A stretch of DNA of 64,000 nucleotides from an uncultured Bacillota bacterium (GTDB taxonomy: Bacteria > Bacillota > Clostridia > Christensenellales > UBA1242). The notes beneath the pieces were generated by a model. It did not search any database, was not told where the DNA came from, and saw nothing but the letters and a program-made list of their open reading frames with translations. Of the stretch, positions 1-64,000 are shown in pieces. How positions within the stretch are numbered: position 1 is the first letter of the stretch; the number at the start of each line of letters is the position of its first letter. The stretch covers positions 8,756 to 72,755 of the forward strand of contig UQVQ01000002.1 of the NCBI GenBank assembly GCA_900544595.1, in the 5' to 3' direction. The position numbers and the translations under genes were made by a program.

Positions 1-981
1 ATGATAAATTATGTCCTTCCCCGCCTCATAGTGTTCGGCAATAACATAAACATTCCCATCAAAATCAACTGCATACCAGTGCGCCGAAAGCGGATTGTTA
101 AGTCCGGGGTCAATTGAAATTTTATCAAACCATTCTTTTGGAACATCAAACGGCTCGACAACATGAATTTGAGGGTCAAATTCTGGATACACAAGTCCCC
201 CAAAACTCTTAAATTTTCCATAGCATCTGCTTTCAAGTTCTTCTTCGCTCATGCTTGATTTAAGGCTTTTAATTTCGTCTTCGTCAAGATATGGGTTATC
301 ATCCCAGTTCATTGAAATTGACCAAACTTCATCGTCGCCGCCTTCGTTTAAATAAATTTCGTTATAAACCCAAGTTAACCCTTTAAGCGGCGTCATAGTT
401 CCAAAAATTTCTCCTTTTCTGTCGATAACGCGCATTTTGCATTCCCGATAAATTTCTTCAGGCGGTTCTTCGTCGAACCAAACAAAGTCAAGCGAAGTTC
501 CTTGGAATTTTTCGCGTCCTTGGTCGCAACTTTTAAATCCAATTTTGCTTGTTCCGCCAAAAATATTTTTAACAAGAATGTAGTCAACAAATCCGTTTTG
601 AGGAAAATCTTTGCTCCCTGTTTCCATAACAATTTCTTCAACCCAATCTGGCTTTAAATAATGGAAAATTTTGCTTTGCGCAACGTCGCGTTGAACTTGT
701 TTTGAAAGCGAAACAACCCAAAGTGAAACATCTTTTTTGTTTGGACGAAAAGGATGAATTCCTCTTGCAAGCCAAACACTTTCAACCGCCCCACACTCGG
801 TTTTGCCGCTTCTGTTTCCTCCAAAAACCCACCTGTTTCGCTTTAAGCATTTGTGAAACTCAAGTTGTTTAAGGTGTTTTTTTTCGCCGGCATTATATTT
901 TTCAAGCGCGCAACATTTATTTCTTTTTTCAATTTCATTTTCAATTTCATAAATTGCTTCGTAAATTTTTTGTTTTTTCAT
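1..981 (-). CDS. phage terminase large subunit-like protein (N-terminal 327 codons; the ORF runs off the left edge, so it is absent from the ORF track)
   Basis: My own minus-strand translation from the ATG at 981, which has a GAGGG SD just upstream. It reads MKKQKIYEAIYEIENEIEKRNKCCALEKYNAGEKKHLKQLEFHKCLKRNRWVFGGNRSGKTECGAVESVWLARGIHPF...SLDFVWFDEEPPEEIY...GTMTPLKGLTWVY. There is no stop down to position 1. The Walker A (GGNRSGKT) and Walker B-like (DFVWFDEE) motifs fit a TerL ATPase domain. Confidence 0.8.
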   Translation of the reverse strand, partial: MKKQKIYEAIYEIENEIEKRNKCCALEKYNAGEKKHLKQLEFHKCLKRNRWVFGGNRSGKTECGAVESVWLARGIHPFRPNKKDVSLWVVSLSKQVQRDVAQSKIFHYLKPDWVEEIVMETGSKDFPQNGFVDYILVKNIFGGTSKIGFKSCDQGREKFQGTSLDFVWFDEEPPEEIYRECKMRVIDRKGEIFGTMTPLKGLTWVYNEIYLNEGGDDEVWSISMNWDDNPYLDEDEIKSLKSSMSEEELESRCYGKFKSFGGLVYPEFDPQIHVVEPFDVPKEWFDKISIDPGLNNPLSAHWYAVDFDGNVYVIAEHYEAGKDIIYH

Positions 982-1056
982 TTTCCCTCGCATATACAAC
1001 AAAAATCGACCTTTTTCTTCTCGCTTTTTCTCTGGCGTAATTGTTAAAATTTAAGT

Positions 1057-1905
1057 ATGCAAAGAAAAAATTGTCTTATTTGTTTAGTTGTTTTTTCGCT
1101 TATGCTTTTGCTATCTTTTTTCTCATTTCCAACTATAAGCCAAGTTCATGCCGAAGAACCATATTTTGCAAAAGCAATTTCGAAAACGGTTAAGCTATAT
1201 CGTTCAACAAGTGGAAGCGAGGATTTCACGAATGTGTATTTCACAATTCCTCAAAGTTACTATGTTGAAATTGACAAATGCGACAACAATCTCTTTTTCT
1301 CCGCACGATACATTGATGTTTATGGATATGTTAAAAAAACAGATGTCCAATGCGTAAGCGGAATTCCAGAAGCCCCTTTTGCAAACGCAACATTTCGCGT
1401 TTTTGTTCCGGGCGGAATTGAGCTTCGCTCCTCCCCAACTCAATCGCAAGGATTAAACACAATTGAACAAATTGGCTATCTTGAAACAAGTTTAAAATTC
1501 TATGGCGAAATTGAAGGCGAAGAGGCAATAACAAATCGAACCTCAACATGGTTTTTTTGCAAATATATTAAAAGCGGAAAAGAATCTTTTGGCTATGTCT
1601 ATAACGCCTTTTGCGATTCCTTAACAGAAATTCCAGCAAACACCGAACCCCTTGAGTATATCAACGAGCCAAATTTCACAGTTAGCGCCTCAACAACTCC
1701 AGCCGACGGCGACGCAATGGGCTCGCTTCCTTCCGTAACTCAAATAATAATCATTGTTGCGGTTTGTTTGCCGTGCCTTATTATAATTTATCTTCTCTTT
1801 CGACCAACAAAAATCACGGCGCGCGCAATGGAAGAAGCAGACTTAAAACCTCGAAAAAAACGTAAGAAAATACACCATCAAGATTATTATGAATATGACG
1901 AATGA
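1057..1905 (+). CDS. secreted, C-terminally membrane-anchored protein of unknown function (possible SH3b-like repeats)
   Basis: 282-aa ORF with an N-terminal signal peptide (LLLSFFSFPTISQVHA). A hydrophobic segment (IIIIVAVCLPCLIIIYLLF) lies near the C-terminus and is followed by a basic tail. It ends in TGA. Confidence 0.6.
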   Translation: MQRKNCLICLVVFSLMLLLSFFSFPTISQVHAEEPYFAKAISKTVKLYRSTSGSEDFTNVYFTIPQSYYVEIDKCDNNLFFSARYIDVYGYVKKTDVQCVSGIPEAPFANATFRVFVPGGIELRSSPTQSQGLNTIEQIGYLETSLKFYGEIEGEEAITNRTSTWFFCKYIKSGKESFGYVYNAFCDSLTEIPANTEPLEYINEPNFTVSASTTPADGDAMGSLPSVTQIIIIVAVCLPCLIIIYLLFRPTKITARAMEEADLKPRKKRKKIHHQDYYEYDE

Positions 1906-2456
1906 GCCGCTTTTGAAATTGCGGAAACAATACCTTTTAAGAAACTAACATCAATTGTTGATATTTCACTCTGTTTGGGATTTTCAAAAAACTCCAAATT
2001 TTTGTTATAAACTTCCATAATCCAGCCTTCGCAAGCATATTTTTGCTCAAAAAAACTAGAAGAAAAACCATTTGCCAAAAGCCAACTTTCAATCTTTTCA
2101 TAAGCCAAATTAAGCCTGCGAAAATATGTTCTGTTGCTAAGACCCAAAAGCGAAGCAATTTCGTTGCTTTGTTTTCCGTCAATATGTTTTAAAATCAAAA
2201 TTTTGGCAGAAGTTTTGTCAATTCCTTTAAGCGATTTAACGCAAATTGTGTTTAAATTTATTAAATTGATTTTAGATTGTGAAAGATTTATTATATATTT
2301 GCTAATGCGCTCACAGCTTTGCTCCATCAAGTTTTTTGATGTCACAAATGCTGAAGAAACAGCTTTTTTTAAAATAATTTTATCCAAGGCTCTTGTAACC
2401 CTATCAAGATGTCTTTGAACTGTTAACATTGTTTTTGCCCAAATTTTTAATTCCAT
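1887..2456 (-). CDS. sigma-70 region-4-like HTH regulator (phage late-gene activator-like)
   Basis: The ORF-track frame is trimmed to the ATG at 2456 (MELKIWAKT...), which follows a GGGGAG SD. The HTH segment SNEIASLLGLSNRTYFRRLNLAYEKI resembles sigma region 4 / ArpU-RinA type phage regulators. It lies upstream of the terminase gene. Confidence 0.55.
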   Translation of the reverse strand: MELKIWAKTMLTVQRHLDRVTRALDKIILKKAVSSAFVTSKNLMEQSCERISKYIINLSQSKINLINLNTICVKSLKGIDKTSAKILILKHIDGKQSNEIASLLGLSNRTYFRRLNLAYEKIESWLLANGFSSSFFEQKYACEGWIMEVYNKNLEFFENPKQSEISTIDVSFLKGIVSAISKAAHSSYS

Positions 2457-2659
2457 AATTCTCCCCTTGCTATGTAATAAAGCTTGCCTATTAAAATTTT
2501 TAATAGACACGAAAACATTATCTAAAGTTAACGGCAAACAGCCCGAAGGGATATTTACCAGCAACTGACGATAATCCAATCTGTGAGGCTGCAATTTATT
2601 GCAGATGTTGCTGCCAAGCAACTTGGATTGTTGCAAAGCAACAAGCCAACATCACTTAG

Positions 2660-2689
2660 ATTATAAAAATCGCGCTTTAACATTGTCAA
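2660..2689 (-). promoter_or_regulatory. sigma-A-type promoter for the HTH regulator
   Basis: On the minus strand: TTGACA (2689-2684), an 18-nt spacer, then TATAAT (2665-2660). This implies a leader of about 195 nt before the ATG at 2456. Confidence 0.5.
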
Positions 2690-2967
2690 CAATGGCTGCC
2701 ATTTATTTTACTAATTTTTGTAAAGAAATCAAAATTATTTTTGTATTTTTTTACAATATTCGACTTTTTTCTTTCTCTTTCACCAATTTTCGCACCATTT
2801 TTAACAAAATTTAATCCATTTTTGCTCAAAAATCATATAAGCAAATTTTCAAATTATCTTTTTAAACCAATTTTGCAAATGCAATTGTTATCAATTTTTA
2901 ATATCAAAACACTTTTTCAACACTGTGTTTTTGTCAATATTTGAATAACACGCGGCAAAAATTCAAT

Positions 2968-2990
2968 AAAAAACTCCCATTAAGGGAGTT
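2968..2990 (-). terminator. intrinsic terminator of dnaB
   Basis: Hairpin AACTCCC/GGGAGTT followed by a T-run on the minus strand, 16 nt past the dnaB stop. Confidence 0.7.
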
Positions 2991-3005
2991 CTACATTTTT
3001 TAATT

Positions 3006-4448
3006 CTATTCAAACAAGTCTTTAATTTCTTCAAGTTCTTTTTCGTCAATAACAGGCTCTGCTTTAATTTCTTCGTCTGTTTTCGCAACAACTGTTTTTG
3101 GTTTTAGAGGTTGTTGCCCTTTTTTATAATCCGAAAAACTTGTTGTTTCGCCAATCCAGCGCAATTTAACAGTTCCTTGGCGCCCGTTTCTGTGCTTTGC
3201 AACAATAAGTTCTGCAACATCACTTTCTTCCGTAACAACATCGTTATACATATCTGGCTTATATATAAACATAACAATATCAGCATCTTGCTCAATTGAA
3301 CCGCTGTCACGAAGGTCGGAAAGAACAGGTCGATGGTCGCCTTTTCTTTGCTCAACAGCACGCGAAAGTTGCGAAAGAAGGATAATTGGAACATTAAGTT
3401 CCCTTGCGGCAATTTTAAGAGTTCTTGTTATTTCCCCAACTTCCAAAACCTTGTTATCGAAAGTTGAATTTTTGTCTGCTTTCATAAGTTGAAGATAGTC
3501 AATCATAACAAGGTCAAGCCCGCGCTCTCTCTTAATTCTTCTGCACTTTGAAAGTATGTCGTTAGGGTCGTTAATACTTGAATCGTCAATGAAAATGTTT
3601 GCTTCCGAAAGTTTACGGCTTGCTTTAATCATTGCTGTCCATTCGTCAACAGAAAGTTGCCCTTTAAGAGCCTTTTCCATACTAACGCCAGCAACCGAGC
3701 ACATAGATCTTTGCGCAATTTGTGTTTTTGGCATTTCAAGAGAGAAAATTGCACAATTTTTCTTTCCGTCAACCGCAGCATTTGTAACAATGTTCATGGC
3801 AAGAGATGTTTTTCCAACGCCAGGACGAGCAGCAAGCAAAATAAGATCGGAATTTTGAAGCCCGTTTGTTATAGCGTCCAAATCCGTGAACCCAGTTGAA
3901 AGCCCGCGAAGAGAATTTGGATCTTTTGCAATTTGATTAAGTTTTTCAATAACCTCTTTTAAAGCGCCTTCAATATGTTCAAGCGACGAAACATCTTGAT
4001 TTTCTGCAATATCGAAAATTTCTTTTTCGGCAAATTTAAGCGCTGCTTTGTCATCGGTTGCATCATAAGCAGTTTCAATAATTTTTTGTCCGCTTGAAAT
4101 AAGTTTTCTAAAAAGCGAATCGCGCTTAACAATGTCAACATAATATTTAAAGTTTGCAGCCGAAGGAACAGCATTTGTTAATGTTGTCACATATTCAATT
4201 CCTCCAACATTTTCAAGTTCGCCATTTTTATCAAGTAAATCGGTTAAAGTAACAAAGTCAATTGGTTTATTTGCTCTGTAAAGTTCTTGCATTCTTTCGT
4301 AAATTTTTTTGTTAACAGCGGAATAGAAATCGTCGCCTGTTAGCGCCGAAAAAATTGTAAGTGGAGCCTCATTATCAATAAGCATTGCTCCAAGAACCGA
4401 TTGTTCTGCTTCAATGCTATGTGGCATAGTTTTAAATTTCTCGCTCAT
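3006..4448 (-). CDS. dnaB: replicative DNA helicase DnaB
   Basis: N-terminal PHSIEAEQSVLGAML, Walker A ARPGVGKTS, and LVMIDYLQLM. The start is set at MSEKFK, behind an AGGAGG SD. The C-terminal extension is unusually acidic. Confidence 0.95.
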   Translation of the reverse strand: MSEKFKTMPHSIEAEQSVLGAMLIDNEAPLTIFSALTGDDFYSAVNKKIYERMQELYRANKPIDFVTLTDLLDKNGELENVGGIEYVTTLTNAVPSAANFKYYVDIVKRDSLFRKLISSGQKIIETAYDATDDKAALKFAEKEIFDIAENQDVSSLEHIEGALKEVIEKLNQIAKDPNSLRGLSTGFTDLDAITNGLQNSDLILLAARPGVGKTSLAMNIVTNAAVDGKKNCAIFSLEMPKTQIAQRSMCSVAGVSMEKALKGQLSVDEWTAMIKASRKLSEANIFIDDSSINDPNDILSKCRRIKRERGLDLVMIDYLQLMKADKNSTFDNKVLEVGEITRTLKIAARELNVPIILLSQLSRAVEQRKGDHRPVLSDLRDSGSIEQDADIVMFIYKPDMYNDVVTEESDVAELIVAKHRNGRQGTVKLRWIGETTSFSDYKKGQQPLKPKTVVAKTDEEIKAEPVIDEKELEEIKDLFE

Positions 4449-4458
4449 TTTCTTCCTC

Positions 4459-4740
4459 CTAGTCTGCAAATGGGTCGCGTCGTTTTGGCCTTGAAGCCTC
4501 GCGTTTTTGAACTGCCTTATTAACTAAAAAGAAAACAAGTTCAACAATTCCAATAATCGCACCCCAGCAAACAACTGTTAAAAACAATTGAAGACCAACA
4601 GAAAGTTTGAGCCAATAGAAAAGATATGCAAACGCAACACCAAAAGGAATTGACGCAAACATTTCAATCATTCTTCTTTTTGCATCTTTCTTAAATTTTC
4701 GTTTTTCTTTTCTGTCAATCACACGCGAATTATAACACAA
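4459..4740 (-). CDS. small two-TM membrane protein
   Basis: 93-aa ORF with two hydrophobic helices. It stops 10 nt before the dnaB start. The listed start is TTG; an internal ATG at 4671 is an alternative. Confidence 0.5.
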   Translation of the reverse strand: MCYNSRVIDRKEKRKFKKDAKRRMIEMFASIPFGVAFAYLFYWLKLSVGLQLFLTVVCWGAIIGIVELVFFLVNKAVQKREASRPKRRDPFAD

Positions 4741-4762
4741 AAAAAGCGAAAGTCAAATTAAA

Positions 4763-5653
4763 TTAACCTTCGCCGTTTGTTGGAATTTCAAATTTAGTTG
4801 TTGAATCGTCTTTTTCTGGTTCAATTTTATCATTTTTTGGCCGTTTAAAATAGATAACAATAAGATAGATGGCAACGAAAATAAAGGCAATTGCAAGGCA
4901 AATTAAATAGTATATAAGCCTGTTTGCTTGAACAACATAAAACTCAAATTCAGGTTCGGCATAGTCGCTGTTTGAATAGAAACAATAAATCGTTCCGCCT
5001 GCAATTTCCATTGTTTCATTCGCGTTTTTCGCGCGCAATTTAACATTTTGCGTTACAAACATATAATAGAATTCAATATTTGGAATTTTATTCACGGTTT
5101 CCTCGCCAAGGGTTCTAAGCGCCGATTTTGCGCCCGTTTCAAAATATTCTTCCAAACTTGTTGTTATTATGTTGTTTTTTGTTTTTGAGAAAACGCCCTT
5201 AAATTTTTCTGTTGTAACAGTTTTAAATGTTGTTGCGTCGTTTTCTGCGCCGGAATATTCCGCGCTTCGAATGAAAATTCTTGAAGATGCCTTGGAAGCA
5301 AATCGAAGCTCAATTGCAAAAGCCCCATCATTCCAATTCATATAGGAACTTAAATGATTTTTGTAAATTATTTTTTCGTTTTCAGTTATAAATCCTTGCT
5401 CTTTAAAACTGGTTAATGCCGCGTAGTAACGCAAAATTATGTCATCAAGATAGTCGCTTGCAAGACCCTCCACTTTATTTTTCAAAACCGCTTGCTCGCT
5501 TTCCGTAAGAGCTCCATATCCGCTTGAAAAATCTGCAACAAAATAATATGACGAGAAATTTGTGTTAACAGCCGAAAGCTCAACTGCCGATGTGCAACCC
5601 GCAAGCGAAAAGCCAAAAAGCATTATAAACATTAAAACAAAAATCTTTTTCAT
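4763..5653 (-). CDS. lipoprotein with an additional C-terminal TM segment, unknown function
   Basis: Signal peptide with a lipobox (FSLAGC) and a C-terminal hydrophobic helix. Confidence 0.75.
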   Translation of the reverse strand: MKKIFVLMFIMLFGFSLAGCTSAVELSAVNTNFSSYYFVADFSSGYGALTESEQAVLKNKVEGLASDYLDDIILRYYAALTSFKEQGFITENEKIIYKNHLSSYMNWNDGAFAIELRFASKASSRIFIRSAEYSGAENDATTFKTVTTEKFKGVFSKTKNNIITTSLEEYFETGAKSALRTLGEETVNKIPNIEFYYMFVTQNVKLRAKNANETMEIAGGTIYCFYSNSDYAEPEFEFYVVQANRLIYYLICLAIAFIFVAIYLIVIYFKRPKNDKIEPEKDDSTTKFEIPTNGEG

Positions 5654-5742
5654 ATTTCCTTAAGATAATAACACAAATTTATTATATGACAAAACTTTTC
5701 AATTTAATTCTTGTCAATAAAATTAAGATTTATAATTTTATT

Positions 5743-5773
5743 AAAATAAAAATCGCTCCCAAAAGGGAACGAT
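5743..5773 (-). terminator. intrinsic terminator of the 802-aa gene
   Basis: Hairpin ATCGTTCCC-tttt-GGGAGCGAT followed by TTTTATTTT on the minus strand. Confidence 0.7.
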
Positions 5774-5782
5774 TTTATCTAA

Positions 5783-8191
5783 CTAATTTTTTGGGTTAAC
5801 CCCATTAACTGTTTTATCAAGCGCTTTTTGTTGCTCTTGAAGAAGCCTGTTTTGTTCTTTAAGCCTTTCCTCAATGAGTTTCAAATTTTCGTCGATATTA
5901 ATTTTTTTAGGACGACCGCGTTTACCTGCTGGTTTTGGAGCTTCTTCGGTTTGTTCCTTTCTTGGGCGTCCGCGCTTGCCCGCTGGCTTTGGAGCTTCTT
6001 CGGTTTGCTCTTTTTTTGGACGACCGCGTTTACCCGCTGGCTTTGGAGTTTCTTCGGTTTGCTCTTTTCTTGGGCGTCCGCGCTTGCCCGCTGGCTTTGG
6101 AGTTTCTTCGGTTTGCTCTTTTCTTGGGCGACCGCGTTTGCCTGCTGGTTTTGGAGCTTCTTCGGTTTGCTCCTTTCTTGGGCGACCACGCTTTTTACCT
6201 TCTGGTTTTTCCTCGGTTTTTTGCTCTTCGCTTGCTTCTTCCAAAATTTCTTCATTCGAAGTTTTGTCAGGTTCTTCGTTGTCAAACGCAGCTAAATCTT
6301 CAACTTCTTCAAAAGCTTGTCCTTCAGCTTTTTCTTCTGGTTGTTCTTCGGCTTTTTCTTCAACCGGTTCTTCAACAACGCGTTCTTGAATTTCTTTCTC
6401 CTTTGGTTCAACTTCTTCTGGCTTGCTTTTATCTTCAATTAAAATGCCGTCTTTATCAAAAACTTTTCCAGTTTCGTCGTGATAGTTGCCTTGTGGGTCG
6501 TAATATGAGCCGTTTGGATAGACATAGTTTCCGTTGTCGTCATATTTCCCGCCAAATTCGTCTGCTTTTGGCTCTTCAATCTTAATTTCTTCAACAGGTT
6601 GCTCTTCCGTAATTTCCTGTTTATCTTTTTGTTTTGATTTTTGTTTTGCATTCGCTTTTTCAATTTCTGCAACGTAACTTGAAGAAATAAGTTGAATTTG
6701 TTTATTCTTTTCGTTAAGTTGTTCTTGTTGTGCAATAAGTTTTTCTTGAAGTTCGCGTTTTTCTTTTTCAACGCTTGCTTTAACATATGCTTCACGTTCT
6801 GCTGCTTTATTAACTAAAACTTTGTTTTGCATTTCAAGAGTGTCAATTTGAGTCATTGCTTTTTCAAGTTCGCGAGCAACTTCTTCTCTTGCGCCAATAA
6901 GTTCTTCGCGCTCATCTTTAACGCGTTCATTAACGCTTTCACGAATTTCTTCATAAATTTTGTTAGAGAAGGTTTTGTATTCTGCGAGCATCGATTTTTC
7001 AACGTTAAGTCGACCTTCTTCAAGCTCTTCTTTTCTCTTTGTGATTTCAGCGGTTAAATTGTCGATTGATTGATTGAATTTAAGTTGAGCATCTGTTTGG
7101 TCTTTTTCAATTTGTTGTTGTTTCTTAATTTCGTCTGCTTGTTGTTTTCTAATGTAGTTGCTTTCAATACGGTTAGTTGTTGCCTCTTGTTGCTCTCTTA
7201 AACGCTCTGTGTTTTCCTTGCTTGCTTGAAGTTTCTTTTGATAGTCTTTGCTTGTGTTTTCAAAACTACGTTTAAGGCTGTCCATTTCTTTTTCAAATTG
7301 GTCAATTTCTGTGTTCAAACGATTGCGCATACTAACAAAAATTTCTGTTTCTTTCATGGCGCGTTCCAAAACAAGTTCGCCTTTCTCGCCCGCTTCTTCA
7401 AAATTATATGCCTCATGTTGAATTGCATTTTCTCTTGCCTTTTTCATCTCTTCTTGTTCTTGAAGTTGGCGTTTTTCAATGTATTCGTTCAAAACAGGAA
7501 TTCCACGTTTAATTTCTTTTGCAGTGAACAAAACTTCAAAGTCTACATAACTTGGCATTGTTGAAACTGCTTTATCAATAAATCTATTAAAAATGTGGAA
7601 AGTTTGATAGAGTTCGCTTGTGTTTCCTGCTTTTCTAATGTCCAAAGCGATAACAAAAATGTAGTTCAAGAGCAAAACCATTGCTGGAATTGCAAAAATC
7701 ATAATGTAAACACCTGTTCCAATGTCTGTTTGGCTTGATGCAAAACCGCATGCAAAGATGAACGAAAGAATTGCATAGATATAACTTAAAGCCTTTGCAA
7801 CCTTAATGTTCGCCGAAAGCGCGCTGCTTTTAAGCGGTCTGTCAATGCAGTTAACAACCGACATATATTCGCTTGGTGCTTTATCTCTGTTAAGCATATA
7901 TTGTTGCCAATGATATCTTAAAGTTTTTGGCACCCTTTTCATCATGTTGTTAAACTCAATTAAATTGCTTTCGTTTATATATTGAACTTCGTATAAATAA
8001 GCATTGATTTTATCAACCGCACGAGTTAAGCGCATTTCATAAACATTATGCGCAACGATTGAGAAAACAATGATTGTTAAAACTTCAAGTCCAACAAATA
8101 TGTATAATAAGTATTCAAGCGAAAAATTTGTTTTAATTGTTTCGAAGAAATTTATTACACTTTGAAAAATATCAACGTTTAATAACTTCAT
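5783..8191 (-). CDS. membrane-anchored coiled-coil protein with six C-terminal AT-hook repeats
   Basis: Three N-terminal TM helices are followed by about 300 aa of heptad-rich E/K/Q sequence and an acidic spacer. Then come six copies of KRGRP(R/K)KEQTEE(A/T)PKPAG and a short terminal coiled coil. The gene has its own promoter region and its own terminator. Confidence 0.85.
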   Translation of the reverse strand: MKLLNVDIFQSVINFFETIKTNFSLEYLLYIFVGLEVLTIIVFSIVAHNVYEMRLTRAVDKINAYLYEVQYINESNLIEFNNMMKRVPKTLRYHWQQYMLNRDKAPSEYMSVVNCIDRPLKSSALSANIKVAKALSYIYAILSFIFACGFASSQTDIGTGVYIMIFAIPAMVLLLNYIFVIALDIRKAGNTSELYQTFHIFNRFIDKAVSTMPSYVDFEVLFTAKEIKRGIPVLNEYIEKRQLQEQEEMKKARENAIQHEAYNFEEAGEKGELVLERAMKETEIFVSMRNRLNTEIDQFEKEMDSLKRSFENTSKDYQKKLQASKENTERLREQQEATTNRIESNYIRKQQADEIKKQQQIEKDQTDAQLKFNQSIDNLTAEITKRKEELEEGRLNVEKSMLAEYKTFSNKIYEEIRESVNERVKDEREELIGAREEVARELEKAMTQIDTLEMQNKVLVNKAAEREAYVKASVEKEKRELQEKLIAQQEQLNEKNKQIQLISSSYVAEIEKANAKQKSKQKDKQEITEEQPVEEIKIEEPKADEFGGKYDDNGNYVYPNGSYYDPQGNYHDETGKVFDKDGILIEDKSKPEEVEPKEKEIQERVVEEPVEEKAEEQPEEKAEGQAFEEVEDLAAFDNEEPDKTSNEEILEEASEEQKTEEKPEGKKRGRPRKEQTEEAPKPAGKRGRPRKEQTEETPKPAGKRGRPRKEQTEETPKPAGKRGRPKKEQTEEAPKPAGKRGRPRKEQTEEAPKPAGKRGRPKKINIDENLKLIEERLKEQNRLLQEQQKALDKTVNGVNPKN
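5910..6205. repeat. 54-bp tandem repeat, about 5.5 units (encodes the AT-hook array)
   Basis: Units such as ggacgaccgcgtttacctgctggttttggagcttcttcggtttgttcctttctt recur with a few substitutions. Confidence 0.95.
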
Positions 8192-8295
8192 TATTTTTTA
8201 ACCTCCATGTTAAATTCGAAATTAGTATAACACATAAAAAAATTATTAACTAATATTTTTTCAATATTTTTTAATAATTTTTCAATATTTTTTTA

Positions 8296-11200
8296 TTATT
8301 TAATTTTGATTATTTTAAAGTTCCTTAAACTTAACAAATAAATCTCGTCAATATCTTTTCCAAGAGCTTTTTGGGCGGCAAAAGCATAAGTTAAAAGTTG
8401 CTTTTTATATTTTGAAACAAGCTTTTCTTCGTTTGTAATTGACGTGTATTTATAGTCAATTAAAATGTTTTTTTCGCCAACAAAAATTAAATCTAATTTC
8501 CCTTGGATTAAAATCTTTTCTTCTTCACCTTCCCCAAAAATTTCTTTTGGGCTTGCATAAATCATAAACTGTTTTTCTTTAAACACCTTCCCATTTTTTG
8601 GCAAAACTTCGCGAAGAAGAGAAATGTTTTTCAAAACAGTTTTTGAAAGGTCTGTTTCAGGAATTTTTGTTTGTTTTTTTGAAAGAACTTCAACGTCGTT
8701 TGAAAGAGTTTCACTTTCAAAATCAACTTTTTCCAAAATTTCATGAACAATTGTTCCTTCTTCTGGCGTTGAGATTTCGCTTAAATGTTCGCTAACATAA
8801 AATTTGTTTGGAAGAGAATTTTCGCTTTCATATGGCTTAACTTCTTCGCCAAACACAACTTCACTAACAGAGGTTTTAAGAGCAAGTTTTGTTGCGTTTT
8901 CATTTGCATAAACAAAGTCAATTTTTTCTTTTGCTTTTTTCAAAATTTCAATGTTTTGAACCTCAACCTCGCGTTTCTCGTTTTTAACTTCAAAAACTTC
9001 GCAAATTTCGGCTTTAACATTTTTACAATCGGCAAGTGCGCCCAGTATATAATTTAAGTAAGTTGGCATAATAAACTCCAAGTTTGTCAATTTTGTGATA
9101 GGCTCAATTTCTTTTGAAATCTCGCCCGTTATTATAAGTTTATTTTTTGCTCTTGTGAGCGCAACATAAAGAAGACGCAAATTTTCTGCAATTTCCTTTT
9201 TCTTTGCGCGCGAATAAAGAATTTGTTTAAAAATTGAATCATAAATTTTTCTTTCGGCTTTATTATAGTTGTCAATTGCAAAGCCAAGATTTTTGTCAAT
9301 TTTAAGGTCGTCCGTTTCTGGCTTTGTTTTTGTTAAATCTTTGCCCGTTTCGCCCAAAATAACAACAGGAAATTCGAGCCCCTTGCTTGCGTGAATTGTT
9401 GTTATTAAAACTGCGTTATCGTCGCATTTTTTCAAACTTGCCGTTTTAAGATTTGAAATGCTTGTTAAATATGAAACCAATCCAAAAAGGTTAAATTCAA
9501 ATCCACTTTGCTGAACATATTTCAAAAATTGTTTAAGCCTTTCCCCTCTTTCTTTTCCGCCTTTAAGCGAAAGAACAAACTCAAAAAATTTTGTTTCATA
9601 AAAAAGATTTTCAAGAGCCGCACTTGCTCCGTTTGTTTGAATTTCAAAATTTAATCTATCAAGAAGAGAGTTGAATTTTTGAATTTTAACAGAGATTTCG
9701 TTGGAATTTTCTTTTGAATATTCCAAAACTTTTTCAAAGAAAAATTCTTTGTTTGAAAAAAGTTTAATTTTTGCAAGCTCGTCAAACGAAAACATACCAA
9801 AATGGGAAGCCATTACCGCCGCCAACGCGAAATCATCGTTTCGATTAAGACAAAGTTTTAAAATTGAAATAACCAAACAAACTTCTTTCGACGAAAGAAG
9901 GTCGAACTCATCGTTAACAATGAACGGAACGTTGTTTTCAAGAAAAAGCGAAACTAAATCAACAAGCAAATTCGAACGATTTTTAACCAAGATTGCAATG
10001 TCGCCAAAATTAACTTTTTTCTCTTCCCCATCTAAAACAATTCTTTCATTTATTACATTATTAACTACTTTCAAAATTGCCTTTGATTCCAAACTGTAAT
10101 TCTTAAAATTTCTTTTTGAATTAAGAACTTTAAAAACCTCGCTTGGCGCTTCTTCTTTTTCTTTTTCCTCTTTCAAAACTTTAACAATCTTAACGCTGCT
10201 TCCTTCGCAAGAGTTATCACTTTCCCCTTTAAACATTGCGTTTTTTTCATAGTTAATTCCGCAACTTTTTTCGGTCATCAAAACTTTGAAAACATCGTTA
10301 TCAAAATCAAGAATTTCTTTGTTTGTTCTGAAATTACAGTTAAGCGGAAGCGATTGCTTTTCCTTTGCCGTTTCAAATTCCTTGCAAATGTCAACAAAAA
10401 TTTCAACATCCGATTGCCTAAACGCATAAATGCTTTGCTTTGCATCGCCAACAAAAAGAACATTGTTGTTTTTTGAAATCTTTTTTAAAATTGCATATTG
10501 CATTGGGTTAATATCTTGGAATTCGTCAACGAAAATTTTCTCATAGCCGTTCCTAATTTCATTGCAAATTTCGTCGTTTTCCAAAATCTTTGCGCAAAAA
10601 GTTTCAAGGTCGGAAAAATCAAACGCCCCAAGTTCTCTTTTTTTCTCGTCTAAAAGATTTTTATAGTCGCAATATAAATTAACAAGCGAAGTTATGTTTT
10701 CTTTGCAACTTTCAAACGACGAAACAATGTTGTCATATGTTCCAAAATCAAACGCTTTAATCTTTTTAATATAGTCGCCAAGTTCTTCTTTCGCCTCTTT
10801 AACATCTTGGAAAGTTTGAGTTTCTGGAACCTGCGATTTCAAAAGTTTTGGAAGAGAAAACTCGTCCGAAACAAATTCTAACAAGTTTTCATTCTTGCAA
10901 TTTAAGAGTTCGTCAATTTTTAAGTTGCATAAGTTAATGTGCTTGCAAAGCTCTTTTTCATCAAAAATGCTTGCCTTTTCCAAAAGCAAATTAAGTTTAT
11001 TTTTAAAATATGAAACATTGTTTTTAATTTCGCCAAAAAATGTTGAAAGGGTTTCATCTTTGTTTTCATACAAACTTCTTGAAACTTTTTCAAGCCAAAC
11101 TTTGGGTTGATATTGCGAAGAAAGAAAGTTATCAATTTTAAAAATTCTCTCTTTAATTGCCCTGTCGCTTCTCTTTTTCCCAAGAACATCGCAAAGTTCC

Positions 11201-11655
11201 AAATATTTTTCAAAAGACTCTTTTTTAAGTTTTTGAGCAGCCTCCAAAAACGCTTCGTCTTTAAGAGAAAGCAATTTTTCATTTGAAAGGATTTCGAATT
11301 CAGGTTGAATTCCAACTATGTAGAAATATTTTTTAACAATTTTTTCATAGAAAGAGTGGAAAGTTGAAATATCGGCTTCCAAAACAGAATCAATTTCGCT
11401 TGCAAATTCAACACGCCCCGTTTTTTCAACAAGTTCGCCAAGTTTTGAAAGAAGCCTTTGTTTCATTTGCGCCGCGGCTTGATTGGTGAAAGTAAGCGCT
11501 AATATATTTTTAACTTTAACGCCTTGCATAAGATATTTTAGAACTTTTTCAATCATAACAGTTGTTTTTCCGCTTCCCGCCGAAGCCGAAACAATTGCGC
11601 TTTCGCCGTCAAGGTCTAAAACTCTTTCTTGTTCCTCAATCTTTTTCCTTTCCAT
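8296..11655 (-). CDS. addA: ATP-dependent helicase/nuclease subunit A (AddA/RexA)
   Basis: UvrD-like Walker A (ASAGSGKTT) and a C-terminal RecB-type nuclease motif (GKLDLIF...LIDYKYT). An AAGGAAG SD is present. It lies directly downstream of addB. Confidence 0.9.
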   Translation of the reverse strand: MERKKIEEQERVLDLDGESAIVSASAGSGKTTVMIEKVLKYLMQGVKVKNILALTFTNQAAAQMKQRLLSKLGELVEKTGRVEFASEIDSVLEADISTFHSFYEKIVKKYFYIVGIQPEFEILSNEKLLSLKDEAFLEAAQKLKKESFEKYLELCDVLGKKRSDRAIKERIFKIDNFLSSQYQPKVWLEKVSRSLYENKDETLSTFFGEIKNNVSYFKNKLNLLLEKASIFDEKELCKHINLCNLKIDELLNCKNENLLEFVSDEFSLPKLLKSQVPETQTFQDVKEAKEELGDYIKKIKAFDFGTYDNIVSSFESCKENITSLVNLYCDYKNLLDEKKRELGAFDFSDLETFCAKILENDEICNEIRNGYEKIFVDEFQDINPMQYAILKKISKNNNVLFVGDAKQSIYAFRQSDVEIFVDICKEFETAKEKQSLPLNCNFRTNKEILDFDNDVFKVLMTEKSCGINYEKNAMFKGESDNSCEGSSVKIVKVLKEEKEKEEAPSEVFKVLNSKRNFKNYSLESKAILKVVNNVINERIVLDGEEKKVNFGDIAILVKNRSNLLVDLVSLFLENNVPFIVNDEFDLLSSKEVCLVISILKLCLNRNDDFALAAVMASHFGMFSFDELAKIKLFSNKEFFFEKVLEYSKENSNEISVKIQKFNSLLDRLNFEIQTNGASAALENLFYETKFFEFVLSLKGGKERGERLKQFLKYVQQSGFEFNLFGLVSYLTSISNLKTASLKKCDDNAVLITTIHASKGLEFPVVILGETGKDLTKTKPETDDLKIDKNLGFAIDNYNKAERKIYDSIFKQILYSRAKKKEIAENLRLLYVALTRAKNKLIITGEISKEIEPITKLTNLEFIMPTYLNYILGALADCKNVKAEICEVFEVKNEKREVEVQNIEILKKAKEKIDFVYANENATKLALKTSVSEVVFGEEVKPYESENSLPNKFYVSEHLSEISTPEEGTIVHEILEKVDFESETLSNDVEVLSKKQTKIPETDLSKTVLKNISLLREVLPKNGKVFKEKQFMIYASPKEIFGEGEEEKILIQGKLDLIFVGEKNILIDYKYTSITNEEKLVSKYKKQLLTYAFAAQKALGKDIDEIYLLSLRNFKIIKIK

Positions 11656-11679
11656 TTTTCTTCCTTTATAATTCGACTT

Positions 11680-14600
11680 TTAATTTTGGTTCAATATGCC
11701 GATGAAATCCGCCTGGGAAAGCTCTTTCCCGCTGTCCCTTTGCTGCTCTCTTTCATCTTGCTTAAACGAGCAAATTCCAAAGAACGGACAATTTTTGCAA
11801 ACATATCCTTCAATTGGCTTTGCTGGAATTTCGCCGCTTAAAATTTCTTTTTCTGCACTTGAAAGCAAAAGTTTAACATACTCAATTGCCGCCTCAAATC
11901 CTTCTTTTGAAAAAACATTTTTTGTTGTTGAAAGAACAAGACAATCTGCCGTGGATTTTGGCGAAAGTCTAAGCGCAACAATGCTGCTTTGTGTTTTGCT
12001 TCCAAATCGCCTGTCAAGTGCCTTTAAAACACCTTGCTCGCCAAGAACAAAACCTTCAAGTTTAAATTTCTTTGAAGCAGATTTCGAAAAATCTCCGCCA
12101 ATTGGAAGATAGAACCCTCCGGCAAGCTCTTTCGAAAATTTTTGTTGCATGGCAATTAAATAAATGAAAAGTTGAAGTTCAATTCCATTATAAACCGCCC
12201 TCAAACTCTTTTTAACTTCCCCGCTTTTATAATCAACAACGCGAAGATAGTTTTCGCAAAAATCAACACGGTCAACAATTCCAAAAAGCGATTTTTCGTT
12301 AAGCGGAATTTCAAAACCTTGTTCCATAAATTTTGCAACAAATCCCGAAAATTTTTGTTCGCACGAAACGCTTTCAAAAAGCATTTTCGTTTCTTTTTTA
12401 AGCATCTCAAAAATATGCTTATTCTTAATATTTTTTGAAAGAAGCGAAAATCTTTCGTTGTTTTTAATTATTTCATCAATTTTTTCAAGTTCAAACTCAA
12501 TTTCATCGCTTGAAAGTTCGCCAAGCCTTCCCAAATTTCTCTTAACAAAATTTTGCGCCGCAATGTGAAAATAGTTTCCTTCGTCGCGCGCGTCAAAAAC
12601 ATTTTTGGGATTTTCTTTAAGTTTAAGCCCGTGCGTGAAAAAATGTTTAAACGGACACATAAAAAATCTTTCAATTCCCGTTGGCGAAAACTTTTGATAA
12701 AGATTTTTTGCAAGCGAAATTTTTTCTTCCCTAATTTTTTCTTTCCCAAAAACCTCTTCAAATTCTTCTTTTGAAATTCGATTTTGCTTTCTAAGTTTTA
12801 AAAGTTCTTCCTTAAAATCTCGTTCGCTTTGAATGTTGAAAAAAACAAACTCATCATATGGCAAAAATTGCGCAAAGAAACTTCCAAAAATTTGAATTGG
12901 CTTTCCGTCTTTCGAAAAAATTTTTTGAAGTTCAGAAAATATAATCGACTTCTCAACTTTTTCGCCAAGTTCATTTCCGCTTGACGAAACAAAAAGTTCT
13001 TCGTTTGGCGCAATGTCAAACAAAACTTTTTGCTTGCTTCGCCTGTTAAGCATTCGAATTGTTGGCTCAATTTCCAAATTCATTTGCGAAATATCGTCGT
13101 CCGAAATCAAACCAAGATCTTTCGAAGCAAGCGGAATTTTTCCCGCGCTCGCCCCGCAAACAAACATAACATCTCGCTTTTCAAAAAACGATTTTTCTCC
13201 GCCCGCAAAAACACAATCGGTTGAAATTGGAACAGCCGAAATTTCCTTCTCGCCAAAAAGCGAAAGAAAGAGATTTGAAAATTCATCAAATGAAGTTTCA
13301 AAATCATTTGAAAGTTCGCTAATTATTCCGTCAATCTTTTTAAAAATTTGAAGATATATTTTTTCATTTTTTAAATTATTTTTTGAGAAATAATTGATTA
13401 ACTCGTCGTTTTTTTCTTTTAAATTAAATTCCGAAATAATTTCGTAAATTAAATTCGAAAAATATGAAAATGAATTAGACTTTTGCGTTTTTTGTTTAAA
13501 ATAATTAATTTTTTCAATAATATTTTTAATATTTTCAAAATTATTTGCTAATTCCTCGTTAAATTCATCGTTTAACATAGCAAGATTTTTAAGCGACGAA
13601 ATTTCCTCGCTTGGAATTGAAAGATATGGATTTAAAATAAGATTGAAAAAATCACTTTCATTTTTTGAATTTAAATAGGAAAATAATGAAACAAAAAATG
13701 TGTGAATTGGAAGAGTTGAAATTGCCCTCGACGTGTCAAGAAAAAGCGGAATGTTATATTCCTCAAAAACTCGCTCAAAAATTTGAGATGTCCCGTTTAA
13801 ATCGCCCGATAGAATGTTGAAATTCGAAAAACGCTTGTTCTTTGTTTTAACATAAAACAAAATCGTCTTTGCAATTTCTTGAATCTCTTTTTCTGGCGTT
13901 TCAAATTCCAAAAGATGAACTTTGTTTGTTTCAAGAACTTTTGGCGAAAATGAAAATAAATTTTCCAAAATGTGCGATGAAAGTGAATTTGATGTGTTTT
14001 TTAAATATGTCTTTTTAATTTCAATTTTGTTTCTTCTTGAAATTCTTGAAATCTTGTTTAAAATGTCCGCGTCGTATGTAAGCGCGTTTTTTTGATTTGA
14101 AGGCTGCGTTGCCCCAATAACAACTCGCTTCGAAAAAAGAATAAGTTTTTCCAAAATGGATTCACCTTGCGCGGTTAAACTGTCGAACCCCGCAAAGAAA
14201 AATGAACAATCTTTAACTTTCTCAAATGAAATGTTGCTTGAAAGATTTGTTAAAACATCGCTTTGGTCGGGAAACTCTTTTTTGTTTTCGTAAATTGAAA
14301 ACACCCTCGCAACCTCTTTTTGCTTTTCGCCTTGCGCGCCCTTCTCAAAATCAAAAGAAGAAATCTTGCTCGACTTAATTTGCGAAATTATGTTAAAAAG
14401 TTCGGATGCAAGTTCAATTGTTGGCTTAAAAAATTTAAACTCCCCGCTTCGAAGAATCTCATAAACCAAAAGTTTGCTCTCGTTTTGCGAAAGAACTTTT
14501 TCTTCGTTTGAAAAATATGCCGCAAGACGCGAAATCCCAAGAACCTTTATGTTAAATGAAGACGAAATTCCAAGTTGCTCAAAAACAAGTTTTTCCGCAA

Positions 14601-14745
14601 GAAGCGAAAACCTGTCTGGAACAACAACAAAATTTTCAAGTTCAAACGAACTTGAAATTTCAATTTGCGAAATAACCGCCTTCGAAACTTCGTCCAAATT
14701 GTTCCCAACAATTGCAATCGCGTTCATATATGAGAATATTAACAT
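11680..14745 (-). CDS. addB: helicase-nuclease subunit B (AddB/RexB)
   Basis: Nuclease motif GIVDRVDF...VVDYKSG and a C-terminal Fe-S cysteine cluster (CPFKHF...CKNCPFFGIC). The N-terminal P-loop is degenerate (VGNNLDEVSK). The start is uncertain (14745 or 14727). Confidence 0.85.
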   Translation of the reverse strand: MLIFSYMNAIAIVGNNLDEVSKAVISQIEISSSFELENFVVVPDRFSLLAEKLVFEQLGISSSFNIKVLGISRLAAYFSNEEKVLSQNESKLLVYEILRSGEFKFFKPTIELASELFNIISQIKSSKISSFDFEKGAQGEKQKEVARVFSIYENKKEFPDQSDVLTNLSSNISFEKVKDCSFFFAGFDSLTAQGESILEKLILFSKRVVIGATQPSNQKNALTYDADILNKISRISRRNKIEIKKTYLKNTSNSLSSHILENLFSFSPKVLETNKVHLLEFETPEKEIQEIAKTILFYVKTKNKRFSNFNILSGDLNGTSQIFERVFEEYNIPLFLDTSRAISTLPIHTFFVSLFSYLNSKNESDFFNLILNPYLSIPSEEISSLKNLAMLNDEFNEELANNFENIKNIIEKINYFKQKTQKSNSFSYFSNLIYEIISEFNLKEKNDELINYFSKNNLKNEKIYLQIFKKIDGIISELSNDFETSFDEFSNLFLSLFGEKEISAVPISTDCVFAGGEKSFFEKRDVMFVCGASAGKIPLASKDLGLISDDDISQMNLEIEPTIRMLNRRSKQKVLFDIAPNEELFVSSSGNELGEKVEKSIIFSELQKIFSKDGKPIQIFGSFFAQFLPYDEFVFFNIQSERDFKEELLKLRKQNRISKEEFEEVFGKEKIREEKISLAKNLYQKFSPTGIERFFMCPFKHFFTHGLKLKENPKNVFDARDEGNYFHIAAQNFVKRNLGRLGELSSDEIEFELEKIDEIIKNNERFSLLSKNIKNKHIFEMLKKETKMLFESVSCEQKFSGFVAKFMEQGFEIPLNEKSLFGIVDRVDFCENYLRVVDYKSGEVKKSLRAVYNGIELQLFIYLIAMQQKFSKELAGGFYLPIGGDFSKSASKKFKLEGFVLGEQGVLKALDRRFGSKTQSSIVALRLSPKSTADCLVLSTTKNVFSKEGFEAAIEYVKLLLSSAEKEILSGEIPAKPIEGYVCKNCPFFGICSFKQDEREQQRDSGKELSQADFIGILNQN

Positions 14746-14772
14746 ATTTTTTGATAAAAGTCCAAAAAAAGA

Positions 14773-14800
14773 TTGACAAATTTTTTTCGCGTGTTATAAT
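14773..14800 (+). promoter_or_regulatory. promoter of rpsU
   Basis: TTGACA, a 16-nt spacer, then TGtTATAAT (extended -10). Confidence 0.65.
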
Positions 14801-14842
14801 ATGAGCACTTTGAATTTATAAACTAAAAGGTGGTGAGATATC

Positions 14843-15025
14843 ATGACAATGGTTAAAGTTGGCGAAAACGAAAGTTTAGACAGCGCATTGAAACGCTTTA
14901 AACGCAAATGTCAACGCGACGGAATTATTGGCGACATTCGTAAAAAAGAAGCATATCTTAAACCAAGCGTTAAACGCAAAAAGAAAAGTGAAGCCGCAAG
15001 AAAACGCGCAAGAAAACGCGGCTAA
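14843..15025 (+). CDS. rpsU: 30S ribosomal protein S21
   Basis: 60 aa. [19 protein letters not shown] and a basic C-terminus match bS21. Confidence 0.95.
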
Positions 15026-15041
15026 AAATAAGTTCATAAGA

Positions 15042-15075
15042 AAACGCAAACTTAAATGTTTGCGTTTTTTGTTTT
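15042..15075 (+). terminator. intrinsic terminator of rpsU
   Basis: AAACGCAAAC-ttaaat-GTTTGCGTTT followed by a T-run. Confidence 0.85.
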
Positions 15076-15147
15076 CTTAAAATTCCCTTAACCCTCTTTC
15101 GCCTCCTCTTCCAATCTGTTAAAATTTTTTTTCTAAAAATTTGGGGG

Positions 15148-15176
15148 TTGACATTCCCCCAATTCAAATATATAAT
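15148..15176 (+). promoter_or_regulatory. consensus sigma-A promoter
   Basis: TTGACA, a 17-nt spacer, then TATAAT. The -35 element sits inside a GGGGG/CCCCC hairpin. Confidence 0.65.
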
Positions 15177-15211
15177 TAAGGTAACAATTAAAAAAAAGGA
15201 GATTTCTCAAT

Positions 15212-16198
15212 ATGAAATTGACAATAGGAAAAAAAATTACAATTGGGCTTGTAACAGCGGGACTTCTTGCCAGCGCATTTGTTGCAACATTTTTTGGCGT
15301 TAAAGCTGCAAAAGAAAAAGCTTCAGAAAAACCAGGTCCGTCCGTAACAACCCCAGTTCAACCAGACAATCCAAACATTCCAGACCAACCAGATCAACCA
15401 GATCAACCAGATCAACCAGATCAACCAGATCAACCAGACCAACCAGACCCTCCAGTAATCGAAAAAACCGAACAAGACTATATGAATGAATGCCAGGAAA
15501 GAATTGAAACAATTGCATTAGAAAAATTGCAATCAACAAGCAAACGCGGAACATTCGACAACATCAATATTTTAAAAATAAACGAACTTAACGGAAAAGT
15601 TTACTTAACAGCAGATAAAACTTTAACCGGCATTACCACAACATCTTTTTACGAACTTAATCTTGGAAAGAACTTTGAAAATTCAACTTATGAACAATCC
15701 TTGAAAATCTTAAATTCAATTTCTTCTGTAAGCGGAACAGAACTTACAACTCAAACTGTTTTACAAAAAGCAGTTTCCGAAGAACTTTACAACCAACTTT
15801 GCGACTATGTTTTAGATAAAGTTGGTCTTGAAGGCGCTCAAATCCTTAACGCAACTGAATTCACTGCCGATAATAAAGGATACACTTCAAATTTAACTTG
15901 CTTCAAGGATAATAAAATTTACACTGTAAAAGCAAATGTAATTTCTTTTGGCTCCCAAGATGAACATATTAACAACTTATTAACCGAAGGAAGAACAAAA
16001 GAAATTAAAATCACAAGTGAAGAAAGTTTTAAAGAATTCGTAACAGAGTCAACAGCACAGGCTTCGGCGCAAAGCAATGTTGTTTATTTCGACATCACTT
16101 TCCCTTCGTTCGACAGCGAAACAAACAAAGAAACAACAAAAACTTTAACTGTTCGCCAAACAAACGGCAAAGCGGACTATCGCGGCCTTTCCCTTTAA
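15212..16198 (+). CDS. N-terminally anchored surface protein with a (PDQ)n linker
   Basis: 328 aa with an N-terminal TM/signal anchor and a PDQPDQ... spacer. There is no recognisable catalytic motif. Confidence 0.7.
   Translation: MKLTIGKKITIGLVTAGLLASAFVATFFGVKAAKEKASEKPGPSVTTPVQPDNPNIPDQPDQPDQPDQPDQPDQPDQPDPPVIEKTEQDYMNECQERIETIALEKLQSTSKRGTFDNINILKINELNGKVYLTADKTLTGITTTSFYELNLGKNFENSTYEQSLKILNSISSVSGTELTTQTVLQKAVSEELYNQLCDYVLDKVGLEGAQILNATEFTADNKGYTSNLTCFKDNKIYTVKANVISFGSQDEHINNLLTEGRTKEIKITSEESFKEFVTESTAQASAQSNVVYFDITFPSFDSETNKETTKTLTVRQTNGKADYRGLSL
15380..15448. repeat. 9-bp tandem repeat (ccagaYcaa, about 7 units)
   Basis: Read directly from the sequence; it encodes the PDQ repeats. 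Confidence 0.9.
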
Positions 16199-16234
16199 TC
16201 TTTTGAAATCCCCTTAAAAACATATTTAAAACAT

Positions 16235-16270
16235 AAGCAGCCTTAAAATTCTTTTGGCTGCTTTTTATTT
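16235..16270 (+). terminator. intrinsic terminator
   Basis: AAGCAGCC...GGCTGCTT followed by a T-run. Confidence 0.8.
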
Positions 16271-16315
16271 TCTTTCTCGCCAAAAACTTTTCTTTTTTAA
16301 CAAAGGGCAAAAATC

Positions 16316-16344
16316 TTGCTATTTTTGTTTCTTTTAGATATAAT
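16316..16344 (+). promoter_or_regulatory. promoter of the lipoprotein gene
   Basis: TTGCTA, a 17-nt spacer, then TATAAT. The ATG is only 9 nt downstream and has no SD. Confidence 0.55.
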
Positions 16345-16353
16345 AAAGATAAT

Positions 16354-18273
16354 ATGAAAAAGAATGTTAAAAAACTTAATAAAAAACTTAAAGCAATTCT
16401 TTGCCTTTGCCTTGCTCTTTTGTTTTCGTTTTCGGCTTTTCTTTTTGCAGGGTGCGATAAGGACATTGGCGACATTGGCGGCGAAAGCGGCAGCGGCGGC
16501 GGGGAAAATCAAAGAACTTTCTTCGAAAACTATGTTTCAGGAATTGCCGCAGTTTATGCAAACAGCGAGAGCGGCGGCTATAGCGGGCTTTTAAATGAAA
16601 ACACTGATGAAATGCTTAAAGAAATTGTTAGCGGTTTATTAAAAAATTATGGAAGCGGCGCAAATAGCGACAAATATAAATATTCCACTAATGCTCCATT
16701 TTACGATAGCATAAGAATGTTAGTTACTGCGCCAGATGGAAACATAACTTCTAGACCCGCAGAAGTAAACAAAGAAAGACATTGGAATTGGAATTTTCAA
16801 AGCAATATGCTTTCATATAATATACTAAACTACTTAATGCCAACAAATGATGAATCTTACAGCGACTGGGTAAATAGGTTGTTAACTAGTCCAGATAACG
16901 ATGAAAAAATTAATAGTTCAGAGTATATTTTCCCAGAATACTATTCTGACATGCTTCAAATTGCACTTTATGAAATTATGCTCGGATATTCTCCTACAAC
17001 ATTACTAGTTAAAAAAGAAGATAAAGAAAATGTTGAAAATCAATATGGGGACATTATTAGAAAAGCACAAATCTTTCAAGTTGAAATTAATTATAGCTCA
17101 TGTAACGAAATAAAAAAAATTATATTATATAAATCTATTCTTAATTCTAACACTCTCATTGTAACAGAAGAAATTAACTATAAATCAGAATTAGAAAATT
17201 ATGTTACTTTACATAACTACTTAGACCAACTTAAACAAGAATATCTCTCAAAATCGCGCTATGTTGGGTTGACAAAGCAAAATGCAGATAAACTTATCGA
17301 CTATATTTTAACTGAAATAATTGGAAAAGACCTTGTTCTTCTTGATTACAATCAATATAGAAATAAACTAGTAAACTTCCGTAATTATGTTTCAACAATT
17401 GCATATCTTGTTTATTCTCAAACCTACGACGGAAGCGACGAAGATTGGGTCTACGACTTCCCAAGCGGAAACTCAACCAAAATAACATATACATTTAACC
17501 AAGAGCAAAGAGGAAACGCAAAAACAAAAGGATTACTTAACGAAAGCGAAAGAGGTTCGTTCTCGGCAAAGCCTGCAACATATGTTAAATATTTCCCAGG
17601 CGAAAGTTTCTTTGGCGACCCAGACGCAACCGACCAATTTGCCGGCAAGCCATATGCGGAATATCAGTCGATTGTTATTGTTCCTGCAATTTCGGCAGAA
17701 ACAAAAAAAGACGGCGGAATTAAACTTGAAGCAGGTTTTGTTTTCAATTTTATGACCCAAAACAAGAACCTTCGAATAATTCCAAAAGTTCGTTATTGCG
17801 TTTATAACGAAGAAACGGGAACTCAATTCTTCTATGAATTTGCTGCCGACGAAATCAACTTTAGTGGCGCTCAAAGTTTCGTTAACGCAGCAGGTCAAAC
17901 GTGCTATGAAGATGATTTTGATTTTGGCGTTGATGTTTCAAAACTCGACCCTTCGCTTGTTAAAACGCAAGTTGATTCAACGGGCTATAAAGAAACAACC
18001 TACACCGTTGGGTTCTTCAAAAACAAAGAACTTCTCGACAGCGTTGTTGACGAAACAAGACTAACAGAGCAAGCAGGTGTTCAAAATTTCTATAAGGTTG
18101 TTGAATCGAAAAACGGACACGGCGGAACAACAGTTTTAAACGAAAAACACATCAAATCGTCGTTCTTTGAAATTGTTTTCGACATTGTTAAGAGCGAAAC
18201 CGACCCAGAGAACACCGATTATAATTTCAGCCTTGTTCTTTCAAACAGTTTGCTCTACCCAGGAATTTATTAA
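16354..18273 (+). CDS. large lipoprotein, unknown function
   Basis: 639 aa with a signal peptide and lipobox (LFAGC). Confidence 0.75.
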   Translation: MKKNVKKLNKKLKAILCLCLALLFSFSAFLFAGCDKDIGDIGGESGSGGGENQRTFFENYVSGIAAVYANSESGGYSGLLNENTDEMLKEIVSGLLKNYGSGANSDKYKYSTNAPFYDSIRMLVTAPDGNITSRPAEVNKERHWNWNFQSNMLSYNILNYLMPTNDESYSDWVNRLLTSPDNDEKINSSEYIFPEYYSDMLQIALYEIMLGYSPTTLLVKKEDKENVENQYGDIIRKAQIFQVEINYSSCNEIKKIILYKSILNSNTLIVTEEINYKSELENYVTLHNYLDQLKQEYLSKSRYVGLTKQNADKLIDYILTEIIGKDLVLLDYNQYRNKLVNFRNYVSTIAYLVYSQTYDGSDEDWVYDFPSGNSTKITYTFNQEQRGNAKTKGLLNESERGSFSAKPATYVKYFPGESFFGDPDATDQFAGKPYAEYQSIVIVPAISAETKKDGGIKLEAGFVFNFMTQNKNLRIIPKVRYCVYNEETGTQFFYEFAADEINFSGAQSFVNAAGQTCYEDDFDFGVDVSKLDPSLVKTQVDSTGYKETTYTVGFFKNKELLDSVVDETRLTEQAGVQNFYKVVESKNGHGGTTVLNEKHIKSSFFEIVFDIVKSETDPENTDYNFSLVLSNSLLYPGIY

Positions 18274-18285
18274 AACCAAAAACAA

Positions 18286-18318
18286 AAACACCCCCAAAAA
18301 TTTGAGGGTGTTTTTTTA
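18286..18318. terminator. bidirectional terminator between convergent genes
   Basis: ACACCC...GGGTGT hairpin flanked by an A-run and a T-run. Confidence 0.65.
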
Positions 18319-18320
18319 AC

Positions 18321-19070
18321 TTAAAAACTTGAGGCTTTAAGGAGTTCTTTTTTAAGCCGCTCCAAAATTTTCTTTTCAATCCTTGAAATGTAACTTTGAG
18401 AAATTCCCATAAGGTCGGCAACTTCTTTTTGAGTTTTTTCCTCTTTTCCCAAAAGTCCAAAGCGCAAAATCATAATTTCCTGTTCTCTTGCGCCAAGTTT
18501 TTTAATGCTCTCCCAAAGCATTTGTTTTTCAACGCTTTGGTCAAGTTCTTTCGAAACGCTGTCCTCTTCCGTAAACAAAATGTCCGAAAGCAAAAGTTCG
18601 TTCCCGTCGCCGTCGAGGCTTAGCGGCTCGTCGAAACTAACCTCTCCTTTAACGCGGCTTGTTTTTCGAAGTTGCATCAAAATTTCGTTTTCAATGCATC
18701 TGCTTGCATATGTTGCAAGTTTAATTTGTTTATCATACTTATAAGTTTGGACGGCTTTAATAAGTCCAATTGCGCCAATTGAAATAAGGTCTTCCAAGTC
18801 CAGCCCCGTGTTCTCAAATTTTTTCGCAATGTAAACAACAAGGCGCAAGTTATGTTCAATAAGTTTTTCTTTCGCGCTGTCGTTCCCGTTTGAAAGTTCT
18901 TCAAGCAAAATTCGTTCCTCGTCGGCTTCAAGCGGCCAAGGAAGAGCGTCGTTCCCGCAAATATAGCAAACAAGGCTTTCGGCGTCTAAAAAGTTCAAAT
19001 TTTTGTTTTTTTGTTTCAAATTGTTGAAAAAAGTTCTAATTTTTCTAAGTATTTTATCGTAAATTTTCAT
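18321..19070 (-). CDS. sigE: sporulation sigma factor SigE (pro-sigma-E)
   Basis: [51 protein letters not shown] and [13 protein letters not shown] closely resemble B. subtilis SigE. It has an N-terminal pro-sequence. The ATG at 19070 follows an AAGGAG SD and overlaps the spoIIGA stop (ATGA). Confidence 0.9.
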
Positions 19071-19948
19071 ACAAACTCCTTTGCAAATTCTGCGCCCATA
19101 AGAGCGCGGCAATCGTAACATTTTTGAAATTTAACAAGCGAAAGTCCAACTGCAACATCTTGAAATTCTTTCGTGTTGCCTTGTCCAAGCGAAACGCAAA
19201 AATTTTCAACTTCGCAAACAAGCATCTTGCTTTGCCCCGTTGCCGTTCCATAAGTTATGTAATGGCTGTTTCCAATTTCATTCTCATCAATTTTTTTTGT
19301 TATGATTTTTTCAAACGGAACATCAAAAATTTTGCTAAAAACCGAAAGTTCAACAATCAAAACTGGTTTTTTTGAAATTGGATCGAAAAGCGCATTCCCG
19401 CTGTCTAGAAAAACATCAAACTTTGTTGTTTTGCCTTTGTTCGAAATTTCGCCCTGAAAAATGAAATTCCCAATAAGTTTTCGTCGTCCAACCGATTTAA
19501 TAACCCTTGCAATTCCAAAGCAAACAAGCGAGCACATAAGAAGAACAACTCCAACAGGAAGTTCCATTTCATAGACGGTTAAAAATCCGTTTTCCATTTT
19601 CCCGCCAAAGAGAAAAACAATTCCCATGCACGCCCCGCCAACCGCCGCGGTCATAATTAAAAAAACCGAAAAGGCAAGCGCATTTTTCTTAAAGCCATTT
19701 GTTTTAAGCCCAAGCCTTGCAATAACGAGCCCAAGAAGAACCTTATAGGCAATCATAAGCCAAGTTGGAAGCGAAAGAAGAGGCGTTATAAGCGAAAAAA
19801 TTGCTCCAAAGCAAGCGGCAATAAAGAGCCGGAGTTTCCTTTTTTCAAGTCGCAAAACAAGCGCGGAAAGATATAGAATAAGAAAGTTGATAACAATATT
19901 GTCAATCAAAACATATTCAACAACAATTTCCACATTTTTATTATACAA
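19067..19948 (-). CDS. spoIIGA: sigma-E processing peptidase SpoIIGA
   Basis: Polytopic N-terminal half and a C-terminal half carrying the FLDSGN aspartic-protease motif. It is located immediately upstream of sigE. Confidence 0.85.
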
Positions 19949-20053
19949 GGCTTTGCATTGCGCTTGGGAAAAATATAATGAAAAAAGGCAGCCGTTTTTG
20001 CCACCTTTTGTCGATTATTTATTTTTTAGCACCGCAAATTTTTCGCAATAAAT

Positions 20054-20518
20054 TTATTTAAGACGATATATAACATCGGAAAGATATTGCCCGCTTCGAA
20101 GTTCAATTTTGTTATCGGTTTTAACATCGTCAAGCATTTGAATGAACGTGTCCCAATTCTTAATGAATTTAGTTATATATTCTTTTGAGTTGCCTCTTCG
20201 AATAAATCTTTGAATATACTCGTCGCGGCAATTGCGTCTTGGATAAACAAGGTAGAATTTTGTTCGCCTTGAAAGAAGTTCGTTAATAACCATATTATGA
20301 GTTGAAAGAAAAACATAGTCGTAATCTTTTGAAAGGCTTTCAGCAATGTCGCAATAAACTTTTTCCCAGCCTTCGTTTTTCCTGAAATATGACGAAGAAA
20401 GGTCGAAAACACGCTTTCTTGCCAAACTTGGGTCGTGCTCTAAAAACCCGGTTTTCCCAATTCCGGCAAACCCGCAAATAATAATTCCTTTCTTTTCTCT
20501 ATCGCTCCAAAGTCCCAT
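20054..20518 (-). CDS. small P-loop NTPase/kinase-like protein
   Basis: 154 aa with Walker A GFAGIGKT. I do not recognise the family beyond that. Confidence 0.6.
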   Translation of the reverse strand: MGLWSDREKKGIIICGFAGIGKTGFLEHDPSLARKRVFDLSSSYFRKNEGWEKVYCDIAESLSKDYDYVFLSTHNMVINELLSRRTKFYLVYPRRNCRDEYIQRFIRRGNSKEYITKFIKNWDTFIQMLDDVKTDNKIELRSGQYLSDVIYRLK

Positions 20519-20631
20519 TTTTTTGCTCCCTTGATATGTATAGTATAAATTCTTAACCTCATTATGTCAAGAAAACAATTTGTTAATTTAACAAGGAATG
20601 ATATAATCAATGTGTAATAAAGGAGAAAAAA

Positions 20632-21861
20632 ATGGATATAGTTTTAATTGCACTTGTTTGTGTTTTAATCGTTTTAAACATCATAACAATTCTAGTTCTT
20701 GCAAAACAAAAACAAAACAGTAACCTTGAAAAAGAATTTCGAAGCGTTAAGGAAGATTTAACACTTGGGCTTAAAGCCACGCGCGAAGAAATAAATGTTG
20801 TTTTAGGAAACAGAATTGACGGGTTTTCTCGCGCAAACGAAGAAAAACTTGAAGCAATTCGAACCGCCGTTGAAGATAAACTTGGAACAATTCAAAAGGA
20901 AAACACCGAAAAACTTGAGCAAATGCGCCAAACTGTTGACGAAAAACTTCACGACACCCTTGAAAAGCGCCTTGGCGAATCGTTTAAACTTGTAAACGAC
21001 CGCCTTGAATCGGTTTACAAAGGACTTGGCGAAATGCAAAATCTTGCTGTTGGAGTTGGCGACCTTAAAAAAGTTCTTTCCGATGTTAAAACCCGCGGAA
21101 CATGGGGCGAAATTCGTCTTGGAAACATTCTTGAACAATATTTAACACCCGACCAATATGAAAGAAATGTTAAACTTAAACCACGAACAAAAGATTTTGT
21201 TGAGTTCGCAATTAAAATTCCAAGCAAGGTTGGCAACAGTTTTGTGATGCTCCCTGTTGACAGCAAGTATCCCGTTGAAGATTACAATCGACTTTTGGAG
21301 GCCGAAGAAAAAGGCAACAAAGAAGAGGTTGCAGCTGCACGAAAAGCACTTGCTGCAAGCATTAAACGAAGTGCGGGCGAAATTCGAGATAAGTATATTA
21401 ACCCACCTCTAACAACCGATTTTGGCGTTATGTTCCTTCCAATTGAAAGTTTGTTTTGCGAAGTTTTGAAAAACACATCTCTTTGCGAAACCCTCCAACG
21501 CGACTATAAAGTTACCGTTACAGGCCCAACAACACTAACTGCTTTCATCAACAGTTTGCAACTTGGATTCCATGCGCTTGCAATTGAAAAACAAACAAGC
21601 GAAGTTTGGAAAATCTTAACAACTGTTAAAGTTGAATTTAACAAGTTTGGCGACATTCTTGCAAAAACAAACAAGAAACTTCAAGAGGTTGCAAACACAA
21701 TGAAAGATGCCGAAAGCAAAACAAGAAACATTCAAACAAAACTTGGAAAAGTTGACACCCTTGCGTTCTCGCAAACCGAAGTTCCAGTTCTAGATTCAAT
21801 CCAACCGGCAAAAGAAAATGAAGAAGAAATTGAAATTGAATCTAACAGTGACAACGAATAA
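20632..21861 (+). CDS. rmuC: DNA recombination protein RmuC
   Basis: N-terminal TM helix, a coiled coil, and TRGTWGEIRLGNILE...VMFLPIESLF...GPTTL, which resembles the RmuC core. Confidence 0.85.
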   Translation: MDIVLIALVCVLIVLNIITILVLAKQKQNSNLEKEFRSVKEDLTLGLKATREEINVVLGNRIDGFSRANEEKLEAIRTAVEDKLGTIQKENTEKLEQMRQTVDEKLHDTLEKRLGESFKLVNDRLESVYKGLGEMQNLAVGVGDLKKVLSDVKTRGTWGEIRLGNILEQYLTPDQYERNVKLKPRTKDFVEFAIKIPSKVGNSFVMLPVDSKYPVEDYNRLLEAEEKGNKEEVAAARKALAASIKRSAGEIRDKYINPPLTTDFGVMFLPIESLFCEVLKNTSLCETLQRDYKVTVTGPTTLTAFINSLQLGFHALAIEKQTSEVWKILTTVKVEFNKFGDILAKTNKKLQEVANTMKDAESKTRNIQTKLGKVDTLAFSQTEVPVLDSIQPAKENEEEIEIESNSDNE

Positions 21862-21876
21862 ATTTGAGAATATAAC

Positions 21877-21908
21877 AAAAAAAACAAGCAAAAATGCTTG
21901 TTTTTTTA
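21877..21908. terminator. bidirectional terminator (rmuC / smc)
   Basis: ACAAGCA-aaaa-TGCTTGT flanked by an A-run and a T-run. Confidence 0.85.
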
Positions 21909-21919
21909 TTGTTTTTTCT

Positions 21920-24900
21920 TTATTCTGCTGTTTTTTGTTCATATTTAACAGCATCGCTAAGTTTAACAGAAACAACTTTTGAAACACCTTTTTCTTCCAT
22001 TGTAACCCCGTAAAGCGAATCGGCAAGTTCCATTGTTGGTTTCTTGTGGGTTATAACAATGAACTGAGTGTCGCTTGAGAACTTGCGCAAATATTGTGCA
22101 AATCTATAAACATTCGCTTCGTCCAAGGCTGCCTCAATTTCGTCAAGCAAACAGAATGGCATTGGGCGAAGTTTCAAAATCGCAAACAAAATTGCAATTG
22201 CTGTAAGCGCTTTCTCTCCTCCGCTAAGAAGCGAGTTTGAAGAAAGTTTTTTCCCAGGTGGCTCTGCCAAAATTTCAACTCCGGCTTCCAAAACATTTTC
22301 GCTTCCAATAAGTTCAAGTTTTGCGTTTCCGCCTCCAAAAAGTTCGCGGAAAGTGATTTTGAAGTTTTCGTTAATTTTGTTGAACTCTTCTGTAAATCTT
22401 GTTCTCATTTCTGTTGAAAGTTCGTCGATGATTTGAAGAAGTTCGTCTTGCGCTTTGTTAAGGTCGTCAACTTGGCCTGCAAGCGCATCATATCTTTCGC
22501 TTAAAATCTTTGAATCTTCAATTGCGGCAACGTTGATATAACCAAGACGAGAAATTTCTTTTTTAATTCTCGTAATTTCCGCAAGACCTTTGTTAAGATT
22601 GAATTCCTCATCGCGAAGAGCCAAACACGCATTATAATCAAGTTCGTATTCTTCCAAAATTTTGTCTTGCATTGTGTCGATATCTGTGTCGACCTTGTTA
22701 ATTTTAAATTCCTCGTTAAGTTTTTTCTCGTTAATCTTGTTAACTTCTGCCATAAGGAAAGTTCTTTTTTCTTCAAGTTCTTTAAGACTTTGTTGCAAAC
22801 TAACTTTGTTTTCATCAAGTTGTTTTTGTTCTTTTTTAAGGTTTTCAAGTTTTTGTTTTGCTTCCGCATTTGTTGCATTTTCAATTTGCCATGCAACCAA
22901 ATCTTCGGCATCCTCAACACTTTTTGTGTTATGTTCAAACTCAACTTGTGCAATTTCTTGTTTACGCTCGGAATCTGTAAGTTGCGCGTCAAGACGCTCA
23001 AGTTCTTGGGTTGTTCCCATAATTTCGCTTGTTATCGAAGCAATGTTAACCCTAATTTCAGTTAGTTGTTTGCTAAATTTTTCGCGTTCTTCTTTAAGTT
23101 CGTTAAATCTTGATTGACGCTTTGCAATTGCTTCGTTTGCGCCTTCTTTGCTTGCGCCAGCCGCGTTTTCAAGATTTTCGATGTTTTGAATTTCGCGGGA
23201 AATAACTTCAATTTTGTTTGTTGCAATAATTTTTGAATTATTAAGCCCGTCAAGTTCGGTTTTGTATGAAGAAATTAAAGCTTCAACAGCCAAAAGTTTT
23301 TCATCTTCTTTTGCAATTTCAACTTCCAATTCTTTTTGTTTCGCAGAAATAAATTCAAATTGTTTAATTAAAGTTGAAAGTTCTTGTTTTTTTGCTTTAA
23401 TTTTTTCGTCGCCCGTTGCGAAAAGTTCTTTAAGTTTTTCAATTTCTTCGCCAAGCGTTTTAATTTCGCGGTCGCGACTTATAAGGTTAACTGCTTCGCT
23501 CTTTTTGCTTCCGCCTGTCATCGACCCTTGTGGGTTAATAACATCGCCATCAAGAGTTACAATTTTAAATCCAAATCTGGCGTTTTGCGCAAGTTTAATT
23601 GCGGTGTCCAAATTGTTAACAATAACAGTTGCGCCAAGAAGGTTTGCAATAACATTATCAATTGACGAATCAAAGGAAATAAGGTCTTTTGCAATTCCAA
23701 AACACCCGTCGGTTCGAAGCAAATTCTTTTCCTCTTGCGAAAGGTTTCTTGGTTTCATTGATGTTATTGGAAGGAATGTTGCGCGTCCAAATTGGCGCTC
23801 TTTCAAAAATTCGATAAGACTTTTTGCGTCGTATTCGTCTTTTGTTACGATGTTTTGAAGAGCATTCCCAAGCGCGGTTTCAATTGCTGTTTCATATTTT
23901 TCTGGAACAGTTATGAGCGACGCCAAAACACCAACCATTTTTTTCGAGAATTGTTCGTTTCTTTCGGCCTCTTTCAAAAGTTTTTTAACGCTTCCCGCAT
24001 AGCCTTCGTGTTCGGCTTGCATCTCTTCCAAAATTCTTTTTCGGTTTTCATAAACTTGAATTTTTGTTCCGCAATTTTGAACTTCGCGCTCAAGATTTGA
24101 AAGTTCATCTTGAACTCGATTCGTTTCAAGCTTACCCTTCAAAACAACATCAAGTTGTTCTTTATTTTGCGCGGAAAGATTGCTTGCTCGCTTTGAAATT
24201 TGTTCCTTAACTGTGTTTTGTTCTGCAAGTTTTTCATCAATGAATAAAATTCTTGTTTCAATTTCCGAAAGCGATGTTTTGCTTGCTTCGCGTTCCGCCA
24301 AAAGACGAGATGAATTGGATTTAATGTTTGTTAATTGGTCAAGCGCGTTAAACATTTCTTGTTGAGAACTTTCGGCTTCATCTTCGTTTAAGTTGAGTTC
24401 GTCAACAACTTTCAAATATTCTCTTGAAACGTTTTCTTCTTGTTTTTTAAGATTGTCAAGTTGTTCGTTTGTTTCGGAAAGATGGGAAGCGCGTTCCTCA
24501 ATTTGTTTTTTAATTGCGCTGTTAAGATTGTTATAGTTCTCAATGTCAAGCGCCAAACGGTTGTTTTGTTCTTTCAAAAACTTAATTCTTTCGCGAACAA
24601 CATTTGTTTCGCCAACTTGTTTTTCCAAACTAACTGTTAAGTTAAGAATGCTCTCGTGAAGCCTTTCTGTTGTTTTGTCAATTGCTTCAATGCTTGCCAT
24701 ATTGTTTGAATAGTTTTCAACAACATTTTCAAGTTCTTCTTGGCGAAGTTCAAGTTCTTCGTTAATTGCATCAAGCTTGCTTGAAATTTTTGCTTTCATA
24801 TCGTGCGCATTTTCATATTGATAGATATACGCATTAACTTCCAAATTCTTTAAAATTTCTTTAAGTTCAAGGAATTTTTTTGCATCTTCGCTTTGTTTTT

Positions 24901-25516
24901 TCAGTGGTCCAAGTTGTCTTTCAATTTCATCAATAACAAGTTGAAGTTTTAAAATGTTGTCTTTTGTTCTTTCAAGTTTTCTTTCCGCTTCAACTTTGCG
25001 CGACTTATATTTCGAAATCCCCGCTGCGTCTTCGAAAATTGAGCGGCGATCTTCCGGTTTTGAAGAAAGAATTTTCCCAACCTGGTCTTGTCCAATAATT
25101 GAATAGCCGTCTTTTCCAAGCCCCGAATCATAAAGCAAATTTGTTATGTCTTTCAAACGGCAAGGCGCTTTGTTTAAAAGATATTCGCTTTCGCCGCTTC
25201 GATATAATTTTCTTGTTATTGCAATTTCGTCGAATTCATAGTTAAAAAACCGGTCACTATTATCAAAAGTCATTGTAACTTCGCAATATGACAAACTTTT
25301 TCTCTTTTCTGTTCCAGCAAAAATAACATCTTGCATGGAAGAACCACGAAGAGTTTTTGAACTTTGTTCACCCAAAACCCATCGAATTGCATCTGCAACA
25401 TTACTTTTCCCACAGCCGTTTGGCCCAACAATTGCCGTAACGCCGTTGTCAAACTTAATTTCAACCCTGTCGGCAAACGATTTAAAGCCTGCAAGATCGA
25501 GTTCCTTAAAATTCAT
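21920..25516 (-). CDS. smc: chromosome segregation protein SMC
   Basis: 1198 aa. N-terminal FKSFA...GPNGCGKSN, long coiled coils with a hinge, and a C-terminal LSGGEK signature plus LLDEIEAALD. Confidence 0.95.
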   Translation of the reverse strand: MNFKELDLAGFKSFADRVEIKFDNGVTAIVGPNGCGKSNVADAIRWVLGEQSSKTLRGSSMQDVIFAGTEKRKSLSYCEVTMTFDNSDRFFNYEFDEIAITRKLYRSGESEYLLNKAPCRLKDITNLLYDSGLGKDGYSIIGQDQVGKILSSKPEDRRSIFEDAAGISKYKSRKVEAERKLERTKDNILKLQLVIDEIERQLGPLKKQSEDAKKFLELKEILKNLEVNAYIYQYENAHDMKAKISSKLDAINEELELRQEELENVVENYSNNMASIEAIDKTTERLHESILNLTVSLEKQVGETNVVRERIKFLKEQNNRLALDIENYNNLNSAIKKQIEERASHLSETNEQLDNLKKQEENVSREYLKVVDELNLNEDEAESSQQEMFNALDQLTNIKSNSSRLLAEREASKTSLSEIETRILFIDEKLAEQNTVKEQISKRASNLSAQNKEQLDVVLKGKLETNRVQDELSNLEREVQNCGTKIQVYENRKRILEEMQAEHEGYAGSVKKLLKEAERNEQFSKKMVGVLASLITVPEKYETAIETALGNALQNIVTKDEYDAKSLIEFLKERQFGRATFLPITSMKPRNLSQEEKNLLRTDGCFGIAKDLISFDSSIDNVIANLLGATVIVNNLDTAIKLAQNARFGFKIVTLDGDVINPQGSMTGGSKKSEAVNLISRDREIKTLGEEIEKLKELFATGDEKIKAKKQELSTLIKQFEFISAKQKELEVEIAKEDEKLLAVEALISSYKTELDGLNNSKIIATNKIEVISREIQNIENLENAAGASKEGANEAIAKRQSRFNELKEEREKFSKQLTEIRVNIASITSEIMGTTQELERLDAQLTDSERKQEIAQVEFEHNTKSVEDAEDLVAWQIENATNAEAKQKLENLKKEQKQLDENKVSLQQSLKELEEKRTFLMAEVNKINEKKLNEEFKINKVDTDIDTMQDKILEEYELDYNACLALRDEEFNLNKGLAEITRIKKEISRLGYINVAAIEDSKILSERYDALAGQVDDLNKAQDELLQIIDELSTEMRTRFTEEFNKINENFKITFRELFGGGNAKLELIGSENVLEAGVEILAEPPGKKLSSNSLLSGGEKALTAIAILFAILKLRPMPFCLLDEIEAALDEANVYRFAQYLRKFSSDTQFIVITHKKPTMELADSLYGVTMEEKGVSKVVSVKLSDAVKYEQKTAE

Positions 25517-25610
25517 AGTTGTTTTCCTTCATGTTTCATGTTTTTTAGCAAAGATTAAGGTTAATATTTTGCAAAAATATATTATCACAAATCGTATTGA
25601 TTTGCAAGCA

Positions 25611-25635
25611 AAAAGGCGTTTTTTAAACGCCTTTT
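25611..25635. terminator. palindromic terminator between plsX and smc
   Basis: AAAAGGCG-ttttttaaa-CGCCTTTT. Confidence 0.6.
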
Positions 25636-25681
25636 GCCTTTGTTTTTTTATCGTAAAACAATTGTTTTTTAAAAAAATTTT

Positions 25682-26704
25682 TTATTTGTTTCCAATTTCT
25701 TCCAAATTAACATTTGCAATTGCTTTTTCAATTTTTTCGTTTAAATTTTTTGACGAAAGAGTTATGATCTCGTCAATAGATGCCTCAATTGCCTTGGCCT
25801 TGCTTGACCCATGAGATTTAATAATAAGTTTTTTGCAGCCAAGAAATGGACTTCCGCCATAAACATTAAAATCGAATTTCTTTTTTAAGCCTTTGAATGC
25901 TTTAAGCATAAAAATTGACCCAAAACGAGAGAAAAAGTTTGATTTAATTGCTTTTTTAACCTCTCCCATCATAAGTTTGAGCGCACCTTCTGTTGATTTA
26001 AGAAGAACATTACCCGCATAGCCATCGCAAACAACAATGTCATATTTCCCGCTCATAATGTCGCGCGCTTCCATATTCCCAACAAAATTTATGTTAAGTT
26101 TTTTCAAAAGAGGAAAAACCTCGTGGCAAAGTTCATTGCCTTTGTGGTCTTCTGTTCCAACACTTAAAAGCGCAATTCTTGGGTTTTCATTCCCAAAACG
26201 TTCTTTATAATATTCATTCGCCATAAGCGCAAAATGAACAAGATTGATTGGTTTGCTGTCCATATTTGCGCCGCAATCGGCAATTAAAACATAGCCGCCT
26301 TCTTTTGTTGGCAAAAAAGGGCAAAGCATTGGACGAGAAACACCTTTAATTCGTCCAATTCTTAAAAATCCACCTGCCAAAATTGCGCCAGTGTTTCCTG
26401 CCGAAACAAGCCCAACAACATCATTTTGCGAGCGCAAAATTTCAAAGGCAACAGCAAGCGAACTGTTTTTCTTCTCTTTAATTGCAACCGTTGGAACATC
26501 GTCGTTTGTTATTTCATCAGGAGCTGAAACAATTTCTGTTCTGTCTTTATCGAATTTTAAGCCCGATAAAACATTGTTAATTTCGTCTTCCTTGCCGCAA
26601 AAAATAATTCCTAAATCTTTATATTTTTTTTGCGCATCAATTGCGCCTTTAACAATTTCATTTGGCGCATTATCTCCGCCCAAAGCATCAACAACAACTT
26701 TCAA
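25682..26704 (-). CDS. plsX: phosphate acyltransferase PlsX
   Basis: KVVVDALGGDNAP and a conserved core. I place the start at the TTG at 26704, behind a GGAGGAA SD; the ORF-track start at 26719 is that SD region read as codons. Confidence 0.9.
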   Translation of the reverse strand: MKVVVDALGGDNAPNEIVKGAIDAQKKYKDLGIIFCGKEDEINNVLSGLKFDKDRTEIVSAPDEITNDDVPTVAIKEKKNSSLAVAFEILRSQNDVVGLVSAGNTGAILAGGFLRIGRIKGVSRPMLCPFLPTKEGGYVLIADCGANMDSKPINLVHFALMANEYYKERFGNENPRIALLSVGTEDHKGNELCHEVFPLLKKLNINFVGNMEARDIMSGKYDIVVCDGYAGNVLLKSTEGALKLMMGEVKKAIKSNFFSRFGSIFMLKAFKGLKKKFDFNVYGGSPFLGCKKLIIKSHGSSKAKAIEASIDEIITLSSKNLNEKIEKAIANVNLEEIGNK

Positions 26705-26763
26705 TTTGTGTTCCTCCAAAATTCAATAACTTGATTTTATCAAATTATTTTTGTTTTTCAAAA

Positions 26764-26791
26764 TAAAAAAGCCACTAACCAAGTTAGTGGC
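26764..26791 (-). terminator. intrinsic terminator of the 90-aa gene
   Basis: GCCACTAAC-ttg-GTTAGTGGC followed by T6 on the minus strand. Confidence 0.85.
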
Positions 26792-26810
26792 AATAAATCA
26801 ACTTAAATGT

Positions 26811-27083
26811 TTAGAAATCTAAACCCATTTCATTTTCAGAAGTTTTACATCCGCCAAAAGACATTTGAGCAAGCGCAGCCAAAGTTTTAGAATCAATTCT
26901 TTCTTTAATTGAAACGTTTGCCTTTTCCAAAACAGATTTAAGTTCTTCTCTAATATCTGCTTTTGTTGTTCCTTCTTGAACCCCTGCTGAAATTATTTTC
27001 GCACTGCTAAAAGTGTTTAAAATTAAATTTTTTTGATTGCTTTGTTGTTGTCTTATTTTTTTAGCTCCAATCTCTAATGCCAT
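26811..27083 (-). CDS. small hydrophilic protein, unknown function (monocistronic)
   Basis: 90 aa with a GGAGG SD and its own promoter and terminator. It ends ...LAALAQMSFGGCKTSENEMGLDF. Confidence 0.7.
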   Translation of the reverse strand: MALEIGAKKIRQQQSNQKNLILNTFSSAKIISAGVQEGTTKADIREELKSVLEKANVSIKERIDSKTLAALAQMSFGGCKTSENEMGLDF

Positions 27084-27114
27084 TTTAGCCTCCGTTTTTT
27101 TCTTTCTTGACCAT

Positions 27115-27143
27115 ATAATATCACAATATACGCAATTTGTAAA
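27115..27143 (-). promoter_or_regulatory. promoter of the 90-aa gene
   Basis: Minus strand: TTTACA, a 17-nt spacer, then TGaTATTAT (extended -10). Confidence 0.6.
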
Positions 27144-27188
27144 TACCTTTTTGCAAAAATTTTTTTGATGTTTTTTACAGAATTTTAT

Positions 27189-28904
27189 CTACATTTTTTC
27201 TGGAATTTCAATTGCAACAAGCTCCGCAAAAATTCCAAGCGCTTTTCTAACAACCTTAAGAAGCGTTAACAGAGAAGCACGTCTTTTTTCGTCCTTTTCG
27301 CCAAGAATTTTTGTTTTGTTATAAAGCGCGCTGAAGTTTGTTGCAAGAACATATGCGCTTTGAATAAAAATGTTTGGTGCAAATTGCAAATATGCACTTT
27401 TAACGTCTTGCGAGAATTTTAAAAGCGAAATAATTAAATCTTTTTCTTCTTTTGTTTCAACACAAAATGTTGGAACAAAGTTTCCTGCTTTACTTAAAAT
27501 TGAGTCAATTCGAACCGCACAATACTGCATATACGGGCCAGTTTTCCCCTCAAAACTTGAAAATTTATCAACATCAAAAACATAATCTTTTGCAGGGAAA
27601 TTGATTAAATCGCCAAATTTCAACGCACAAATCCCAATTTTTTTCGATAATTCTTCGATTTCCTCTTCGTTTGAAACTTTTTCGCTTTGCAAAATCTTTT
27701 CTTTGCACGCATTTTGAATAAGCGAAATTAAATCGGAAAGATACATCGTTCCGCCGTCGCGCGTTTTAAACGGCTTTCCGTCCGCCCCGTTAACCGTTCC
27801 AAAAGGAATGTGGACAAAATCAATTCCCTCCCCAATTCCAGCAAGTTTGCAAACACGGAAAACTTGATTGAAATGCATACTTTGACGATTATCTGTTAAA
27901 TACACAATTTTATTTGGATTAAATTCATTTTCTCTTGCAACAATTGTTGCAAGTTCGGTTGTTGCATAAAGCTCCGCCCCTGCGCTTGAACGAACAATAA
28001 CTGGTGGCATCGGGCTGTTATCGTCTTCTTTTGCAACATTAACAATTTCTGCGCCGTTGCTTTTTTCAATTAAATTTTTTGAATTTAAAATTTCAAAAAC
28101 CTTTTCAACAAACGCATCGGCATCGCTTTCGCCATACCATCTTTCAAAGTTAACATTAAGTTGGGCATAAATCTTTTTAATTGCGTTAACGGAAATTTCG
28201 CGAATTTCCTTCCAAATGTCGTAGTAACCCTTTTCTTTTGCTTGAAGTTTAACGGTTATTTCTTGCGCGCGTTTCTTAAATTCTTCGTCAACTTTTGCCT
28301 TCTGTGCGCTTTCTGGATATATTTTCTCAAGATTTTCTTCGGTTAGAACCGGTTTTTCGCCTTCGCTAGTGAAATAATAGCGGCAGTCAAATTTATCCAT
28401 AATTCCTGCAATTGTAAGCCCCATTTGAAGTCCCCAATCGCCAAGGTGGACATCGCCAATTGTTTCGTTACCCATAAAATTTGAAAGATTTTTAAGTGTT
28501 TGACCAATAACCGCGCTTCGAAGGTGTCCAACATGAAGAGGTTTTGCAACATTTGGGCCGCCATAGTCGAGAACAATTTTTTCGCCGTTAACTTTTTCAA
28601 TTCCACAGCGCTCGTCCAAAAACAAATTTTCCAAAATCTTATCAAAAGCCTTGTTTGTTAGTTTAAAGTTTAAAAACCCTCCAACCGCAAAAGCTTCAAA
28701 ATTTTCGCTTTTCAAATTTTCTGCAAGTTCGCTTGCAGTCATTGCAGGCGCTTTATGAAGAACTTTTGCAAGAGAAAAAGCAATGTTAGATTGAAAATCG
28801 GAAATTTCTGGGCGATCGGAAAAAATTATTGTTGCTTTTTCTTCTGCACCAAATTTCTTAACTAACTCATTAACTTTTTGCTCAATTTCACTTGTTAAAT
28901 TCAT
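27189..28904 (-). CDS. argS: arginine--tRNA ligase
   Basis: 571 aa with a PNVAKPLHVGHLRS (HIGH) motif, class I architecture and an AGGAG SD. Confidence 0.95.
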   Translation of the reverse strand: MNLTSEIEQKVNELVKKFGAEEKATIIFSDRPEISDFQSNIAFSLAKVLHKAPAMTASELAENLKSENFEAFAVGGFLNFKLTNKAFDKILENLFLDERCGIEKVNGEKIVLDYGGPNVAKPLHVGHLRSAVIGQTLKNLSNFMGNETIGDVHLGDWGLQMGLTIAGIMDKFDCRYYFTSEGEKPVLTEENLEKIYPESAQKAKVDEEFKKRAQEITVKLQAKEKGYYDIWKEIREISVNAIKKIYAQLNVNFERWYGESDADAFVEKVFEILNSKNLIEKSNGAEIVNVAKEDDNSPMPPVIVRSSAGAELYATTELATIVARENEFNPNKIVYLTDNRQSMHFNQVFRVCKLAGIGEGIDFVHIPFGTVNGADGKPFKTRDGGTMYLSDLISLIQNACKEKILQSEKVSNEEEIEELSKKIGICALKFGDLINFPAKDYVFDVDKFSSFEGKTGPYMQYCAVRIDSILSKAGNFVPTFCVETKEEKDLIISLLKFSQDVKSAYLQFAPNIFIQSAYVLATNFSALYNKTKILGEKDEKRRASLLTLLKVVRKALGIFAELVAIEIPEKM

Positions 28905-28912
28905 CTTTTCTC

Positions 28913-29503
28913 CTAAATTTCTCGTCTTGCTTCAAGCGCTTTTGCAAGGGTTATTTCATCGGCAAATTCAAGTTCGCTTCCCATTGAAATTCCTTGCGCC
29001 AGGCGCGTTACTTTAACGCCAAGAGGTTTAAGAAGTTTTGCAATATACATTGCTGTTGCATCCCCTTCAACATCTGGGTTTGTTGCCATGATAACTTCTT
29101 GTGTTCCATATTTGTTAATTCTTTCAAGAAGTTCCTTAATTCGAATGTCGTTGGGCCCTCTTCCTTCAAGAGGACTTATTGTTCCATGCAAAACATGATA
29201 AACGCCATCGAACGCTCGCGATTTTTCCATTGCAACAACGTCTTTTGGCTCTTTAACAACGCAAATTGTTTTTGGATTTCTTGTTTTGCAAATTGGGCAA
29301 ATTTCTTCGTCGGTGAAATTTCCGCATTCCTTGCAATAGCCAACTTCTCGTTTTGCTTGCATGATTGCATCAGAAAAATGTTCCGCATATTCTAAATCGG
29401 AATTTATAACTTTATATGCATATCTTTGGGCTGTTTTTGCGCCAACTCCTGGAAGAGTTCGAAACGCAGCAACAAGCCTTTCAAGAGCCTCAATTTCGTT
29501 CAT
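28913..29503 (-). CDS. recR: recombination protein RecR
   Basis: LPGVGAKTAQR helix-hairpin-helix, a C4 zinc finger (CKECGN...CPIC) and a Toprim domain. Confidence 0.95.
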   Translation of the reverse strand: MNEIEALERLVAAFRTLPGVGAKTAQRYAYKVINSDLEYAEHFSDAIMQAKREVGYCKECGNFTDEEICPICKTRNPKTICVVKEPKDVVAMEKSRAFDGVYHVLHGTISPLEGRGPNDIRIKELLERINKYGTQEVIMATNPDVEGDATAMYIAKLLKPLGVKVTRLAQGISMGSELEFADEITLAKALEARREI

Positions 29504-29504
29504 C

Positions 29505-29846
29505 TTACATTAGCCCCGGAACAGAAGGTGTGTTTTCCTTTTCAACCTTTTCAATTTGACTTGTTGCATCGTTAATTGCAGCAATAATAAGGTCTTGAAG
29601 CATTTCAACATCGTCTGGGTCAACAATTTCTTGTTTGATTGAAAGCGATTTAAGTTTTTTATCGCCTGTCATAACAACTTCAACCATTCCGCCGCCAGAT
29701 TTTGCAACAAATTCGGTGCTGTTAAGTTCCTCTTTTGCCTTTTCCATATCTTCCTGCATCTTTTGTGCTTGCTTCATAAGCTGTTGCATATTAAATCCGC
29801 CGCCGAAGCCACCCATGCCTCCAAATCCACCTCTATATCCGCTCAT
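29505..29846 (-). CDS. ybaB: nucleoid-associated protein YbaB/EbfC
   Basis: 113 aa. A Gly-rich N-terminus, then MQQLMKQAQKMQEDMEKAKEEL and the YbaB fold pattern. It is adjacent to recR. Confidence 0.9.
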   Translation of the reverse strand: MSGYRGGFGGMGGFGGGFNMQQLMKQAQKMQEDMEKAKEELNSTEFVAKSGGGMVEVVMTGDKKLKSLSIKQEIVDPDDVEMLQDLIIAAINDATSQIEKVEKENTPSVPGLM

Positions 29847-29922
29847 AAATTCTCCTTTTATTGTTTAATAGATTAACATAAACAAACAAAAATGTAAAAC
29901 TAAAAATTTGTTTGTTGAACTT

Positions 29923-31407
29923 TTATTCTTTGTCTTCCGTCTTTGTGGTGCTTTTGTTTTCCATTTCTAGCGCGCAAGACTTATTTTTGCTTTCGTTTTC
30001 TTTTAAAACTTGTTCGCCTTCCCCTCTCTTTTCGTCAATAATATTTTCTTTCATTCCTCTTAAAAAGTTTTCTTCTTCACGTTTATTTTCAATGTTTAAA
30101 GAAAGATTTTCCCCGCTTAATTTTTTGCCGCTTTCAATGCTATTTAACTCGTTTTGTGGTTGAATTAAATTTTCATTGCTCGAATTATTTTCAAGATTTA
30201 CCCTATTTTGTTTAGCGCAATCCAAAACCTTTCCCGCTGGAACAACTTGCGTTAAAACAAGAAGTTTAAGCCCGCCGCAAATTGCAAGCGCAATTCCAAT
30301 TGTTGGAACAGCCAAGCAAATTGCCGCAATTGGAATTGAAGTAAGTTTTCGATATGTGTCCTTCATTGCAAAAAGTCGCGCACTGTTCTTTTCATGGTTT
30401 CCATTAGCATAAAAAGCCGTGTCGAAAGGAACAAGATGGAATGGGGTTGCAAGCCCAAAAACTCCAGCCAAAATGCAAGCAAGCCAAACAACATTAACAA
30501 AGGAAATTGCAATTGTTACTCCCGCAGCAAGAACAATTGAAACAGAGCCAATAATTTTCCAATCAATCTTTTTAAGAAGCCATGCAATAAGCAAACTTCC
30601 AATTAGGTTTGTAACGGAAATTATAATTTTAATTACAGCTGCTGAAACAAAGGTTGAAAACGCAACATATGCGTTTAAAACAAAGAAAACATCAAGAATT
30701 GTAACAACTCCAACAAGCCCTTCGCAAACCCAAGGATAGTAGTTTTTGAAAGGATTGAATTTTTGTTTTGGCTTAGCGGTTTCATTTTGAGTTATTTCAA
30801 CTTCCATTTTTGCTTCTTCCGCTGGCTTTTGTTCTTTATAAAGGAAGAAGAAAACTGTTGTTAAAACAACATAAATAATAATTCCCGCAAGAGAAACCCA
30901 TTTTGAATCGAACCTATCTAAAATAAATGCGCTTGCAAGAAGAAAAACAACGCCACCAAGATAGTCGAATGCTTGAATGAAGCTTTGGGTTTTAGGATTT
31001 GAACTTTGTTTAAGTTTTCCAATTAAAACCCCAAGCGGACATGCCCCAAACGAGTTAACAAGCCCGTTTAGAACTGAAAACAAAATCATAAAAAGCAAAC
31101 TGTCCATTTCAAAAAAGAAAAGAGAAAACATTGCAAGATATGGAATTGAACGCAAAAGCAAAGAAATTTTTGGATATTTCGCAAAAAATTTGTTTAAAAG
31201 AACATTTGTTAAAATTTGAACAAATGAATATATCATCATGTAATACATCACATACGACAATTTTCCAGATGATTTATAAATAAAAACTGCGCCAAATGCC
31301 TTAATCATAGATTCGCAAATTGTGCTTGCGCAGCGATAGAACCCAACCCCAAGAAAATTTCTCTTTTCCGTTTTTTCGTTTGTCAACCTTGTTTTCCCTT
31401 TATTCAA
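29923..31407 (-). CDS. MFS-like polytopic membrane transporter with a low-complexity C-terminal tail
   Basis: About 12 hydrophobic helices in a 6+6 arrangement with a central charged loop. The listed start is TTG; an internal ATG at 31308 is possible. Confidence 0.65.
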   Translation of the reverse strand: MNKGKTRLTNEKTEKRNFLGVGFYRCASTICESMIKAFGAVFIYKSSGKLSYVMYYMMIYSFVQILTNVLLNKFFAKYPKISLLLRSIPYLAMFSLFFFEMDSLLFMILFSVLNGLVNSFGACPLGVLIGKLKQSSNPKTQSFIQAFDYLGGVVFLLASAFILDRFDSKWVSLAGIIIYVVLTTVFFFLYKEQKPAEEAKMEVEITQNETAKPKQKFNPFKNYYPWVCEGLVGVVTILDVFFVLNAYVAFSTFVSAAVIKIIISVTNLIGSLLIAWLLKKIDWKIIGSVSIVLAAGVTIAISFVNVVWLACILAGVFGLATPFHLVPFDTAFYANGNHEKNSARLFAMKDTYRKLTSIPIAAICLAVPTIGIALAICGGLKLLVLTQVVPAGKVLDCAKQNRVNLENNSSNENLIQPQNELNSIESGKKLSGENLSLNIENKREEENFLRGMKENIIDEKRGEGEQVLKENESKNKSCALEMENKSTTKTEDKE

Positions 31408-31756
31408 CAGTCAAATTATTTTTAAATTTCTCTTTCAAAAATTCAATGTCTTTCAAAACTTTTTCGTCTTTTGGTTCAACTTTTTTAATAACAATGCCCA
31501 AATCAATTCCCAAATATCTTAGCGCGCGTTTAATACTTAAAATGTTTTGATCGTTTGCAATAAGATTATATAAATATTCTTTTTCGGTTTTTGCAACAAG
31601 ATTTTCACCTTCAATTTCAATCTCTTCAATTTCCCCGCAGGAAACAAAAAGAGCTGCTTCCCCGCTTTCACGAAGACGCGTTAAAAGTTTTCCCCAAACT
31701 TGTTTTGGAGAGTAATTATCTTTTTTCACCTTAAAATTTAGTTTTTTTTTGAGCAA
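31400..31756 (-). CDS. dnaX: DnaX (tau) C-terminal segment, in the -1 frame relative to dnaX
   Basis: QVWGKLLTRLRESGEAALFVSCGEIEEIEIEGENLVAKTEKEYLYNLI resembles the C-terminal domain of Firmicutes DnaX. There is no credible independent start. It overlaps the dnaX stop at the A9 run. Confidence 0.7.
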   Translation of the reverse strand: MLKKKLNFKVKKDNYSPKQVWGKLLTRLRESGEAALFVSCGEIEEIEIEGENLVAKTEKEYLYNLIANDQNILSIKRALRYLGIDLGIVIKKVEPKDEKVLKDIEFLKEKFKNNLTVE

Positions 31757-32856
31757 TCTTCGCCCATAATTGCTTTAACGGTTGCAACTTCAACAAGCGT
31801 TCTTGGGCTAAGCGCATATTTTAAATCGGCTTCAATTTCCGAAAAGTTTTTCATAAGGAACATAAGCATTTCTTCCGAAACTTTTTCGGCTTGCTCCTCC
31901 ATTCTCTTAATTGTTTCGTTTGGAAGACTAAGAATTTCTGCTGCATTTTTTGAGGATTTAACAACAAGCAAGTTGCGGAAATGAACCGTTAAATCCTTTG
32001 CAAAAACAGAAATGTTAATTCCGCCTTTAATCGCTTCGTCGATAACTTCAAACGCTTTTCCGGTGTTCCCCTCAAAAATTGCGGTTGCAAAATCGAAAAG
32101 TTTGTCTTGATTTGTTGCCCCAAGCATTGAAAGCGCATTAGAATAACTTGCAACTCCGCCGCCAAGCGAAACAACAGCGTCGGCAATTGAAAGCATATCG
32201 CGAACGCTTCCTTGCGCGGCAGAAACAATAAGGTCAACGGCTTCGTCCTCAAAGTTAATTTTTTCTTTATTGAAAATTGAAATTAAGTGTTTTTTAAGTT
32301 CAACAGGTGAAATAAGTTTAAAATCAAATTTCAAGCAGCGTGAAAGAATTGTTTGTGGAAGTTTGTGTGGTTCGGTTGTTCCAAGAATGAAAACAACATG
32401 TGCAGGTGGCTCTTCCAAGGTTTTTAAAAGAGCGTTAAAGGCGCTGTCGGTTAACATATGAACTTCGTCGATAATGTATACTTTATATTTTCCGTTTGTT
32501 GGAAGAAATTTAACTTTTTCGCGAATTTCCCTAACTTCGTCAACTCTGTTGTTTGACGCAGCATCAATTTCGATAATATCCATATTATTTGTTTCAGCAA
32601 GCGCTTTGCAAACTTCGCATTCATAGCAAGGCGACCCATTAACCGGCGAAAGACAATTAACCGCGCGCGCAAAAATTCTTGCAACACTTGTTTTCCCCGT
32701 TCCCCTGCTTCCCGAAAAAAGATAGGCATGGGAAATTTCCCCTTTCATAACTTGGTTTGAAAGAGTTCTTGTTATGTGGTTTTGCCCAATAACTTCGTCA
32801 AATGTGTTTGGTCGATATTTTCTATATAGTGCCTGATACATATTTTTAGTATACAC
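31738..32856 (-). CDS. dnaX: DNA polymerase III subunit gamma/tau (domains I-III; zero-frame product 372 aa)
   Basis: YRKYRP, GSRGTGKTS, the zinc module CxxC...CxxC, IIDEVHMLT and LKTLEEPP. It terminates two codons after the A9 run. The start is GTG at 32856 or ATG at 32841. Confidence 0.95.
   Translation of the reverse strand: MYTKNMYQALYRKYRPNTFDEVIGQNHITRTLSNQVMKGEISHAYLFSGSRGTGKTSVARIFARAVNCLSPVNGSPCYECEVCKALAETNNMDIIEIDAASNNRVDEVREIREKVKFLPTNGKYKVYIIDEVHMLTDSAFNALLKTLEEPPAHVVFILGTTEPHKLPQTILSRCLKFDFKLISPVELKKHLISIFNKEKINFEDEAVDLIVSAAQGSVRDMLSIADAVVSLGGGVASYSNALSMLGATNQDKLFDFATAIFEGNTGKAFEVIDEAIKGGINISVFAKDLTVHFRNLLVVKSSKNAAEILSLPNETIKRMEEQAEKVSEEMLMFLMKNFSEIEADLKYALSPRTLVEVATVKAIMGEDCSKKN
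31742..31750 (-). other. A9 slippery run at the dnaX frame junction
   Basis: Minus strand: TGC TCA AAA AAA AAC TAA. The -1 frame reads CTC AAA AAA AAA CTA AAT and continues into the C-terminal segment. Confidence 0.8.
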
Positions 32857-32994
32857 CGCCGCCTTTGTTTTTCAAAGTCTTTTAGGAAAAATTATTTCAA
32901 AATTTTCCCTTTTCCTTTTTTTTAAAATTTTTAATTGCAAAAAAGTTTTTAATATATTATTATTAAAAAAGAAAACTAACATATAGAGGGAAAA

Positions 32995-35184
32995 ATGAAA
33001 GCACTTGGAAAAACACTTCTTGCGATACTCATTATTGCGCTTGTTGGCGGCGGAGTTTATCTTGGCGTTTTTAGGCGCGACCTTTTCAAAAAACCAACCT
33101 ACACAGTCACATATGTTTGCGAAGACAAAAGTTTCGAAGATAAGACCGTTGAGGTTAATTCGGGCGAAAAATTAAAACTCCCAACTCCTCAGCGCGAGGG
33201 CTACACTTTTGACGGCTGGTTTAACGGCGACAAGAAATGGACAAACGATATGCCAGTTAAAGAAAACTTAACATTAACTGCAAAATGGAAAATTAAAAAC
33301 ATTTTAATTTCTTTTCAAAGCGGCGAGAACTCTTTTTCCAACGCATTTTCTCTTGGCGAACCTCTTCCGGTTTTAACAAAAGAAGGCTATAATTTCGACG
33401 GCTGGTTCACGGCGCTTGAAGGCGGCGAAAAAATTGAAGTTGCATCCGCAGACCTTGCGAACACAACTCTTTATTCAAGATTTTCATTACAAACCTATTC
33501 AATAACCTACATTCTTGACGGCGGACAGGAAACAACAAATCCAACTTCATTCACGGCTGAAACCCCAACATTCACTCTTGCCCAACCAACAAAAGAAAAC
33601 AATGTTTTTGAGGGCTGGAGCGGAACTGGAATCGACGGAATTTCAAAAACCGTAACAATTATAAAAGGAACAAATCAAGATCTTGTTTTCACGGCAAATT
33701 GGATTCCAGAAGTAATTCAAATTTCATTTATCGTTGACGGAAAGAAAATCAATAAAACTGCAACTCTTCAATATGGCGAAACACTTGCAAGCATTTCGCT
33801 TAACGCGGAAAGTCTTGGACTTTCGGGCTATACTTTAAGCGATTTCTATTCCGACAGTTCCATGCAAACAAAACAAGATTTAACAACCCCACTAAAAAAA
33901 GACACAATTCTCTATCTTTATTCAACATATATAATCGACAATGGTTTCTATGACTATCTTTCAAAATTCAAAGCTGCATCGAATAAAATTGAAATTAAAA
34001 GCTTTAACGAACTTGTTTCTTGGATCGACTATGTTCTTTTCAACAACATAACATCAAGCAAGGCAATAACTGCTTCGTTAACATATAAAACTTTTTCAAC
34101 AACAAGCAAACTTTTAAGCGAAGTTTCGTCCGCAATAAGCCAATCAACTTTCTCATATAAAAACACTGCTTATTCATACTGGGAAGGAAACACGAAAAAT
34201 GTTAAAATCTATGTTAACAACGACATGACGAATGAAGCTCAAAAAGTTTATGACGAAGGCCGCACAGGTATTCTTTCTCAAAACCCCTATGCACTTTCAA
34301 ATTTCACAAAAACTCGTTCCGATTCATTCAACGATTTCAACATTTATAATGTAACTAAAACACTTGAGGTTTCAACTTCCAACCAGCTTGTTTACGCTCT
34401 TGAAAAGGGGCTTAGACCTGTTTGCGTTCCGGGCTCAAAAGCAGAAACGGTTTTTGAAAAAGCAAAAGAAATCTTGCGAGATATTTGCAACGATGATATG
34501 ACAAATGTTGAAAAAGCTCGAGCAATTTATGAATGGATTATCCTTAATAACTCCTACGATCATAAGGCAGCCGACGAAATCACGGGGAACAACTGGTTTG
34601 AATACGACTCTTGGTTTGCAGAAGGTGTTTTTATTAGCAAAAAGGCCGTTTGCGACGGAATTTGCAAAGCGTTCTTAATTATGGCAAAAATTGAAGGAAT
34701 TCCAACAATTCGCGTAACTGGAAACGCCCACGCTTGGAACAAAGTATATCTTAATGGGGCTTGGTTTGGAGTTGATGCAACCCATGGTGACCTTTCGATT
34801 AGCGGAAGTTATGAAGCCCTAACCTACACTAGTTTCCTCTTCACCGACGAATATAAACGAAACGCTGGGTTCACTTCAGAAGAATATCCAAACATTATTG
34901 CAAACACTGTTGCCGACGTTTATGGAAACATTAAATTTGATAATAATGGCAAACCGTTCGACCTTTTAATTGGAAGCATGGCCGAATTCGATAACCTTTT
35001 AAACTATATTAAAGCAAATGTTCGCTCTTCGGTCTACACATTTGAAATTGCGATTGACCCTTCTGGAAGCGTAACCGCCTCTCAGCTCTATTCCAGATTT
35101 AGGCTTTCAATAAGTTTTTCACTCTCTCAAATTGAAAAGACCGATTCCGCAGGAAACAAAGTTATTATGTTTATTAAAAACTAA
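32995..35184 (+). CDS. cell-surface protein with Listeria-Bacteroides (Flg_new) repeats and a C-terminal transglutaminase-like cysteine peptidase domain
   Basis: N-terminal anchor. Repeated GY(T/N)FDGWF motifs. C-terminal AVCDGICKAFLIMAKIEGIPT...GNAHAWNKVY...GVDATHGD supplies a Cys-His-Asp triad pattern. Confidence 0.8.
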   Translation: MKALGKTLLAILIIALVGGGVYLGVFRRDLFKKPTYTVTYVCEDKSFEDKTVEVNSGEKLKLPTPQREGYTFDGWFNGDKKWTNDMPVKENLTLTAKWKIKNILISFQSGENSFSNAFSLGEPLPVLTKEGYNFDGWFTALEGGEKIEVASADLANTTLYSRFSLQTYSITYILDGGQETTNPTSFTAETPTFTLAQPTKENNVFEGWSGTGIDGISKTVTIIKGTNQDLVFTANWIPEVIQISFIVDGKKINKTATLQYGETLASISLNAESLGLSGYTLSDFYSDSSMQTKQDLTTPLKKDTILYLYSTYIIDNGFYDYLSKFKAASNKIEIKSFNELVSWIDYVLFNNITSSKAITASLTYKTFSTTSKLLSEVSSAISQSTFSYKNTAYSYWEGNTKNVKIYVNNDMTNEAQKVYDEGRTGILSQNPYALSNFTKTRSDSFNDFNIYNVTKTLEVSTSNQLVYALEKGLRPVCVPGSKAETVFEKAKEILRDICNDDMTNVEKARAIYEWIILNNSYDHKAADEITGNNWFEYDSWFAEGVFISKKAVCDGICKAFLIMAKIEGIPTIRVTGNAHAWNKVYLNGAWFGVDATHGDLSISGSYEALTYTSFLFTDEYKRNAGFTSEEYPNIIANTVADVYGNIKFDNNGKPFDLLIGSMAEFDNLLNYIKANVRSSVYTFEIAIDPSGSVTASQLYSRFRLSISFSLSQIEKTDSAGNKVIMFIKN

Positions 35185-35196
35185 CTTTATTTAATT

Positions 35197-35236
35197 AAAA
35201 AAGAAACTTCGCAGATTTTGCGAAGTTTCTTTTTTC
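35197..35236. terminator. bidirectional terminator
   Basis: GAAACTTCGCA-gattt-TGCGAAGTTTC flanked by an A-run and a T-run. Confidence 0.85.
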
Positions 35237-35240
35237 ATAT

Positions 35241-37040
35241 TTAATTATCAATAACTTCGGAATTTTTTCTTGAAAATTGGCTTTCATAGAGTTCTTTATA
35301 GAACCCACCTTTTTTCATTAAGTTTTTATGCGTTCCGCTTTCAATTATGTTTCCGTCTTTCATAACAAGAATTAAATTTGCATTTTTAATTGTTGAAAGC
35401 CTGTGGGCAATAACAAAACTTGTTCTGCCATGCGAAAGCTTGTCCATTGCCTTTTGAATTTGAATTTCGGTTCGCGTGTCAACATTGCTTGTTGCTTCAT
35501 CCAAAATCAACATTGGGCAATTTTGAATCATTGCTCTTGCAATTGTTAAAAGTTGTTTTTGACCCGCTGAAATTGTTGTTTGATTGTTCAAAACTGTTTC
35601 ATAACCTTTTGGCAAAGTTCGAACAAAGTGGTCGAAATCAATTGCCTTGCAAGCCGCAATAACCTCTTCGTTCGAAACATTTTCTTTGCTGTAAACAATG
35701 TTTTCTTTAACTGTTCCGTCGAAAACCCATGTGTCTTGCAACACCATGCTAAACAAACTGTGAACTGTTTCGCGTGAAAGTTTTTTCGTTGAAACACCGT
35801 CAATCAAAATTTCCCCGCTGTCAATTTCATAGAACCTCATAAGAAGGTTAACAAGCGTTGTTTTCCCCGCTCCAGTTGGGCCAACAATTGCAACCTTTTG
35901 CCCCGCTTTAACCTTTGCAGAGAAATCGTGGATTATTGTTTTATCTTTGTCATAGCCAAAGCAAACATTTTTAAATTCAACGTCGCCTTTAACTTTTCTA
36001 AGTTTTTTCTTTCTTGGGCTTTCAACTTCAAGTTCTTTTTCATCCAAAAACTCAAAAACTCTTTCGCTTGCCGCGCTCATCGATTGAACATACGACGCAA
36101 TTTGCGCAAAATCGGTTAATGTGTTTGAAAACAAGCGAACATAAATTATGAACGAAACAATAACGCCAAAACCCATTTTGCCTTGTGCAACCAAAACTGC
36201 TCCAACAACGCAAACAACAACATAGCCAAGGTTTCCAATGAATGTCATAAGAGGCATCATAAGCCCCGAAAGAAACTGACTTTTCCATGCGTTTTTATGC
36301 AGTTTTTTGTTAATTTCGGAAAACTCTTCAATTGCTTTTTCTTTGTTTCCATATGCTCTAACAATGCTAAGCCCAGAATAGTTTTCTTCAACATAGCCAT
36401 TAAGTTTTCCAAGTTCTGCTTGTTGCGCCATAAAATATTTTTGTGATTTAGCCATGATAACAGCCATAATCCCAAATCCGATAATCGACGAGCCAATTGC
36501 TGCAAATGCCATAATCCAGTTTGTTACAAACATCATAACAATCGACCCAATAAGCAAAATAACAGCGCTAATAAAACTAGAAACAGTGTTGTTAAGCGAA
36601 GAAGAAATTAAATCGATATCGTTTGTAACGCGGCTTAAAACATCGCCAGTTGGAGTTGAATCTAAAAATTTAAGTGGAAGACGATTGATTTTCTTTGAAA
36701 TATCTGTTCTTAAATTTTTACTTATTTTTTGCGAAAATTGAACCATTAAAAAATTTTCAAAATACCAAAAAACACCAACGAAAACATATAAACAAACAAG
36801 AAAAATTCCAAGCTTTGTTATTTTTTCAAGGTCAATTCCCTCTGGCGAAAACATCCCATCCGAAATTAAGTTCGCAATATCGCCAACTTTCCCAGGGCCC
36901 CAAAGAGCCGCCAAAGTTGAAGCAATTGAAAAAACAAGAGCGATTATTATAACTGGAAGATATTTTTTGCAATACTTAAAAAGTTTCAACAAACTTGCTT
37001 TTGGATTTTTTGCTTTATTTGGATTAGAATTACCTCTCAT
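35241..37040 (-). CDS. ABC exporter permease/ATPase, heterodimer partner with the consensus Walker B
   Basis: Six-TM domain plus an NBD. Walker A GPTGAGKTT, Walker B LILDEATS, and a degenerate signature ISAGQ. Its ATG overlaps the upstream partner's stop. Confidence 0.9.
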   Translation of the reverse strand: MRGNSNPNKAKNPKASLLKLFKYCKKYLPVIIIALVFSIASTLAALWGPGKVGDIANLISDGMFSPEGIDLEKITKLGIFLVCLYVFVGVFWYFENFLMVQFSQKISKNLRTDISKKINRLPLKFLDSTPTGDVLSRVTNDIDLISSSLNNTVSSFISAVILLIGSIVMMFVTNWIMAFAAIGSSIIGFGIMAVIMAKSQKYFMAQQAELGKLNGYVEENYSGLSIVRAYGNKEKAIEEFSEINKKLHKNAWKSQFLSGLMMPLMTFIGNLGYVVVCVVGAVLVAQGKMGFGVIVSFIIYVRLFSNTLTDFAQIASYVQSMSAASERVFEFLDEKELEVESPRKKKLRKVKGDVEFKNVCFGYDKDKTIIHDFSAKVKAGQKVAIVGPTGAGKTTLVNLLMRFYEIDSGEILIDGVSTKKLSRETVHSLFSMVLQDTWVFDGTVKENIVYSKENVSNEEVIAACKAIDFDHFVRTLPKGYETVLNNQTTISAGQKQLLTIARAMIQNCPMLILDEATSNVDTRTEIQIQKAMDKLSHGRTSFVIAHRLSTIKNANLILVMKDGNIIESGTHKNLMKKGGFYKELYESQFSRKNSEVIDN

Positions 37041-38776
37041 TCAAGTTCCTCCTTGCTAAGTTGGGAAAGAGCAATTTCGCGATAGACCTTGCAATTTTGC
37101 ATAAGTTCTTTGTGCGTTCCCTGCCCAACAACTTGTCCTTTATCCAAAACAATGATCTCATCGGCATTAAGAATTGTTCCAATTCTTTGCGCAACAATAA
37201 GATTTGTTGTTTTTGAATTCCTTTTAAGCGCAGTTCGAAGTTTCTTGTCTGTTCGATAGTCAAGAGCCGAGAAACTGTCGTCAAAAATCATAATTTCAGG
37301 CTTTTTTGCAAGCGCGCGAGCAATTGAAAGGCGTTGTTTTTGTCCGCCCGAAAGATTGCTTCCCGCTTGCATAATTTCCGCGTCAAGCCCGCCTTTTTCT
37401 TTAATTATGTTTGCTCCTTGCGCAATTTCAAGCGCTTTTTCAATTTCTTCATCGGTTAAATTTTGCGAATCTTTCCCATAGGCAATGTTGCTTCGAAGTG
37501 TTCCGCTGAAAATAACGGCGCGCTGCGAAACATATCCAATCTTTTTGTTAAGTTGGTCGAAAGTGTAGTCTTTAATATTGTTCCCATCAATCAAAATTTC
37601 GCCTTCCGTTGCGTCATAAAATCTTGGAACAAGGTTAATTAAAGTGCTTTTTCCGCTTCCCGTTGAACCAATGAATGCAACGGTTTGCCCTTTCTTTGCT
37701 TTAAAGTTAACATTTTGCAAAACATATGCATCGGCGCCTGGATATTTGAATCCAACATTTCTAAATTCAATTTCACCTTCGCCTTTTGCTTCTGCCCCTT
37801 TGCCTTCGCGAACTTCCGATTTGCTAGATAAAACTTCGCTAATCCTTCTTCCCGAAACAATTACTCTTGGCAACATAATGAAAACCATAATAAGCATAAT
37901 AAACCCAGAAACAACAAGCATTGCATACGACATAAAAACAACCATGTCCGAGAAAAGGCCAAGTTTTTCACTCGTTGTTGCTTGCGAAATTATGATTGCT
38001 CCAATCCAATAAATCGCAAGACTTAAACAGTTTGTTAAAGTAACCATGAAAGGATTTAAAACCGAGAAAGCGCGGCCAGTGAAGAGTTGCGTTTTAGTTA
38101 ATGTGTCATTTGCTTTTTCAAATTTATTTTCTTCAAATTTTTCCGCGTTGTATGCTCTAACAACCCTAACACCAGTAAGACTTTCGCGAGTTACATTGTT
38201 AAGCGCGTCAATTTGTTTTTGAACTTTTCTAAATCTTGGAATTACGAAAATGATAAGTAATGTTACAACAACTAAAATAAGCCCAACAGCAACCGCAGTT
38301 GTAACCGTCCATTGCCAACTTTTGCCAGCGATTACGCAAATTGCCCAAATTGCCATAATTGGGGCTTTAATGAGCGATTGCATTCCCATTGCCAAAAAGT
38401 TCTGAATTTGAGTTATGTCGTTTGTTGTTCTTGTTATAAGCGATGGAACAGAAAACTTCTTTGTTTCGTCTTCCGAAAGGTTTTGAATTGCAACAAAAAC
38501 TTTCCCACGAAGTTTTGCCGCGAACCCAGTTGCAACCTTTGAAACGCAAAAACCAACAGTTGCCGAAACAACTGCATCGGCAAGTGCACACGAAAGCATG
38601 AAAGCGCCTTGAATTAAAATGTCCGAAATGCTCCCCCCTGTTTTAATTAGAGTTGTGATTTGGCTCATAAATTCTGGAATTTTCAAATTAAGCCAAACGC
38701 AACCCGCAATAAGTCCCGCGCTAAGCACCATTAAAATCCAGTCTTTAACTCCTAAATATTTGAATAGCTTAAACAA
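37037..38776 (-). CDS. ABC exporter permease/ATPase, heterodimer partner with the degenerate catalytic site
   Basis: Walker A GSTGSGKST and a canonical LSGGQ signature. Walker B is IMIFDDSFS, with Asp in place of the catalytic Glu. The start is TTG behind an AGGAGG SD. Confidence 0.9.
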   Translation of the reverse strand: MFKLFKYLGVKDWILMVLSAGLIAGCVWLNLKIPEFMSQITTLIKTGGSISDILIQGAFMLSCALADAVVSATVGFCVSKVATGFAAKLRGKVFVAIQNLSEDETKKFSVPSLITRTTNDITQIQNFLAMGMQSLIKAPIMAIWAICVIAGKSWQWTVTTAVAVGLILVVVTLLIIFVIPRFRKVQKQIDALNNVTRESLTGVRVVRAYNAEKFEENKFEKANDTLTKTQLFTGRAFSVLNPFMVTLTNCLSLAIYWIGAIIISQATTSEKLGLFSDMVVFMSYAMLVVSGFIMLIMVFIMLPRVIVSGRRISEVLSSKSEVREGKGAEAKGEGEIEFRNVGFKYPGADAYVLQNVNFKAKKGQTVAFIGSTGSGKSTLINLVPRFYDATEGEILIDGNNIKDYTFDQLNKKIGYVSQRAVIFSGTLRSNIAYGKDSQNLTDEEIEKALEIAQGANIIKEKGGLDAEIMQAGSNLSGGQKQRLSIARALAKKPEIMIFDDSFSALDYRTDKKLRTALKRNSKTTNLIVAQRIGTILNADEIIVLDKGQVVGQGTHKELMQNCKVYREIALSQLSKEELE

Positions 38777-39075
38777 AGTAGTTCCTCCTGCTAAATCCTT
38801 ATATTACATATAGAATTAAAATATTAACATAACTATATAGCACCAAAAAAATTTTTTTGCAAGAAGTTTTTTAATTTTTTATGCTATTTTCATAATAACT
38901 TTAATTATATTTCCAAAAAAAATAATCACATTTAATGTCAATTATTAAAAAGCGAAAATAACACTTTTTATTTGCAAAAAATATTGTTTTCCATAAAAAA
39001 TTTTTAAAAAATATTTTATAACGAATTTAAAATATGCAAGTTATTTTAAAAAGTTTCCATCTTTGTTTTTTAACA

Positions 39076-39104
39076 TTGAAAAACTGCAAGTTTTGTGATA
39101 TAAT
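39076..39104 (+). promoter_or_regulatory. promoter giving a probable leaderless mRNA for the HAD gene
   Basis: TTGAAA, a 17-nt spacer, then TGaTATAAT. The ATG follows 7 nt later and has no SD. Confidence 0.6.
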
Positions 39105-39111
39105 ATAAATT

Positions 39112-39768
39112 ATGGAAACAAAAGTTGTTATTTTCGATTTTGACGGAACGCTTAGTTCAAGCGACGGCTCTTGCAGCTGGGCGCGTGTTTGGAAAGCGCT
39201 TGACGACATTGAAACAGATAAAAAGTTTTATCATATGTTTGCTTCGGGCGAAATTGACGACGCAACTTGGCTTAAACTTATTGAAGAAAGATTCCGTGAA
39301 CTTAACCTTCGAAAATCGCTTTGCTCATCTCTTGCAAACGAAATTAAACTTATCCCAGGAATCAATGAAACTTTCAGTCTTTTAAACCAAAACAATGTTA
39401 AGATTTATGTTCTTTCGGGCGGGGTCCGAAACCTAATTGAAATTGCGCTTGCCCCATTTGAAAAACATATAACAAGAATTGAAGGCTATCAATTTGTTTT
39501 TGACGGCGAAAATTTCTTAAAAATTGAGAAAGCGAACGAACCTTTTGACGATAAACACAAATATGTTGACCAAATTAAAAAAGAAAATGACGTTTCGGGC
39601 AACGAAATTCTTTTTGTTGGGAACGGCGCAAATGACCAAACAGTTTATTTAACTGGCGCGCGAACTCTTTGCATAAATCCCGACGACGCGGATTACACAA
39701 ATAAAAAATATTGGAATAATTACATTAAAAATTGCAAAAATTTAACCGAAATAATTAAATTTTTATAA
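39112..39768 (+). CDS. HAD-superfamily hydrolase (phosphoserine-phosphatase-like subfamily)
   Basis: Motif I VVIFDFDGTL, LSGG, and GNGANDQ (motif IV region). Confidence 0.85.
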   Translation: METKVVIFDFDGTLSSSDGSCSWARVWKALDDIETDKKFYHMFASGEIDDATWLKLIEERFRELNLRKSLCSSLANEIKLIPGINETFSLLNQNNVKIYVLSGGVRNLIEIALAPFEKHITRIEGYQFVFDGENFLKIEKANEPFDDKHKYVDQIKKENDVSGNEILFVGNGANDQTVYLTGARTLCINPDDADYTNKKYWNNYIKNCKNLTEIIKFL

Positions 39769-40106
39769 AAAATGACAATAATTTAATAAAAATAATTAAA
39801 TACCGATAAAAATTGGCAAATTTTTGCTATTTTTTATTTTTTTATTTATTTTTTAGTATTTTTAAATTATTTTTTATTTTATTCTAATTTAAAATCTCTA
39901 ACTCTTCATCTGGAGTCTGTTAGTCACTTAACAGGTTTGTCTTTTGTTTTTTTATTTTAAAAAGTATTTTCTATATTTAATTTTCTTCGCACAGCAAAGC
40001 CCCATCAATTTAATTAAAATGTTTTTTAGACGACAATATGAACGCTTCGCCTTAACAAAATGCTTTAAATTATATTAAAAAAATTATTAAATAACGAAAA
40101 TTGGAT

Positions 40107-40134
40107 TTGAAATTTCAGTTTTTTGGTGTAATAT
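40107..40134 (+). promoter_or_regulatory. promoter giving a probable leaderless mRNA for the GNAT gene
   Basis: TTGAAA, a 16-nt spacer, then TAATAT preceded by TG. The ATG at 40142 is 7 nt downstream and has no SD. Confidence 0.5.
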
Positions 40135-40141
40135 ATACGCA

Positions 40142-40642
40142 ATGAAAATTTCATGGAAAAAAGTTGATAAAAACGACCAAATTTTAATTGAAAGTTGGAT
40201 GTCAAACATCGACCGACATAATCTTTGCATGGAGAAACAAGATTGGGCAACAACCGCTCGCGGCATAAACGAATGTTTGAAAGATATGAAAAACGGAGAA
40301 TTTTTTGAACTTCTGGGCTTTGTTGGCTCAAAACCCGCTGTTGCAATGATGCTTGGAATTGAAGAATCTGGCAATGCGCTTAATCTATATAACATTATCC
40401 TTAACCCTCTTTTTCGCGGGCAAGGAATTGGAAGCCAAGCAATTGCCGAAGTTTTTGGAAATGACAATGCCATGATTCTTAAAAAAACATATTCGCAAAT
40501 AAAAGTTTACACACTGCCCGAAAATCAAGCAATGAAAAAAATTCTTCTTTCGCAAGGTTTTTCAGCCCCAACCCAAGACGGCGATTTTCTATTCTACAAA
40601 AAAGACCTAACCAAAAACAACATAAACGAACAAGGCAAATAA
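40142..40642 (+). CDS. GNAT-family N-acetyltransferase
   Basis: Acetyl-CoA motif A: LNPLFRGQGIGSQAI. Confidence 0.8.
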   Translation: MKISWKKVDKNDQILIESWMSNIDRHNLCMEKQDWATTARGINECLKDMKNGEFFELLGFVGSKPAVAMMLGIEESGNALNLYNIILNPLFRGQGIGSQAIAEVFGNDNAMILKKTYSQIKVYTLPENQAMKKILLSQGFSAPTQDGDFLFYKKDLTKNNINEQGK

Positions 40643-40657
40643 CTCGCCTTGTTTTTT
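40631..40657 (+). terminator. intrinsic terminator of the GNAT gene
   Basis: CAAGGC-aaataactc-GCCTTG followed by T6. Confidence 0.7.
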
Positions 40658-40854
40658 ATTCCCACGCTTTGCGTAAGAAACTGCTTCTTAATCCTGCGCG
40701 TCTTAACTTCAAGGCTTAATCCATTTTTGCTTCATTCGCCCGCAAAAAATGCTTAAAAGATTGTTATGCCTTTCAAGTTTTCCTTACTCTTTAATTACGC
40801 AAAAAAATTGTATTCCCCATTTCAAACAAGCAATTTCCTCTAAACGCAAAAAAA

Positions 40855-40883
40855 TTGACTATGAAAATTTTTAGTGTTAAAAT
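40855..40883 (+). promoter_or_regulatory. promoter upstream of the S51 peptidase gene
   Basis: TTGACT, a 17-nt spacer, then TGtTAAAAT. The leader before the AAGGAG SD is about 155 nt. Confidence 0.55.
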
Positions 40884-41046
40884 ATTTTTATATAAGAAAA
40901 TCTCTTTTGTCCACGGTCTTTTGGCTTAGCAAAGAACAATATTTTTATGTTTTAAAATTGGCAAAAACCACATTTCCAAATCAAAAAATTTCACAATTAC
41001 AAGTGTTAACCCTTAAAAAATAATCAAAATTTTAAAAGGAGAACCA

Positions 41047-41820
41047 ATGAAACTCATTTTAACAAGTTGCATGGATTTATATTATAAAGATGAAGACGGC
41101 AAAAGAATTGCACAAAATTTTGGCAACAAAAATGGAATTTTGGATTTGATTAAAAAATTAACGCCAAAACAAGAAAATTTTGTTTTTGTTGCAAGCGACG
41201 AATTTAATTTTGACGTAACGGATATTTACGCAAACGCCACTTTTGATTCTTTTAAAATCACATATCCTTTTAAAAATTACTTTATTTTAGACGGCAGGAC
41301 AGAAGAAAAGACAAAGGAATTTATTGAAAAGGCCGATTTAATTTTCTTGTGTGGCGGCCATGTTCCAACGCAAAATCAATTTTTCAAAAAGATTAATTTA
41401 AGAGAAATAATTAAAAACTCTCATGCGTTAATTATTGGTCAAAGCGCCGGCTCAATGAACTCCGCCGAAATTGTATATTCCCAACCTGAGCTCGAAGGAG
41501 AATCCATCAATCTACTCTTTAAAAGATACATCAAAGGCTTAGGGTTAACCAACATAAGCATTCTCCCCCACTTTGAGGAGCGCATAAACGATGTGCTCGA
41601 CGGCAAAAACGTTTTAAAAGAAATTTCAATCCCCGACAGCATGGTTCGCCCATTCATTGCCTACTCTGACGGAGCTTACATTTTCGATAATGGAACATCT
41701 CAATGTATTTACGGAAAAGCATATTTGTTTGAAAATGGAAACTATCATCAAATTTCCAAAGACGATTCCGTAACCGACATCACAGCCTTAACCAAAGAAA
41801 AATTTTCCAGTAATAGTTAA
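41047..41820 (+). CDS. peptidase S51 (dipeptidase E-like) family protein
   Basis: FLCGGHV...IIGQSAGSMNSA (nucleophile Ser context) and ILPHFEE (His). Confidence 0.75.
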   Translation: MKLILTSCMDLYYKDEDGKRIAQNFGNKNGILDLIKKLTPKQENFVFVASDEFNFDVTDIYANATFDSFKITYPFKNYFILDGRTEEKTKEFIEKADLIFLCGGHVPTQNQFFKKINLREIIKNSHALIIGQSAGSMNSAEIVYSQPELEGESINLLFKRYIKGLGLTNISILPHFEERINDVLDGKNVLKEISIPDSMVRPFIAYSDGAYIFDNGTSQCIYGKAYLFENGNYHQISKDDSVTDITALTKEKFSSNS

Positions 41821-41830
41821 AGGAAGAAAA

Positions 41831-42394
41831 ATGACTTTTAAAGAAATAGAAACTCCAGAGCAACTAATGAAATATTTAGACCAAAACTTTAAATATGGCG
41901 TTATAGATAAAAAAGGGAACAAATATTATAACAGCAACACCGCTGAATTCCAGCGTATTTGCGAAACACAATGGGAATTGCGTCCGGTTGAAGCAATGTT
42001 GAAAGATGGTGTTGGACATTGTTACGACCAAGTTGAAATTGAAAGAGAATGGTTTAGCAAAAATGGATATAATGTAAAAACATTTTGGATTTCTGCTTAT
42101 CAAGACGGAATTCAAAACTCGGGTTTTTGCCACACATATTTGATGTATCAAGATAATGACACATGAAAAATTTTTGAGCATTCAGATTTTTCAAATAAAG
42201 GCATTTTCACATTTAAAAGCATTAGCGACGCTGTAAAATGGCAAGCCAAACATCAAATTAAATTTGCTGAAAGTTGTATTAAACCTTTAAAAGAATATGT
42301 AACTTGCATAAAAGAATATAACAAACCTCCAACATATGTAAATATGCAAGAATTTTCACAATTTATTGATAAATCAAAAGATTATGTGATATAA
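41831..42394 (+). pseudogene. 187-codon gene interrupted by one in-frame TGA (42164-42166); putative Cys/His peptidase-like protein
   Basis: The 111-aa ORF ends ...YLMYQDNDT-TGA. The same frame then continues for 75 sense codons (KIFEHSDFSNKGIFTFKSISDAVKWQAKHQIKF...DYVI) to a TAA at 42392. Reading the stop as W gives a natural DTWKIFEH. Confidence 0.7.
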
Positions 42395-42411
42395 TTGCAA
42401 TATTCAAACAT

Positions 42412-42488
42412 GCAGCCGTAGCTCAGCTGGATAGAGCAATCGCCTCCTAAGCGATAGGTCGGAAGTTCGAATCTTCTCGGTTGCACCA
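42412..42488 (+). tRNA. tRNA-Arg (anticodon CCT), CCA-encoded
   Basis: Manual cloverleaf. Acceptor GCAGCCG/CGGTTGC, D arm GCTC-AGCTGGATA-GAGC, anticodon arm ATCGC-CTCCTAA-GCGAT, T arm GGAAG-TTCGAAT-CTTCT, then ACCA. Confidence 0.9.
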
Positions 42489-42531
42489 ATTTAAAAAGAA
42501 AAAGACGGCTTTAATTAGTCGTCTTTTTGTG

Positions 42532-43206
42532 TTATTCTTCTAAACCAGTATATTTTATTGCTTCATCTATTTTTTCCATTAACATTGACGCAAAAATAAG
42601 TCTTTTGTATGCTTGTTCTTTAGAAAGATATGTGTTTGCATGAGCTTTTGGATTTCTAATCCCTTTCCAAGTACCCATAAACAAAAACTTATATCCTTCT
42701 TGTTCGTCTTTTCCTGAGATTGTTGACATATCATTCACTTTTAATAATGCCTTTGTTTCATCGCTATTAAATACGAGAGCAAACAAGTCTGAGCCATCTT
42801 TTTCTTCACGTTTATACTTTTTATAAAGTTTTTTTAGCCTATCATTTATTTCTTTTATTGCAGATTCGACCGCATCAGAGTAATGTCCATCTTGATACTT
42901 TTTTAAGGATACTTTTATGACCAGTTCATGCAAATGATCTATAATATCGTCTTTTATATCTTTTTTTATGCCATTAATTATAAGTTCGTTTTTTAGAGAT
43001 GCAAGAATCCCTATTAAATAAGGCATCTTTTCAAAGTCATAAATACTACTCTTATATACACTGCATAGATTTTTGTAAATATCGCTATTTTTTCCTGCAA
43101 TAGAAAGTGCTAAACCGTCAATTTCATAAATACATTCACTGTATTTACTAGAAGATGAGGAACAATATTTTATTAACTGTTCTAGTCTTGTTATAATTCT
43201 GTCCAT
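42532..43206 (-). CDS. TIGR02391 (Hypoth_Ymh)-like protein with an R-x4-H (HEPN-like) motif
   Basis: The C-terminal half (DGHYSDAVESAIKEINDRL...DEQEGYKFLFMGTWKGIRNPKAHAN) matches my memory of the TIGR02391 family signature. The N-terminal 100 aa or so are unrecognised. Confidence 0.75.
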   Translation of the reverse strand: MDRIITRLEQLIKYCSSSSSKYSECIYEIDGLALSIAGKNSDIYKNLCSVYKSSIYDFEKMPYLIGILASLKNELIINGIKKDIKDDIIDHLHELVIKVSLKKYQDGHYSDAVESAIKEINDRLKKLYKKYKREEKDGSDLFALVFNSDETKALLKVNDMSTISGKDEQEGYKFLFMGTWKGIRNPKAHANTYLSKEQAYKRLIFASMLMEKIDEAIKYTGLEE

Positions 43207-43355
43207 GTTTCCCTCCTATTTTTTCTTTGACTTAGTGCAGATGCAGCAACGCTTTTTGATTTACTGCTTGTTCTTCCATCTCTTAAGATAGAAGAGGCTT
43301 TAGAAGCAACTGATTTGGAAGTTCTTCTACAACTCGATTTACATGCCATTTCCAT
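43191..43355 (-). CDS. 54-aa basic Ser/Lys-rich protein, translationally coupled to the TIGR02391-like gene
   Basis: Not in the ORF track because it is under 60 aa. AGGAGG SD, then ATG at 43355. It reads MEMACKSSCRRTSKSVASKASSILRDGRTSSKSKSVAASALSQRKNRRETWTEL. Its last 16 nt overlap the downstream start. Confidence 0.55.
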   Translation of the reverse strand: MEMACKSSCRRTSKSVASKASSILRDGRTSSKSKSVAASALSQRKNRRETWTEL

Positions 43356-43386
43356 TTATCCTCCTTTTTCTGTGGTAATAAAAAAA

Positions 43387-43475
43387 ATCCTAATGACAAA
43401 AAAAATGGTTGACAATAGGAACAGAAAAAGTGTATAGTAATATTGTCAATATAAACACTCGTTCTGTTTCTATTG
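43387..43475. promoter_or_regulatory. back-to-back promoters with overlapping -35 boxes and nested operator-like dyads
   Basis: Plus strand: TTGACA (43409-14), an 18-nt spacer, TATAGT (43433-38). Minus strand: TTGTCA (43415-10), a 17-nt spacer, TAGGAT (43392-87). Dyads: TTGACAATA (43409-17) with TATTGTCAA (43441-49), and CAATAGGAACAGAA (43413-26) with TTCTGTTTCTATTG (43462-75). Confidence 0.5.
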
Positions 43476-43512
43476 TTCTTCGACTTTTAGTTGCCGCTAA
43501 AGGTCTTTTTTA
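43445..43512 (+). ncRNA. candidate terminated small RNA of about 70 nt
   Basis: It lies between the plus-strand promoter above and an intrinsic terminator (GACTTTTAG-ttgccg-CTAAAGGTC, 43482-43505, then T6). There is no ORF with an SD. Confidence 0.35.
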
Positions 43513-43854
43513 TTTCACATGGAGTGTAGTATAAACTCACATATAAGTCAAGCAAAAACACAACATATCGAACAAATGTGCAAAAAATTACAACATCTAA
43601 ATTTTCGGTTAATAAAAGTACTCTTTAAGAGCATTTTTTTATTCAAATATTTTATTTATCACTTCGCTTGTATGGATATCACTATTCTTTAGGAAATGGC
43701 TGTAGAAATCGCTGGTGATACCAGTGTATAAATACACCTAATCCCCTTTTACCTATTGGTATTTTTGACACTTTTTGAATTTTTAGATGTGACACCTTAT
43801 ATCTATATTTGGTTGTTACATATTAAGAGGAGATAACATTAACCCCCTCGAATT

Positions 43855-43886
43855 AATAAAAAGAACGGATTTTGTTCCGTTCTTTT
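43855..43886. terminator. terminator downstream of the hsdR remnant
   Basis: AAGAACGGA-ttttgt-TCCGTTCTT. Confidence 0.75.
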
Positions 43887-43891
43887 GAGTT

Positions 43892-44227
43892 TTATATAAT
43901 TCCAAAAAATTTTTCAAAAAATGCCAAAAGTTTTTCTATAATATTTTTCTTCTTAATTTCGCGATTTCCGCCACCGAATCTTGACATTGCAGGCATTATT
44001 TTATCTATATCCGTACCAGTCGTTTTCATATTTCCATCTCTAAATGAATAATCTACAAATTTTCTTGTTTCAGCAGCTTTCAAACCTTCTTGAGAAATTA
44101 TCTGTGCAAGTTCTTTTTCCTTTTGCTCTGCAACAAACTCATGCCATTCAATCATTATGTCATCAACATCATTAATTCCAGTTAAGGACGCTGTTATTAA
44201 AATTTTAGAGAATTTATAGCCATTAAG
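43892..44227 (-). pseudogene. hsdR: C-terminal remnant of a type I restriction enzyme R subunit (HsdR)
   Basis: The open frame LNGYKFSKILITASLTGINDVDDIMIEWHEFVAEQKEKELAQII...FRDGNMKTTGTDIDKIMPAMSRFGGGNREIKKKNIIEKLLAFFEKFFGII resembles the conserved HsdR C-terminal domain. The roughly 900 upstream codons are missing. Confidence 0.65.
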
Positions 44228-44369
44228 TTATATTTATCAAGCTTTCAATCAATAAAAAAACTTGGCAAAAAGACTAATAATTTTGAATTAGCAAAAAATT
44301 ACTTTTTACGATGTAGTCCCTATGGGGTTAACTTTAGTTATAGGTTAGATTTTTTGTTTACTAATTGTA

Positions 44370-45110
44370 TTAATTATTTAAGGCGAAATTTATTCTTATG
44401 TTTCTATTTTTTACAAATTCTAATTGATTATTGATCCAAATTATATATTCTTCAACACTTTTAGGAAATGGATTTTTTTCAAAACTTCCATCGCCCAACC
44501 AAAATTTAATACAAGAATAGTCGTCGCTAACTAAGTCTTGAAGATAGAAAAAGTCTACATAACCTTTAAAATCAACAAAAAGGTCAAAGAATTTCTTGTT
44601 TTTTAATAATGTGTTATATAATGGGGATTTTTCGTCTTTATAAAATTTTCTAATACATTCTAAAGTTAAATCAAATCTATCTCTAATATATGGATTACAC
44701 CCTCTTGTTTGATTAATACTACCTGACATTTTAGGGAAAATTATTGAACCACCAATTGTATATGACTTTCTAGTATATTCTTCCATAAATTCTTTATAAT
44801 TTGGTAAAAATCTCATTACTTGGTTTATCATATATTTATATTTTTCATACCTAAAACTCGCAATGATTGAGTCGCTGCCAAATCTAAAATCTTGCCAAGT
44901 TAAATAATTAGCACCATATCCTTCAATTAGGTTCATGATTTCACCATTTGGTAATTGCTTACTCCAAATAAGTTTATGATACTTTTTGAGCATTTTGCTT
45001 TCAGCATCGGGGTCTACAAAAACACAACCCATTTCATCATTCCAATAGGTTTCCCAAAAAAATGGGGTATCAGTCGTAAAATCAAAATTTATATCTAAAA
45101 TATTTTTCAT
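44370..45110 (-). CDS. orphan protein of unknown function (about 246 aa)
   Basis: Clean ORF. I prefer the ATG at 45110, which is 6 nt after TGtTACAAT, so the mRNA may be leaderless. The ORF-track TTG start is at 45131. I recognise no motif. Confidence 0.7.
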   Translation of the reverse strand: MKNILDINFDFTTDTPFFWETYWNDEMGCVFVDPDAESKMLKKYHKLIWSKQLPNGEIMNLIEGYGANYLTWQDFRFGSDSIIASFRYEKYKYMINQVMRFLPNYKEFMEEYTRKSYTIGGSIIFPKMSGSINQTRGCNPYIRDRFDLTLECIRKFYKDEKSPLYNTLLKNKKFFDLFVDFKGYVDFFYLQDLVSDDYSCIKFWLGDGSFEKNPFPKSVEEYIIWINNQLEFVKNRNIRINFALNN

Positions 45111-45197
45111 AATTTTATTGTAACATAACAAATCATATTCTGCATTGAAATTTTAAATATTTTAAAAAATACTTAAATAAAATCTAATAGTGGCATT

Positions 45198-45263
45198 TAA
45201 ACGTGGGCTTGTCTTGATACAAGTCGGTGTCGCTAACGCTCCACCGAAACAAGCACACGTTTA
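45198..45263. other. 66-nt three-way-junction-forming palindromic element
   Basis: P1 is TAAACGTG-G-GCTTGT pairing with ACAAGC-A-CACGTTTA. P2 is CTTG-ata-CAAG. P3 is TCGGTG-(12 nt)-CACCGA. The junction linkers are almost nil. Confidence 0.5.
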
Positions 45264-45288
45264 TAAACTAATTAAAGCAGACAAAAAG

Positions 45289-45326
45289 CGAAAGTGTTGG
45301 TAACACATAACACACTTTCGTTTTTT
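45289..45326 (+). terminator. intrinsic terminator following the three-way-junction element
   Basis: CGAAAGTGT...ACACTTTCG followed by T6. Confidence 0.7.
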
Positions 45327-45455
45327 GCTGTTTTTTTCTCTTTCTTATTATGGTAAACAAATATTCTTTGTTGTCAAGGTTAAAGTGTATGTCTTTATTT
45401 GCGACAATCCTTGGCAACGTCAGCAATATTTGTTTCTTTTTTCAGTTAAGAGAGT

Positions 45456-45489
45456 AAAAAAACACCTTAATCTTTTACAGATTAAAGTG
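45456..45489 (-). terminator. intrinsic terminator of the 467-aa gene
   Basis: Minus strand: CACTTTAATCT-gtaaa-AGATTAAGGTG followed by T7. Confidence 0.85.
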
Positions 45490-45549
45490 CTTATATTTTG
45501 CTAGTTTCAAACAGCATTGGCAAAACGCCAAGTTTTTTGTCTTTTATTT

Positions 45550-46953
45550 CTAACCTTTTCTAACTGCGGAAACTTTCCAAGAATCGAAAGATAAGAATGT
45601 AACTTTAAATTCAATTCCGTCAAGGGTTCCAACAAATTCTTTAAACGCTTCGTCCTTAGCATAGGAAACGGTCATTTCGCCGCCAAGCGAAGAAACAATT
45701 TTGAATGTTCTGAAAGTTTGTTCGTTTTCTGTTGCTTCAGTAAACGAAAGGGTGTATTTTGCACCAGTTATAACAAGCGAATTAGCATAGTTCTTTTCGT
45801 CAACTTTTTCAAGTGTTACGGTTGTGTTAACATTGGTTGCTTTTTTAATTGTTACTTTGCCGGTTGTGTGTATGTCGAAAACAACATCTGGACAAGTGTC
45901 TATAACAAAATTACACTTTTCCGCGCTCTTTTCCTTTTCTGTTTCCGTTGCCGCTTCGCCAACTTTCAAGCTGTTAACTTTTTTGAAAGAATAGTCACAT
46001 TTTCTGCTATCTGCCGAAACAACAACCGCCCCATTAACTTCGCCAAACGATTGTGAGCCATAGATATTTTTTAAATTAAGTGTTGTGCAAGTTATGTTTC
46101 CGTATGAACTCGTTGCGTTTTTTGATTCAATTATAACGTTTGCTGCTTGAATTGCTAAGTCACTTTCACGAAGACTAACATTTCCGCCTGTTGACTTAAT
46201 TGTTAAATCTGCTGCAAAAATTGCTGAGTCGAAAAACATTCCGTCGGCAATTTCAAAAGAGCAATTCTCAAATCGAGTTGGTGTTCCAATTTGACCATAA
46301 TCTGAAACTGTAACAGAATTTGCTTTGATTTCTGCACTCTTGAAAGTTATGCAATTCGGATTCATATTTGAGTTTGTTTTTGAATCGCCAATTTGAACAT
46401 CTCCCGTTCCTCCGTTAATTTTAAGAGAAACGTTTGATGCCTCAAAACTGCTTGGAAATTGAACTTGAATCGAACTTGAATTTCCTGTTACCCAGAAACC
46501 TTCTGGAACTTTTGCTACAATTTCCAAAATTCCTGTGTCGGTGTAATATCTAATGCTTTTTGATGATTCAACATCTTTTTCGGTTGAAAACCCGTGAGTT
46601 GAATTTGTTACATCAATTAAGAATGAATTTGGATCTTTAAACGCAGGGTTTGCCTTAACAATTTTAACATTGTGTGCGTTTGAAGTTATGATAATTTTAT
46701 TAATTGTGTAGGATGAGTCTGTAAAAAATGCTTCCTCTTTAAAGGTGTAGACACTTCCGTCTTCCGTTGGAGTTTGCTCATAAACCTCCATTTTGCTGTA
46801 TACTTCGTGGTCATCCGCCTTAAAATATTTAAGACCAAATATGCTTGTTCCTGGACTTAAAACCATGATAACAACGCAAATTAAAAAAGCTGCAACTAAA
46901 ACTGCAAATAAAATTCCAAAATAGAACATAAAACCTTTATTCAACTTTTTCAT
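45550..46953 (-). CDS. N-terminally anchored extracellular protein, beta-rich (DUF4097-like adhesin guess)
   Basis: 467 aa with one N-terminal TM helix. The body is rich in short beta-strand-like repeats (ITFKSAEIKANSVTVSD, LTIKSTGGNVSL). Confidence 0.7.
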   Translation of the reverse strand: MKKLNKGFMFYFGILFAVLVAAFLICVVIMVLSPGTSIFGLKYFKADDHEVYSKMEVYEQTPTEDGSVYTFKEEAFFTDSSYTINKIIITSNAHNVKIVKANPAFKDPNSFLIDVTNSTHGFSTEKDVESSKSIRYYTDTGILEIVAKVPEGFWVTGNSSSIQVQFPSSFEASNVSLKINGGTGDVQIGDSKTNSNMNPNCITFKSAEIKANSVTVSDYGQIGTPTRFENCSFEIADGMFFDSAIFAADLTIKSTGGNVSLRESDLAIQAANVIIESKNATSSYGNITCTTLNLKNIYGSQSFGEVNGAVVVSADSRKCDYSFKKVNSLKVGEAATETEKEKSAEKCNFVIDTCPDVVFDIHTTGKVTIKKATNVNTTVTLEKVDEKNYANSLVITGAKYTLSFTEATENEQTFRTFKIVSSLGGEMTVSYAKDEAFKEFVGTLDGIEFKVTFLSFDSWKVSAVRKG

Positions 46954-47077
46954 ATCTTTCTCCTTAAACTTATTTTATCATAGTTTGCCATAATAATCAA
47001 GTTAAAATTTAACAAAAAAAGTCTTGATTTATCGTTGAATTTAGTTTAAACTATAAATAATAATGGAGGGCGAAAAG

Positions 47078-48055
47078 ATGGACGAAGAATGGGAAAGCCC
47101 ATATGCGAGAAGGGGTTCGAATTACATTAGCGAAGCAAACGAAATTATGCTTGAAACAAGAAAGGCACACGAGAACGAAATTCTTGATGCATTAAATATT
47201 CTTTCCGCTCGCTATGCTGCTCTTTTGGAAGACTATTTCACAACTGCTTATGGCAAAAAGAAACAACTAACAAAAGAAATTAACAACCTTAAACTCGAGC
47301 AAGAAAAGAATAAAAACTATGGAATTAGAAAAACTTTGGAAGTTAAGGCGTTCACCGAATATGTTAGATGGCTTGAAGTTGACTCAAACACCATGCGCGT
47401 TGCTGAAATTATTGAAAGCAGAATCGACGATTTATATCGCGAAGAAGATTCAATTGAAAGAATGAAAAACCAAGGCGCAGTTAATGATCTTGCAAAAAAT
47501 CTTGCAATTCCTGCAAATGGGAAATTCTATGTTGTTAAACTCGACAGATTAACCGAATGCCAGCTTAATCGAGCAATATGGGCAGAAAAAAACAAACATT
47601 ATATTAAAAATATGTCGAGAGAAAAGGCTCTCCGTTTTCTTTCTTCCGCAACAAAACGTGCAAACGAAACAGGTGTTAAACTTATTGAAACCAAAAAGCT
47701 TATTGAAGAAAAGATTGAAGAAAGAACAAAACTCGACGCAATGGCAAAAACTGAGCAAGGAATTCTTGAAAGAAACAAGTTTATTGAAACAAAAATCAAT
47801 CCTTTTGAAAAAGAACTTGAAAGCATATTTGTTCCAAGGATTAGAACGTTCTTAACAAACGCTCCCGATTCCCCTTTCAAAAGCAAACTTAGACGTATTT
47901 TAAGCGAAGGGCAAAAAGAAATTCAAGCAAAAACACCAAAACAAAAAATTGAATTTGTTTCACCAAAAACAATTGAATTTGCTCTTGGAAAAATTTGTTC
48001 AAACGATTTAATACTTCAAAACTACTCGAACCAAAACGCAAGCCAAGATTTATAA
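47078..48055 (+). CDS. hypothetical helical/coiled-coil protein
   Basis: The ORF-track start at 47063 contains the GGAGGG SD for the ATG at 47078 (MDEEWESPY...). I recognise no motif. Confidence 0.7.
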   Translation: MDEEWESPYARRGSNYISEANEIMLETRKAHENEILDALNILSARYAALLEDYFTTAYGKKKQLTKEINNLKLEQEKNKNYGIRKTLEVKAFTEYVRWLEVDSNTMRVAEIIESRIDDLYREEDSIERMKNQGAVNDLAKNLAIPANGKFYVVKLDRLTECQLNRAIWAEKNKHYIKNMSREKALRFLSSATKRANETGVKLIETKKLIEEKIEERTKLDAMAKTEQGILERNKFIETKINPFEKELESIFVPRIRTFLTNAPDSPFKSKLRRILSEGQKEIQAKTPKQKIEFVSPKTIEFALGKICSNDLILQNYSNQNASQDL

Positions 48056-48062
48056 AATTAAC

Positions 48063-48093
48063 AAAAAAAACAAGAAATTATCTTGTTTTTTTT
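48063..48093. terminator. bidirectional terminator
   Basis: ACAAGA-aatta-TCTTGT flanked by an A-run and a T-run. Confidence 0.8.
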
Positions 48094-48110
48094 ATTTTTT
48101 TATTTAATTT

Positions 48111-48701
48111 TTAAAGATTTTCCTCAATTATTTTTAAAATTTCGTCGCGTCCAGTTTTGTTTTCACTGCTCGAAACAATAACATTTCCCGAGGCAATTTT
48201 AAGAGTTTTTGCGATAAGCGAAACACACGAAAACTGTTTGCTTTTTGGAATTTTATCGGCTTTTGTTGCAACAACCGTGAACGGAATTTGATTGTAATAT
48301 AAAAACTCAACCATTGTTTTATCAAGCTCATTTGGCTCGTGACGAATATCAACCAAAACAAACACCCTCTTCAAATTTTTACTTCCAAGAAGGTATGCCT
48401 CAATCAAACTCGACCAAAGCCCATGCGCCTTCTTGCCAGCTTTTGAGAAGCCATAGCCCGGTAAATCCACCAAAACAAACTTGTTTTCCTGATTTTGATT
48501 AAACCAAAAATAGTTAACAAGTTTTGTTAGCCCCGGCGTTGAAGAAGTTTTTGCAAGACCTTTTTTATTTGCCAAAAAATTGATAAGCGAACTTTTCCCA
48601 CAGTTACTTCTTCCAACAAAAGCAAATTCCGCTGCGTTCAAGTTTTGAAGCTTATCCTCGCTTGCAACACTAATTAAAAAACTGGATTCTTTAATTATCA
48701 T
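48111..48701 (-). CDS. engB: ribosome biogenesis GTPase EngB/YsxC
   Basis: G1 GRSNCGKSSLIN, G3 DLPGYG, G4 TKADK. Confidence 0.9.
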   Translation of the reverse strand: MIIKESSFLISVASEDKLQNLNAAEFAFVGRSNCGKSSLINFLANKKGLAKTSSTPGLTKLVNYFWFNQNQENKFVLVDLPGYGFSKAGKKAHGLWSSLIEAYLLGSKNLKRVFVLVDIRHEPNELDKTMVEFLYYNQIPFTVVATKADKIPKSKQFSCVSLIAKTLKIASGNVIVSSSENKTGRDEILKIIEENL

Positions 48702-48790
48702 ATTTATATTATATCAAAAAAACATTATTTCCCCAACATATTGCCAAAACTTTTTCAATATGATATTATATAATTGTTTAAGGAGAAAAA

Positions 48791-49102
48791 ATGTTAAAGA
48801 AAATTTTAAACTGGGTTGTTTCCGTTGCAGGTTTTTTGCTTTTGATTGCTCTTCTTTTAATTTCTCTTAACAACAACCTGCATTTTATGGACGAATTCCT
48901 TGCAAAAATTCCGGGGCTTGTTACCTACATTCAAAACTATGGCGCGCTAACAATTGTTGCCGCTCTTGTTGTTGTTAATCTTGTTGGGAAAAGCATTGTT
49001 AAAATTATTATGCTTGTTTTGTTCTTAATTCTTGTTGCTTTCTACATTTTTTCAAGCGTGTTTCCTGCCGAATTTGTTAAGCTATTTGGAATTGGCGGAT
49101 AA
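48791..49102 (+). CDS. small three-TM membrane protein
   Basis: 103 aa, hydrophobic throughout, with an AAGGAG SD. Confidence 0.65.
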   Translation: MLKKILNWVVSVAGFLLLIALLLISLNNNLHFMDEFLAKIPGLVTYIQNYGALTIVAALVVVNLVGKSIVKIIMLVLFLILVAFYIFSSVFPAEFVKLFGIGG

Positions 49103-49158
49103 AAAAATTGAGATTTCTCTCAATCTTAGTTTTAAAAATAAAATAAAAAAGACTGAAA

Positions 49159-49356
49159 TTATTCAGCCTTTTTTTCTTTCTTATCTTCAATAACTTTTTT
49201 GCCATTGTATGTTCCACATTTTTTGCAAACTTTGTGTGGAGCTTTAAGTTCGTGGCAAGTTGGACATTCAACTAATGTTGGAGCTGCAACTTTAAAGTTT
49301 GCTGAATTTCTTGAATTCCTTCTAGCTTTTGAAACCTTACCCTTTGGAACTGCCAT
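49159..49356 (-). CDS. rpmF: 50S ribosomal protein L32
   Basis: MAVPKGKVSKARRNSR and a CPTC...CKKC zinc ribbon, with an AGGAGG SD. Confidence 0.95.
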   Translation of the reverse strand: MAVPKGKVSKARRNSRNSANFKVAAPTLVECPTCHELKAPHKVCKKCGTYNGKKVIEDKKEKKAE

Positions 49357-49399
49357 ATTTCTTTCCTCCTGTTTTTCTTTTTGATAAACTTACTGGGCT

Positions 49400-49427
49400 A
49401 TTATATCATAAAACGCCCTTTTGTCAA
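49400..49427 (-). promoter_or_regulatory. promoter of rpmF
   Basis: Minus strand: TTGACA, a 16-nt spacer, then TGaTATAAT. Confidence 0.65.
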
Positions 49428-49442
49428 CTTATTTTTAGTTTT

Positions 49443-50639
49443 TTATTTTATTAAATTGATTGTATCGCGCGCGATAACAAGTTCTTCATCGGTTGGAATT
49501 CTGTAAACTTTAACCTTGGAAGATGGCTTTGAAATCTCTTCATTTGTTCCTCTTGGAAGCGAATTATTTTTTTCAACATCAAATTCAACTCCAAGATATT
49601 CCATCCCCTCCATTGAAAGCTCTCTTAAATCTTCTTGGTTTTCGCCAATTCCACCTGTGAAAACAATTGCATCAACGCCGTTTAAAAGCGCAGCATATGC
49701 TCCAATATATTTTTTAATTCTGTGTGCCATCATTGGAATAACAAGCTTCGCGCGTTCGTTTCCTTCCTTAATTGCTTCGTTAATGTCAAGCATATCGCTT
49801 GAAACACCAGAAATTCCAAGAATTCCACACTTTTTATTAAAATATGTTGCAATTTCGTCGCCTTTCAAGTTAAGTTTTTCGGAAATATACGAAACAACTG
49901 ATGCATCAACATCTCCGCTTCGAGTTCCCATAATCAATCCCTCAAGAGGGGTGAACCCCATTGAAGTGTCAATACTATGCCCATCTTTAACAGCAGCAAC
50001 ACTCGAACCATTTCCAAGATGAACTGTTATGATTTTGCAATCTTTCAAAGGCTTATTTAAGAGTTTTGCGGCTTCATTTGAAACAAATTTATGGCTTGTT
50101 CCATGGAAGCCATATCTTCTAATTTTCCAATCGGTGTATGCTTCATATGGAACCGCATAAAGAAATGCTTCTTTTGGCATTTGTGCATGGAACGCTGTGT
50201 CGAAAACCGCAACTTGAGGCGCCGAAGGAAGAACTTTTTGGCAAGCCAAAATTCCCGAGATGTTTGCAGGCATATGCAAAGGACCAAGTGGTTTAAGAAG
50301 TTCCAAATTTTTCATAACTTCTGGTGTAACAAGAACGCTGTCTTTATAAATTTCGCCTCCGTGAAGAACTCTGTGTCCAACAGCAGAAATTTCGTTAAGA
50401 CTTTTAATAACGCCATATTCTTTGCTTGTTAAAAGGTCGAGAACGAAAGCAATTGCTTGGTCGTGGTTATCAAGTTGTTTTTCAATTTTAACCGATTGTC
50501 CGTTAAATTTGTGGTTAATATATGTTCCTGGAATTCCAATTTTTTGGCAATTCCCTTTTGCCATAACGCATTCATTGTCCATATCGAAAAGTTGATATTT
50601 AACAGAACTGCTTCCGGCATTGATAACTAAAACTTTCAT
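49443..50639 (-). CDS. ackA: acetate kinase
   Basis: MKVLVINAGSSSVKYQLF, GHRVLHGG, and RRYGFHGTSH. Confidence 0.95.
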   Translation of the reverse strand: MKVLVINAGSSSVKYQLFDMDNECVMAKGNCQKIGIPGTYINHKFNGQSVKIEKQLDNHDQAIAFVLDLLTSKEYGVIKSLNEISAVGHRVLHGGEIYKDSVLVTPEVMKNLELLKPLGPLHMPANISGILACQKVLPSAPQVAVFDTAFHAQMPKEAFLYAVPYEAYTDWKIRRYGFHGTSHKFVSNEAAKLLNKPLKDCKIITVHLGNGSSVAAVKDGHSIDTSMGFTPLEGLIMGTRSGDVDASVVSYISEKLNLKGDEIATYFNKKCGILGISGVSSDMLDINEAIKEGNERAKLVIPMMAHRIKKYIGAYAALLNGVDAIVFTGGIGENQEDLRELSMEGMEYLGVEFDVEKNNSLPRGTNEEISKPSSKVKVYRIPTDEELVIARDTINLIK

Positions 50640-50786
50640 AAAATCTCCTTAATTTTTTCTATGGTTCTAGCATACAACTTTAACAAATCACAGTCAAGTA
50701 AACTTGAAAAAAAGTGGGAAAATTTTGCATTTTTATTTTGAAAAAAAATTTTTTGGTTTATAATATTTCCTATAAGGAGAGATAAT

Positions 50787-51569
50787 ATGAAAATCGCAAT
50801 TGTAACCGGAGCATCATCTGGAATTGGAAAACAATTCACTCTTCAAATTGACGGATATGGCTTCGATGAAATTTGGGGAATCGCTCTCGACGAGCAAGGG
50901 CTTTTGGAAACACAAAAAGAACTTAAAACAAAATTTGTTCCATTTCCAATGGACTTAACAAAAAATGAAAGTTTTGAAGCACTTGTTGAAAAACTTAAAA
51001 ACGAAAAACCAGAAGTTGAGCTTTTAATTAACTGCAGCGGATTTGGAAAATTTGGAAGATATGACGAAATCCCTCTTGAACAATCCTGCAATATGATTGA
51101 CCTTAACTGCAAAGGGACTGTTAAAATGACAGAACTTGTTCTGCCATACATTCCTCGCGGCGGAAGAATTATTGAGATTTCTTCAATTTCATCTTTTGCC
51201 CCAATTCCCTACGTTAATGTTTATGCAGCAACAAAAGCATTCTTAAAAAGTTATTCCGTATCTCTTGGAGAAGAACTTAAACCAAGAGGAATAAGCGTAA
51301 CTTGCGTTTGCCCATATTGGACAAAAACTCAATTTTTTAAACGCGCAAAAGCAACCGAAAATGATGTTATAACCTACTATCAAGTTATGTATGATCCAAA
51401 GAAAGTTGTTTCCTATGCTCTTAAATGTGCAAAGAAACGCAAAAGATTTTCGCTCTATGGAACAACAACAAAATTTATGGCTTTTTTAACAAGAATTTTG
51501 CCAACAGGAATGTTCCTTGCAATTTGGAACAAACAGCAAAACTTTAAGAAAAAATATTGGAAAAAATAA
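50787..51569 (+). CDS. short-chain dehydrogenase/reductase (SDR)
   Basis: TGASSGIG cofactor motif and a YAATKAF catalytic YxxxK. Confidence 0.85.
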   Translation: MKIAIVTGASSGIGKQFTLQIDGYGFDEIWGIALDEQGLLETQKELKTKFVPFPMDLTKNESFEALVEKLKNEKPEVELLINCSGFGKFGRYDEIPLEQSCNMIDLNCKGTVKMTELVLPYIPRGGRIIEISSISSFAPIPYVNVYAATKAFLKSYSVSLGEELKPRGISVTCVCPYWTKTQFFKRAKATENDVITYYQVMYDPKKVVSYALKCAKKRKRFSLYGTTTKFMAFLTRILPTGMFLAIWNKQQNFKKKYWKK

Positions 51570-51724
51570 TAAAATTTCAATAAAAAACATAAAAACAAGC
51601 GTTTTTGCTTGTTTTTTTATTATTTTTAATAATTTTTCTTTAATTTTTTGAAAATTTTATTTATTTTAAAAATTAAATTTAAAAATAAACAAAAAAAGAT
51701 TATTTAAATAGAAAAAATAAAAAT

Positions 51725-51759
51725 AAAAAAACCAGTTTGTTCGGTTAACTGGTTTTTTT
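51725..51759. terminator. bidirectional terminator downstream of tuf
   Basis: ACCAGTT-(9 nt)-AACTGGT flanked by A7 and T7. Confidence 0.8.
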
Positions 51760-51821
51760 GAAGCATTTTTTAATTGTTCGGTTATTAAAAATTGCTGTAA
51801 GTTTAAATTGATTTTCAAAAA

Positions 51822-53024
51822 CTATTTAATAATTTTTGAAACAACGCCTGAACCAACAGTTCTTCCGCCTTCACGAATAGCAAAACGAAGTCCTTGTTCG
51901 ATTGCGATTGGTGTGATAAGGCTGATTGTCATGCTAACGTTATCGCCTGGCATAACCATTTCAACGCCTTGTGGAAGTTCAATTGTTCCTGTAACGTCTG
52001 TTGTTCTGAAATAGAATTGTGGTCTATATCCATTGAAGAATGGAGTGTGGCGGCCGCCTTCTTCTTTCTTAAGAACATAAACTTCTGCTGTGAAGTCTGT
52101 GTGTGGGTGGATTGTTCCTGGTTTGCAGAGAACTTGTCCTCTTTCGATTTCTTGACGTGTGATTCCACGAAGAAGAACACCGATGTTATCTCCAGCTTGA
52201 GCTTCATCAAGAAGTTTTCTGAACATTTCAACGCCTGTTACAACTGTTTGTTTTTGAGCGCCAAGTCCAACGATTTCAACTGTGTCGCCAACTTTAACAA
52301 CACCTCTTTCAACTCTACCTGTTGCAACTGTTCCACGTCCTGTGATTGTGAAAACGTCTTCAACTGGCATTAAGAAAGGTTTGTCTGTGTCACGAACTGG
52401 GTCTGGAATGTATTCGTCGATTGTGTCAAGAAGTTCTTGAATTGGTTTCAACCATTCGCTGTTAATATCGTTTGCATCGCAAGCTTCGTTAGCTTTTAAT
52501 GCTGAACCCTTGATGATTGGAGTTGTGTCGCCTGGGAATCCATATGCGCTAAGCAAATCACGAATTTCCATTTCAACTAACTCTAAGAGTTCTGGATCGT
52601 CAACTTGGTCAACTTTGTTCATGAAAACAACAATGTATGGAACCCCAACTTGACGTGCGAGCAAGATGTGCTCTCTTGTTTGAGGCATTGGGCCATCAGC
52701 TGCTGAAACAACCAAGATTGCTCCGTCCATTTGCGCAGCACCTGTGATCATGTTTTTAACATAGTCAGCGTGTCCTGGGCAGTCAACGTGTGCATAGTGG
52801 CGTTTCTTTGTTTTGTATTCAACGTGTGCAGTATTGATGGTGATTCCTCTTGCTTTTTCTTCTGGTGCTTTATCAATTTCATCATATTTCATAGCATCAG
52901 CAAGACCAAGCATGCTGCAGTAACGGCAGATTGCAGCCGTTAATGTTGTCTTACCATGGTCAACGTGGCCAATTGTTCCAATGTTAACGTGTGGTAAGGA
53001 TCTGTCAAATTTTTCCTTTGCCAT
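51822..53024 (-). CDS. tuf: elongation factor Tu
   Basis: [18 protein letters not shown], and NKVD. Confidence 0.98.
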
Positions 53025-53110
53025 TTTTAATTCTCCTTATAAAAATTTTGTATTTTGTTAATACATTTGTATGCTACCACATTTTTCGGGTTTATGCAAA
53101 TGTTTTTAAC

Positions 53111-55183
53111 CTATTTTTTTGCTCTCTCACCAACAATTTTTTCGGTGATTGACTTTGGAACTTCTTGGTATTTAAGAGGTTCCATAACGAATGTTCCACG
53201 GCCTTGTGTTTGAGAACGCAAGTCGGTTGCATAACCAAACATTTCTGCAAGAGGAACTTCTGCGTTAATTCTTTGAACGCCAGGAATACTGTCGTTTCCT
53301 AAAAGAATTCCGCGGCGGCTTGTTAAGTTGCCCATAACTGTTCCAAGATATTCGTCTGGAACTTCAACTGTAACTTTCATGATTGGTTCCAAAAGAACAG
53401 GGTTTGCTTTTGCAGCGCCATCTTTAAATGCCATAGAGCCGGCAATTTTGAAGGCCATTTCGGAAGAGTCAACTTCGTGGAATGATCCGTCGTAAACTGT
53501 AACTCTAAAGTCAACTGTTTCATATCCTGCCAAAACACCGCATTGTTTTGCTTCTTTAATACCGTTGTTAATTGGTTGGATATATTCTTTTGGAATTGAA
53601 CCGCCAACAGTTTTGTCGACGAATTCATATCCTGCGCCTCTTTCCAAAGGCTCCATTTCAATCAAGCAGTGACCATATTGACCTTTACCACCAGATTGAC
53701 GGATATATTTACCTTCTGCTTTAACAGGGCGTGTTATTGTTTCACGATAGGAAACTTGTGGTTGACCAACGTTTGCTTCAACTTTAAATTCGCGAAGAAG
53801 ACGGTCAACAATAATTTCAAGGTGTAACTCTCCCATTCCAGCAATAAGAGTTTGACCTGTTTCAACATTTGTTGAAACGCGGAATGAAGGATCTTCTCTT
53901 GAAAGTTTTGCAAGGGCAAGAGCCATTTTTTCTTGCATATCTTTTGTTTTTGGTTCAATTGCAAGTTGAATAACAGGTTCTGGGAAAACCATGCTTTCAA
54001 GTTGAATTGGGTGTTTTTCGTCGCAAAGTGTGTGTCCTGTGATTGTGTCTTTAAGACCAACAATTGCGGCAATGTCGCCTGCGCCAACTTCTTGAATTTC
54101 TGTTCTGTTGTTAGCATGCATTCTAATTAAACGACCAACTCTTTCAGTTTTTCCTGTGATTGAGTTGTAAACATATGAACCAGCTTTCAAAACACCGCTG
54201 TAAACACGGAAGAATGTTAAACCTCCAACAAATGGGTCGGTTGCAATTTTGAATGCAAGCCCTGCAAATGGAGCGTTAACGTCTGCTGGTCTTTCCTCTT
54301 CTTCGCCTGTGTCTGGATTGATTCCTTTAATAGCATCAATATCAAGAGGCGATGGAAGATATTCAACCATAGCGTCCAAAAGGTTTTGAACACCTTTGTT
54401 TTTGTATGATGAACCGCAAAGCATTGGGGTTACTTTCTTTGAAATTGTTGCAGCACGAATTGCTTTGTTAAGTTCGTCAAGCGAAATTTCTTGTCCTTCG
54501 AAATATTTTTCCAAAAGCGCATCATCTGTTTCAACAATTGCTTCAACCAAAGCATCGTGTCTTTTTTGTGCTTCTGCTTTATATTCCTCTGGAATTTCAA
54601 CTTCGTCGATAATTTTTCCCAAATCGTCTTCTGGAATGTATGCTTTCATTTTCAAAAGGTCGATAATACCCTTGAAAGATTCCGCCATTCCAATTGGCAT
54701 TTGAAGAGGAAGAGGGGTTGTGTGAAGTCTGTCGCGAACAGAGTCAACACACTTGTCGAAATATGCATCGTCTCTGTCCATTTTATTAACATAAATGATA
54801 ACAGGAACTTTACATTCATTTGCTTGGCGCCAAACAGTTTCTGTTTGAGGTTGAACTTTATCTCTTGCGCTCAAAACCAAAACTGCACCATCAAGAACTT
54901 TAAGCGAACGCAAAACTTCAATTGTGAAGTCAACGTGTCCTGGCGTGTCGATGATGTTGATTTTATGTCCGTTCCATTGACAAGTTGTGCAAGCAGATGT
55001 GATTGTGATTCCTCTTTCTTGTTCCTGAGCCATCCAATCCATTGTTGCTTGACCATCATGCACTTCACCAATTTTGTGGCTTTTACCAGTGTAGAACAAA
55101 ATTCTTTCAGTGGTTGTTGTTTTACCAGCATCGATGTGCGCCATGATACCAACGTTTCTTGTCATGTGTAAGTCATCAGCCAT
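53111..55183 (-). CDS. fusA: elongation factor G
   Basis: [23 protein letters not shown], and NKMDR. Confidence 0.98.
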
Positions 55184-55319
55184 ATTTTTCTCCTTTATTT
55201 TATTTTTGAATTATTCCCACTTATCGCAAGAATAACTTGATTTTTTTCGACTTTTTGCCATACTTTAGCAAATCAAATTTTTTCTTTTACTTTTGTTCCA
55301 TTAAGGAACTTTAAATTTT

Positions 55320-55413
55320 TAAAACTTTAATAAATTGCGTTTAGGCAAGGAACATCGAATTTTTATGATGGGAGCGTATATTGAAATACGTGACCAAATA
55401 AAAATTTGCTATG
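55320..55413. repeat. 94-bp direct repeat, copy A (rpsG-fusA spacer)
   Basis: Identical to 55478-55571 at 91 of 94 positions by manual alignment. It contains a nested hairpin (11-bp outer stem 55356-66/55398-408, inner CGTAT/ATACG). Confidence 0.9.
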
Positions 55414-55477
55414 CGGCACTGCACCTTTCTCGCTTACCTTTTCATTATCTTTTGTTTTAACTCTTCCTTAGAAAATC

Positions 55478-55571
55478 TAAAACTTTAATAAATTGCGTTT
55501 AGGCAAGGAACATCAAATTTTTATGAGGGGAACGTATATTGAAATACGTGACCAAATAAAAATTTGCTATG
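55478..55571. repeat. 94-bp direct repeat, copy B
   Basis: See copy A. The repeat period is 158 bp. Confidence 0.9.
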
Positions 55572-55601
55572 TGACGCAGCATAAACCAATTTAGTAAAGT
55601 T

Positions 55602-56075
55602 TTACCAGCGGTAGTGAGCAAATGCTTTATTTGCTTCTGCCATTCTGTGCATTTCTTCCTTGCGTTTTACTGCTGCTCCTGTGTTGTTGTATGCATCAAT
55701 AAGTTCGCCAGCAAGTCTTTCTTCCATTGTTCTTTCGCCATTACGCTTTCTTGCAAACATAACAATCCAACGAATTGCAAGTGTTTGACGGCGTTCTGGA
55801 CGGATTTCCATTGGAACTTGGTATGTTGCCCCGCCAACTCTTCTTCCTTTTGTTTCAAGAAGAGGTTTTGTGTTTTCCAAAGCTTGATTGAAAGCATCAA
55901 GTGGTTCAAGGCCTAATTTTTCTTTAACGATGTCAAATGCGCCATAAACGATTGACTGCGCTAAGCCCTTCTTGCCGTCTAACATAACTTGATTGATAAG
56001 TTTTGTAACAAGTTTGCTGTTATACATTGGGTCTGGAAGAACATCTCTTTTGACAGCACTATTTCTTCTTGGCAT
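55602..56075 (-). CDS. rpsG: 30S ribosomal protein S7
   Basis: MPRR...[14 protein letters not shown]...AHYRW. Confidence 0.98.
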
Positions 56076-56106
56076 ATTATTCTCCTTTTATAGTTTAGTT
56101 TTTAAA

Positions 56107-56478
56107 TTATTTTGGGCGTTTAGCGCCATACTTTGAACGGCTTTGATTGCGTTTTGCAACTCCAGCAGCATCAAGTGTTCCGCGAACAATGTGGTATCTA
56201 ACACCAGGAAGGTCTTTAACTCTTCCGCCTCTAACAAGAACAACGCTGTGCTCTTGAAGGTTGTGTCCAATTCCAGGAATGTAAACGGTTGCTTCACTCT
56301 TGTTTGAAAGACGAACACGGGCAATCTTACGAAGAGCGGAGTTAGGTTTTTTAGGGCTTGTTGTTTTAACAGAAAGGCAAACACCGCGTTTTTGAGGACA
56401 TTCATCCAAAAGAGGCGATTTACTTTTCTCGTCGAAACTCTTTCTTCCCTTTCTAACCAATTGGTTGATTGTTGGCAT
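56107..56478 (-). CDS. rpsL: 30S ribosomal protein S12
   Basis: [12 protein letters not shown]...[10 protein letters not shown]...[14 protein letters not shown]. Confidence 0.98.
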
Positions 56479-56523
56479 AACATTCTCCTTTTAAGGAATT
56501 TCTTCCAATTTGCTTTTGGCAAT

Positions 56524-56555
56524 TAAAAAAACGAACCTGCTTTAAAGCAAGTTCG
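56524..56555 (-). terminator. strong intrinsic terminator inside the rpsL 5' leader (attenuator candidate)
   Basis: Minus strand: CGAACTTGCT-ttaa-AGCAGGTTCG (10-bp stem) followed by T7. It ends about 45 nt before the rpsL ATG. Confidence 0.75.
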
Positions 56556-56694
56556 AAATGCGTCAAGAAAAAACTTTTTTTAGAGTTTCAGGTGCATATT
56601 CAGTCTAACGACTTGACCTTGAAATTCCAAAGTCTTTCGACTCCCCGCGAATAATTTTCGCAGTTCAACTTGCTTTTGCCAAATTGCTATCGCA

Positions 56695-56723
56695 ATCATA
56701 TCATAAAGCGAAGTTAATGTCAA
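56695..56723 (-). promoter_or_regulatory. promoter of the str operon leader
   Basis: Minus strand: TTGACA, a 17-nt spacer, then TATGAT, with an A/T-rich UP-like tract upstream. Confidence 0.65.
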
Positions 56724-56803
56724 CAATTTTTTAAAAAAACTCAGTGAAAATTGAAAGGTAAATTTTTGTTTATTTTTCTGCCATTTAATGCTAAAATTAA
56801 CAT

Positions 56804-57376
56804 ATGAGAATTTCAGCAGGTAAATTTAAAAACAGAAACCTTGTTTTCGTTTCAAATGAAACAACTCGCCCAACAGCAAGCGTTGTTCGCGAGGCTCTTT
56901 TTTCAAAAATTCAACTTTCTTTGGAAGGGAAAATTTTCCTCGATTTGTTTTCGGGAAGCGGAAGCGTTGGAATTGAAGCTCTTTCGCGCGGCGCAAAAAA
57001 AGTTTATTTCGTTGAGAAAAACAGAAAAAACGCCGAAATAATTAAACAAAACCTTGAAAACTGCAAAGCAAGCAAAGACGAATTTGAAATTGATGTTTGC
57101 GACTATGCTTCAATGCTTGAAAAAACAAACGAAAAATTCGACTTTGTTTATATGGACCCACCCTACAAAAATTTAGAGTTCTATCTTACTGCTGCAAAAA
57201 TTTTGAAGGAAAGAAATTTATTAAATAACGACGCGCTTTTAATTTGCGAACACGACGCAAAACAAGAAATTTCGCTTCCTTCTTTTTCGCTTATCTCTCG
57301 AAAGAAATATGGAATTAAAATGCTTTCCTATTTCATTTTAGATATGGAAACCCAGCCCCTTCCAAATTTCGATTAA
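56804..57376 (+). CDS. rsmD: 16S rRNA (guanine966-N2)-methyltransferase RsmD
   Basis: RPT...VREALF, DLFSGSGSVGIEALSRGA, and MDPPY. Confidence 0.9.
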   Translation: MRISAGKFKNRNLVFVSNETTRPTASVVREALFSKIQLSLEGKIFLDLFSGSGSVGIEALSRGAKKVYFVEKNRKNAEIIKQNLENCKASKDEFEIDVCDYASMLEKTNEKFDFVYMDPPYKNLEFYLTAAKILKERNLLNNDALLICEHDAKQEISLPSFSLISRKKYGIKMLSYFILDMETQPLPNFD

Positions 57377-58460
57377 AAGAAATTGGGGTTGCAACAGACA
57401 TCAATTTAAGTTTAACTTGGTCGGGCGAAAGACGAGGTTCTTTTTCAAGCATAAGCGCGGCAAGCCCAGCAACCATTGGCGTTGCAACGCTTGTTCCGCT
57501 CATTTTTGTGTAGTCGGAAGAAGACAAATTTGAGCAAGAAGTTATGTTAACGCTTGGCGCAACAACATCGGGTTTATATCTTCGAAGCGCGGGCCCTCTT
57601 GAAGAGAAAGGAGCAATTGAAAATTCTTTTATATTAAATTCTCCGTTTTCGGCTCGATTATCGTTAAATCCGCCAACAGTAATTATTCTTGGGCTAATCC
57701 CTGGCGACTTTATCGTTTCAAATTCGGGTCCGCTGTTCCCCGCCGCCGCAACCATCGTTATTCCCTTGTTCCAAAGCGCTTCTGCCCCTTTCATAATTGG
57801 GTCGTTAATTCCAAGCGGCTCGCTTCCAAAACTCATGCAAACAACCTTAATGTTAAATTTCTTTGCATTGTCATAAATCCATTGCATTGCCTCCAAAATA
57901 TTAACTGCATTTGCTTCTCCATCTCCATTAAGTGCTTTAATTGAAATGATGTTGCTCTTTGGAGCAATTCCCGAAAATTTTCCGCCGCTCATAATTCCGT
58001 TTCCGCTTCCAACGCCCGCAACAAATGTTCCATGCCCATTGTCATCATATGGTCTTTTTTTGTTTGAAACTAAATCTATGAACGAAATAATCCTGTCCTT
58101 TTTAAGCATAAAATCAAGATGGGGCGCAATTCCCGTGTCGATGTAGGCAACCGTAACCCCCTCGCCCGAAAGCCCGTTTTCAGATGTTAAAATTTTTCGC
58201 GCAGTGTTCATAAGCGCAAGAACATTTGTTTGACGCGTCACACTTTTAATCCAACTTTTATTACAACCGTCAATAAGTTTGCTTGAATTTGTTTTTAACG
58301 CAACCGCTCCAATTATTGGAAGCTCCATAACAATTTCATCGCCAAAAAAATTTCGCGCTTTGTTAAAATCGCTCACATAAGCAATGCACTCAACATTATT
58401 TTTTAGGTTTAAACTAACAACTTGAAAAAGTTTCGATTCAATTTTTCTGCTGGCTCTCAT
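57333..58460 (-). CDS. S8 subtilisin-family serine peptidase (AprX-like, no signal peptide)
   Basis: Catalytic D (YIDTGI), H (DDNGHGT) and S (SGTSVATP). The ATG at 58460 follows an AAGGAA SD. The ORF-track GTG at 58475 overlaps the upstream stop. Confidence 0.85.
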   Translation of the reverse strand: MRASRKIESKLFQVVSLNLKNNVECIAYVSDFNKARNFFGDEIVMELPIIGAVALKTNSSKLIDGCNKSWIKSVTRQTNVLALMNTARKILTSENGLSGEGVTVAYIDTGIAPHLDFMLKKDRIISFIDLVSNKKRPYDDNGHGTFVAGVGSGNGIMSGGKFSGIAPKSNIISIKALNGDGEANAVNILEAMQWIYDNAKKFNIKVVCMSFGSEPLGINDPIMKGAEALWNKGITMVAAAGNSGPEFETIKSPGISPRIITVGGFNDNRAENGEFNIKEFSIAPFSSRGPALRRYKPDVVAPSVNITSCSNLSSSDYTKMSGTSVATPMVAGLAALMLEKEPRLSPDQVKLKLMSVATPISFNRNLEGAGFPYLK

Positions 58461-58471
58461 TTGTTTTCCTT

Positions 58472-58762
58472 TCACTCAATTTGTTTTAATAACTTATCAA
58501 TATTTTTAATTTGGTCGGGCGAAAGCATTGGCTTAATTCCTTCAATTTGATTAGCAAGATTTTCAAAGTTAAATTCGCCGTTTTGTTTTTGTTTTTCAAC
58601 CTGGCTAAAAAGTTCGCTAAGAAGCTGGTCTTGAGAAAACTTTGAATAATGCTCAACCTTCTTTCGAAGTTCCTCCTCGGTTGGCTTTTTCTGGTCAAAT
58701 TTAACATTTTCCCTTTCAATTTTTGGATTTTCTTTTGCAAATTCAAAAAGACTTTTTGTCAT
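58472..58762 (-). CDS. hypothetical 96-aa helical protein
   Basis: Clean ORF immediately upstream of the S8 peptidase gene. Confidence 0.6.
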   Translation of the reverse strand: MTKSLFEFAKENPKIERENVKFDQKKPTEEELRKKVEHYSKFSQDQLLSELFSQVEKQKQNGEFNFENLANQIEGIKPMLSPDQIKNIDKLLKQIE

Positions 58763-58829
58763 TTTACCTCCACTTTTTAACTAAAATATTATATGTTTCA
58801 TATATATATAATGTTTAAAAGGAATTCGT

Positions 58830-59246
58830 ATGGATTTTAAAAATCTTCTTTCTGCGCTTGGGCTTTTTTCAAGCCCGCCGCAACAAACCATTGAAAAAAA
58901 TGAGCAGCAAAACCAGTTTTCAAGTTACTTTCCCGCCGATGTTTTAACGCCACAAAACGAAAATGTTTCTTGCTTGAAAGATTTTTCGTCTTGTTCTCTC
59001 TCGGACTTAAACAACTTCCAGCAGCAAAATCAACCGCCTTTAAATCAAGGAGGACTTTCTTTGCAAACCCTTTTGCCTCTTCTTCTGCTTGCAATAAGCG
59101 GAAAAACAAACGTTGGGCAAATTCTTTCAAAAATCAGCGCGCTTTCGCCAGAACTTAAAAATCTTGAGCCGCTAACCAAACTTTTAACAAAAAACGAAGA
59201 AAAACCTTCTTCGCCTTCAATAGACAGTTATAAGAGAATTCAATGA
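58830..59246 (+). CDS. hypothetical Q/N/S/P-rich protein with one hydrophobic segment
   Basis: 138 aa. Its stop overlaps the upstream candidate murG start (ATGA). Confidence 0.55.
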   Translation: MDFKNLLSALGLFSSPPQQTIEKNEQQNQFSSYFPADVLTPQNENVSCLKDFSSCSLSDLNNFQQQNQPPLNQGGLSLQTLLPLLLLAISGKTNVGQILSKISALSPELKNLEPLTKLLTKNEEKPSSPSIDSYKRIQ

Positions 59247-60328
59247 GTGAAAGAATAAATATAGTAAGTTTATCACATCATAATAATATGAAAACAATCG
59301 TTTTAACAGGCGGAGGAACAGCCGGTCATGTTATGCCAAATCTTGCGCTTGTTCCAGAACTTGAAAAGCACTTTTCAAAAATTGTATACATAGGAACAAA
59401 CGGAATTGAAAAACAACTTGCCAAAAGCGCAAATCTTGAATTTAAACAGATTGAAGCAGTTAAATTTGTTCGAAGTTTAAGCCCAAAAAATCTGCTTATT
59501 CCCGCAAAACTTTTTCGGTCGATTTCGCAAGCAAAAAAAATTCTTAAAGAAATTAACCCATCGGTTGTTTTTTCAAAAGGCGGCTATGTTTCAATTCCTG
59601 TTGCAATTGCCGCAAAAAAACTTGGAATTCCAGTTTTAACACATGAAAGCGATCTTTCTCTTGGGCTTGCAAACAAAATTATTTCCCACTATGCAACCCT
59701 AACTTTAACAGCATTTGAAAAAACAGCAAAAGGGAAAAAGAAATTTGTTTTTTCTGGCTCGCCAGTTCGAAATCAAATTTTCAAAGGCGATAAATCAAAA
59801 ATTAAAGCAAACCTTTCGCGAAACAAAAAAACTGTTTTGTTTTTTGGCGGAAGCCTTGGCGCAAAAGCAATTAACGAAACCGTTTTTTCTTGCCTTGGCA
59901 TTTTAACAAAAAAATATAATGTGCTTCATATAACGGGAAAAGGAAAGAAAAAGGAACTTAAATTTCCAAACTATTTTGCCGTTGAATACACAAACGAAAT
60001 TGAAAACTTTTTTAACGCAGCCGACTATGTTGTTTGCCGCGCGGGCGCGAACTCCGTTTTTGAACTCCTTGCTCTTTGCAAACCAATGCTTTTAATTCCT
60101 CTTCCAAAAGCAGAAAGCCGCGGCGACCAAATTGACAACGCAAAATATTTTAAAGAAAAGGGAATGTGCGAAGTTTTATTCCAAGAAAATTTAAATTGTG
60201 AGAATTTAATTAAATCGTTAAAAAATTTGGAAAATAATTCAAAAATAATTCAAAAAAACATAAAAAAACAAGAAATTAAATCGCCAAATAAAAAACTTGT
60301 TGAAATTATTGTTGAAAATTCAAAATAA
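59243..60328 (+). CDS. murG: undecaprenyldiphospho-muramoylpentapeptide beta-N-acetylglucosaminyltransferase MurG
   Basis: LTGGGTAGHVMPNLAL and a C-terminal ADYVVCRAGANSVFE. The alternative start at 59288 (MKTIVLTGGG) looks more canonical. Confidence 0.9.
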   Translation: MSERINIVSLSHHNNMKTIVLTGGGTAGHVMPNLALVPELEKHFSKIVYIGTNGIEKQLAKSANLEFKQIEAVKFVRSLSPKNLLIPAKLFRSISQAKKILKEINPSVVFSKGGYVSIPVAIAAKKLGIPVLTHESDLSLGLANKIISHYATLTLTAFEKTAKGKKKFVFSGSPVRNQIFKGDKSKIKANLSRNKKTVLFFGGSLGAKAINETVFSCLGILTKKYNVLHITGKGKKKELKFPNYFAVEYTNEIENFFNAADYVVCRAGANSVFELLALCKPMLLIPLPKAESRGDQIDNAKYFKEKGMCEVLFQENLNCENLIKSLKNLENNSKIIQKNIKKQEIKSPNKKLVEIIVENSK

Positions 60329-60360
60329 AAAAAGAGCAAAGATTAGTTGCTCTTTTTATT
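60327..60360. terminator. bidirectional terminator
   Basis: AGAGCAA-agattag-TTGCTCT flanked by an A-run and a T-run. Confidence 0.8.
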
Positions 60361-60366
60361 TTTTAT

Positions 60367-61101
60367 TTATTTTTCAATTCCATTTTTTATTTTTGCGTTT
60401 TCTTGCGCTTTAAGCCATTTGCCGCAAGGGCTTTCCTTAAGTCCGCCACCAGTTAAATAATTAAAGCGTGACGTGAAATCATTTCCTTTTAAGGAAATAA
60501 GATTTGAAACAACAAGCAAAGGATATTCAATGCTGTTCCCTTTGCAAATTATTTCGTCAACGCTTTTGGCGCTTTCTAAATTTGGAAAAAACTTTTCTGA
60601 AATTTGTTTTTCTTTGCATCCTCTCAAACTTTCAAGTTTGTTTGAAATCCACTCTTGATTTTCGGCTGTGAGAATTAAATCCTCCGCCTTAACAAAAGAG
60701 GTTAAAATTTTTTCAAACATTTTTTGCGCACTTGCAAAACTTGTTTCATTTGACGAAAGGTTGCAAGGTTTAATTTTGTTTAAATCCTCCATCATCTCGC
60801 CAAAATCTTTATAAACAAAATTTTTGTGCATTATTTTTTCCATTTGCTTTTTGTCATATTTTTCCTTTTCGGCGTCAATAATTTCTTTTGCCTTGTCATA
60901 TCCCATATCTTTGAAAATTTCAAAAGTTATGTCATACATCTTGGAATGCGAATGCATGTATGCTTTTTTAATTCCTTCATAGTTTTTCGTTCTGTAATCT
61001 TCAACAACATCTGCATACGTCGAATAAATAAATTCGCTTTCGCTGTCATAAATCAATGTGTCATTGTCTCTAATTATTTTGAAATCTGTATTTAAATCCA
61101 T
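60367..61101 (-). CDS. hypothetical 244-aa cytoplasmic protein
   Basis: Clean ORF with no motif I recognise. It sits between ftsW and the inverted murG. Confidence 0.65.
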   Translation of the reverse strand: MDLNTDFKIIRDNDTLIYDSESEFIYSTYADVVEDYRTKNYEGIKKAYMHSHSKMYDITFEIFKDMGYDKAKEIIDAEKEKYDKKQMEKIMHKNFVYKDFGEMMEDLNKIKPCNLSSNETSFASAQKMFEKILTSFVKAEDLILTAENQEWISNKLESLRGCKEKQISEKFFPNLESAKSVDEIICKGNSIEYPLLVVSNLISLKGNDFTSRFNYLTGGGLKESPCGKWLKAQENAKIKNGIEK

Positions 61102-61216
61102 TTTTCCCTCGCCTTTATAAAAATATTATAAACTTTTTAATGTAATAAGTCAATATTCCACATCTTAAAAACCCTTCCAGAAGCATCTTTTCATAAACTT
61201 CTCCTAATTATCTTAT

Positions 61217-61251
61217 CATAAAAATGCTAAAACAGATATCTTTTTTAGCAT
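61217..61251 (-). terminator. intrinsic terminator of ftsW
   Basis: ATGCTAAAA...TTTTAGCAT followed by TTTTAT on the minus strand. Confidence 0.8.
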
Positions 61252-61281
61252 TAAAAAGCAAATGATATTAAAAACAGGTTG

Positions 61282-62517
61282 TTAAACCCTGCTTTGTTTT
61301 GAAACATTAAGGCAAACGCCAATTGCGCTCATAAAAACAACAAGCGACGTTGAGCCGGCGGAGATGAACGGAAGAGGAAGACCTGTTGGAGGAATCATGC
61401 CGCTAACAACAAAAAGGTTAATTATAACTTGAATTGAGATAACGCTTGCAACACCTAAAACAAGAAGCGCGCCAAAACGGTCTTTTGCTCGTTTTGCAAC
61501 GCCAATTAAAAGGAAAACCAAAATTGCAAAGCAAACAACAACAAGGGTTGCACCAAAAAATCCCAGTTCTTCGCCTATAATTGAAAAAACAAAGTCACTT
61601 TCCGAAAATGGCAAAAACAAATATTTTTGTCTTGAATTGAAAAGTCCAACGCCAAACATTCCGCCGCTTCCAAGAGAATATAGCGATTGAATAAGTTGAA
61701 ACCCCTCTCCTTGCGGATTTGCCCACGGATTTAAAAACGCCATAAATCTTTGAATTCGATATGGCTCCATAATAATCAGCGCAGGAACAGCCGCGGCAGC
61801 GGGAACACCCAGAATTAAAAAATGCTTAAGTTTTGCCCCGCCAACAAAAAGCATAAACAACATAACAAGCCCCATACACATTGTTATACTCATATTTGGT
61901 TCAAGAATGATTAAAACACAAAATCCAATTCCAACGCCTAGAACCGGCAAAAGAGATTTAAATTTTCCAATTGTTTCGTAATGTGACGAAAGATATTCCG
62001 CGGCAAAAAGAACGAACGCAAACTTTGCAAATTCGCTTGGCTGAATTGTGAAAAACCCAAGATTAAGCCAGCGCTTCGCTCCATAGTTTTCAACTCCAAT
62101 TCCCGGAATGAAAACAAGGGAAAGCAAAATTGCACTAACGACAACTCCAATCCAACTAAACTTTTTAAGTTTCTCATAGTTTATTCTTGAAAAGATTAGC
62201 ATTGCAATTGCTCCAAGAGCAACCCCAACAATTTGTTTTGTTAAATAGAAAAATTTATTGCCATAGCGATATTCTGCAACATAACTGCTTGCGCTGTAAA
62301 CCATTATGCAGCCAAAAATTCCAAGGCCAAGAACAAGAAAATATATTAAAAATGTTTTTTTATTAAAATTAAATATTTTTTTAAAATGATTTTCTTGAAT
62401 TTTTAATTTTTGATTTTCTTTTTTATTTTTTTCTTTATTTTTATTTATTTTATTAAAAAAATTATTTTTAAATGGATTTTTTAATATTTTAACATTATTT
62501 TTCATATTTTTCTCCAT
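61282..62517 (-). CDS. ftsW: SEDS-family peptidoglycan glycosyltransferase FtsW
   Basis: Polytopic, with conserved PSEFAK and LPFISAGSTS-type motifs and a Lys/Asn-rich N-terminal extension. It lies downstream of murD. Confidence 0.9.
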   Translation of the reverse strand: MEKNMKNNVKILKNPFKNNFFNKINKNKEKNKKENQKLKIQENHFKKIFNFNKKTFLIYFLVLGLGIFGCIMVYSASSYVAEYRYGNKFFYLTKQIVGVALGAIAMLIFSRINYEKLKKFSWIGVVVSAILLSLVFIPGIGVENYGAKRWLNLGFFTIQPSEFAKFAFVLFAAEYLSSHYETIGKFKSLLPVLGVGIGFCVLIILEPNMSITMCMGLVMLFMLFVGGAKLKHFLILGVPAAAAVPALIIMEPYRIQRFMAFLNPWANPQGEGFQLIQSLYSLGSGGMFGVGLFNSRQKYLFLPFSESDFVFSIIGEELGFFGATLVVVCFAILVFLLIGVAKRAKDRFGALLVLGVASVISIQVIINLFVVSGMIPPTGLPLPFISAGSTSLVVFMSAIGVCLNVSKQSRV

Positions 62518-63835
62518 TTAATATGTAATTTTTAAAATATTCTCCTCTTTCTTCATAATTTCGAAATTCATCAAAACTTGCGCACGCAGGCGAAAGAACA
62601 ATGTTTATTTTTTCGTTATTAAATTTTTCCCTATAAATTTCTTTTGCTTTCATAATTGCTTTGCCAAGCGAGGAAGCAACTTCAAAATTTTTAAAGCCCA
62701 CCTCATTTGCCGCACAAGAAAGTTTTTCCTTTGTTGCGCCAAACAAAACTGCAAATGCAACATTGTTGCTTAAATTTTTAAAAAGATGAACAAAATTTTC
62801 GCCCTTGTCGCTTCCCCCAAAAAGCGCAATTGTTTTTCCGCCAAGCGCTTGCAAGTCTGCCAAAACACTTGCAACATTTGTTGCCTTGCTATCGTTAACA
62901 TAACAAATGTTTTGCGTTTTTAAAACAATTTCAAGGCGGTCTTTAAGCGGCATAAAGTTTGAAACAACATTTTCAATTTGTTTGTTTGAAACGTTGCAAA
63001 GTTTTGCAATGCAAATTGCTGCAAGAATGTTTTCAAGATTTTTGCTTCCAACAAGTTTGATTTTTTCTGTTTTCATAACAAAAACATTTTCAAAGTTTTC
63101 TTTGAAATATATTTCGTCGTTTGAAATGTATGTTCCGTTATAGTTTTGGTTTTCAAACTGGTTGTTTAGCGAAAAGTAATATATTTTTGCTTTGCAATTT
63201 TTTGAAAGATTAAAAACATTCTTATCGTCATAATTGAAAACTGCAAAATCTGTTTCTGTTTGATTTCGAAAGATTTTTGCTTTTTGATTAACATAATTTT
63301 CAAAAGTTTTATGCCGCAAAAGATGGTCGGGCGCAAGATTTAAGATTGCCGAAATTTTTGGGCGAAAAGTTGTTGACGATTCAAGTTGAAACGAACTTGT
63401 TTCGCAAATGATGTTTGAATTTTCGCTTGAAACATTCCAAAGCGAAATTAAAGGGTTATCGGTGTTCCCAACATAAAAAGAATTTGCTCCCAAAATCTTT
63501 GTAAGCAAAATTGAAGTTGTTGTTTTTCCGTTTGTTCCAGTTATTGCAATTAAATTTCCCTTAACATTTTCAAAGCCAAGTTGAAGTTCGGAAATTGTTG
63601 GAACATTAAGTTCTTTCAAAGTTTTTGAAAGCGAAGTTTCCAAAGAAATTCCAGGGCTTAAAACTGCCAAATCAAGTTTTTCGGGTTTGAAGAAAAGTTT
63701 TTCGCCGTCTTGAAAGAAAAAGATTTTTGCGCCTTTTGCAAACAAAAATTTCTTTGCGGCGCTTCCCGTTAAGCCTTTCCCATAAACCAAAATTTTCTTT
63801 CTTTTAAATTGATTGTTTTTGCAAAAAATTTTCAA
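62495..63835 (-). CDS. murD: UDP-N-acetylmuramoylalanine--D-glutamate ligase MurD
   Basis: ILVYGKGLTGSA and GTNGKTTT. The TTG start overlaps the mraY stop. Confidence 0.9.
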   Translation of the reverse strand: MKIFCKNNQFKRKKILVYGKGLTGSAAKKFLFAKGAKIFFFQDGEKLFFKPEKLDLAVLSPGISLETSLSKTLKELNVPTISELQLGFENVKGNLIAITGTNGKTTTSILLTKILGANSFYVGNTDNPLISLWNVSSENSNIICETSSFQLESSTTFRPKISAILNLAPDHLLRHKTFENYVNQKAKIFRNQTETDFAVFNYDDKNVFNLSKNCKAKIYYFSLNNQFENQNYNGTYISNDEIYFKENFENVFVMKTEKIKLVGSKNLENILAAICIAKLCNVSNKQIENVVSNFMPLKDRLEIVLKTQNICYVNDSKATNVASVLADLQALGGKTIALFGGSDKGENFVHLFKNLSNNVAFAVLFGATKEKLSCAANEVGFKNFEVASSLGKAIMKAKEIYREKFNNEKINIVLSPACASFDEFRNYEERGEYFKNYILNGEKYEK

Positions 63836-64000
63836 ATTGAACTCGCATACATTGTTATTGCAATTGCAAGCGCACTCACTGCAATTGTTATAACTATATA
63901 TACGAAAGTAATTCGATTTTCATTCACGCCCTTTTTCTCAAAATGATGATGAAGCGGCGCCATTAAAAACACGCGTTTGCCCGTTCTTTTGAAATGTAAA
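63832..64000 (-). CDS. mraY: phospho-N-acetylmuramoyl-pentapeptide transferase MraY (3' end only; runs off the right edge)
   Basis: My own translation: ...KRTGKRVFLMAPLHHHFEKKGVNENRITFVYIVITIAVSALAIAITMYASSI-stop. This matches the conserved MAPxHHHFE C-terminus. Confidence 0.85.
   Translation of the reverse strand, partial: LHFKRTGKRVFLMAPLHHHFEKKGVNENRITFVYIVITIAVSALAIAITMYASSI

What the first reader, a model, noticed from the sequence alone, without database searches (positions are those of the whole stretch)
5783..8191. Membrane-anchored coiled-coil protein ending in six tandem AT-hooks: a candidate membrane-DNA tether
The architecture can be read directly. There are three TM helices: TM1, a loop of about 85 aa, then a tight TM2-TM3 pair. 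Next come about 300 aa of coiled coil and a strongly acidic spacer. Then there are six repeats of KRGRP(R/K)KEQTEE(A/T)PKPAG and a final short coiled coil. R-G-R-P flanked by basic residues is the canonical AT-hook minor-groove DNA-binding motif. It is common in eukaryotic HMGA proteins and rare as an array in bacteria (CarD of Myxococcus is a known case). An integral membrane protein presenting a multivalent AT-DNA clamp on a long stalk, in a very AT-rich genome of a sporulating lineage, suggests chromosome or foreign-DNA anchoring at the membrane. TM3 carries FAIPAMV, and the TM topology resembles the TolQ/ExbB/MotA family (conserved AIPAV in TM3). Together with the long tail this recalls ZorA of the Zorya defence system. 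No ZorB/MotB/ExbD-like partner is adjacent, and the gene has its own terminator. I know of no described system with this combination.
Basis: partly seen in the sequence, partly recalled or inferred. Interest (0 to 1): 0.7.

Follow-up and report, generated by a model that had tools for sequence, protein, structure and literature searches.

The report
ZorB-less ZorA-like membrane stalk with AT-hooks
This gene encodes a membrane protein whose anchor is a distant, apparently motor-dead relative of the ZorA phage-defence motor and whose long cytoplasmic stalk ends in an array of AT-hook DNA-binding motifs; it sits directly behind the AddAB DNA-end-processing genes in nearly all the uncultured gut Clostridia examined that carry it, which suggests an undescribed way of tying DNA to the membrane.

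Summary
Window 5783-8191 (minus strand) encodes an 802-aa protein with these parts: three TM helices, a roughly 330-aa helical stalk, a conserved Y/G/D-rich motif, an acidic segment (net -24), six KRGRP(R/K)K AT-hooks (Pfam E 3.5e-10) and a terminal helix.

An AlphaFold model (pLDDT 88) finds ZorA, TolQ and ExbB as its top 31 PDB matches. A profile-profile comparison with type I ZorA1 gives 95.7% probability (E 9e-9); reversed and shuffled controls give under 1%.

It is not a working Zorya A subunit:
- The TM2 glycine/threonine motif, the ion-filter residues T147/S184 and the Ca2+ site are missing.
- No ZorB/MotB/ExbD gene is found in about 70 loci.

The AT-hook array is kept in 53 of 55 complete orthologues. 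More distant relatives carry histone-H1-like tails in its place.

The gene lies directly downstream of addB-addA in 58 of 61 loci, with its own conserved promoter and terminator. It is absent from viral contigs, and every database copy is named hypothetical.

Best reading: an orphan ZorA-derived stalk, probably oligomeric, that tethers AT-rich DNA to the membrane, possibly in concert with AddAB. DNA binding and the AddAB link are inferred, not shown. It is a new variant of a known kind.

The parts
5783..8191 (-). Whole CDS, 802 aa (stop codon 5783-5785)
7502..8191 (-). ZorA1-like N-terminal membrane domain (aa 1-230): TM1, membrane-proximal cytoplasmic domain, TM2-TM3 hairpin and start of the tail
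   Evidence: AlphaFold pLDDT 88.3. Foldseek top hits are ZorA/TolQ/ExbB. hhalign against ZorA1: 95.7%, E 9.1e-9, X aa 53-208 aligned to ZorA1 aa 43-219; controls.
8054..8110 (-). TM1 (aa 28-46)
   Evidence: hydropathy; helix 25-48
7793..8050 (-). Cytoplasmic loop / membrane-proximal domain (aa 48-133). It holds invariant W95, R102, P106, S107 and P119, which align with ZorA1 W84, R108, P112, S113 and P126.
7736..7792 (-). TM2 (aa 134-152). Poorly conserved and lacks the ZorA HLPGxxTGxGIxGTFxG motif. The position of ZorA T147 is Ala or Met in 47 of 53 members.
7640..7705 (-). TM3 (aa 163-184, contains FAIPAMV). The position of ZorA S184 is L/I/M/F/V in 51 of 53 members.
6632..7639 (-). Long cytoplasmic helical stalk (aa 185-520), periodicity about 3.64
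7112..7291 (-). Most conserved stretch of the whole protein (aa 301-360; 66-82% identity across 53 orthologues). A polar helix, candidate partner-binding site.
6437..6556 (-). Conserved Y/G/D-rich motif (aa 546-585, 'GGKYDDNGNYVYPNGSYYDPQGNYHDETGKVFDKDG')
6200..6436 (-). Acidic segment, probably disordered (aa 586-664, net charge -24)
5897..6199 (-). AT-hook array: six KRGRP(R/K)K cores at 18-aa spacing (aa 665-765, net charge +21)
   Evidence: Pfam AT_hook E 3.5e-10. Tandem repeat 5903-6193. 48 synonymous against 10 non-synonymous codon differences between units.
5786..5896 (-). C-terminal amphipathic helix (aa 766-802). A comparable terminal helix is present in many family members.
5749..5776 (-). 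Intrinsic terminator-like hairpin (12-bp stem plus T run) directly after the stop
   Evidence: sequence
8192..8295 (-). addA-X intergenic region. It holds a promoter-like element (TATTAGTTA ... TGTGTTATACTAA, an extended -10) conserved in 9 species, and the GGAGG ribosome-binding site at 8202-8206.
8296..11655 (-). addA (UvrD-type helicase plus PD-(D/E)XK nuclease), the conserved upstream neighbour
   Evidence: Pfam; synteny
11680..14745 (-). addB (ADDB_N plus PD-(D/E)XK), conserved upstream of addA
   Evidence: Pfam; synteny
4763..5653 (-). Lipoprotein with a C-terminal TM helix. It neighbours the gene in 12 loci, and its homologue is the neighbour in the 3 loci where the gene is not behind addA. 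Possible partner; membership uncertain.

Best explanation
The gene encodes an orphan, divergent homologue of the type I Zorya A subunit (ZorA1).

Shown:
- A three-TM membrane domain and membrane-proximal cytoplasmic domain homologous to ZorA1.
- A long cytoplasmic helical stalk follows.
- The stalk ends in an HMGA/CarD-like module: an acidic segment, six AT-hooks and a terminal helix.

Inferred:
- Like ZorA, it assembles into an oligomer (a pentamer by homology). Its helical tails would form a stalk of roughly 40-45 nm reaching from the membrane into the nucleoid.
- Its tip would present many AT-hooks (about 30 if pentameric). [quoted passage not shown]
- The adjacent acidic segment probably masks the hooks until DNA competes it off, as proposed for HMGA-type proteins.
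- The ZorA proton-path residues, the Ca2+ site and a ZorB stator are all missing, so the membrane part most likely acts as a static anchor or sensor rather than a rotary motor.

Weakest step:
- The gene keeps its place directly behind addB-addA across the family. I infer that the DNA it holds is DNA that AddAB acts on: broken chromosome ends, or incoming linear DNA near the membrane.
For: Anatomy.

Homology to ZorA1:
- Foldseek ranks ZorA first (E 1.5e-3, probability 1.0, TM-score 0.42-0.50). The next ~27 hits are TolQ, ExbB and a second ZorA structure. This holds for two independent models.
- The viral structure library gives nothing comparable.
- hhalign of the family profile against a ZorA1 profile gives 95.7%, E 9.1e-9, over 153 columns.
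- Reversed or column-shuffled controls give 0.9% or less.
- Two members give weak, colinear HMM hits to ZorA1 models.
- Residues invariant in both families align: W95/W84, R102/R108, P106/P112, S107/S113, P119/P126.

Selection on the DNA-binding tip:
- GRP(K/R)K cores are present in 53 of 55 complete orthologues, with variable spacers.
- Differences between repeat units are mostly synonymous, 48 against 10.
- Distant relatives carry histone-H1-like basic tails in the same place. Pfam HC2 hits 4 of 10 tested, one above threshold.
- The acidic-then-AT-hook layout is that of the CarD DNA-binding domain (PMC4374960).

Topology: the basic loop and the residues after TM3 place the tail in the cytoplasm, as in ZorA (PMC11946911).

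Context:
- addA lies upstream on the same strand in 58 of 61 loci.
- The same holds for 4 of 5 distant members checked; the fifth has an unannotated gene of over 1000 aa in that place.
- Downstream genes vary between clades.
- No copy was found on viral contigs.
Against: - Nothing shows DNA binding, oligomeric state or localisation.
- The gene has its own conserved promoter-like element and terminator. It is therefore not demonstrably co-transcribed with addBA, and the synteny could be a frozen accident within one order.
- Only part of the stalk has a clear coiled-coil pattern, and aa 300-360 is polar.
- About half of the wider family lacks AT-hooks, and some members have only moderately basic tails. 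AT-specific binding therefore cannot be the family-wide function.
- A B subunit encoded elsewhere in the genome cannot be excluded; only 64 kb of this genome, and about 20 kb or less around each homologue, was visible.
- Curated ZorA and MotA_ExbB models do not reach threshold.
Confidence: 0.45

Rival explanations
1. It is a working Zorya-like sentinel. A ZorA-type complex senses envelope perturbation or DNA entry and uses its DNA-binding tail to capture invading linear DNA. It delivers that DNA to AddAB, which stands in for ZorC/ZorD as the nuclease effector. Its stator-like partner would be encoded elsewhere, or be the neighbouring lipoprotein's TM helix.
For: - Homology to ZorA1.
- A long tail, as in all ZorA types. 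In Zorya the tail is needed to communicate with a DNA-binding protein and a nuclease (PMC11946911).
- Constant adjacency to a helicase-nuclease.
- A precedent for a membrane sensor plus DNA binder that interplays with RecBCD: Kiwa (PMC11785009).
- A lipoprotein with a C-terminal TM travels with the gene in 15 loci, including the three loci that lack addA nearby.
Against: - No ZorB/MotB/ExbD/TolR homologue was found among about 6000 ORFs from 70 loci and the window.
- ZorA T147 and S184, the TM2 motif and the Ca2+ site are replaced or deleted, and the TM helices are the least conserved part of the protein.
- The gene behaves as a vertically inherited core gene in fixed synteny, not as a defence-island gene.
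- It is not found on viral contigs.
- Zorya is reported to be under-represented in single-membrane bacteria.
Confidence: 0.15
2. It is a housekeeping nucleoid-membrane tether or chromosome-organising / sporulation factor, comparable in role to Noc or RacA of Bacillus. It would have no functional tie to AddAB, and its position behind addBA would be historical.
For: - The same anatomy as in the best explanation.
- Its own promoter-like element and terminator.
- In three species the gene sits away from addBA.
- The window also carries smc, dnaB and spoIIGA-sigE, so it lies in a chromosome-maintenance and sporulation neighbourhood.
- No LexA-type box lies upstream.
Against: - Adjacency to addA persists down to 32-40% identity in the N-terminal domain, and across the AT-hook / H1-like split.
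- Every other neighbour changes between clades.
- That pattern is not expected of neutral synteny.
Confidence: 0.22
3. The tail does not bind DNA. The protein is a membrane scaffold, and its charged disordered end binds another polyanion or protein, or is merely tolerated low-complexity sequence.
For: - AT-hook-like strings can arise in low-complexity sequence.
- The repeat number differs between near-identical strains, 6 against 8.
- Half of the wider family lacks GRP cores.
Against: - The core motif is strictly kept while spacers drift.
- Changes between repeat units are mostly synonymous.
- The array is replaced by another classical DNA-binding low-complexity type, histone-H1-like, rather than lost.
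- The same exchange is named in the title of a CarD study (Garcia-Heras et al. 2009, listed). That the two domain types are functionally interchangeable there rests on my own knowledge of that work.
Confidence: 0.08

Closest known systems
Type I Zorya ZorA (ZorA1; E. coli ZorA, PDB 8qyd)
   Same: - Homologous N-terminal domain: TM1, membrane-proximal cytoplasmic domain and TM2-TM3 hairpin. hhalign 95.7% and best Foldseek hit.
- Shared invariant Trp, Arg, Pro-Ser and Pro-Leu positions.
- N-out / C-in topology.
- A very long helical cytoplasmic tail starting right after TM3.
   Different: - No zorB, zorC or zorD.
- The TM2 Gly/Thr motif, T147, S184 and the Ca2+ ligand E86 are not conserved, and the 17-residue hairpin that carries E89 is deleted.
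- The tail ends in an acidic segment plus an AT-hook array.
- A core gene in fixed synteny in monoderm Clostridia rather than a mobile defence island of mostly diderm bacteria.
- Far below the curated ZorA model thresholds.
ExbB / TolQ / MotA (A subunits of 5:2 ion-driven motors, Pfam PF01618)
   Same: Overall fold class: Foldseek ranks 5-31 and rank 37, TM-scores 0.28-0.47. ExbB and TolQ share the three-TM topology with a large cytoplasmic loop.
   Different: - No sequence or profile similarity detectable (Pfam E<=10 gives none; hhalign against TolQ or ExbB gives <2%).
- No ExbD/TolR/MotB partner.
- No conserved polar TM residues.
- A 600-aa tail.
Myxococcus xanthus CarD C-terminal domain / eukaryotic HMGA
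   Same: An intrinsically disordered DNA-binding module built from an acidic segment followed by RGRP AT-hook repeats. Relatives carry a histone-H1-like basic tail in the same place.
   Different: CarD is a soluble transcription factor with a CarD_CdnL_TRCF RNA-polymerase-binding domain and four hooks. Here the module sits at the tip of a membrane-anchored stalk, has six hooks (3-11 in orthologues) and is followed by a helix.
Kiwa (KwaA/KwaB) defence system
   Same: A membrane-embedded component coupled to a DNA-binding component, with a functional interplay with RecBCD-class enzymes.
   Different: No homology. Kiwa is a two-protein supercomplex whose DNA binder is a DUF4868 domain, and it is not encoded next to recBCD/addAB.
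Bacillus Noc and RacA (DNA-to-membrane/pole tethers; from my own knowledge)
   Same: The proposed role: holding chromosomal DNA at the membrane in a Firmicute.
   Different: Noc and RacA are ParB-like or HTH proteins that reach the membrane through an amphipathic helix or DivIVA. They are sequence-specific and not integral membrane proteins. There is no homology.

Membership tests
Type I Zorya ZorA (ZorA1) | Detectable homology of the N-terminal membrane / membrane-proximal domain | tested here: met
   hhalign A3 against A5: 95.7%, E 9.1e-9, 153 columns. Reversed or shuffled controls 0.9% or less. Foldseek top hits 8qyd/8qyk/8qyy/8qyh, probability 1.0.
Type I Zorya ZorA (ZorA1) | Scores above the curated family model (NCBIfam ZorA1, PADLOC ZorA) | tested here: not met
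   The window protein has no hit. The best family member scores 11-13 bits against a 750-bit cut-off.
Type I Zorya ZorA (ZorA1) | Adjacent zorB (single TM with the essential Asp, peptidoglycan-binding domain) | tested here: not met
   No conserved downstream gene. phmmer with ZorB1, ZorB2, TolR and ExbD gives no hit at E<=1 in 5954 ORFs. No N-terminal single-TM protein with Asp in the window.
Type I Zorya ZorA (ZorA1) | Ion-selectivity residues T147 / S184 and the conserved TM2 motif | tested here: not met
   The aligned positions are A/M in 47 of 53 members and L/I/M/F/V in 51 of 53. The Gly positions are not conserved.
Type I Zorya ZorA (ZorA1) | Ca2+ site (E86, E89) and beta-hairpin of the membrane-proximal domain | tested here: not met
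   E86 aligns with Q97 (Gln in 47 of 53). The 17 residues that carry E89 and H92 are deleted.
Type I Zorya ZorA (ZorA1) | Long helical cytoplasmic tail directly after TM3 | tested here: met
   aa 185-520 have few Pro/Gly (3 and 6) and significant amphipathic periodicity; aa 185-300 are modelled as mostly helical.
Type I Zorya ZorA (ZorA1) | Soluble effectors zorC / zorD in the same locus | tested here: not met
   The only conserved neighbours are addB and addA.
Type I Zorya ZorA (ZorA1) | Pentameric assembly (A5B2) | not testable with these tools
   Only monomer prediction was available.
MotA/ExbB/TolQ (Pfam PF01618) | Match to the MotA_ExbB profile | tested here: not met
   PF01618 is not reported for the window protein at E<=10, nor among the 25 most-matched of 66 families in the 53-member scan; a weak match in one or two members cannot be excluded. 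hhalign against E. coli TolQ and ExbB gives 0.4% and 1.8%.
MotA/ExbB/TolQ (Pfam PF01618) | Fold and three-TM topology | tested here: inconclusive
   TolQ and ExbB are Foldseek ranks 5-31, but with E 0.1-0.9 and TM-scores 0.28-0.47.
AT-hook (Pfam PF02178) / HMGA-like domain | R-G-R-P core flanked by basic residues, above the Pfam threshold | tested here: met
   Six KRGRP(R/K)K cores; 39 bits against a 17.4 cut-off, E 3.5e-10.
AT-hook (Pfam PF02178) / HMGA-like domain | Adjacent acidic segment, as in HMGA and CarD | tested here: met
   aa 586-664 net -24, directly before the hooks. CarD layout in PMC4374960.
AT-hook (Pfam PF02178) / HMGA-like domain | Motif under selection in relatives | tested here: met
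   53 of 55 complete orthologues keep 3-11 cores. 48 synonymous against 10 non-synonymous differences between units.
AT-hook (Pfam PF02178) / HMGA-like domain | Minor-groove binding to AT-rich DNA | not testable with these tools
   Needs gel-shift or footprinting.
CarD_CdnL_TRCF family | N-terminal RNA-polymerase-interacting domain | tested here: not met
   No such Pfam hit. The N-terminus is a membrane domain.
addBA transcription unit | Same strand, immediately downstream of addA, conserved across relatives | tested here: met
   58 of 61 loci. 4 of 5 distant members confirmed.
addBA transcription unit | Co-transcription with addBA | tested here: inconclusive
   No terminator-like site between addA and the gene, but there is a conserved promoter-like element in the 104-bp gap. 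No expression data.

The most novel reading that the evidence does not exclude
A Zorya-derived system that has shed ZorB, ZorC and ZorD. A membrane-embedded ZorA-like pentamer would itself grab DNA with a multivalent AT-hook (or histone-H1-like) tip and work with the cell's own AddAB helicase-nuclease. That would be a chromosomally fixed hybrid of anti-phage surveillance and double-strand-end processing in single-membrane gut Clostridia, and the first functional link between a 5:2-motor-type protein and a RecBCD-class enzyme.
Probability: 0.15. Interest if true: 0.85.

Novelty: new variant of a known kind. Interest (0 to 1): 0.68.

Why it matters
- ZorA-type proteins are known only as half of a proton-driven ZorAB motor in anti-phage defence, mostly in double-membrane bacteria. 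This family has 290 sequence clusters, and all 64 genome copies are in uncultured Clostridia MAGs (several labelled Christensenellales or Christensenella). It keeps the ZorA scaffold and long tail, has dropped the stator and the ion path, and carries its own DNA-binding tip.
- If the tether reading is right, it shows how a motor subunit was turned into a static membrane-to-nucleoid link. It would also be a rare bacterial use of a multivalent HMGA-like AT-hook array.
- Its fixed position behind addBA raises a testable idea: double-strand-end processing, or destruction of incoming DNA, may be organised at the membrane in these abundant gut anaerobes.
- It also gives Zorya research a natural 'tail-only' experiment on what a ZorA tail can do without rotation.
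- All copies are annotated as hypothetical, and the window protein matched no Pfam or NCBIfam model other than the AT-hook motif. The family would therefore deserve a name and a model.

Tried and rejected
- Direct family assignment failed. Pfam, NCBIfam and PADLOC gave nothing for the N-terminal domain of the window protein. The only PADLOC hit for the whole protein (ZorA3, E 0.066) lies in the helical stalk and is compositional.
- Sequence and profile searches of PDB sequences found nothing meaningful.
- Profile against single E. coli TolQ or ExbB gave no similarity. Type II ZorA from E. coli Sakai has a different, loop-less layout and was not useful as a comparator.
It was redone with A4.
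- The first genome scan with A1 failed for lack of a conserved block.
- Search for a B subunit:
  - Neighbour clustering across 64 loci.
  - Inspection of small TM proteins in the window.
  - hhalign among downstream gene families.
  - phmmer with ZorB1, ZorB2, TolR and ExbD.
  - Result: none found.
- A LexA/Cheo-box search (GAAC-N4-GTTC) gave one chance match inside addA and none upstream.
- Idea that AT-hook and non-AT-hook members track genome G+C: rejected. All loci are 23-41% G+C.
- Idea that the gene is phage-borne: no viral contig copy and no viral structural match.
- The weak NCBIfam 'T6SS_Burk_ExIF' hits in 22 members lie on the TM2-TM3 hairpin, score far below threshold, and were judged compositional.
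- The + strand ORF 5935-6585 is a shadow of the repeat region.


Full report
**1. What is there**

The finding's coordinates hold one ORF on the minus strand, 5783-8191, ATG start, 802 aa. A GGAGG ribosome-binding site lies 10 nt upstream of the ATG. A strong hairpin-plus-T terminator follows directly after the stop, at 5776-5749.

Hydropathy gives three TM segments at aa 28-46, 134-152 and 163-181. The 86-aa TM1-TM2 loop is basic and the residues after TM3 are basic, which places the loop and the whole C-terminal 600 aa in the cytoplasm.

The rest of the protein, in order:
- aa 185-520: few Pro/Gly (3 and 6), amphipathic periodicity 3.64, above the 99th percentile of shuffles.
- aa 546-585: a Y/G/D-rich motif.
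- aa 586-664: an acidic stretch, net -24.
- aa 665-765: five 18-aa KRGRP(R/K)KEQTEE(A/T)PKPAG units plus a sixth core, net +21.
- aa 764-802: a terminal amphipathic helix.

Pfam calls the repeats AT-hooks well above threshold: 39 bits against 17.4, E 3.5e-10. The DNA shows a 54-bp tandem repeat. The stalk, however, is not a uniform heptad coiled coil.

**2. It is a family, and the array is selected**

- A word-indexed search with the N-terminal 256 aa found only fragments named 'hypothetical'.
- An exhaustive profile search of 1.84 billion representatives found 290 clusters (162 at E<=1e-30). Most are 600-1400 aa.
- A scan of one genome per GTDB species returned 64 loci. All are metagenome-assembled Clostridia, and several are labelled Christensenellales or Christensenella.
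- Of the 55 complete orthologues among those loci, 53 carry 3-11 GRP(K/R)K cores near the C-terminus. The cores are kept while spacer length (11-22 aa) and sequence differ between lineages. One exception is N-masked and the other ends early.
- A locus 99% identical in the N-terminal domain has eight hooks instead of six.
- Within the window's array, codon differences between units are mostly synonymous, 48 against 10.
- Among representatives of the wider family, only 49 of 114 long members have two or more GRP cores. The others carry K/A/P/T-rich basic tails in that position.
- Of ten such tails tested, four hit Pfam HC2 (histone H1-like nucleoprotein), one above the gathering score.
- The same HMGA-like / histone-H1-like alternation is known for the DNA-binding domain of myxobacterial CarD. 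CarD's layout, an acidic segment then RGRP hooks, is the one seen here (PMC4374960). The functional equivalence of the two tail types in CarD rests on my knowledge of Garcia-Heras et al. 2009, whose title is listed there.

I take this as good indirect evidence that the tip binds DNA.

**3. The membrane domain is a remote ZorA1 homologue**

- No Pfam, NCBIfam or PADLOC model and no PDB sequence matches the window protein's N-terminal 300 aa.
- AlphaFold models built on 9 and then 40 family sequences reached pLDDT 76.9 and 88.3.
- Both models give the same Foldseek ranking against 350,542 PDB chains. The four E. coli ZorA entries come first: E 1.5e-3 to 8.7e-3, probability 1.0, TM-score 0.42-0.55. 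Then come about 27 chains, all TolQ, ExbB or Shewanella ZorA. MotA is at rank 37.
- The viral structure library gave nothing above TM-score 0.28.
- Two orthologues give weak but colinear hits to ZorA1 models. They cover aa 16-213 against model positions 24-218 of 727, which is exactly the ZorA membrane domain.
- For a formal test I recovered a type I zorA1 from a Klebsiella plasmid. I collected 97 relatives, aligned 38 of them and compared profiles.
- hhalign gives 95.7% probability, E 9.1e-9, 153 columns, with X aa 53-208 aligned to ZorA1 aa 43-219.
- Reversing either alignment gives 0.3% or less. Twenty column shuffles give 0.9% or less.
- Residues invariant in both families coincide: W95/W84, R102/R108, P106-S107/P112-S113, P119-L120/P126-L127.
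- In ZorA, R108 forms a salt bridge to the start of the tail that is needed for function (PMC11946911).

**4. What it lacks compared with ZorA**

- The ZorA TM2 motif (HLPGxxTGxGIxGTFxG) is not present.
- The position of the ion-filter Thr147 is Ala or Met in 47 of 53 members. The position of Ser184 is a large hydrophobic residue in 51 of 53.
- Ca2+ ligand E86 is Gln, and the 17-residue hairpin that carries E89 is deleted.
- The TM helices are the least conserved part of the protein, 20-30% identity. The cytoplasmic loop and post-TM3 region reach 60-80%, and aa 300-360 of the stalk 66-82%.
- No ZorB/MotB/ExbD/TolR-like gene is adjacent in any locus, and none is found by phmmer in 5954 ORFs from 70 loci plus the window.
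- zorC and zorD are also absent.

Homology is therefore established, but membership as a functional Zorya A subunit fails on several defining features. The simplest reading is a ZorA-derived scaffold that no longer conducts ions or rotates.

**5. Context**

- addA lies immediately upstream on the same strand in 58 of 61 loci where upstream sequence is visible, with addB before it in 50. Pfam confirms both in the window.
- Gaps between addA and the gene are mostly 60-360 bp.
- Five distant members without AT-hooks (32-40% identity) were looked up. Four sit directly after a Pfam-confirmed addA. The fifth sits after an unannotated gene of over 1000 aa.
- Downstream genes differ from clade to clade.
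- The 104-bp addA-X gap has no terminator-like site. It does hold a promoter-like element with an extended -10 (TGTGnTATACT), conserved in nine species whose surrounding intergenic sequence has diverged. The gene is therefore at least partly an independent unit.
- In the window's clade the next gene is a lipoprotein with a C-terminal TM helix. Its homologue (hhalign 98.3%) is the divergent upstream neighbour in the three species where the gene is not behind addA.
- No copy was found in 2.9 million viral contigs.
- All loci are 23-41% G+C, whichever tail type they carry.

**6. How it most likely works**

Shown:
- An integral membrane, ZorA-homologous domain.
- A long cytoplasmic helical region.
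- A conserved HMGA-like tip.

Inferred from ZorA, whose tail forms a pentameric bundle of about 70 nm for 507 residues and is needed for assembly:
- The roughly 310 helical residues after the membrane-proximal domain would give a stalk of about 40-45 nm.
- A pentamer would present about 30 AT-hooks.
- Such a device would hold AT-rich duplex DNA at a fixed distance from the membrane.
- The acidic segment would plausibly act as an intramolecular competitor.

Three segments are conserved beyond what a spacer needs, and are candidate partner sites: the polar helix at aa 300-360, the Y/G/D motif and the terminal helix.

The link to AddAB rests on synteny only. I consider a functional link more likely than not. 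I cannot tell whether the link would concern repair of broken chromosome ends or disposal of incoming linear DNA.

The rivals are scored in the structured fields:
- An active Zorya-like sentinel that uses AddAB as effector.
- A housekeeping tether unrelated to AddAB.
- A tail that does not bind DNA.

**7. Novelty**

- Literature searches for AT-hook with membrane, Firmicutes, AddAB or MotA/ExbB terms returned nothing relevant.
- The two Zorya structure papers mention no AT-hook or orphan ZorA. The first notes that Zorya is under-represented in single-membrane bacteria.
- The parts are known kinds: a ZorA-type domain and an HMGA-like AT-hook domain.
- I could not find the combination described: no stator, a degenerate ion path, a DNA-binding tip, and fixed synteny with addBA in monoderm gut Clostridia.
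- I file it as a new variant of a known kind, of clear interest to people working on 5:2 motors, Zorya and bacterial chromosome-membrane contacts.

Noticed in passing
window 4763-5653 (-): A 296-aa lipoprotein (LAGC lipobox) with a C-terminal TM helix and no family match. It is homologous (hhalign 98.3%) to the gene next to the ZorA-like gene in the three species where that gene is not behind addA. Possible partner.
   Followed up: partly
window 4459-4740 (-): A 93-aa protein with two TM helices, a Glu inside TM2 and basic ends. It is conserved in 10 loci between the lipoprotein and dnaB and has no Pfam match.
   Followed up: no
window 8192-8301: The addA-X intergenic region has an AT-rich tandem repeat (11/21-bp period, 'AATATTGAAAAA'). 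It also has a promoter-like TATTAGTTA...TGTGTTATACTAA element conserved in nine species.
   Followed up: partly
window 6437-6556 (-), aa 546-585: A Y/G/D-rich motif (YYDxxGxY-like, three to four turns) is conserved across the family, including members without AT-hooks. It resembles no Pfam family, and its function is unknown.
   Followed up: partly
window 7112-7291 (-), aa 301-360: The most conserved stretch of the protein (66-82% identity) is a polar, poorly amphipathic helix inside the 'coiled coil'. It looks like a binding site rather than a spacer.
   Followed up: partly
L002 10001-12547 versus window 5783-8191: A genome with a 99% identical N-terminal domain has eight AT-hooks instead of six, and more varied spacers. 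Hook number changes on short time scales.
   Followed up: partly
window 15212-16198 (+): A 328-aa single-pass membrane protein with a perfect (PDQ)x7 repeat, divergent from addB. It was found only in the two closest genomes.
   Followed up: no
window 5935-6585 (+): A 216-aa ORF on the opposite strand of the repeat region. It is a shadow ORF created by the repeats, not a gene.
   Followed up: yes
window 18321-25516: spoIIGA and a sporulation-type sigma factor (18321-19948, -) and smc (21920-25516, -) lie within 17 kb. dnaB lies at 3006-4469. The gene sits in a chromosome-maintenance and sporulation neighbourhood.
   Followed up: partly
L001 (ENA ERZ2647912 contig, coverage 0.65): A low-coverage contig shows the same addB-addA-X-...-dnaB order, but all genes are broken by frameshifts. 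These are assembly errors, not pseudogenes. Many database copies of this protein are truncated at the repeat array for the same reason.
   Followed up: partly

Follow-up and report, generated by a model that had tools for sequence, protein, structure and literature searches.

The gene dnaX of a lineage of uncultured gut and rumen Clostridia is split between two reading frames at a run of nine A's (A9), and the conservation of this junction makes it very probable that the run is a recoding site maintained by selection across the clade. The zero frame encodes a gamma-like protein that ends one base past the run, and the tau C-terminal domain follows in the -1 frame. We consider programmed transcriptional slippage, i.e., the mechanism of Thermus dnaX with the genomic frame set to gamma, to be the route by which tau would be made, with a probability of roughly 0.6. 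The arrangement is probably a new and independent Firmicutes case of an inverted dnaX layout that has already been described in other phyla.

Anatomy of the dnaX locus

The locus was analyzed in a 64-kb window, a term that refers here to the whole stretch of DNA studied (35% G+C). The relevant features, all of which are on the minus strand, are as follows.

31738..32841, minus strand: dnaX zero-frame ORF, 367 aa, gamma-like, DnaX domains I-III, ending ...DCSKKN-TAA
31742..31750, minus strand: A9 run (T9 on the plus strand), proposed slip site, all nine A's invariant in 83 junctions
31741..31741, minus strand: C closing the A9 run, 100% conserved in 83 junctions
31738..31740, minus strand: zero-frame stop TAA, 1 nt past the A9 run, which ends the gamma-like product
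31731..31733, minus strand: +1-frame stop TAA, in the frame of A8 or A11 transcripts, giving ...SKKTKF-stop
31403..31750, minus strand: tau-specific -1-frame extension KKKLNFKV...NNLTVE, 116 aa with the first Lys of the run as residue 1
31400..31402, minus strand: -1-frame (tau) stop
31415..31708, minus strand: predicted folded C-terminal domain with the W-G-K...L.E...C-G motif (AlphaFold2, hhalign)

The sense-strand junction reads ...GGC GAA GAT TGC TCA AAA AAA AAC TAA ATT TTA AGG TGA AAA AAG..., in which the closing C serves as the last base of the zero-frame Asn codon AAC and opens the Leu codon CTA of the tau frame. The ORF can start either at a GTG at 32856 (372 aa) or at an ATG at 32841 (367 aa); the latter is more probably the start, being the one used by all relatives (MYQALYRKY). 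The addition of one A to the run, which is equivalent to the -1 frame, yields ...DCSKKKLNFKVKKDNYSPKQVWGKLLTRLRESGEAALFVSCGEIEEIEIEGENLV..., and the predicted tau has 480 aa from the ATG, with the junction peptide ...DCSKKKLNFKVKK..., as compared to the gamma C terminus ...DCSKKN. The removal of one A leads into the +1 frame, which ends ...SKKTKF at 31731..31733. The run is the single homopolymer of at least 9 nucleotides in the window, in which 88 A/T runs of length 7 and 16 of length 8 are found.

Three statements of the first-pass annotation were confirmed by this inspection of the minus strand, namely, (i) that dnaX ends ...GEDCSKKN-TAA at the A9 run, (ii) that the -1 frame through the run stays open, which it does for 113 codons past the three Lys codons, and (iii) that the downstream segment has no Shine-Dalgarno (SD) sequence or ATG of its own. 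The last statement is essentially right, since the candidate starts that the -1 frame offers at this site are a TTG preceding the run by two codons and a GTG located seven codons past the run start, neither of which is preceded by an SD core.

Domain assignment of the two reading frames

According to its family matches, the upstream ORF is unambiguously predicted to be the DnaX domain I-III module. The zero-frame product matches the NCBIfam entries TIGR02397 dnaX_nterm (E=1.5e-134) and PRK05563 (E=8.7e-156) and contains the Pfam domains DNA_pol3_delta2, DNAX_ATPase_lid, and DNA_pol3_gamma3, the last of which ends at residue 368 (485-aa numbering), exactly at the run.

Searches of Pfam and NCBIfam with the C-terminal segment alone returned insignificant matches only (DUF5749, E=0.02; PRK14952, E=0.09), and the homology of this segment was therefore established by profiles. 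A profile of 83 downstream segments was aligned with the last 125 residues of contiguous Firmicutes DnaX, using a target profile built from Bacillus-group genera, Lactobacillaceae (Lactobacillus), Lachnospiraceae, and other Firmicutes, and hhalign gave a probability of 94.8% with an E value of 5.5e-8. The downstream segment also aligns column by column with the C termini of the contiguous 478-541-aa DnaX proteins of relatives, and its invariant motif is W-G-K...L.E...C-G. The profile match, together with the purifying selection reported below, supports the earlier suggestion that the downstream peptide is the normal C-terminal domain of Firmicutes DnaX.

In characterised systems, the tau C-terminal domain tethers the polymerase. 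The AlphaFold2 model of the corresponding domain (pLDDT 85.8) has the predicted element order helix, helix, strand, strand, helix, helix, strand, helix, which is KH-type-II-like. The best Foldseek matches in the PDB, all of them weak (E of at least 0.04), were domain I of DnaA (4TPS, 2E0G, 2JMP), KH-type-II proteins, and DciA (8A3V); the match to 4TPS reached a TM score of 0.67-0.70 when normalised by target length, at a weak E value. Tau domain V (2AYA) was absent from the top 50 Foldseek matches of the model, and comparison of the sequence profile of the domain with PDB chains retrieved nothing relevant. The N-terminal domains of DnaA and DciA and domain V of tau share the KH-II fold (Marsin et al. 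2021, PMC8216460). The modelled fold class agrees with a domain-V equivalent, of which it is no proof, and the C-terminal domain of the predicted tau is consistent with a counterpart of the polymerase-binding domain V.

Conservation of the junction across the clade

Comparison with related genomes, as proposed in the first-pass annotation, showed that the run is conserved and that dnaX is split into the zero and -1 frames in 84 of 86 species-representative genomes, 82 of which carry A9 and 2 of which carry A10. In the remaining two genomes (L082, Ca. Caccovivens faecavium, and L086), the gene is in frame with A10. The first 82 loci comprise 80 that were retrieved through the C-terminal domain and two, L001 and L003, that came from an N-terminal genome scan. 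Exactly A9 was found in 78 of these 82 genomes, with gamma in frame 0 (open for ~365-408 codons upstream) and the C-terminal domain in frame -1. L001 and L129 carry A10 and yet show the same out-of-frame relation, the extra A being located on the 5' side. Four more species, which belong to the window's own subclade, all have A9-C-TAA and the C-terminal domain in the -1 frame. In addition, two further independent assemblies of the window's species carry A9, giving three in total.

A number of features of the junction are shared by these genomes. (i) The fewest A's found in the run among the 86 genomes are nine, and alignment of 83 junctions shows 100% conservation of the nine A's and the next C, with flanking codons that are free to vary. 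(ii) In these 83 junctions, Lys is never encoded by AAG, and the codon preceding the run always ends in A. (iii) The closing C is invariant in the same junctions, even though a TTR codon would equally encode Leu in the tau frame. (iv) A zero-frame stop (TGA or TAA) is located 1 nt past the run in most of the 82 genomes and at a distance of at most 10 nt in all split ones, and the +1 frame of relatives closes within 0-13 codons.

The same pattern was observed at the protein level. In a search with the fused query, nearly all close relatives (99% to ~57% identity) had 365-390 aa and covered 75% of the query, whereas a minority at 46-54% identity had ~480 aa or more and covered it fully. The short relatives come from ENA, Logan, NCBI, and JGI. 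Those among P0001-P0060 all end ...KKN, at times followed by a few residues, and the relatives of ~480 aa all have ...KKKL... at the column where the short ones end. All 27 protein clusters with at least 68% identity, amounting to 312 member sequences, were short.

The clade members are all uncultured MAGs of gut and rumen organisms, labelled Clostridia, Christensenella, Catabacter, or Ca. Caccovivens. Outgroup Firmicutes, i.e., a Christensenellaceae MAG, Lachnospiraceae, Bacillus-group genera, and Lactobacillaceae (retrieved by the N-terminal scan, and mostly generic Firmicutes DnaX), have a contiguous dnaX of 470-660 aa without a run at the domain boundary. The arrangement therefore arose within one Clostridia lineage and, since dnaX of the neighbouring Firmicutes is contiguous and free of the run, its origin is probably independent.

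In public records, the gene appears as a ~367-aa "DNA polymerase III subunit gamma/tau" plus a 100-125-aa "hypothetical protein." Gene callers output the C-terminal domain as such a separate 100-125-aa hypothetical protein in all of the best 120 of 605 profile matches, and an exhaustive HMM search of 1.84 billion representatives retrieved 192 clusters of this domain (50% identity), nearly all of which are small ORFs.

Selection on the -1 frame and its start signals

The -1 frame is under strong purifying selection. The median dN/dS of the downstream frame was 0.12 (255 pairs), and comparison of the window with L081 gave a dS of 0.216 and a dN of 0.029 for this frame, corresponding to a dN/dS of 0.135. 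In most species, the tau frame opens just 1-3 codons upstream of the run. No ATG, GTG, or TTG was present between this opening and the invariant WGK in 26 of 81 split loci, a start codon accompanied by an SD core of at least 4 nt was found in just 3 of the 81, and a promoter and terminator scan of the segment between the gamma stop and the C-terminal domain detected no such site. Purifying selection combined with the lack of own start signals indicates that the downstream frame is translated, and, since the downstream segment is in general devoid of such signals, a slip in the run is the only conserved route to tau.

Possible routes to tau: transcriptional slippage and ribosomal frameshifting

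Plain transcription and translation of the locus would produce a 367-aa gamma-like clamp-loader subunit that ends one base past the A9 run, and tau would arise only upon a -1 move of the frame inside the run. In the proposed mechanism, RNA polymerase would reiterate on the T9 template and generate a mixed mRNA population, in which (i) A9 and A12 transcripts would encode the gamma-like protein, (ii) A10 transcripts would encode the 480-aa tau, and (iii) A8 and A11 transcripts would encode gamma-like variants that stop 3-4 codons further on.

Slippage of this kind is favoured because nine A's are a strict minimum, because stops are located nearby as in Thermus, and because stimulators of frameshifting are lacking. 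With respect to the latter, we found an SD-like 4-mer upstream of the run in just 13 of 83 junctions, with no conserved element; no structure either upstream or downstream of the run (mean folding z-score of -0.53 for the 60 nt downstream, 83 junctions); 0 conserved pairs in an RNAalifold analysis of 38 diverse junctions; and only chance matches, with no DnaX frameshift element, in an Rfam scan of 31300..32100 at E values of up to 10. The heptamer A_AAA_AAG is absent, the tract being followed by C and never by G in the 83 junctions. Selection against slippage becomes visible in many bacteria once runs reach nine nucleotides, and some AT-rich genomes show no selection against 9-mers (Baranov 2005, PMC1088944). 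The present genome is itself AT-rich (35% G+C), which we counted as a point against slippage. Simple slippage also leaves the invariant C after the run unexplained.

This C is part of the case for the main alternative, programmed -1 ribosomal frameshifting, in which the mRNA would be uniformly A9 and ribosomes would slip on A_AAA_AAA or A_AAA_AAC, aided by the stop, to give tau. Both heptamers are in the correct phase (zero-frame NNA AAA AAA AAC), the C that completes A_AAA_AAC is invariant despite the synonymous TTR Leu codons, the zero-frame stop lies within one codon of the run in most species, and poly-A sites can serve both mechanisms (Antonov 2013, PMC3711429). However, either heptamer needs 6-7 A's, and yet nine are invariant and fewer never occur; A_AAA_AAG is far more prone to shifting in E. 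coli than either A_AAA_AAA or A_AAA_AAC (PMC5009743); and neither the upstream SD-like element nor the downstream structure or Rfam match that would stimulate a shift was conserved in the analyses above. We thus regard ribosomal frameshifting as an unlikely sole source of tau, although the transcriptional and ribosomal routes may both contribute.

Under the slippage mechanism, tau needs transcripts that have slipped, and C is the base that invariably ends the run; these two points led us to a regulatory reading, namely, that the tau:gamma ratio is set by pausing of RNA polymerase at the end of the run, for example, in response to CTP or ATP pools or to the growth rate. We offer this as a conjecture that is doubtful at present. 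If it were true, the composition of the replisome would be under a nucleotide-sensing control that this clade evolved on its own, in a phylum believed to be tau-only, and the number of polymerase-coupling arms per clamp loader would follow the tau:gamma ratio.

Readings that dispense with RNA-level recoding

Gene fission, in which the C-terminal domain would be a separate small protein made by re-initiation or coupling past the gamma stop and acting in trans, is suggested by the stand-alone 100-125-aa hypothetical proteins predicted by gene callers and by the TTG and GTG that flank the run in the window. It is very improbable given that 26 of the 81 split loci have no possible start ahead of WGK and that just 3 combine a start with an SD core. 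Moreover, conservation of the tau frame extends to the residues that immediately follow the run (KKKLKIE...), and two separate genes would have no use for a run in which all nine A's are conserved and AAG never takes the place of AAA. Fission was rejected on the grounds of these scarce start signals and of the conservation of the run and the adjoining tau-frame residues.

The clade also contains in-frame alleles. The gene of the protein cluster P0030 (7 member sequences; locus L161), located on a Logan contig of 63 kb, has an A10 run and a fused product, whose closest truncated relative, P0241, is 94% identical. The best 120 relatives of P0030 comprise 9 fused clusters (32 members) and 111 truncated ones, even though longer, fused proteins rank higher in this comparison. 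The contiguous A10 alleles (L161, L082, and L086) are thus real but rare. Such rare alleles are to be expected under transcriptional slippage because either allele would yield both products.

Long homopolymers are hypermutable, and the presence of both alleles in related lineages, as exemplified by P0030 and P0241, could alternatively reflect DNA phase variation, in which slipped-strand mispairing would toggle the run between A9 (tau OFF) and A10 (tau ON). This reading is about as improbable as fission. Fused clusters are a small minority even in a ranking biased towards them, none occurs among the window's close relatives, and no frequent switching of run length was observed between close strains, since the three assemblies of the window's species all carry A9 and the 312 members of the closest clusters are all truncated. 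Contingency loci are typically surface or restriction genes, and tau is essential in studied bacteria, so that the OFF state would be lethal without rescue at the RNA level. The small share of fused alleles and the stable run length among close relatives led us to reject phase variation.

Least probable of all is a homopolymer length error, behind which the true gene would have ten A's and an uninterrupted tau ORF. Some sequencing chemistries are prone to errors in homopolymers, and a few relatives were assembled with an in-frame A10 (L082, L086, and L161). However, the -1 split recurs in 84 of 86 genomes, which were produced in many studies and with different assemblers (SPAdes, MEGAHIT, IDBA, and Logan), all three assemblies of the window's species have A9, and truncation is seen in 312 of 312 member sequences of the 27 closest clusters. 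An A10 is reported by assemblers where it is present, even out of frame (L001 and L129), and an artefact could not produce an invariant A9-C amid variable flanking codons together with the absence of any genome with fewer than nine A's. Assembly error was therefore rejected. Between the two possibilities left by the first-pass annotation, a programmed slip that restores tau and an assembly error, the comparative data decide in favour of the slip.

Comparison with known systems

In E. coli, dnaX undergoes a -1 programmed ribosomal frameshift at A_AAA_AAG with the help of an SD-like element and a stem-loop. The gene studied here shares with it a slippery tract of lysine codons, the -1 direction, and the tau/gamma pair. 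In contrast to E. coli, there is no A_AAA_AAG, conserved SD-like element, stem-loop, or Rfam match, and the roles of the frames are reversed. Furthermore, E. coli gamma ends within domain IV, whereas the product described here ends at the end of domain III.

For Thermus thermophilus dnaX, transcriptional slippage has been demonstrated experimentally (Larsen et al. 2000 PNAS, as described in PMC1088944 and PMC5009743). Tau is translated from transcripts that carry 9 or 9+3n A's, and every other length leads to gamma (PMC1088944, PMC5009743), because stops are close by in both other frames (PMC5009743). The sense-strand A9 run, the nearby stops in both alternative frames, and the products with a shared N-terminal part are common to the two systems. 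They differ in that the Thermus genome encodes tau, whereas the genome here encodes gamma and slipped transcripts would have to give tau; slippage was seen experimentally in Thermus and is deduced from sequence in the present case. A requirement of homopolymer slippage for the longer, functional product is also known from Shigella flexneri mxiE, where transcriptional slippage fuses two overlapping ORFs (as cited in PMC1088944); unlike dnaX, mxiE is a transcription activator gene, and its run is read as U's.

The closest precedent is the two-ORF dnaX type that depends on recoding for its tau, which was described by Antonov et al. 2013 (NAR 41:6514, PMC3711429) and reviewed in Atkins et al. 2016 (PMC5009743). 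The first-pass annotation had described the logic of the locus as inverted, which holds insofar as the genomic frame encodes the short form but is not new in kind, given this precedent (PMC3711429, PMC5009743). The 2013 survey reported 17 genes from 12 genera, 12 of which have poly-A tracts, mostly A10 followed by G; the genes named are from Chlorobi, Bacteroidetes (Flavobacterium, Cytophaga, and Capnocytophaga), and Verrucomicrobia, with Coraliomargarita also named, and none was annotated as recoded in RefSeq (PMC3711429). The survey covered 199 Firmicutes genomes, yet no Firmicute is among the named poly-A genes (PMC3711429).

The resemblance to this type is extensive: (i) the zero frame contains the gamma-like part and the -1 frame the tau part, (ii) the junction coincides with a poly-A tract, the zero-frame stop follows shortly after it, and the longer product needs recoding, (iii) shift position, direction, and poly-A motif are conserved among orthologues, and (iv) public records carry no recoding annotation. 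The differences are that the present genes belong to uncultured gut Clostridia, that A9 is followed by an invariant C and the stop usually comes 1 nt further on, and that tau has almost no domain-IV linker. The clade thus has its own signature, consisting of A9, an invariant C, an immediate stop, no RNA structure, and almost no domain-IV linker. Full-text searches of the literature revealed no further account of frameshifting or realignment in dnaX of Clostridia or Firmicutes. Since the inverted layout was already described in other phyla and is undescribed in Firmicutes, what is new here is the lineage, by which the two-ORF type is extended beyond Chlorobi, Bacteroidetes, and Verrucomicrobia.

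Bacillus subtilis and Streptococcus pyogenes are among the species that appear to make no gamma (bioRxiv 10.1101/2022.11.10.516041). The Firmicutes lineage analyzed here is predicted to make a gamma-like form by default and has kept the arrangement through deep divergence, which adds a probably independent case to the argument that two DnaX forms are selected. It also represents a natural system in which the essential form would depend on non-standard decoding. For annotation, the two ORFs correspond to one recoded gene and should be joined by the pipelines, an issue that spans at least 86 species-level genomes and 192 clusters of the C-terminal domain at 50% identity. With its clean signature, the junction would also be convenient as a cassette in assays of slippage by non-model RNA polymerases.

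Sequence at the A9 run and the gamma C terminus

The A9 run of dnaX is closed on its 3' side by a C (position 31741), and the same base was found at this position in 83 of 83 junctions. In these AT-rich genomes, TTR would serve just as well for the leucine that follows the run, yet the C is always present. This Clostridia clade differs from Thermus and from the Bacteroidetes/Chlorobi cases, in both of which the run in dnaX is followed by G. The invariant C could mark the 3' edge of slippage, or it could complete an A_AAA_AAC heptamer. Some relatives (P0005-P0010, P0023, P0025-P0027, and P0033) lack the immediate zero-frame stop, and their short product ends in an out-of-frame tail of 2 to 20 amino acids, e.g., ...KKNWKFRNNFRQLNKFGESY. 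Therefore, the exact gamma C terminus is not conserved; its shortness alone is.

Possible further split, shifted, or fused dnaX genes

The tau-specific C-domain is located at the C-terminal end of many stand-alone ORFs of 130 to 236 amino acids, in which it is preceded by a longer linker (P0348, P0369, P0378, P0388, P0394, P0452, and others, as well as L129:1620-2039, from a relative with a split dnaX). In L129, 43 codons separate the run from the WGK motif. The split layout is probably shared by additional lineages in which a domain IV-like linker has been retained. In the metagenome-assembled genome Clostridia bacterium RGIG1719 (L016:2495-3641), the zero-frame dnaX ORF stops at ~388 amino acids without an A-run, and the +1 frame is open for 141 codons beyond this end; either the assembly is wrong here or this dnaX may have a frameshift of another kind. 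One database protein (P0316; 626 amino acids) joins triose-phosphate isomerase (PF00121) to DnaX. This fusion is probably a gene-calling or read-through artifact, because the isomerase gene ends 12 nt ahead of the contiguous dnaX of another relative (L161:739-2937).

Genes surrounding dnaX

32995..35184, plus strand: 729-amino-acid protein with an N-terminal membrane anchor, adjoining dnaX in divergent orientation
29923..31407, minus strand: MFS-type membrane protein, 494 amino acids (Pfam MFS_1 match in same-species contigs)
29505..29846, minus strand: ybaB
28913..29503, minus strand: recR, beyond ybaB

The order on the minus strand is dnaX, MFS gene, ybaB, and recR, so that the MFS-type gene separates dnaX from its usual neighbors. 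The transporter is an insertion into the conserved dnaX-ybaB-recR operon, since the relative L161 has ybaB-recR immediately after dnaX, without a transporter between them. The TTG start of the transporter gene (31407) overlaps with the tau stop (31400..31402), and the encoded protein has a long C-terminal tail rich in Glu, Asn, and Lys. The divergent 729-amino-acid protein contains Flg_new repeats (PF09479) and a transglutaminase-core domain (PF01841), as seen in the same-species contigs, and is probably a surface protein.
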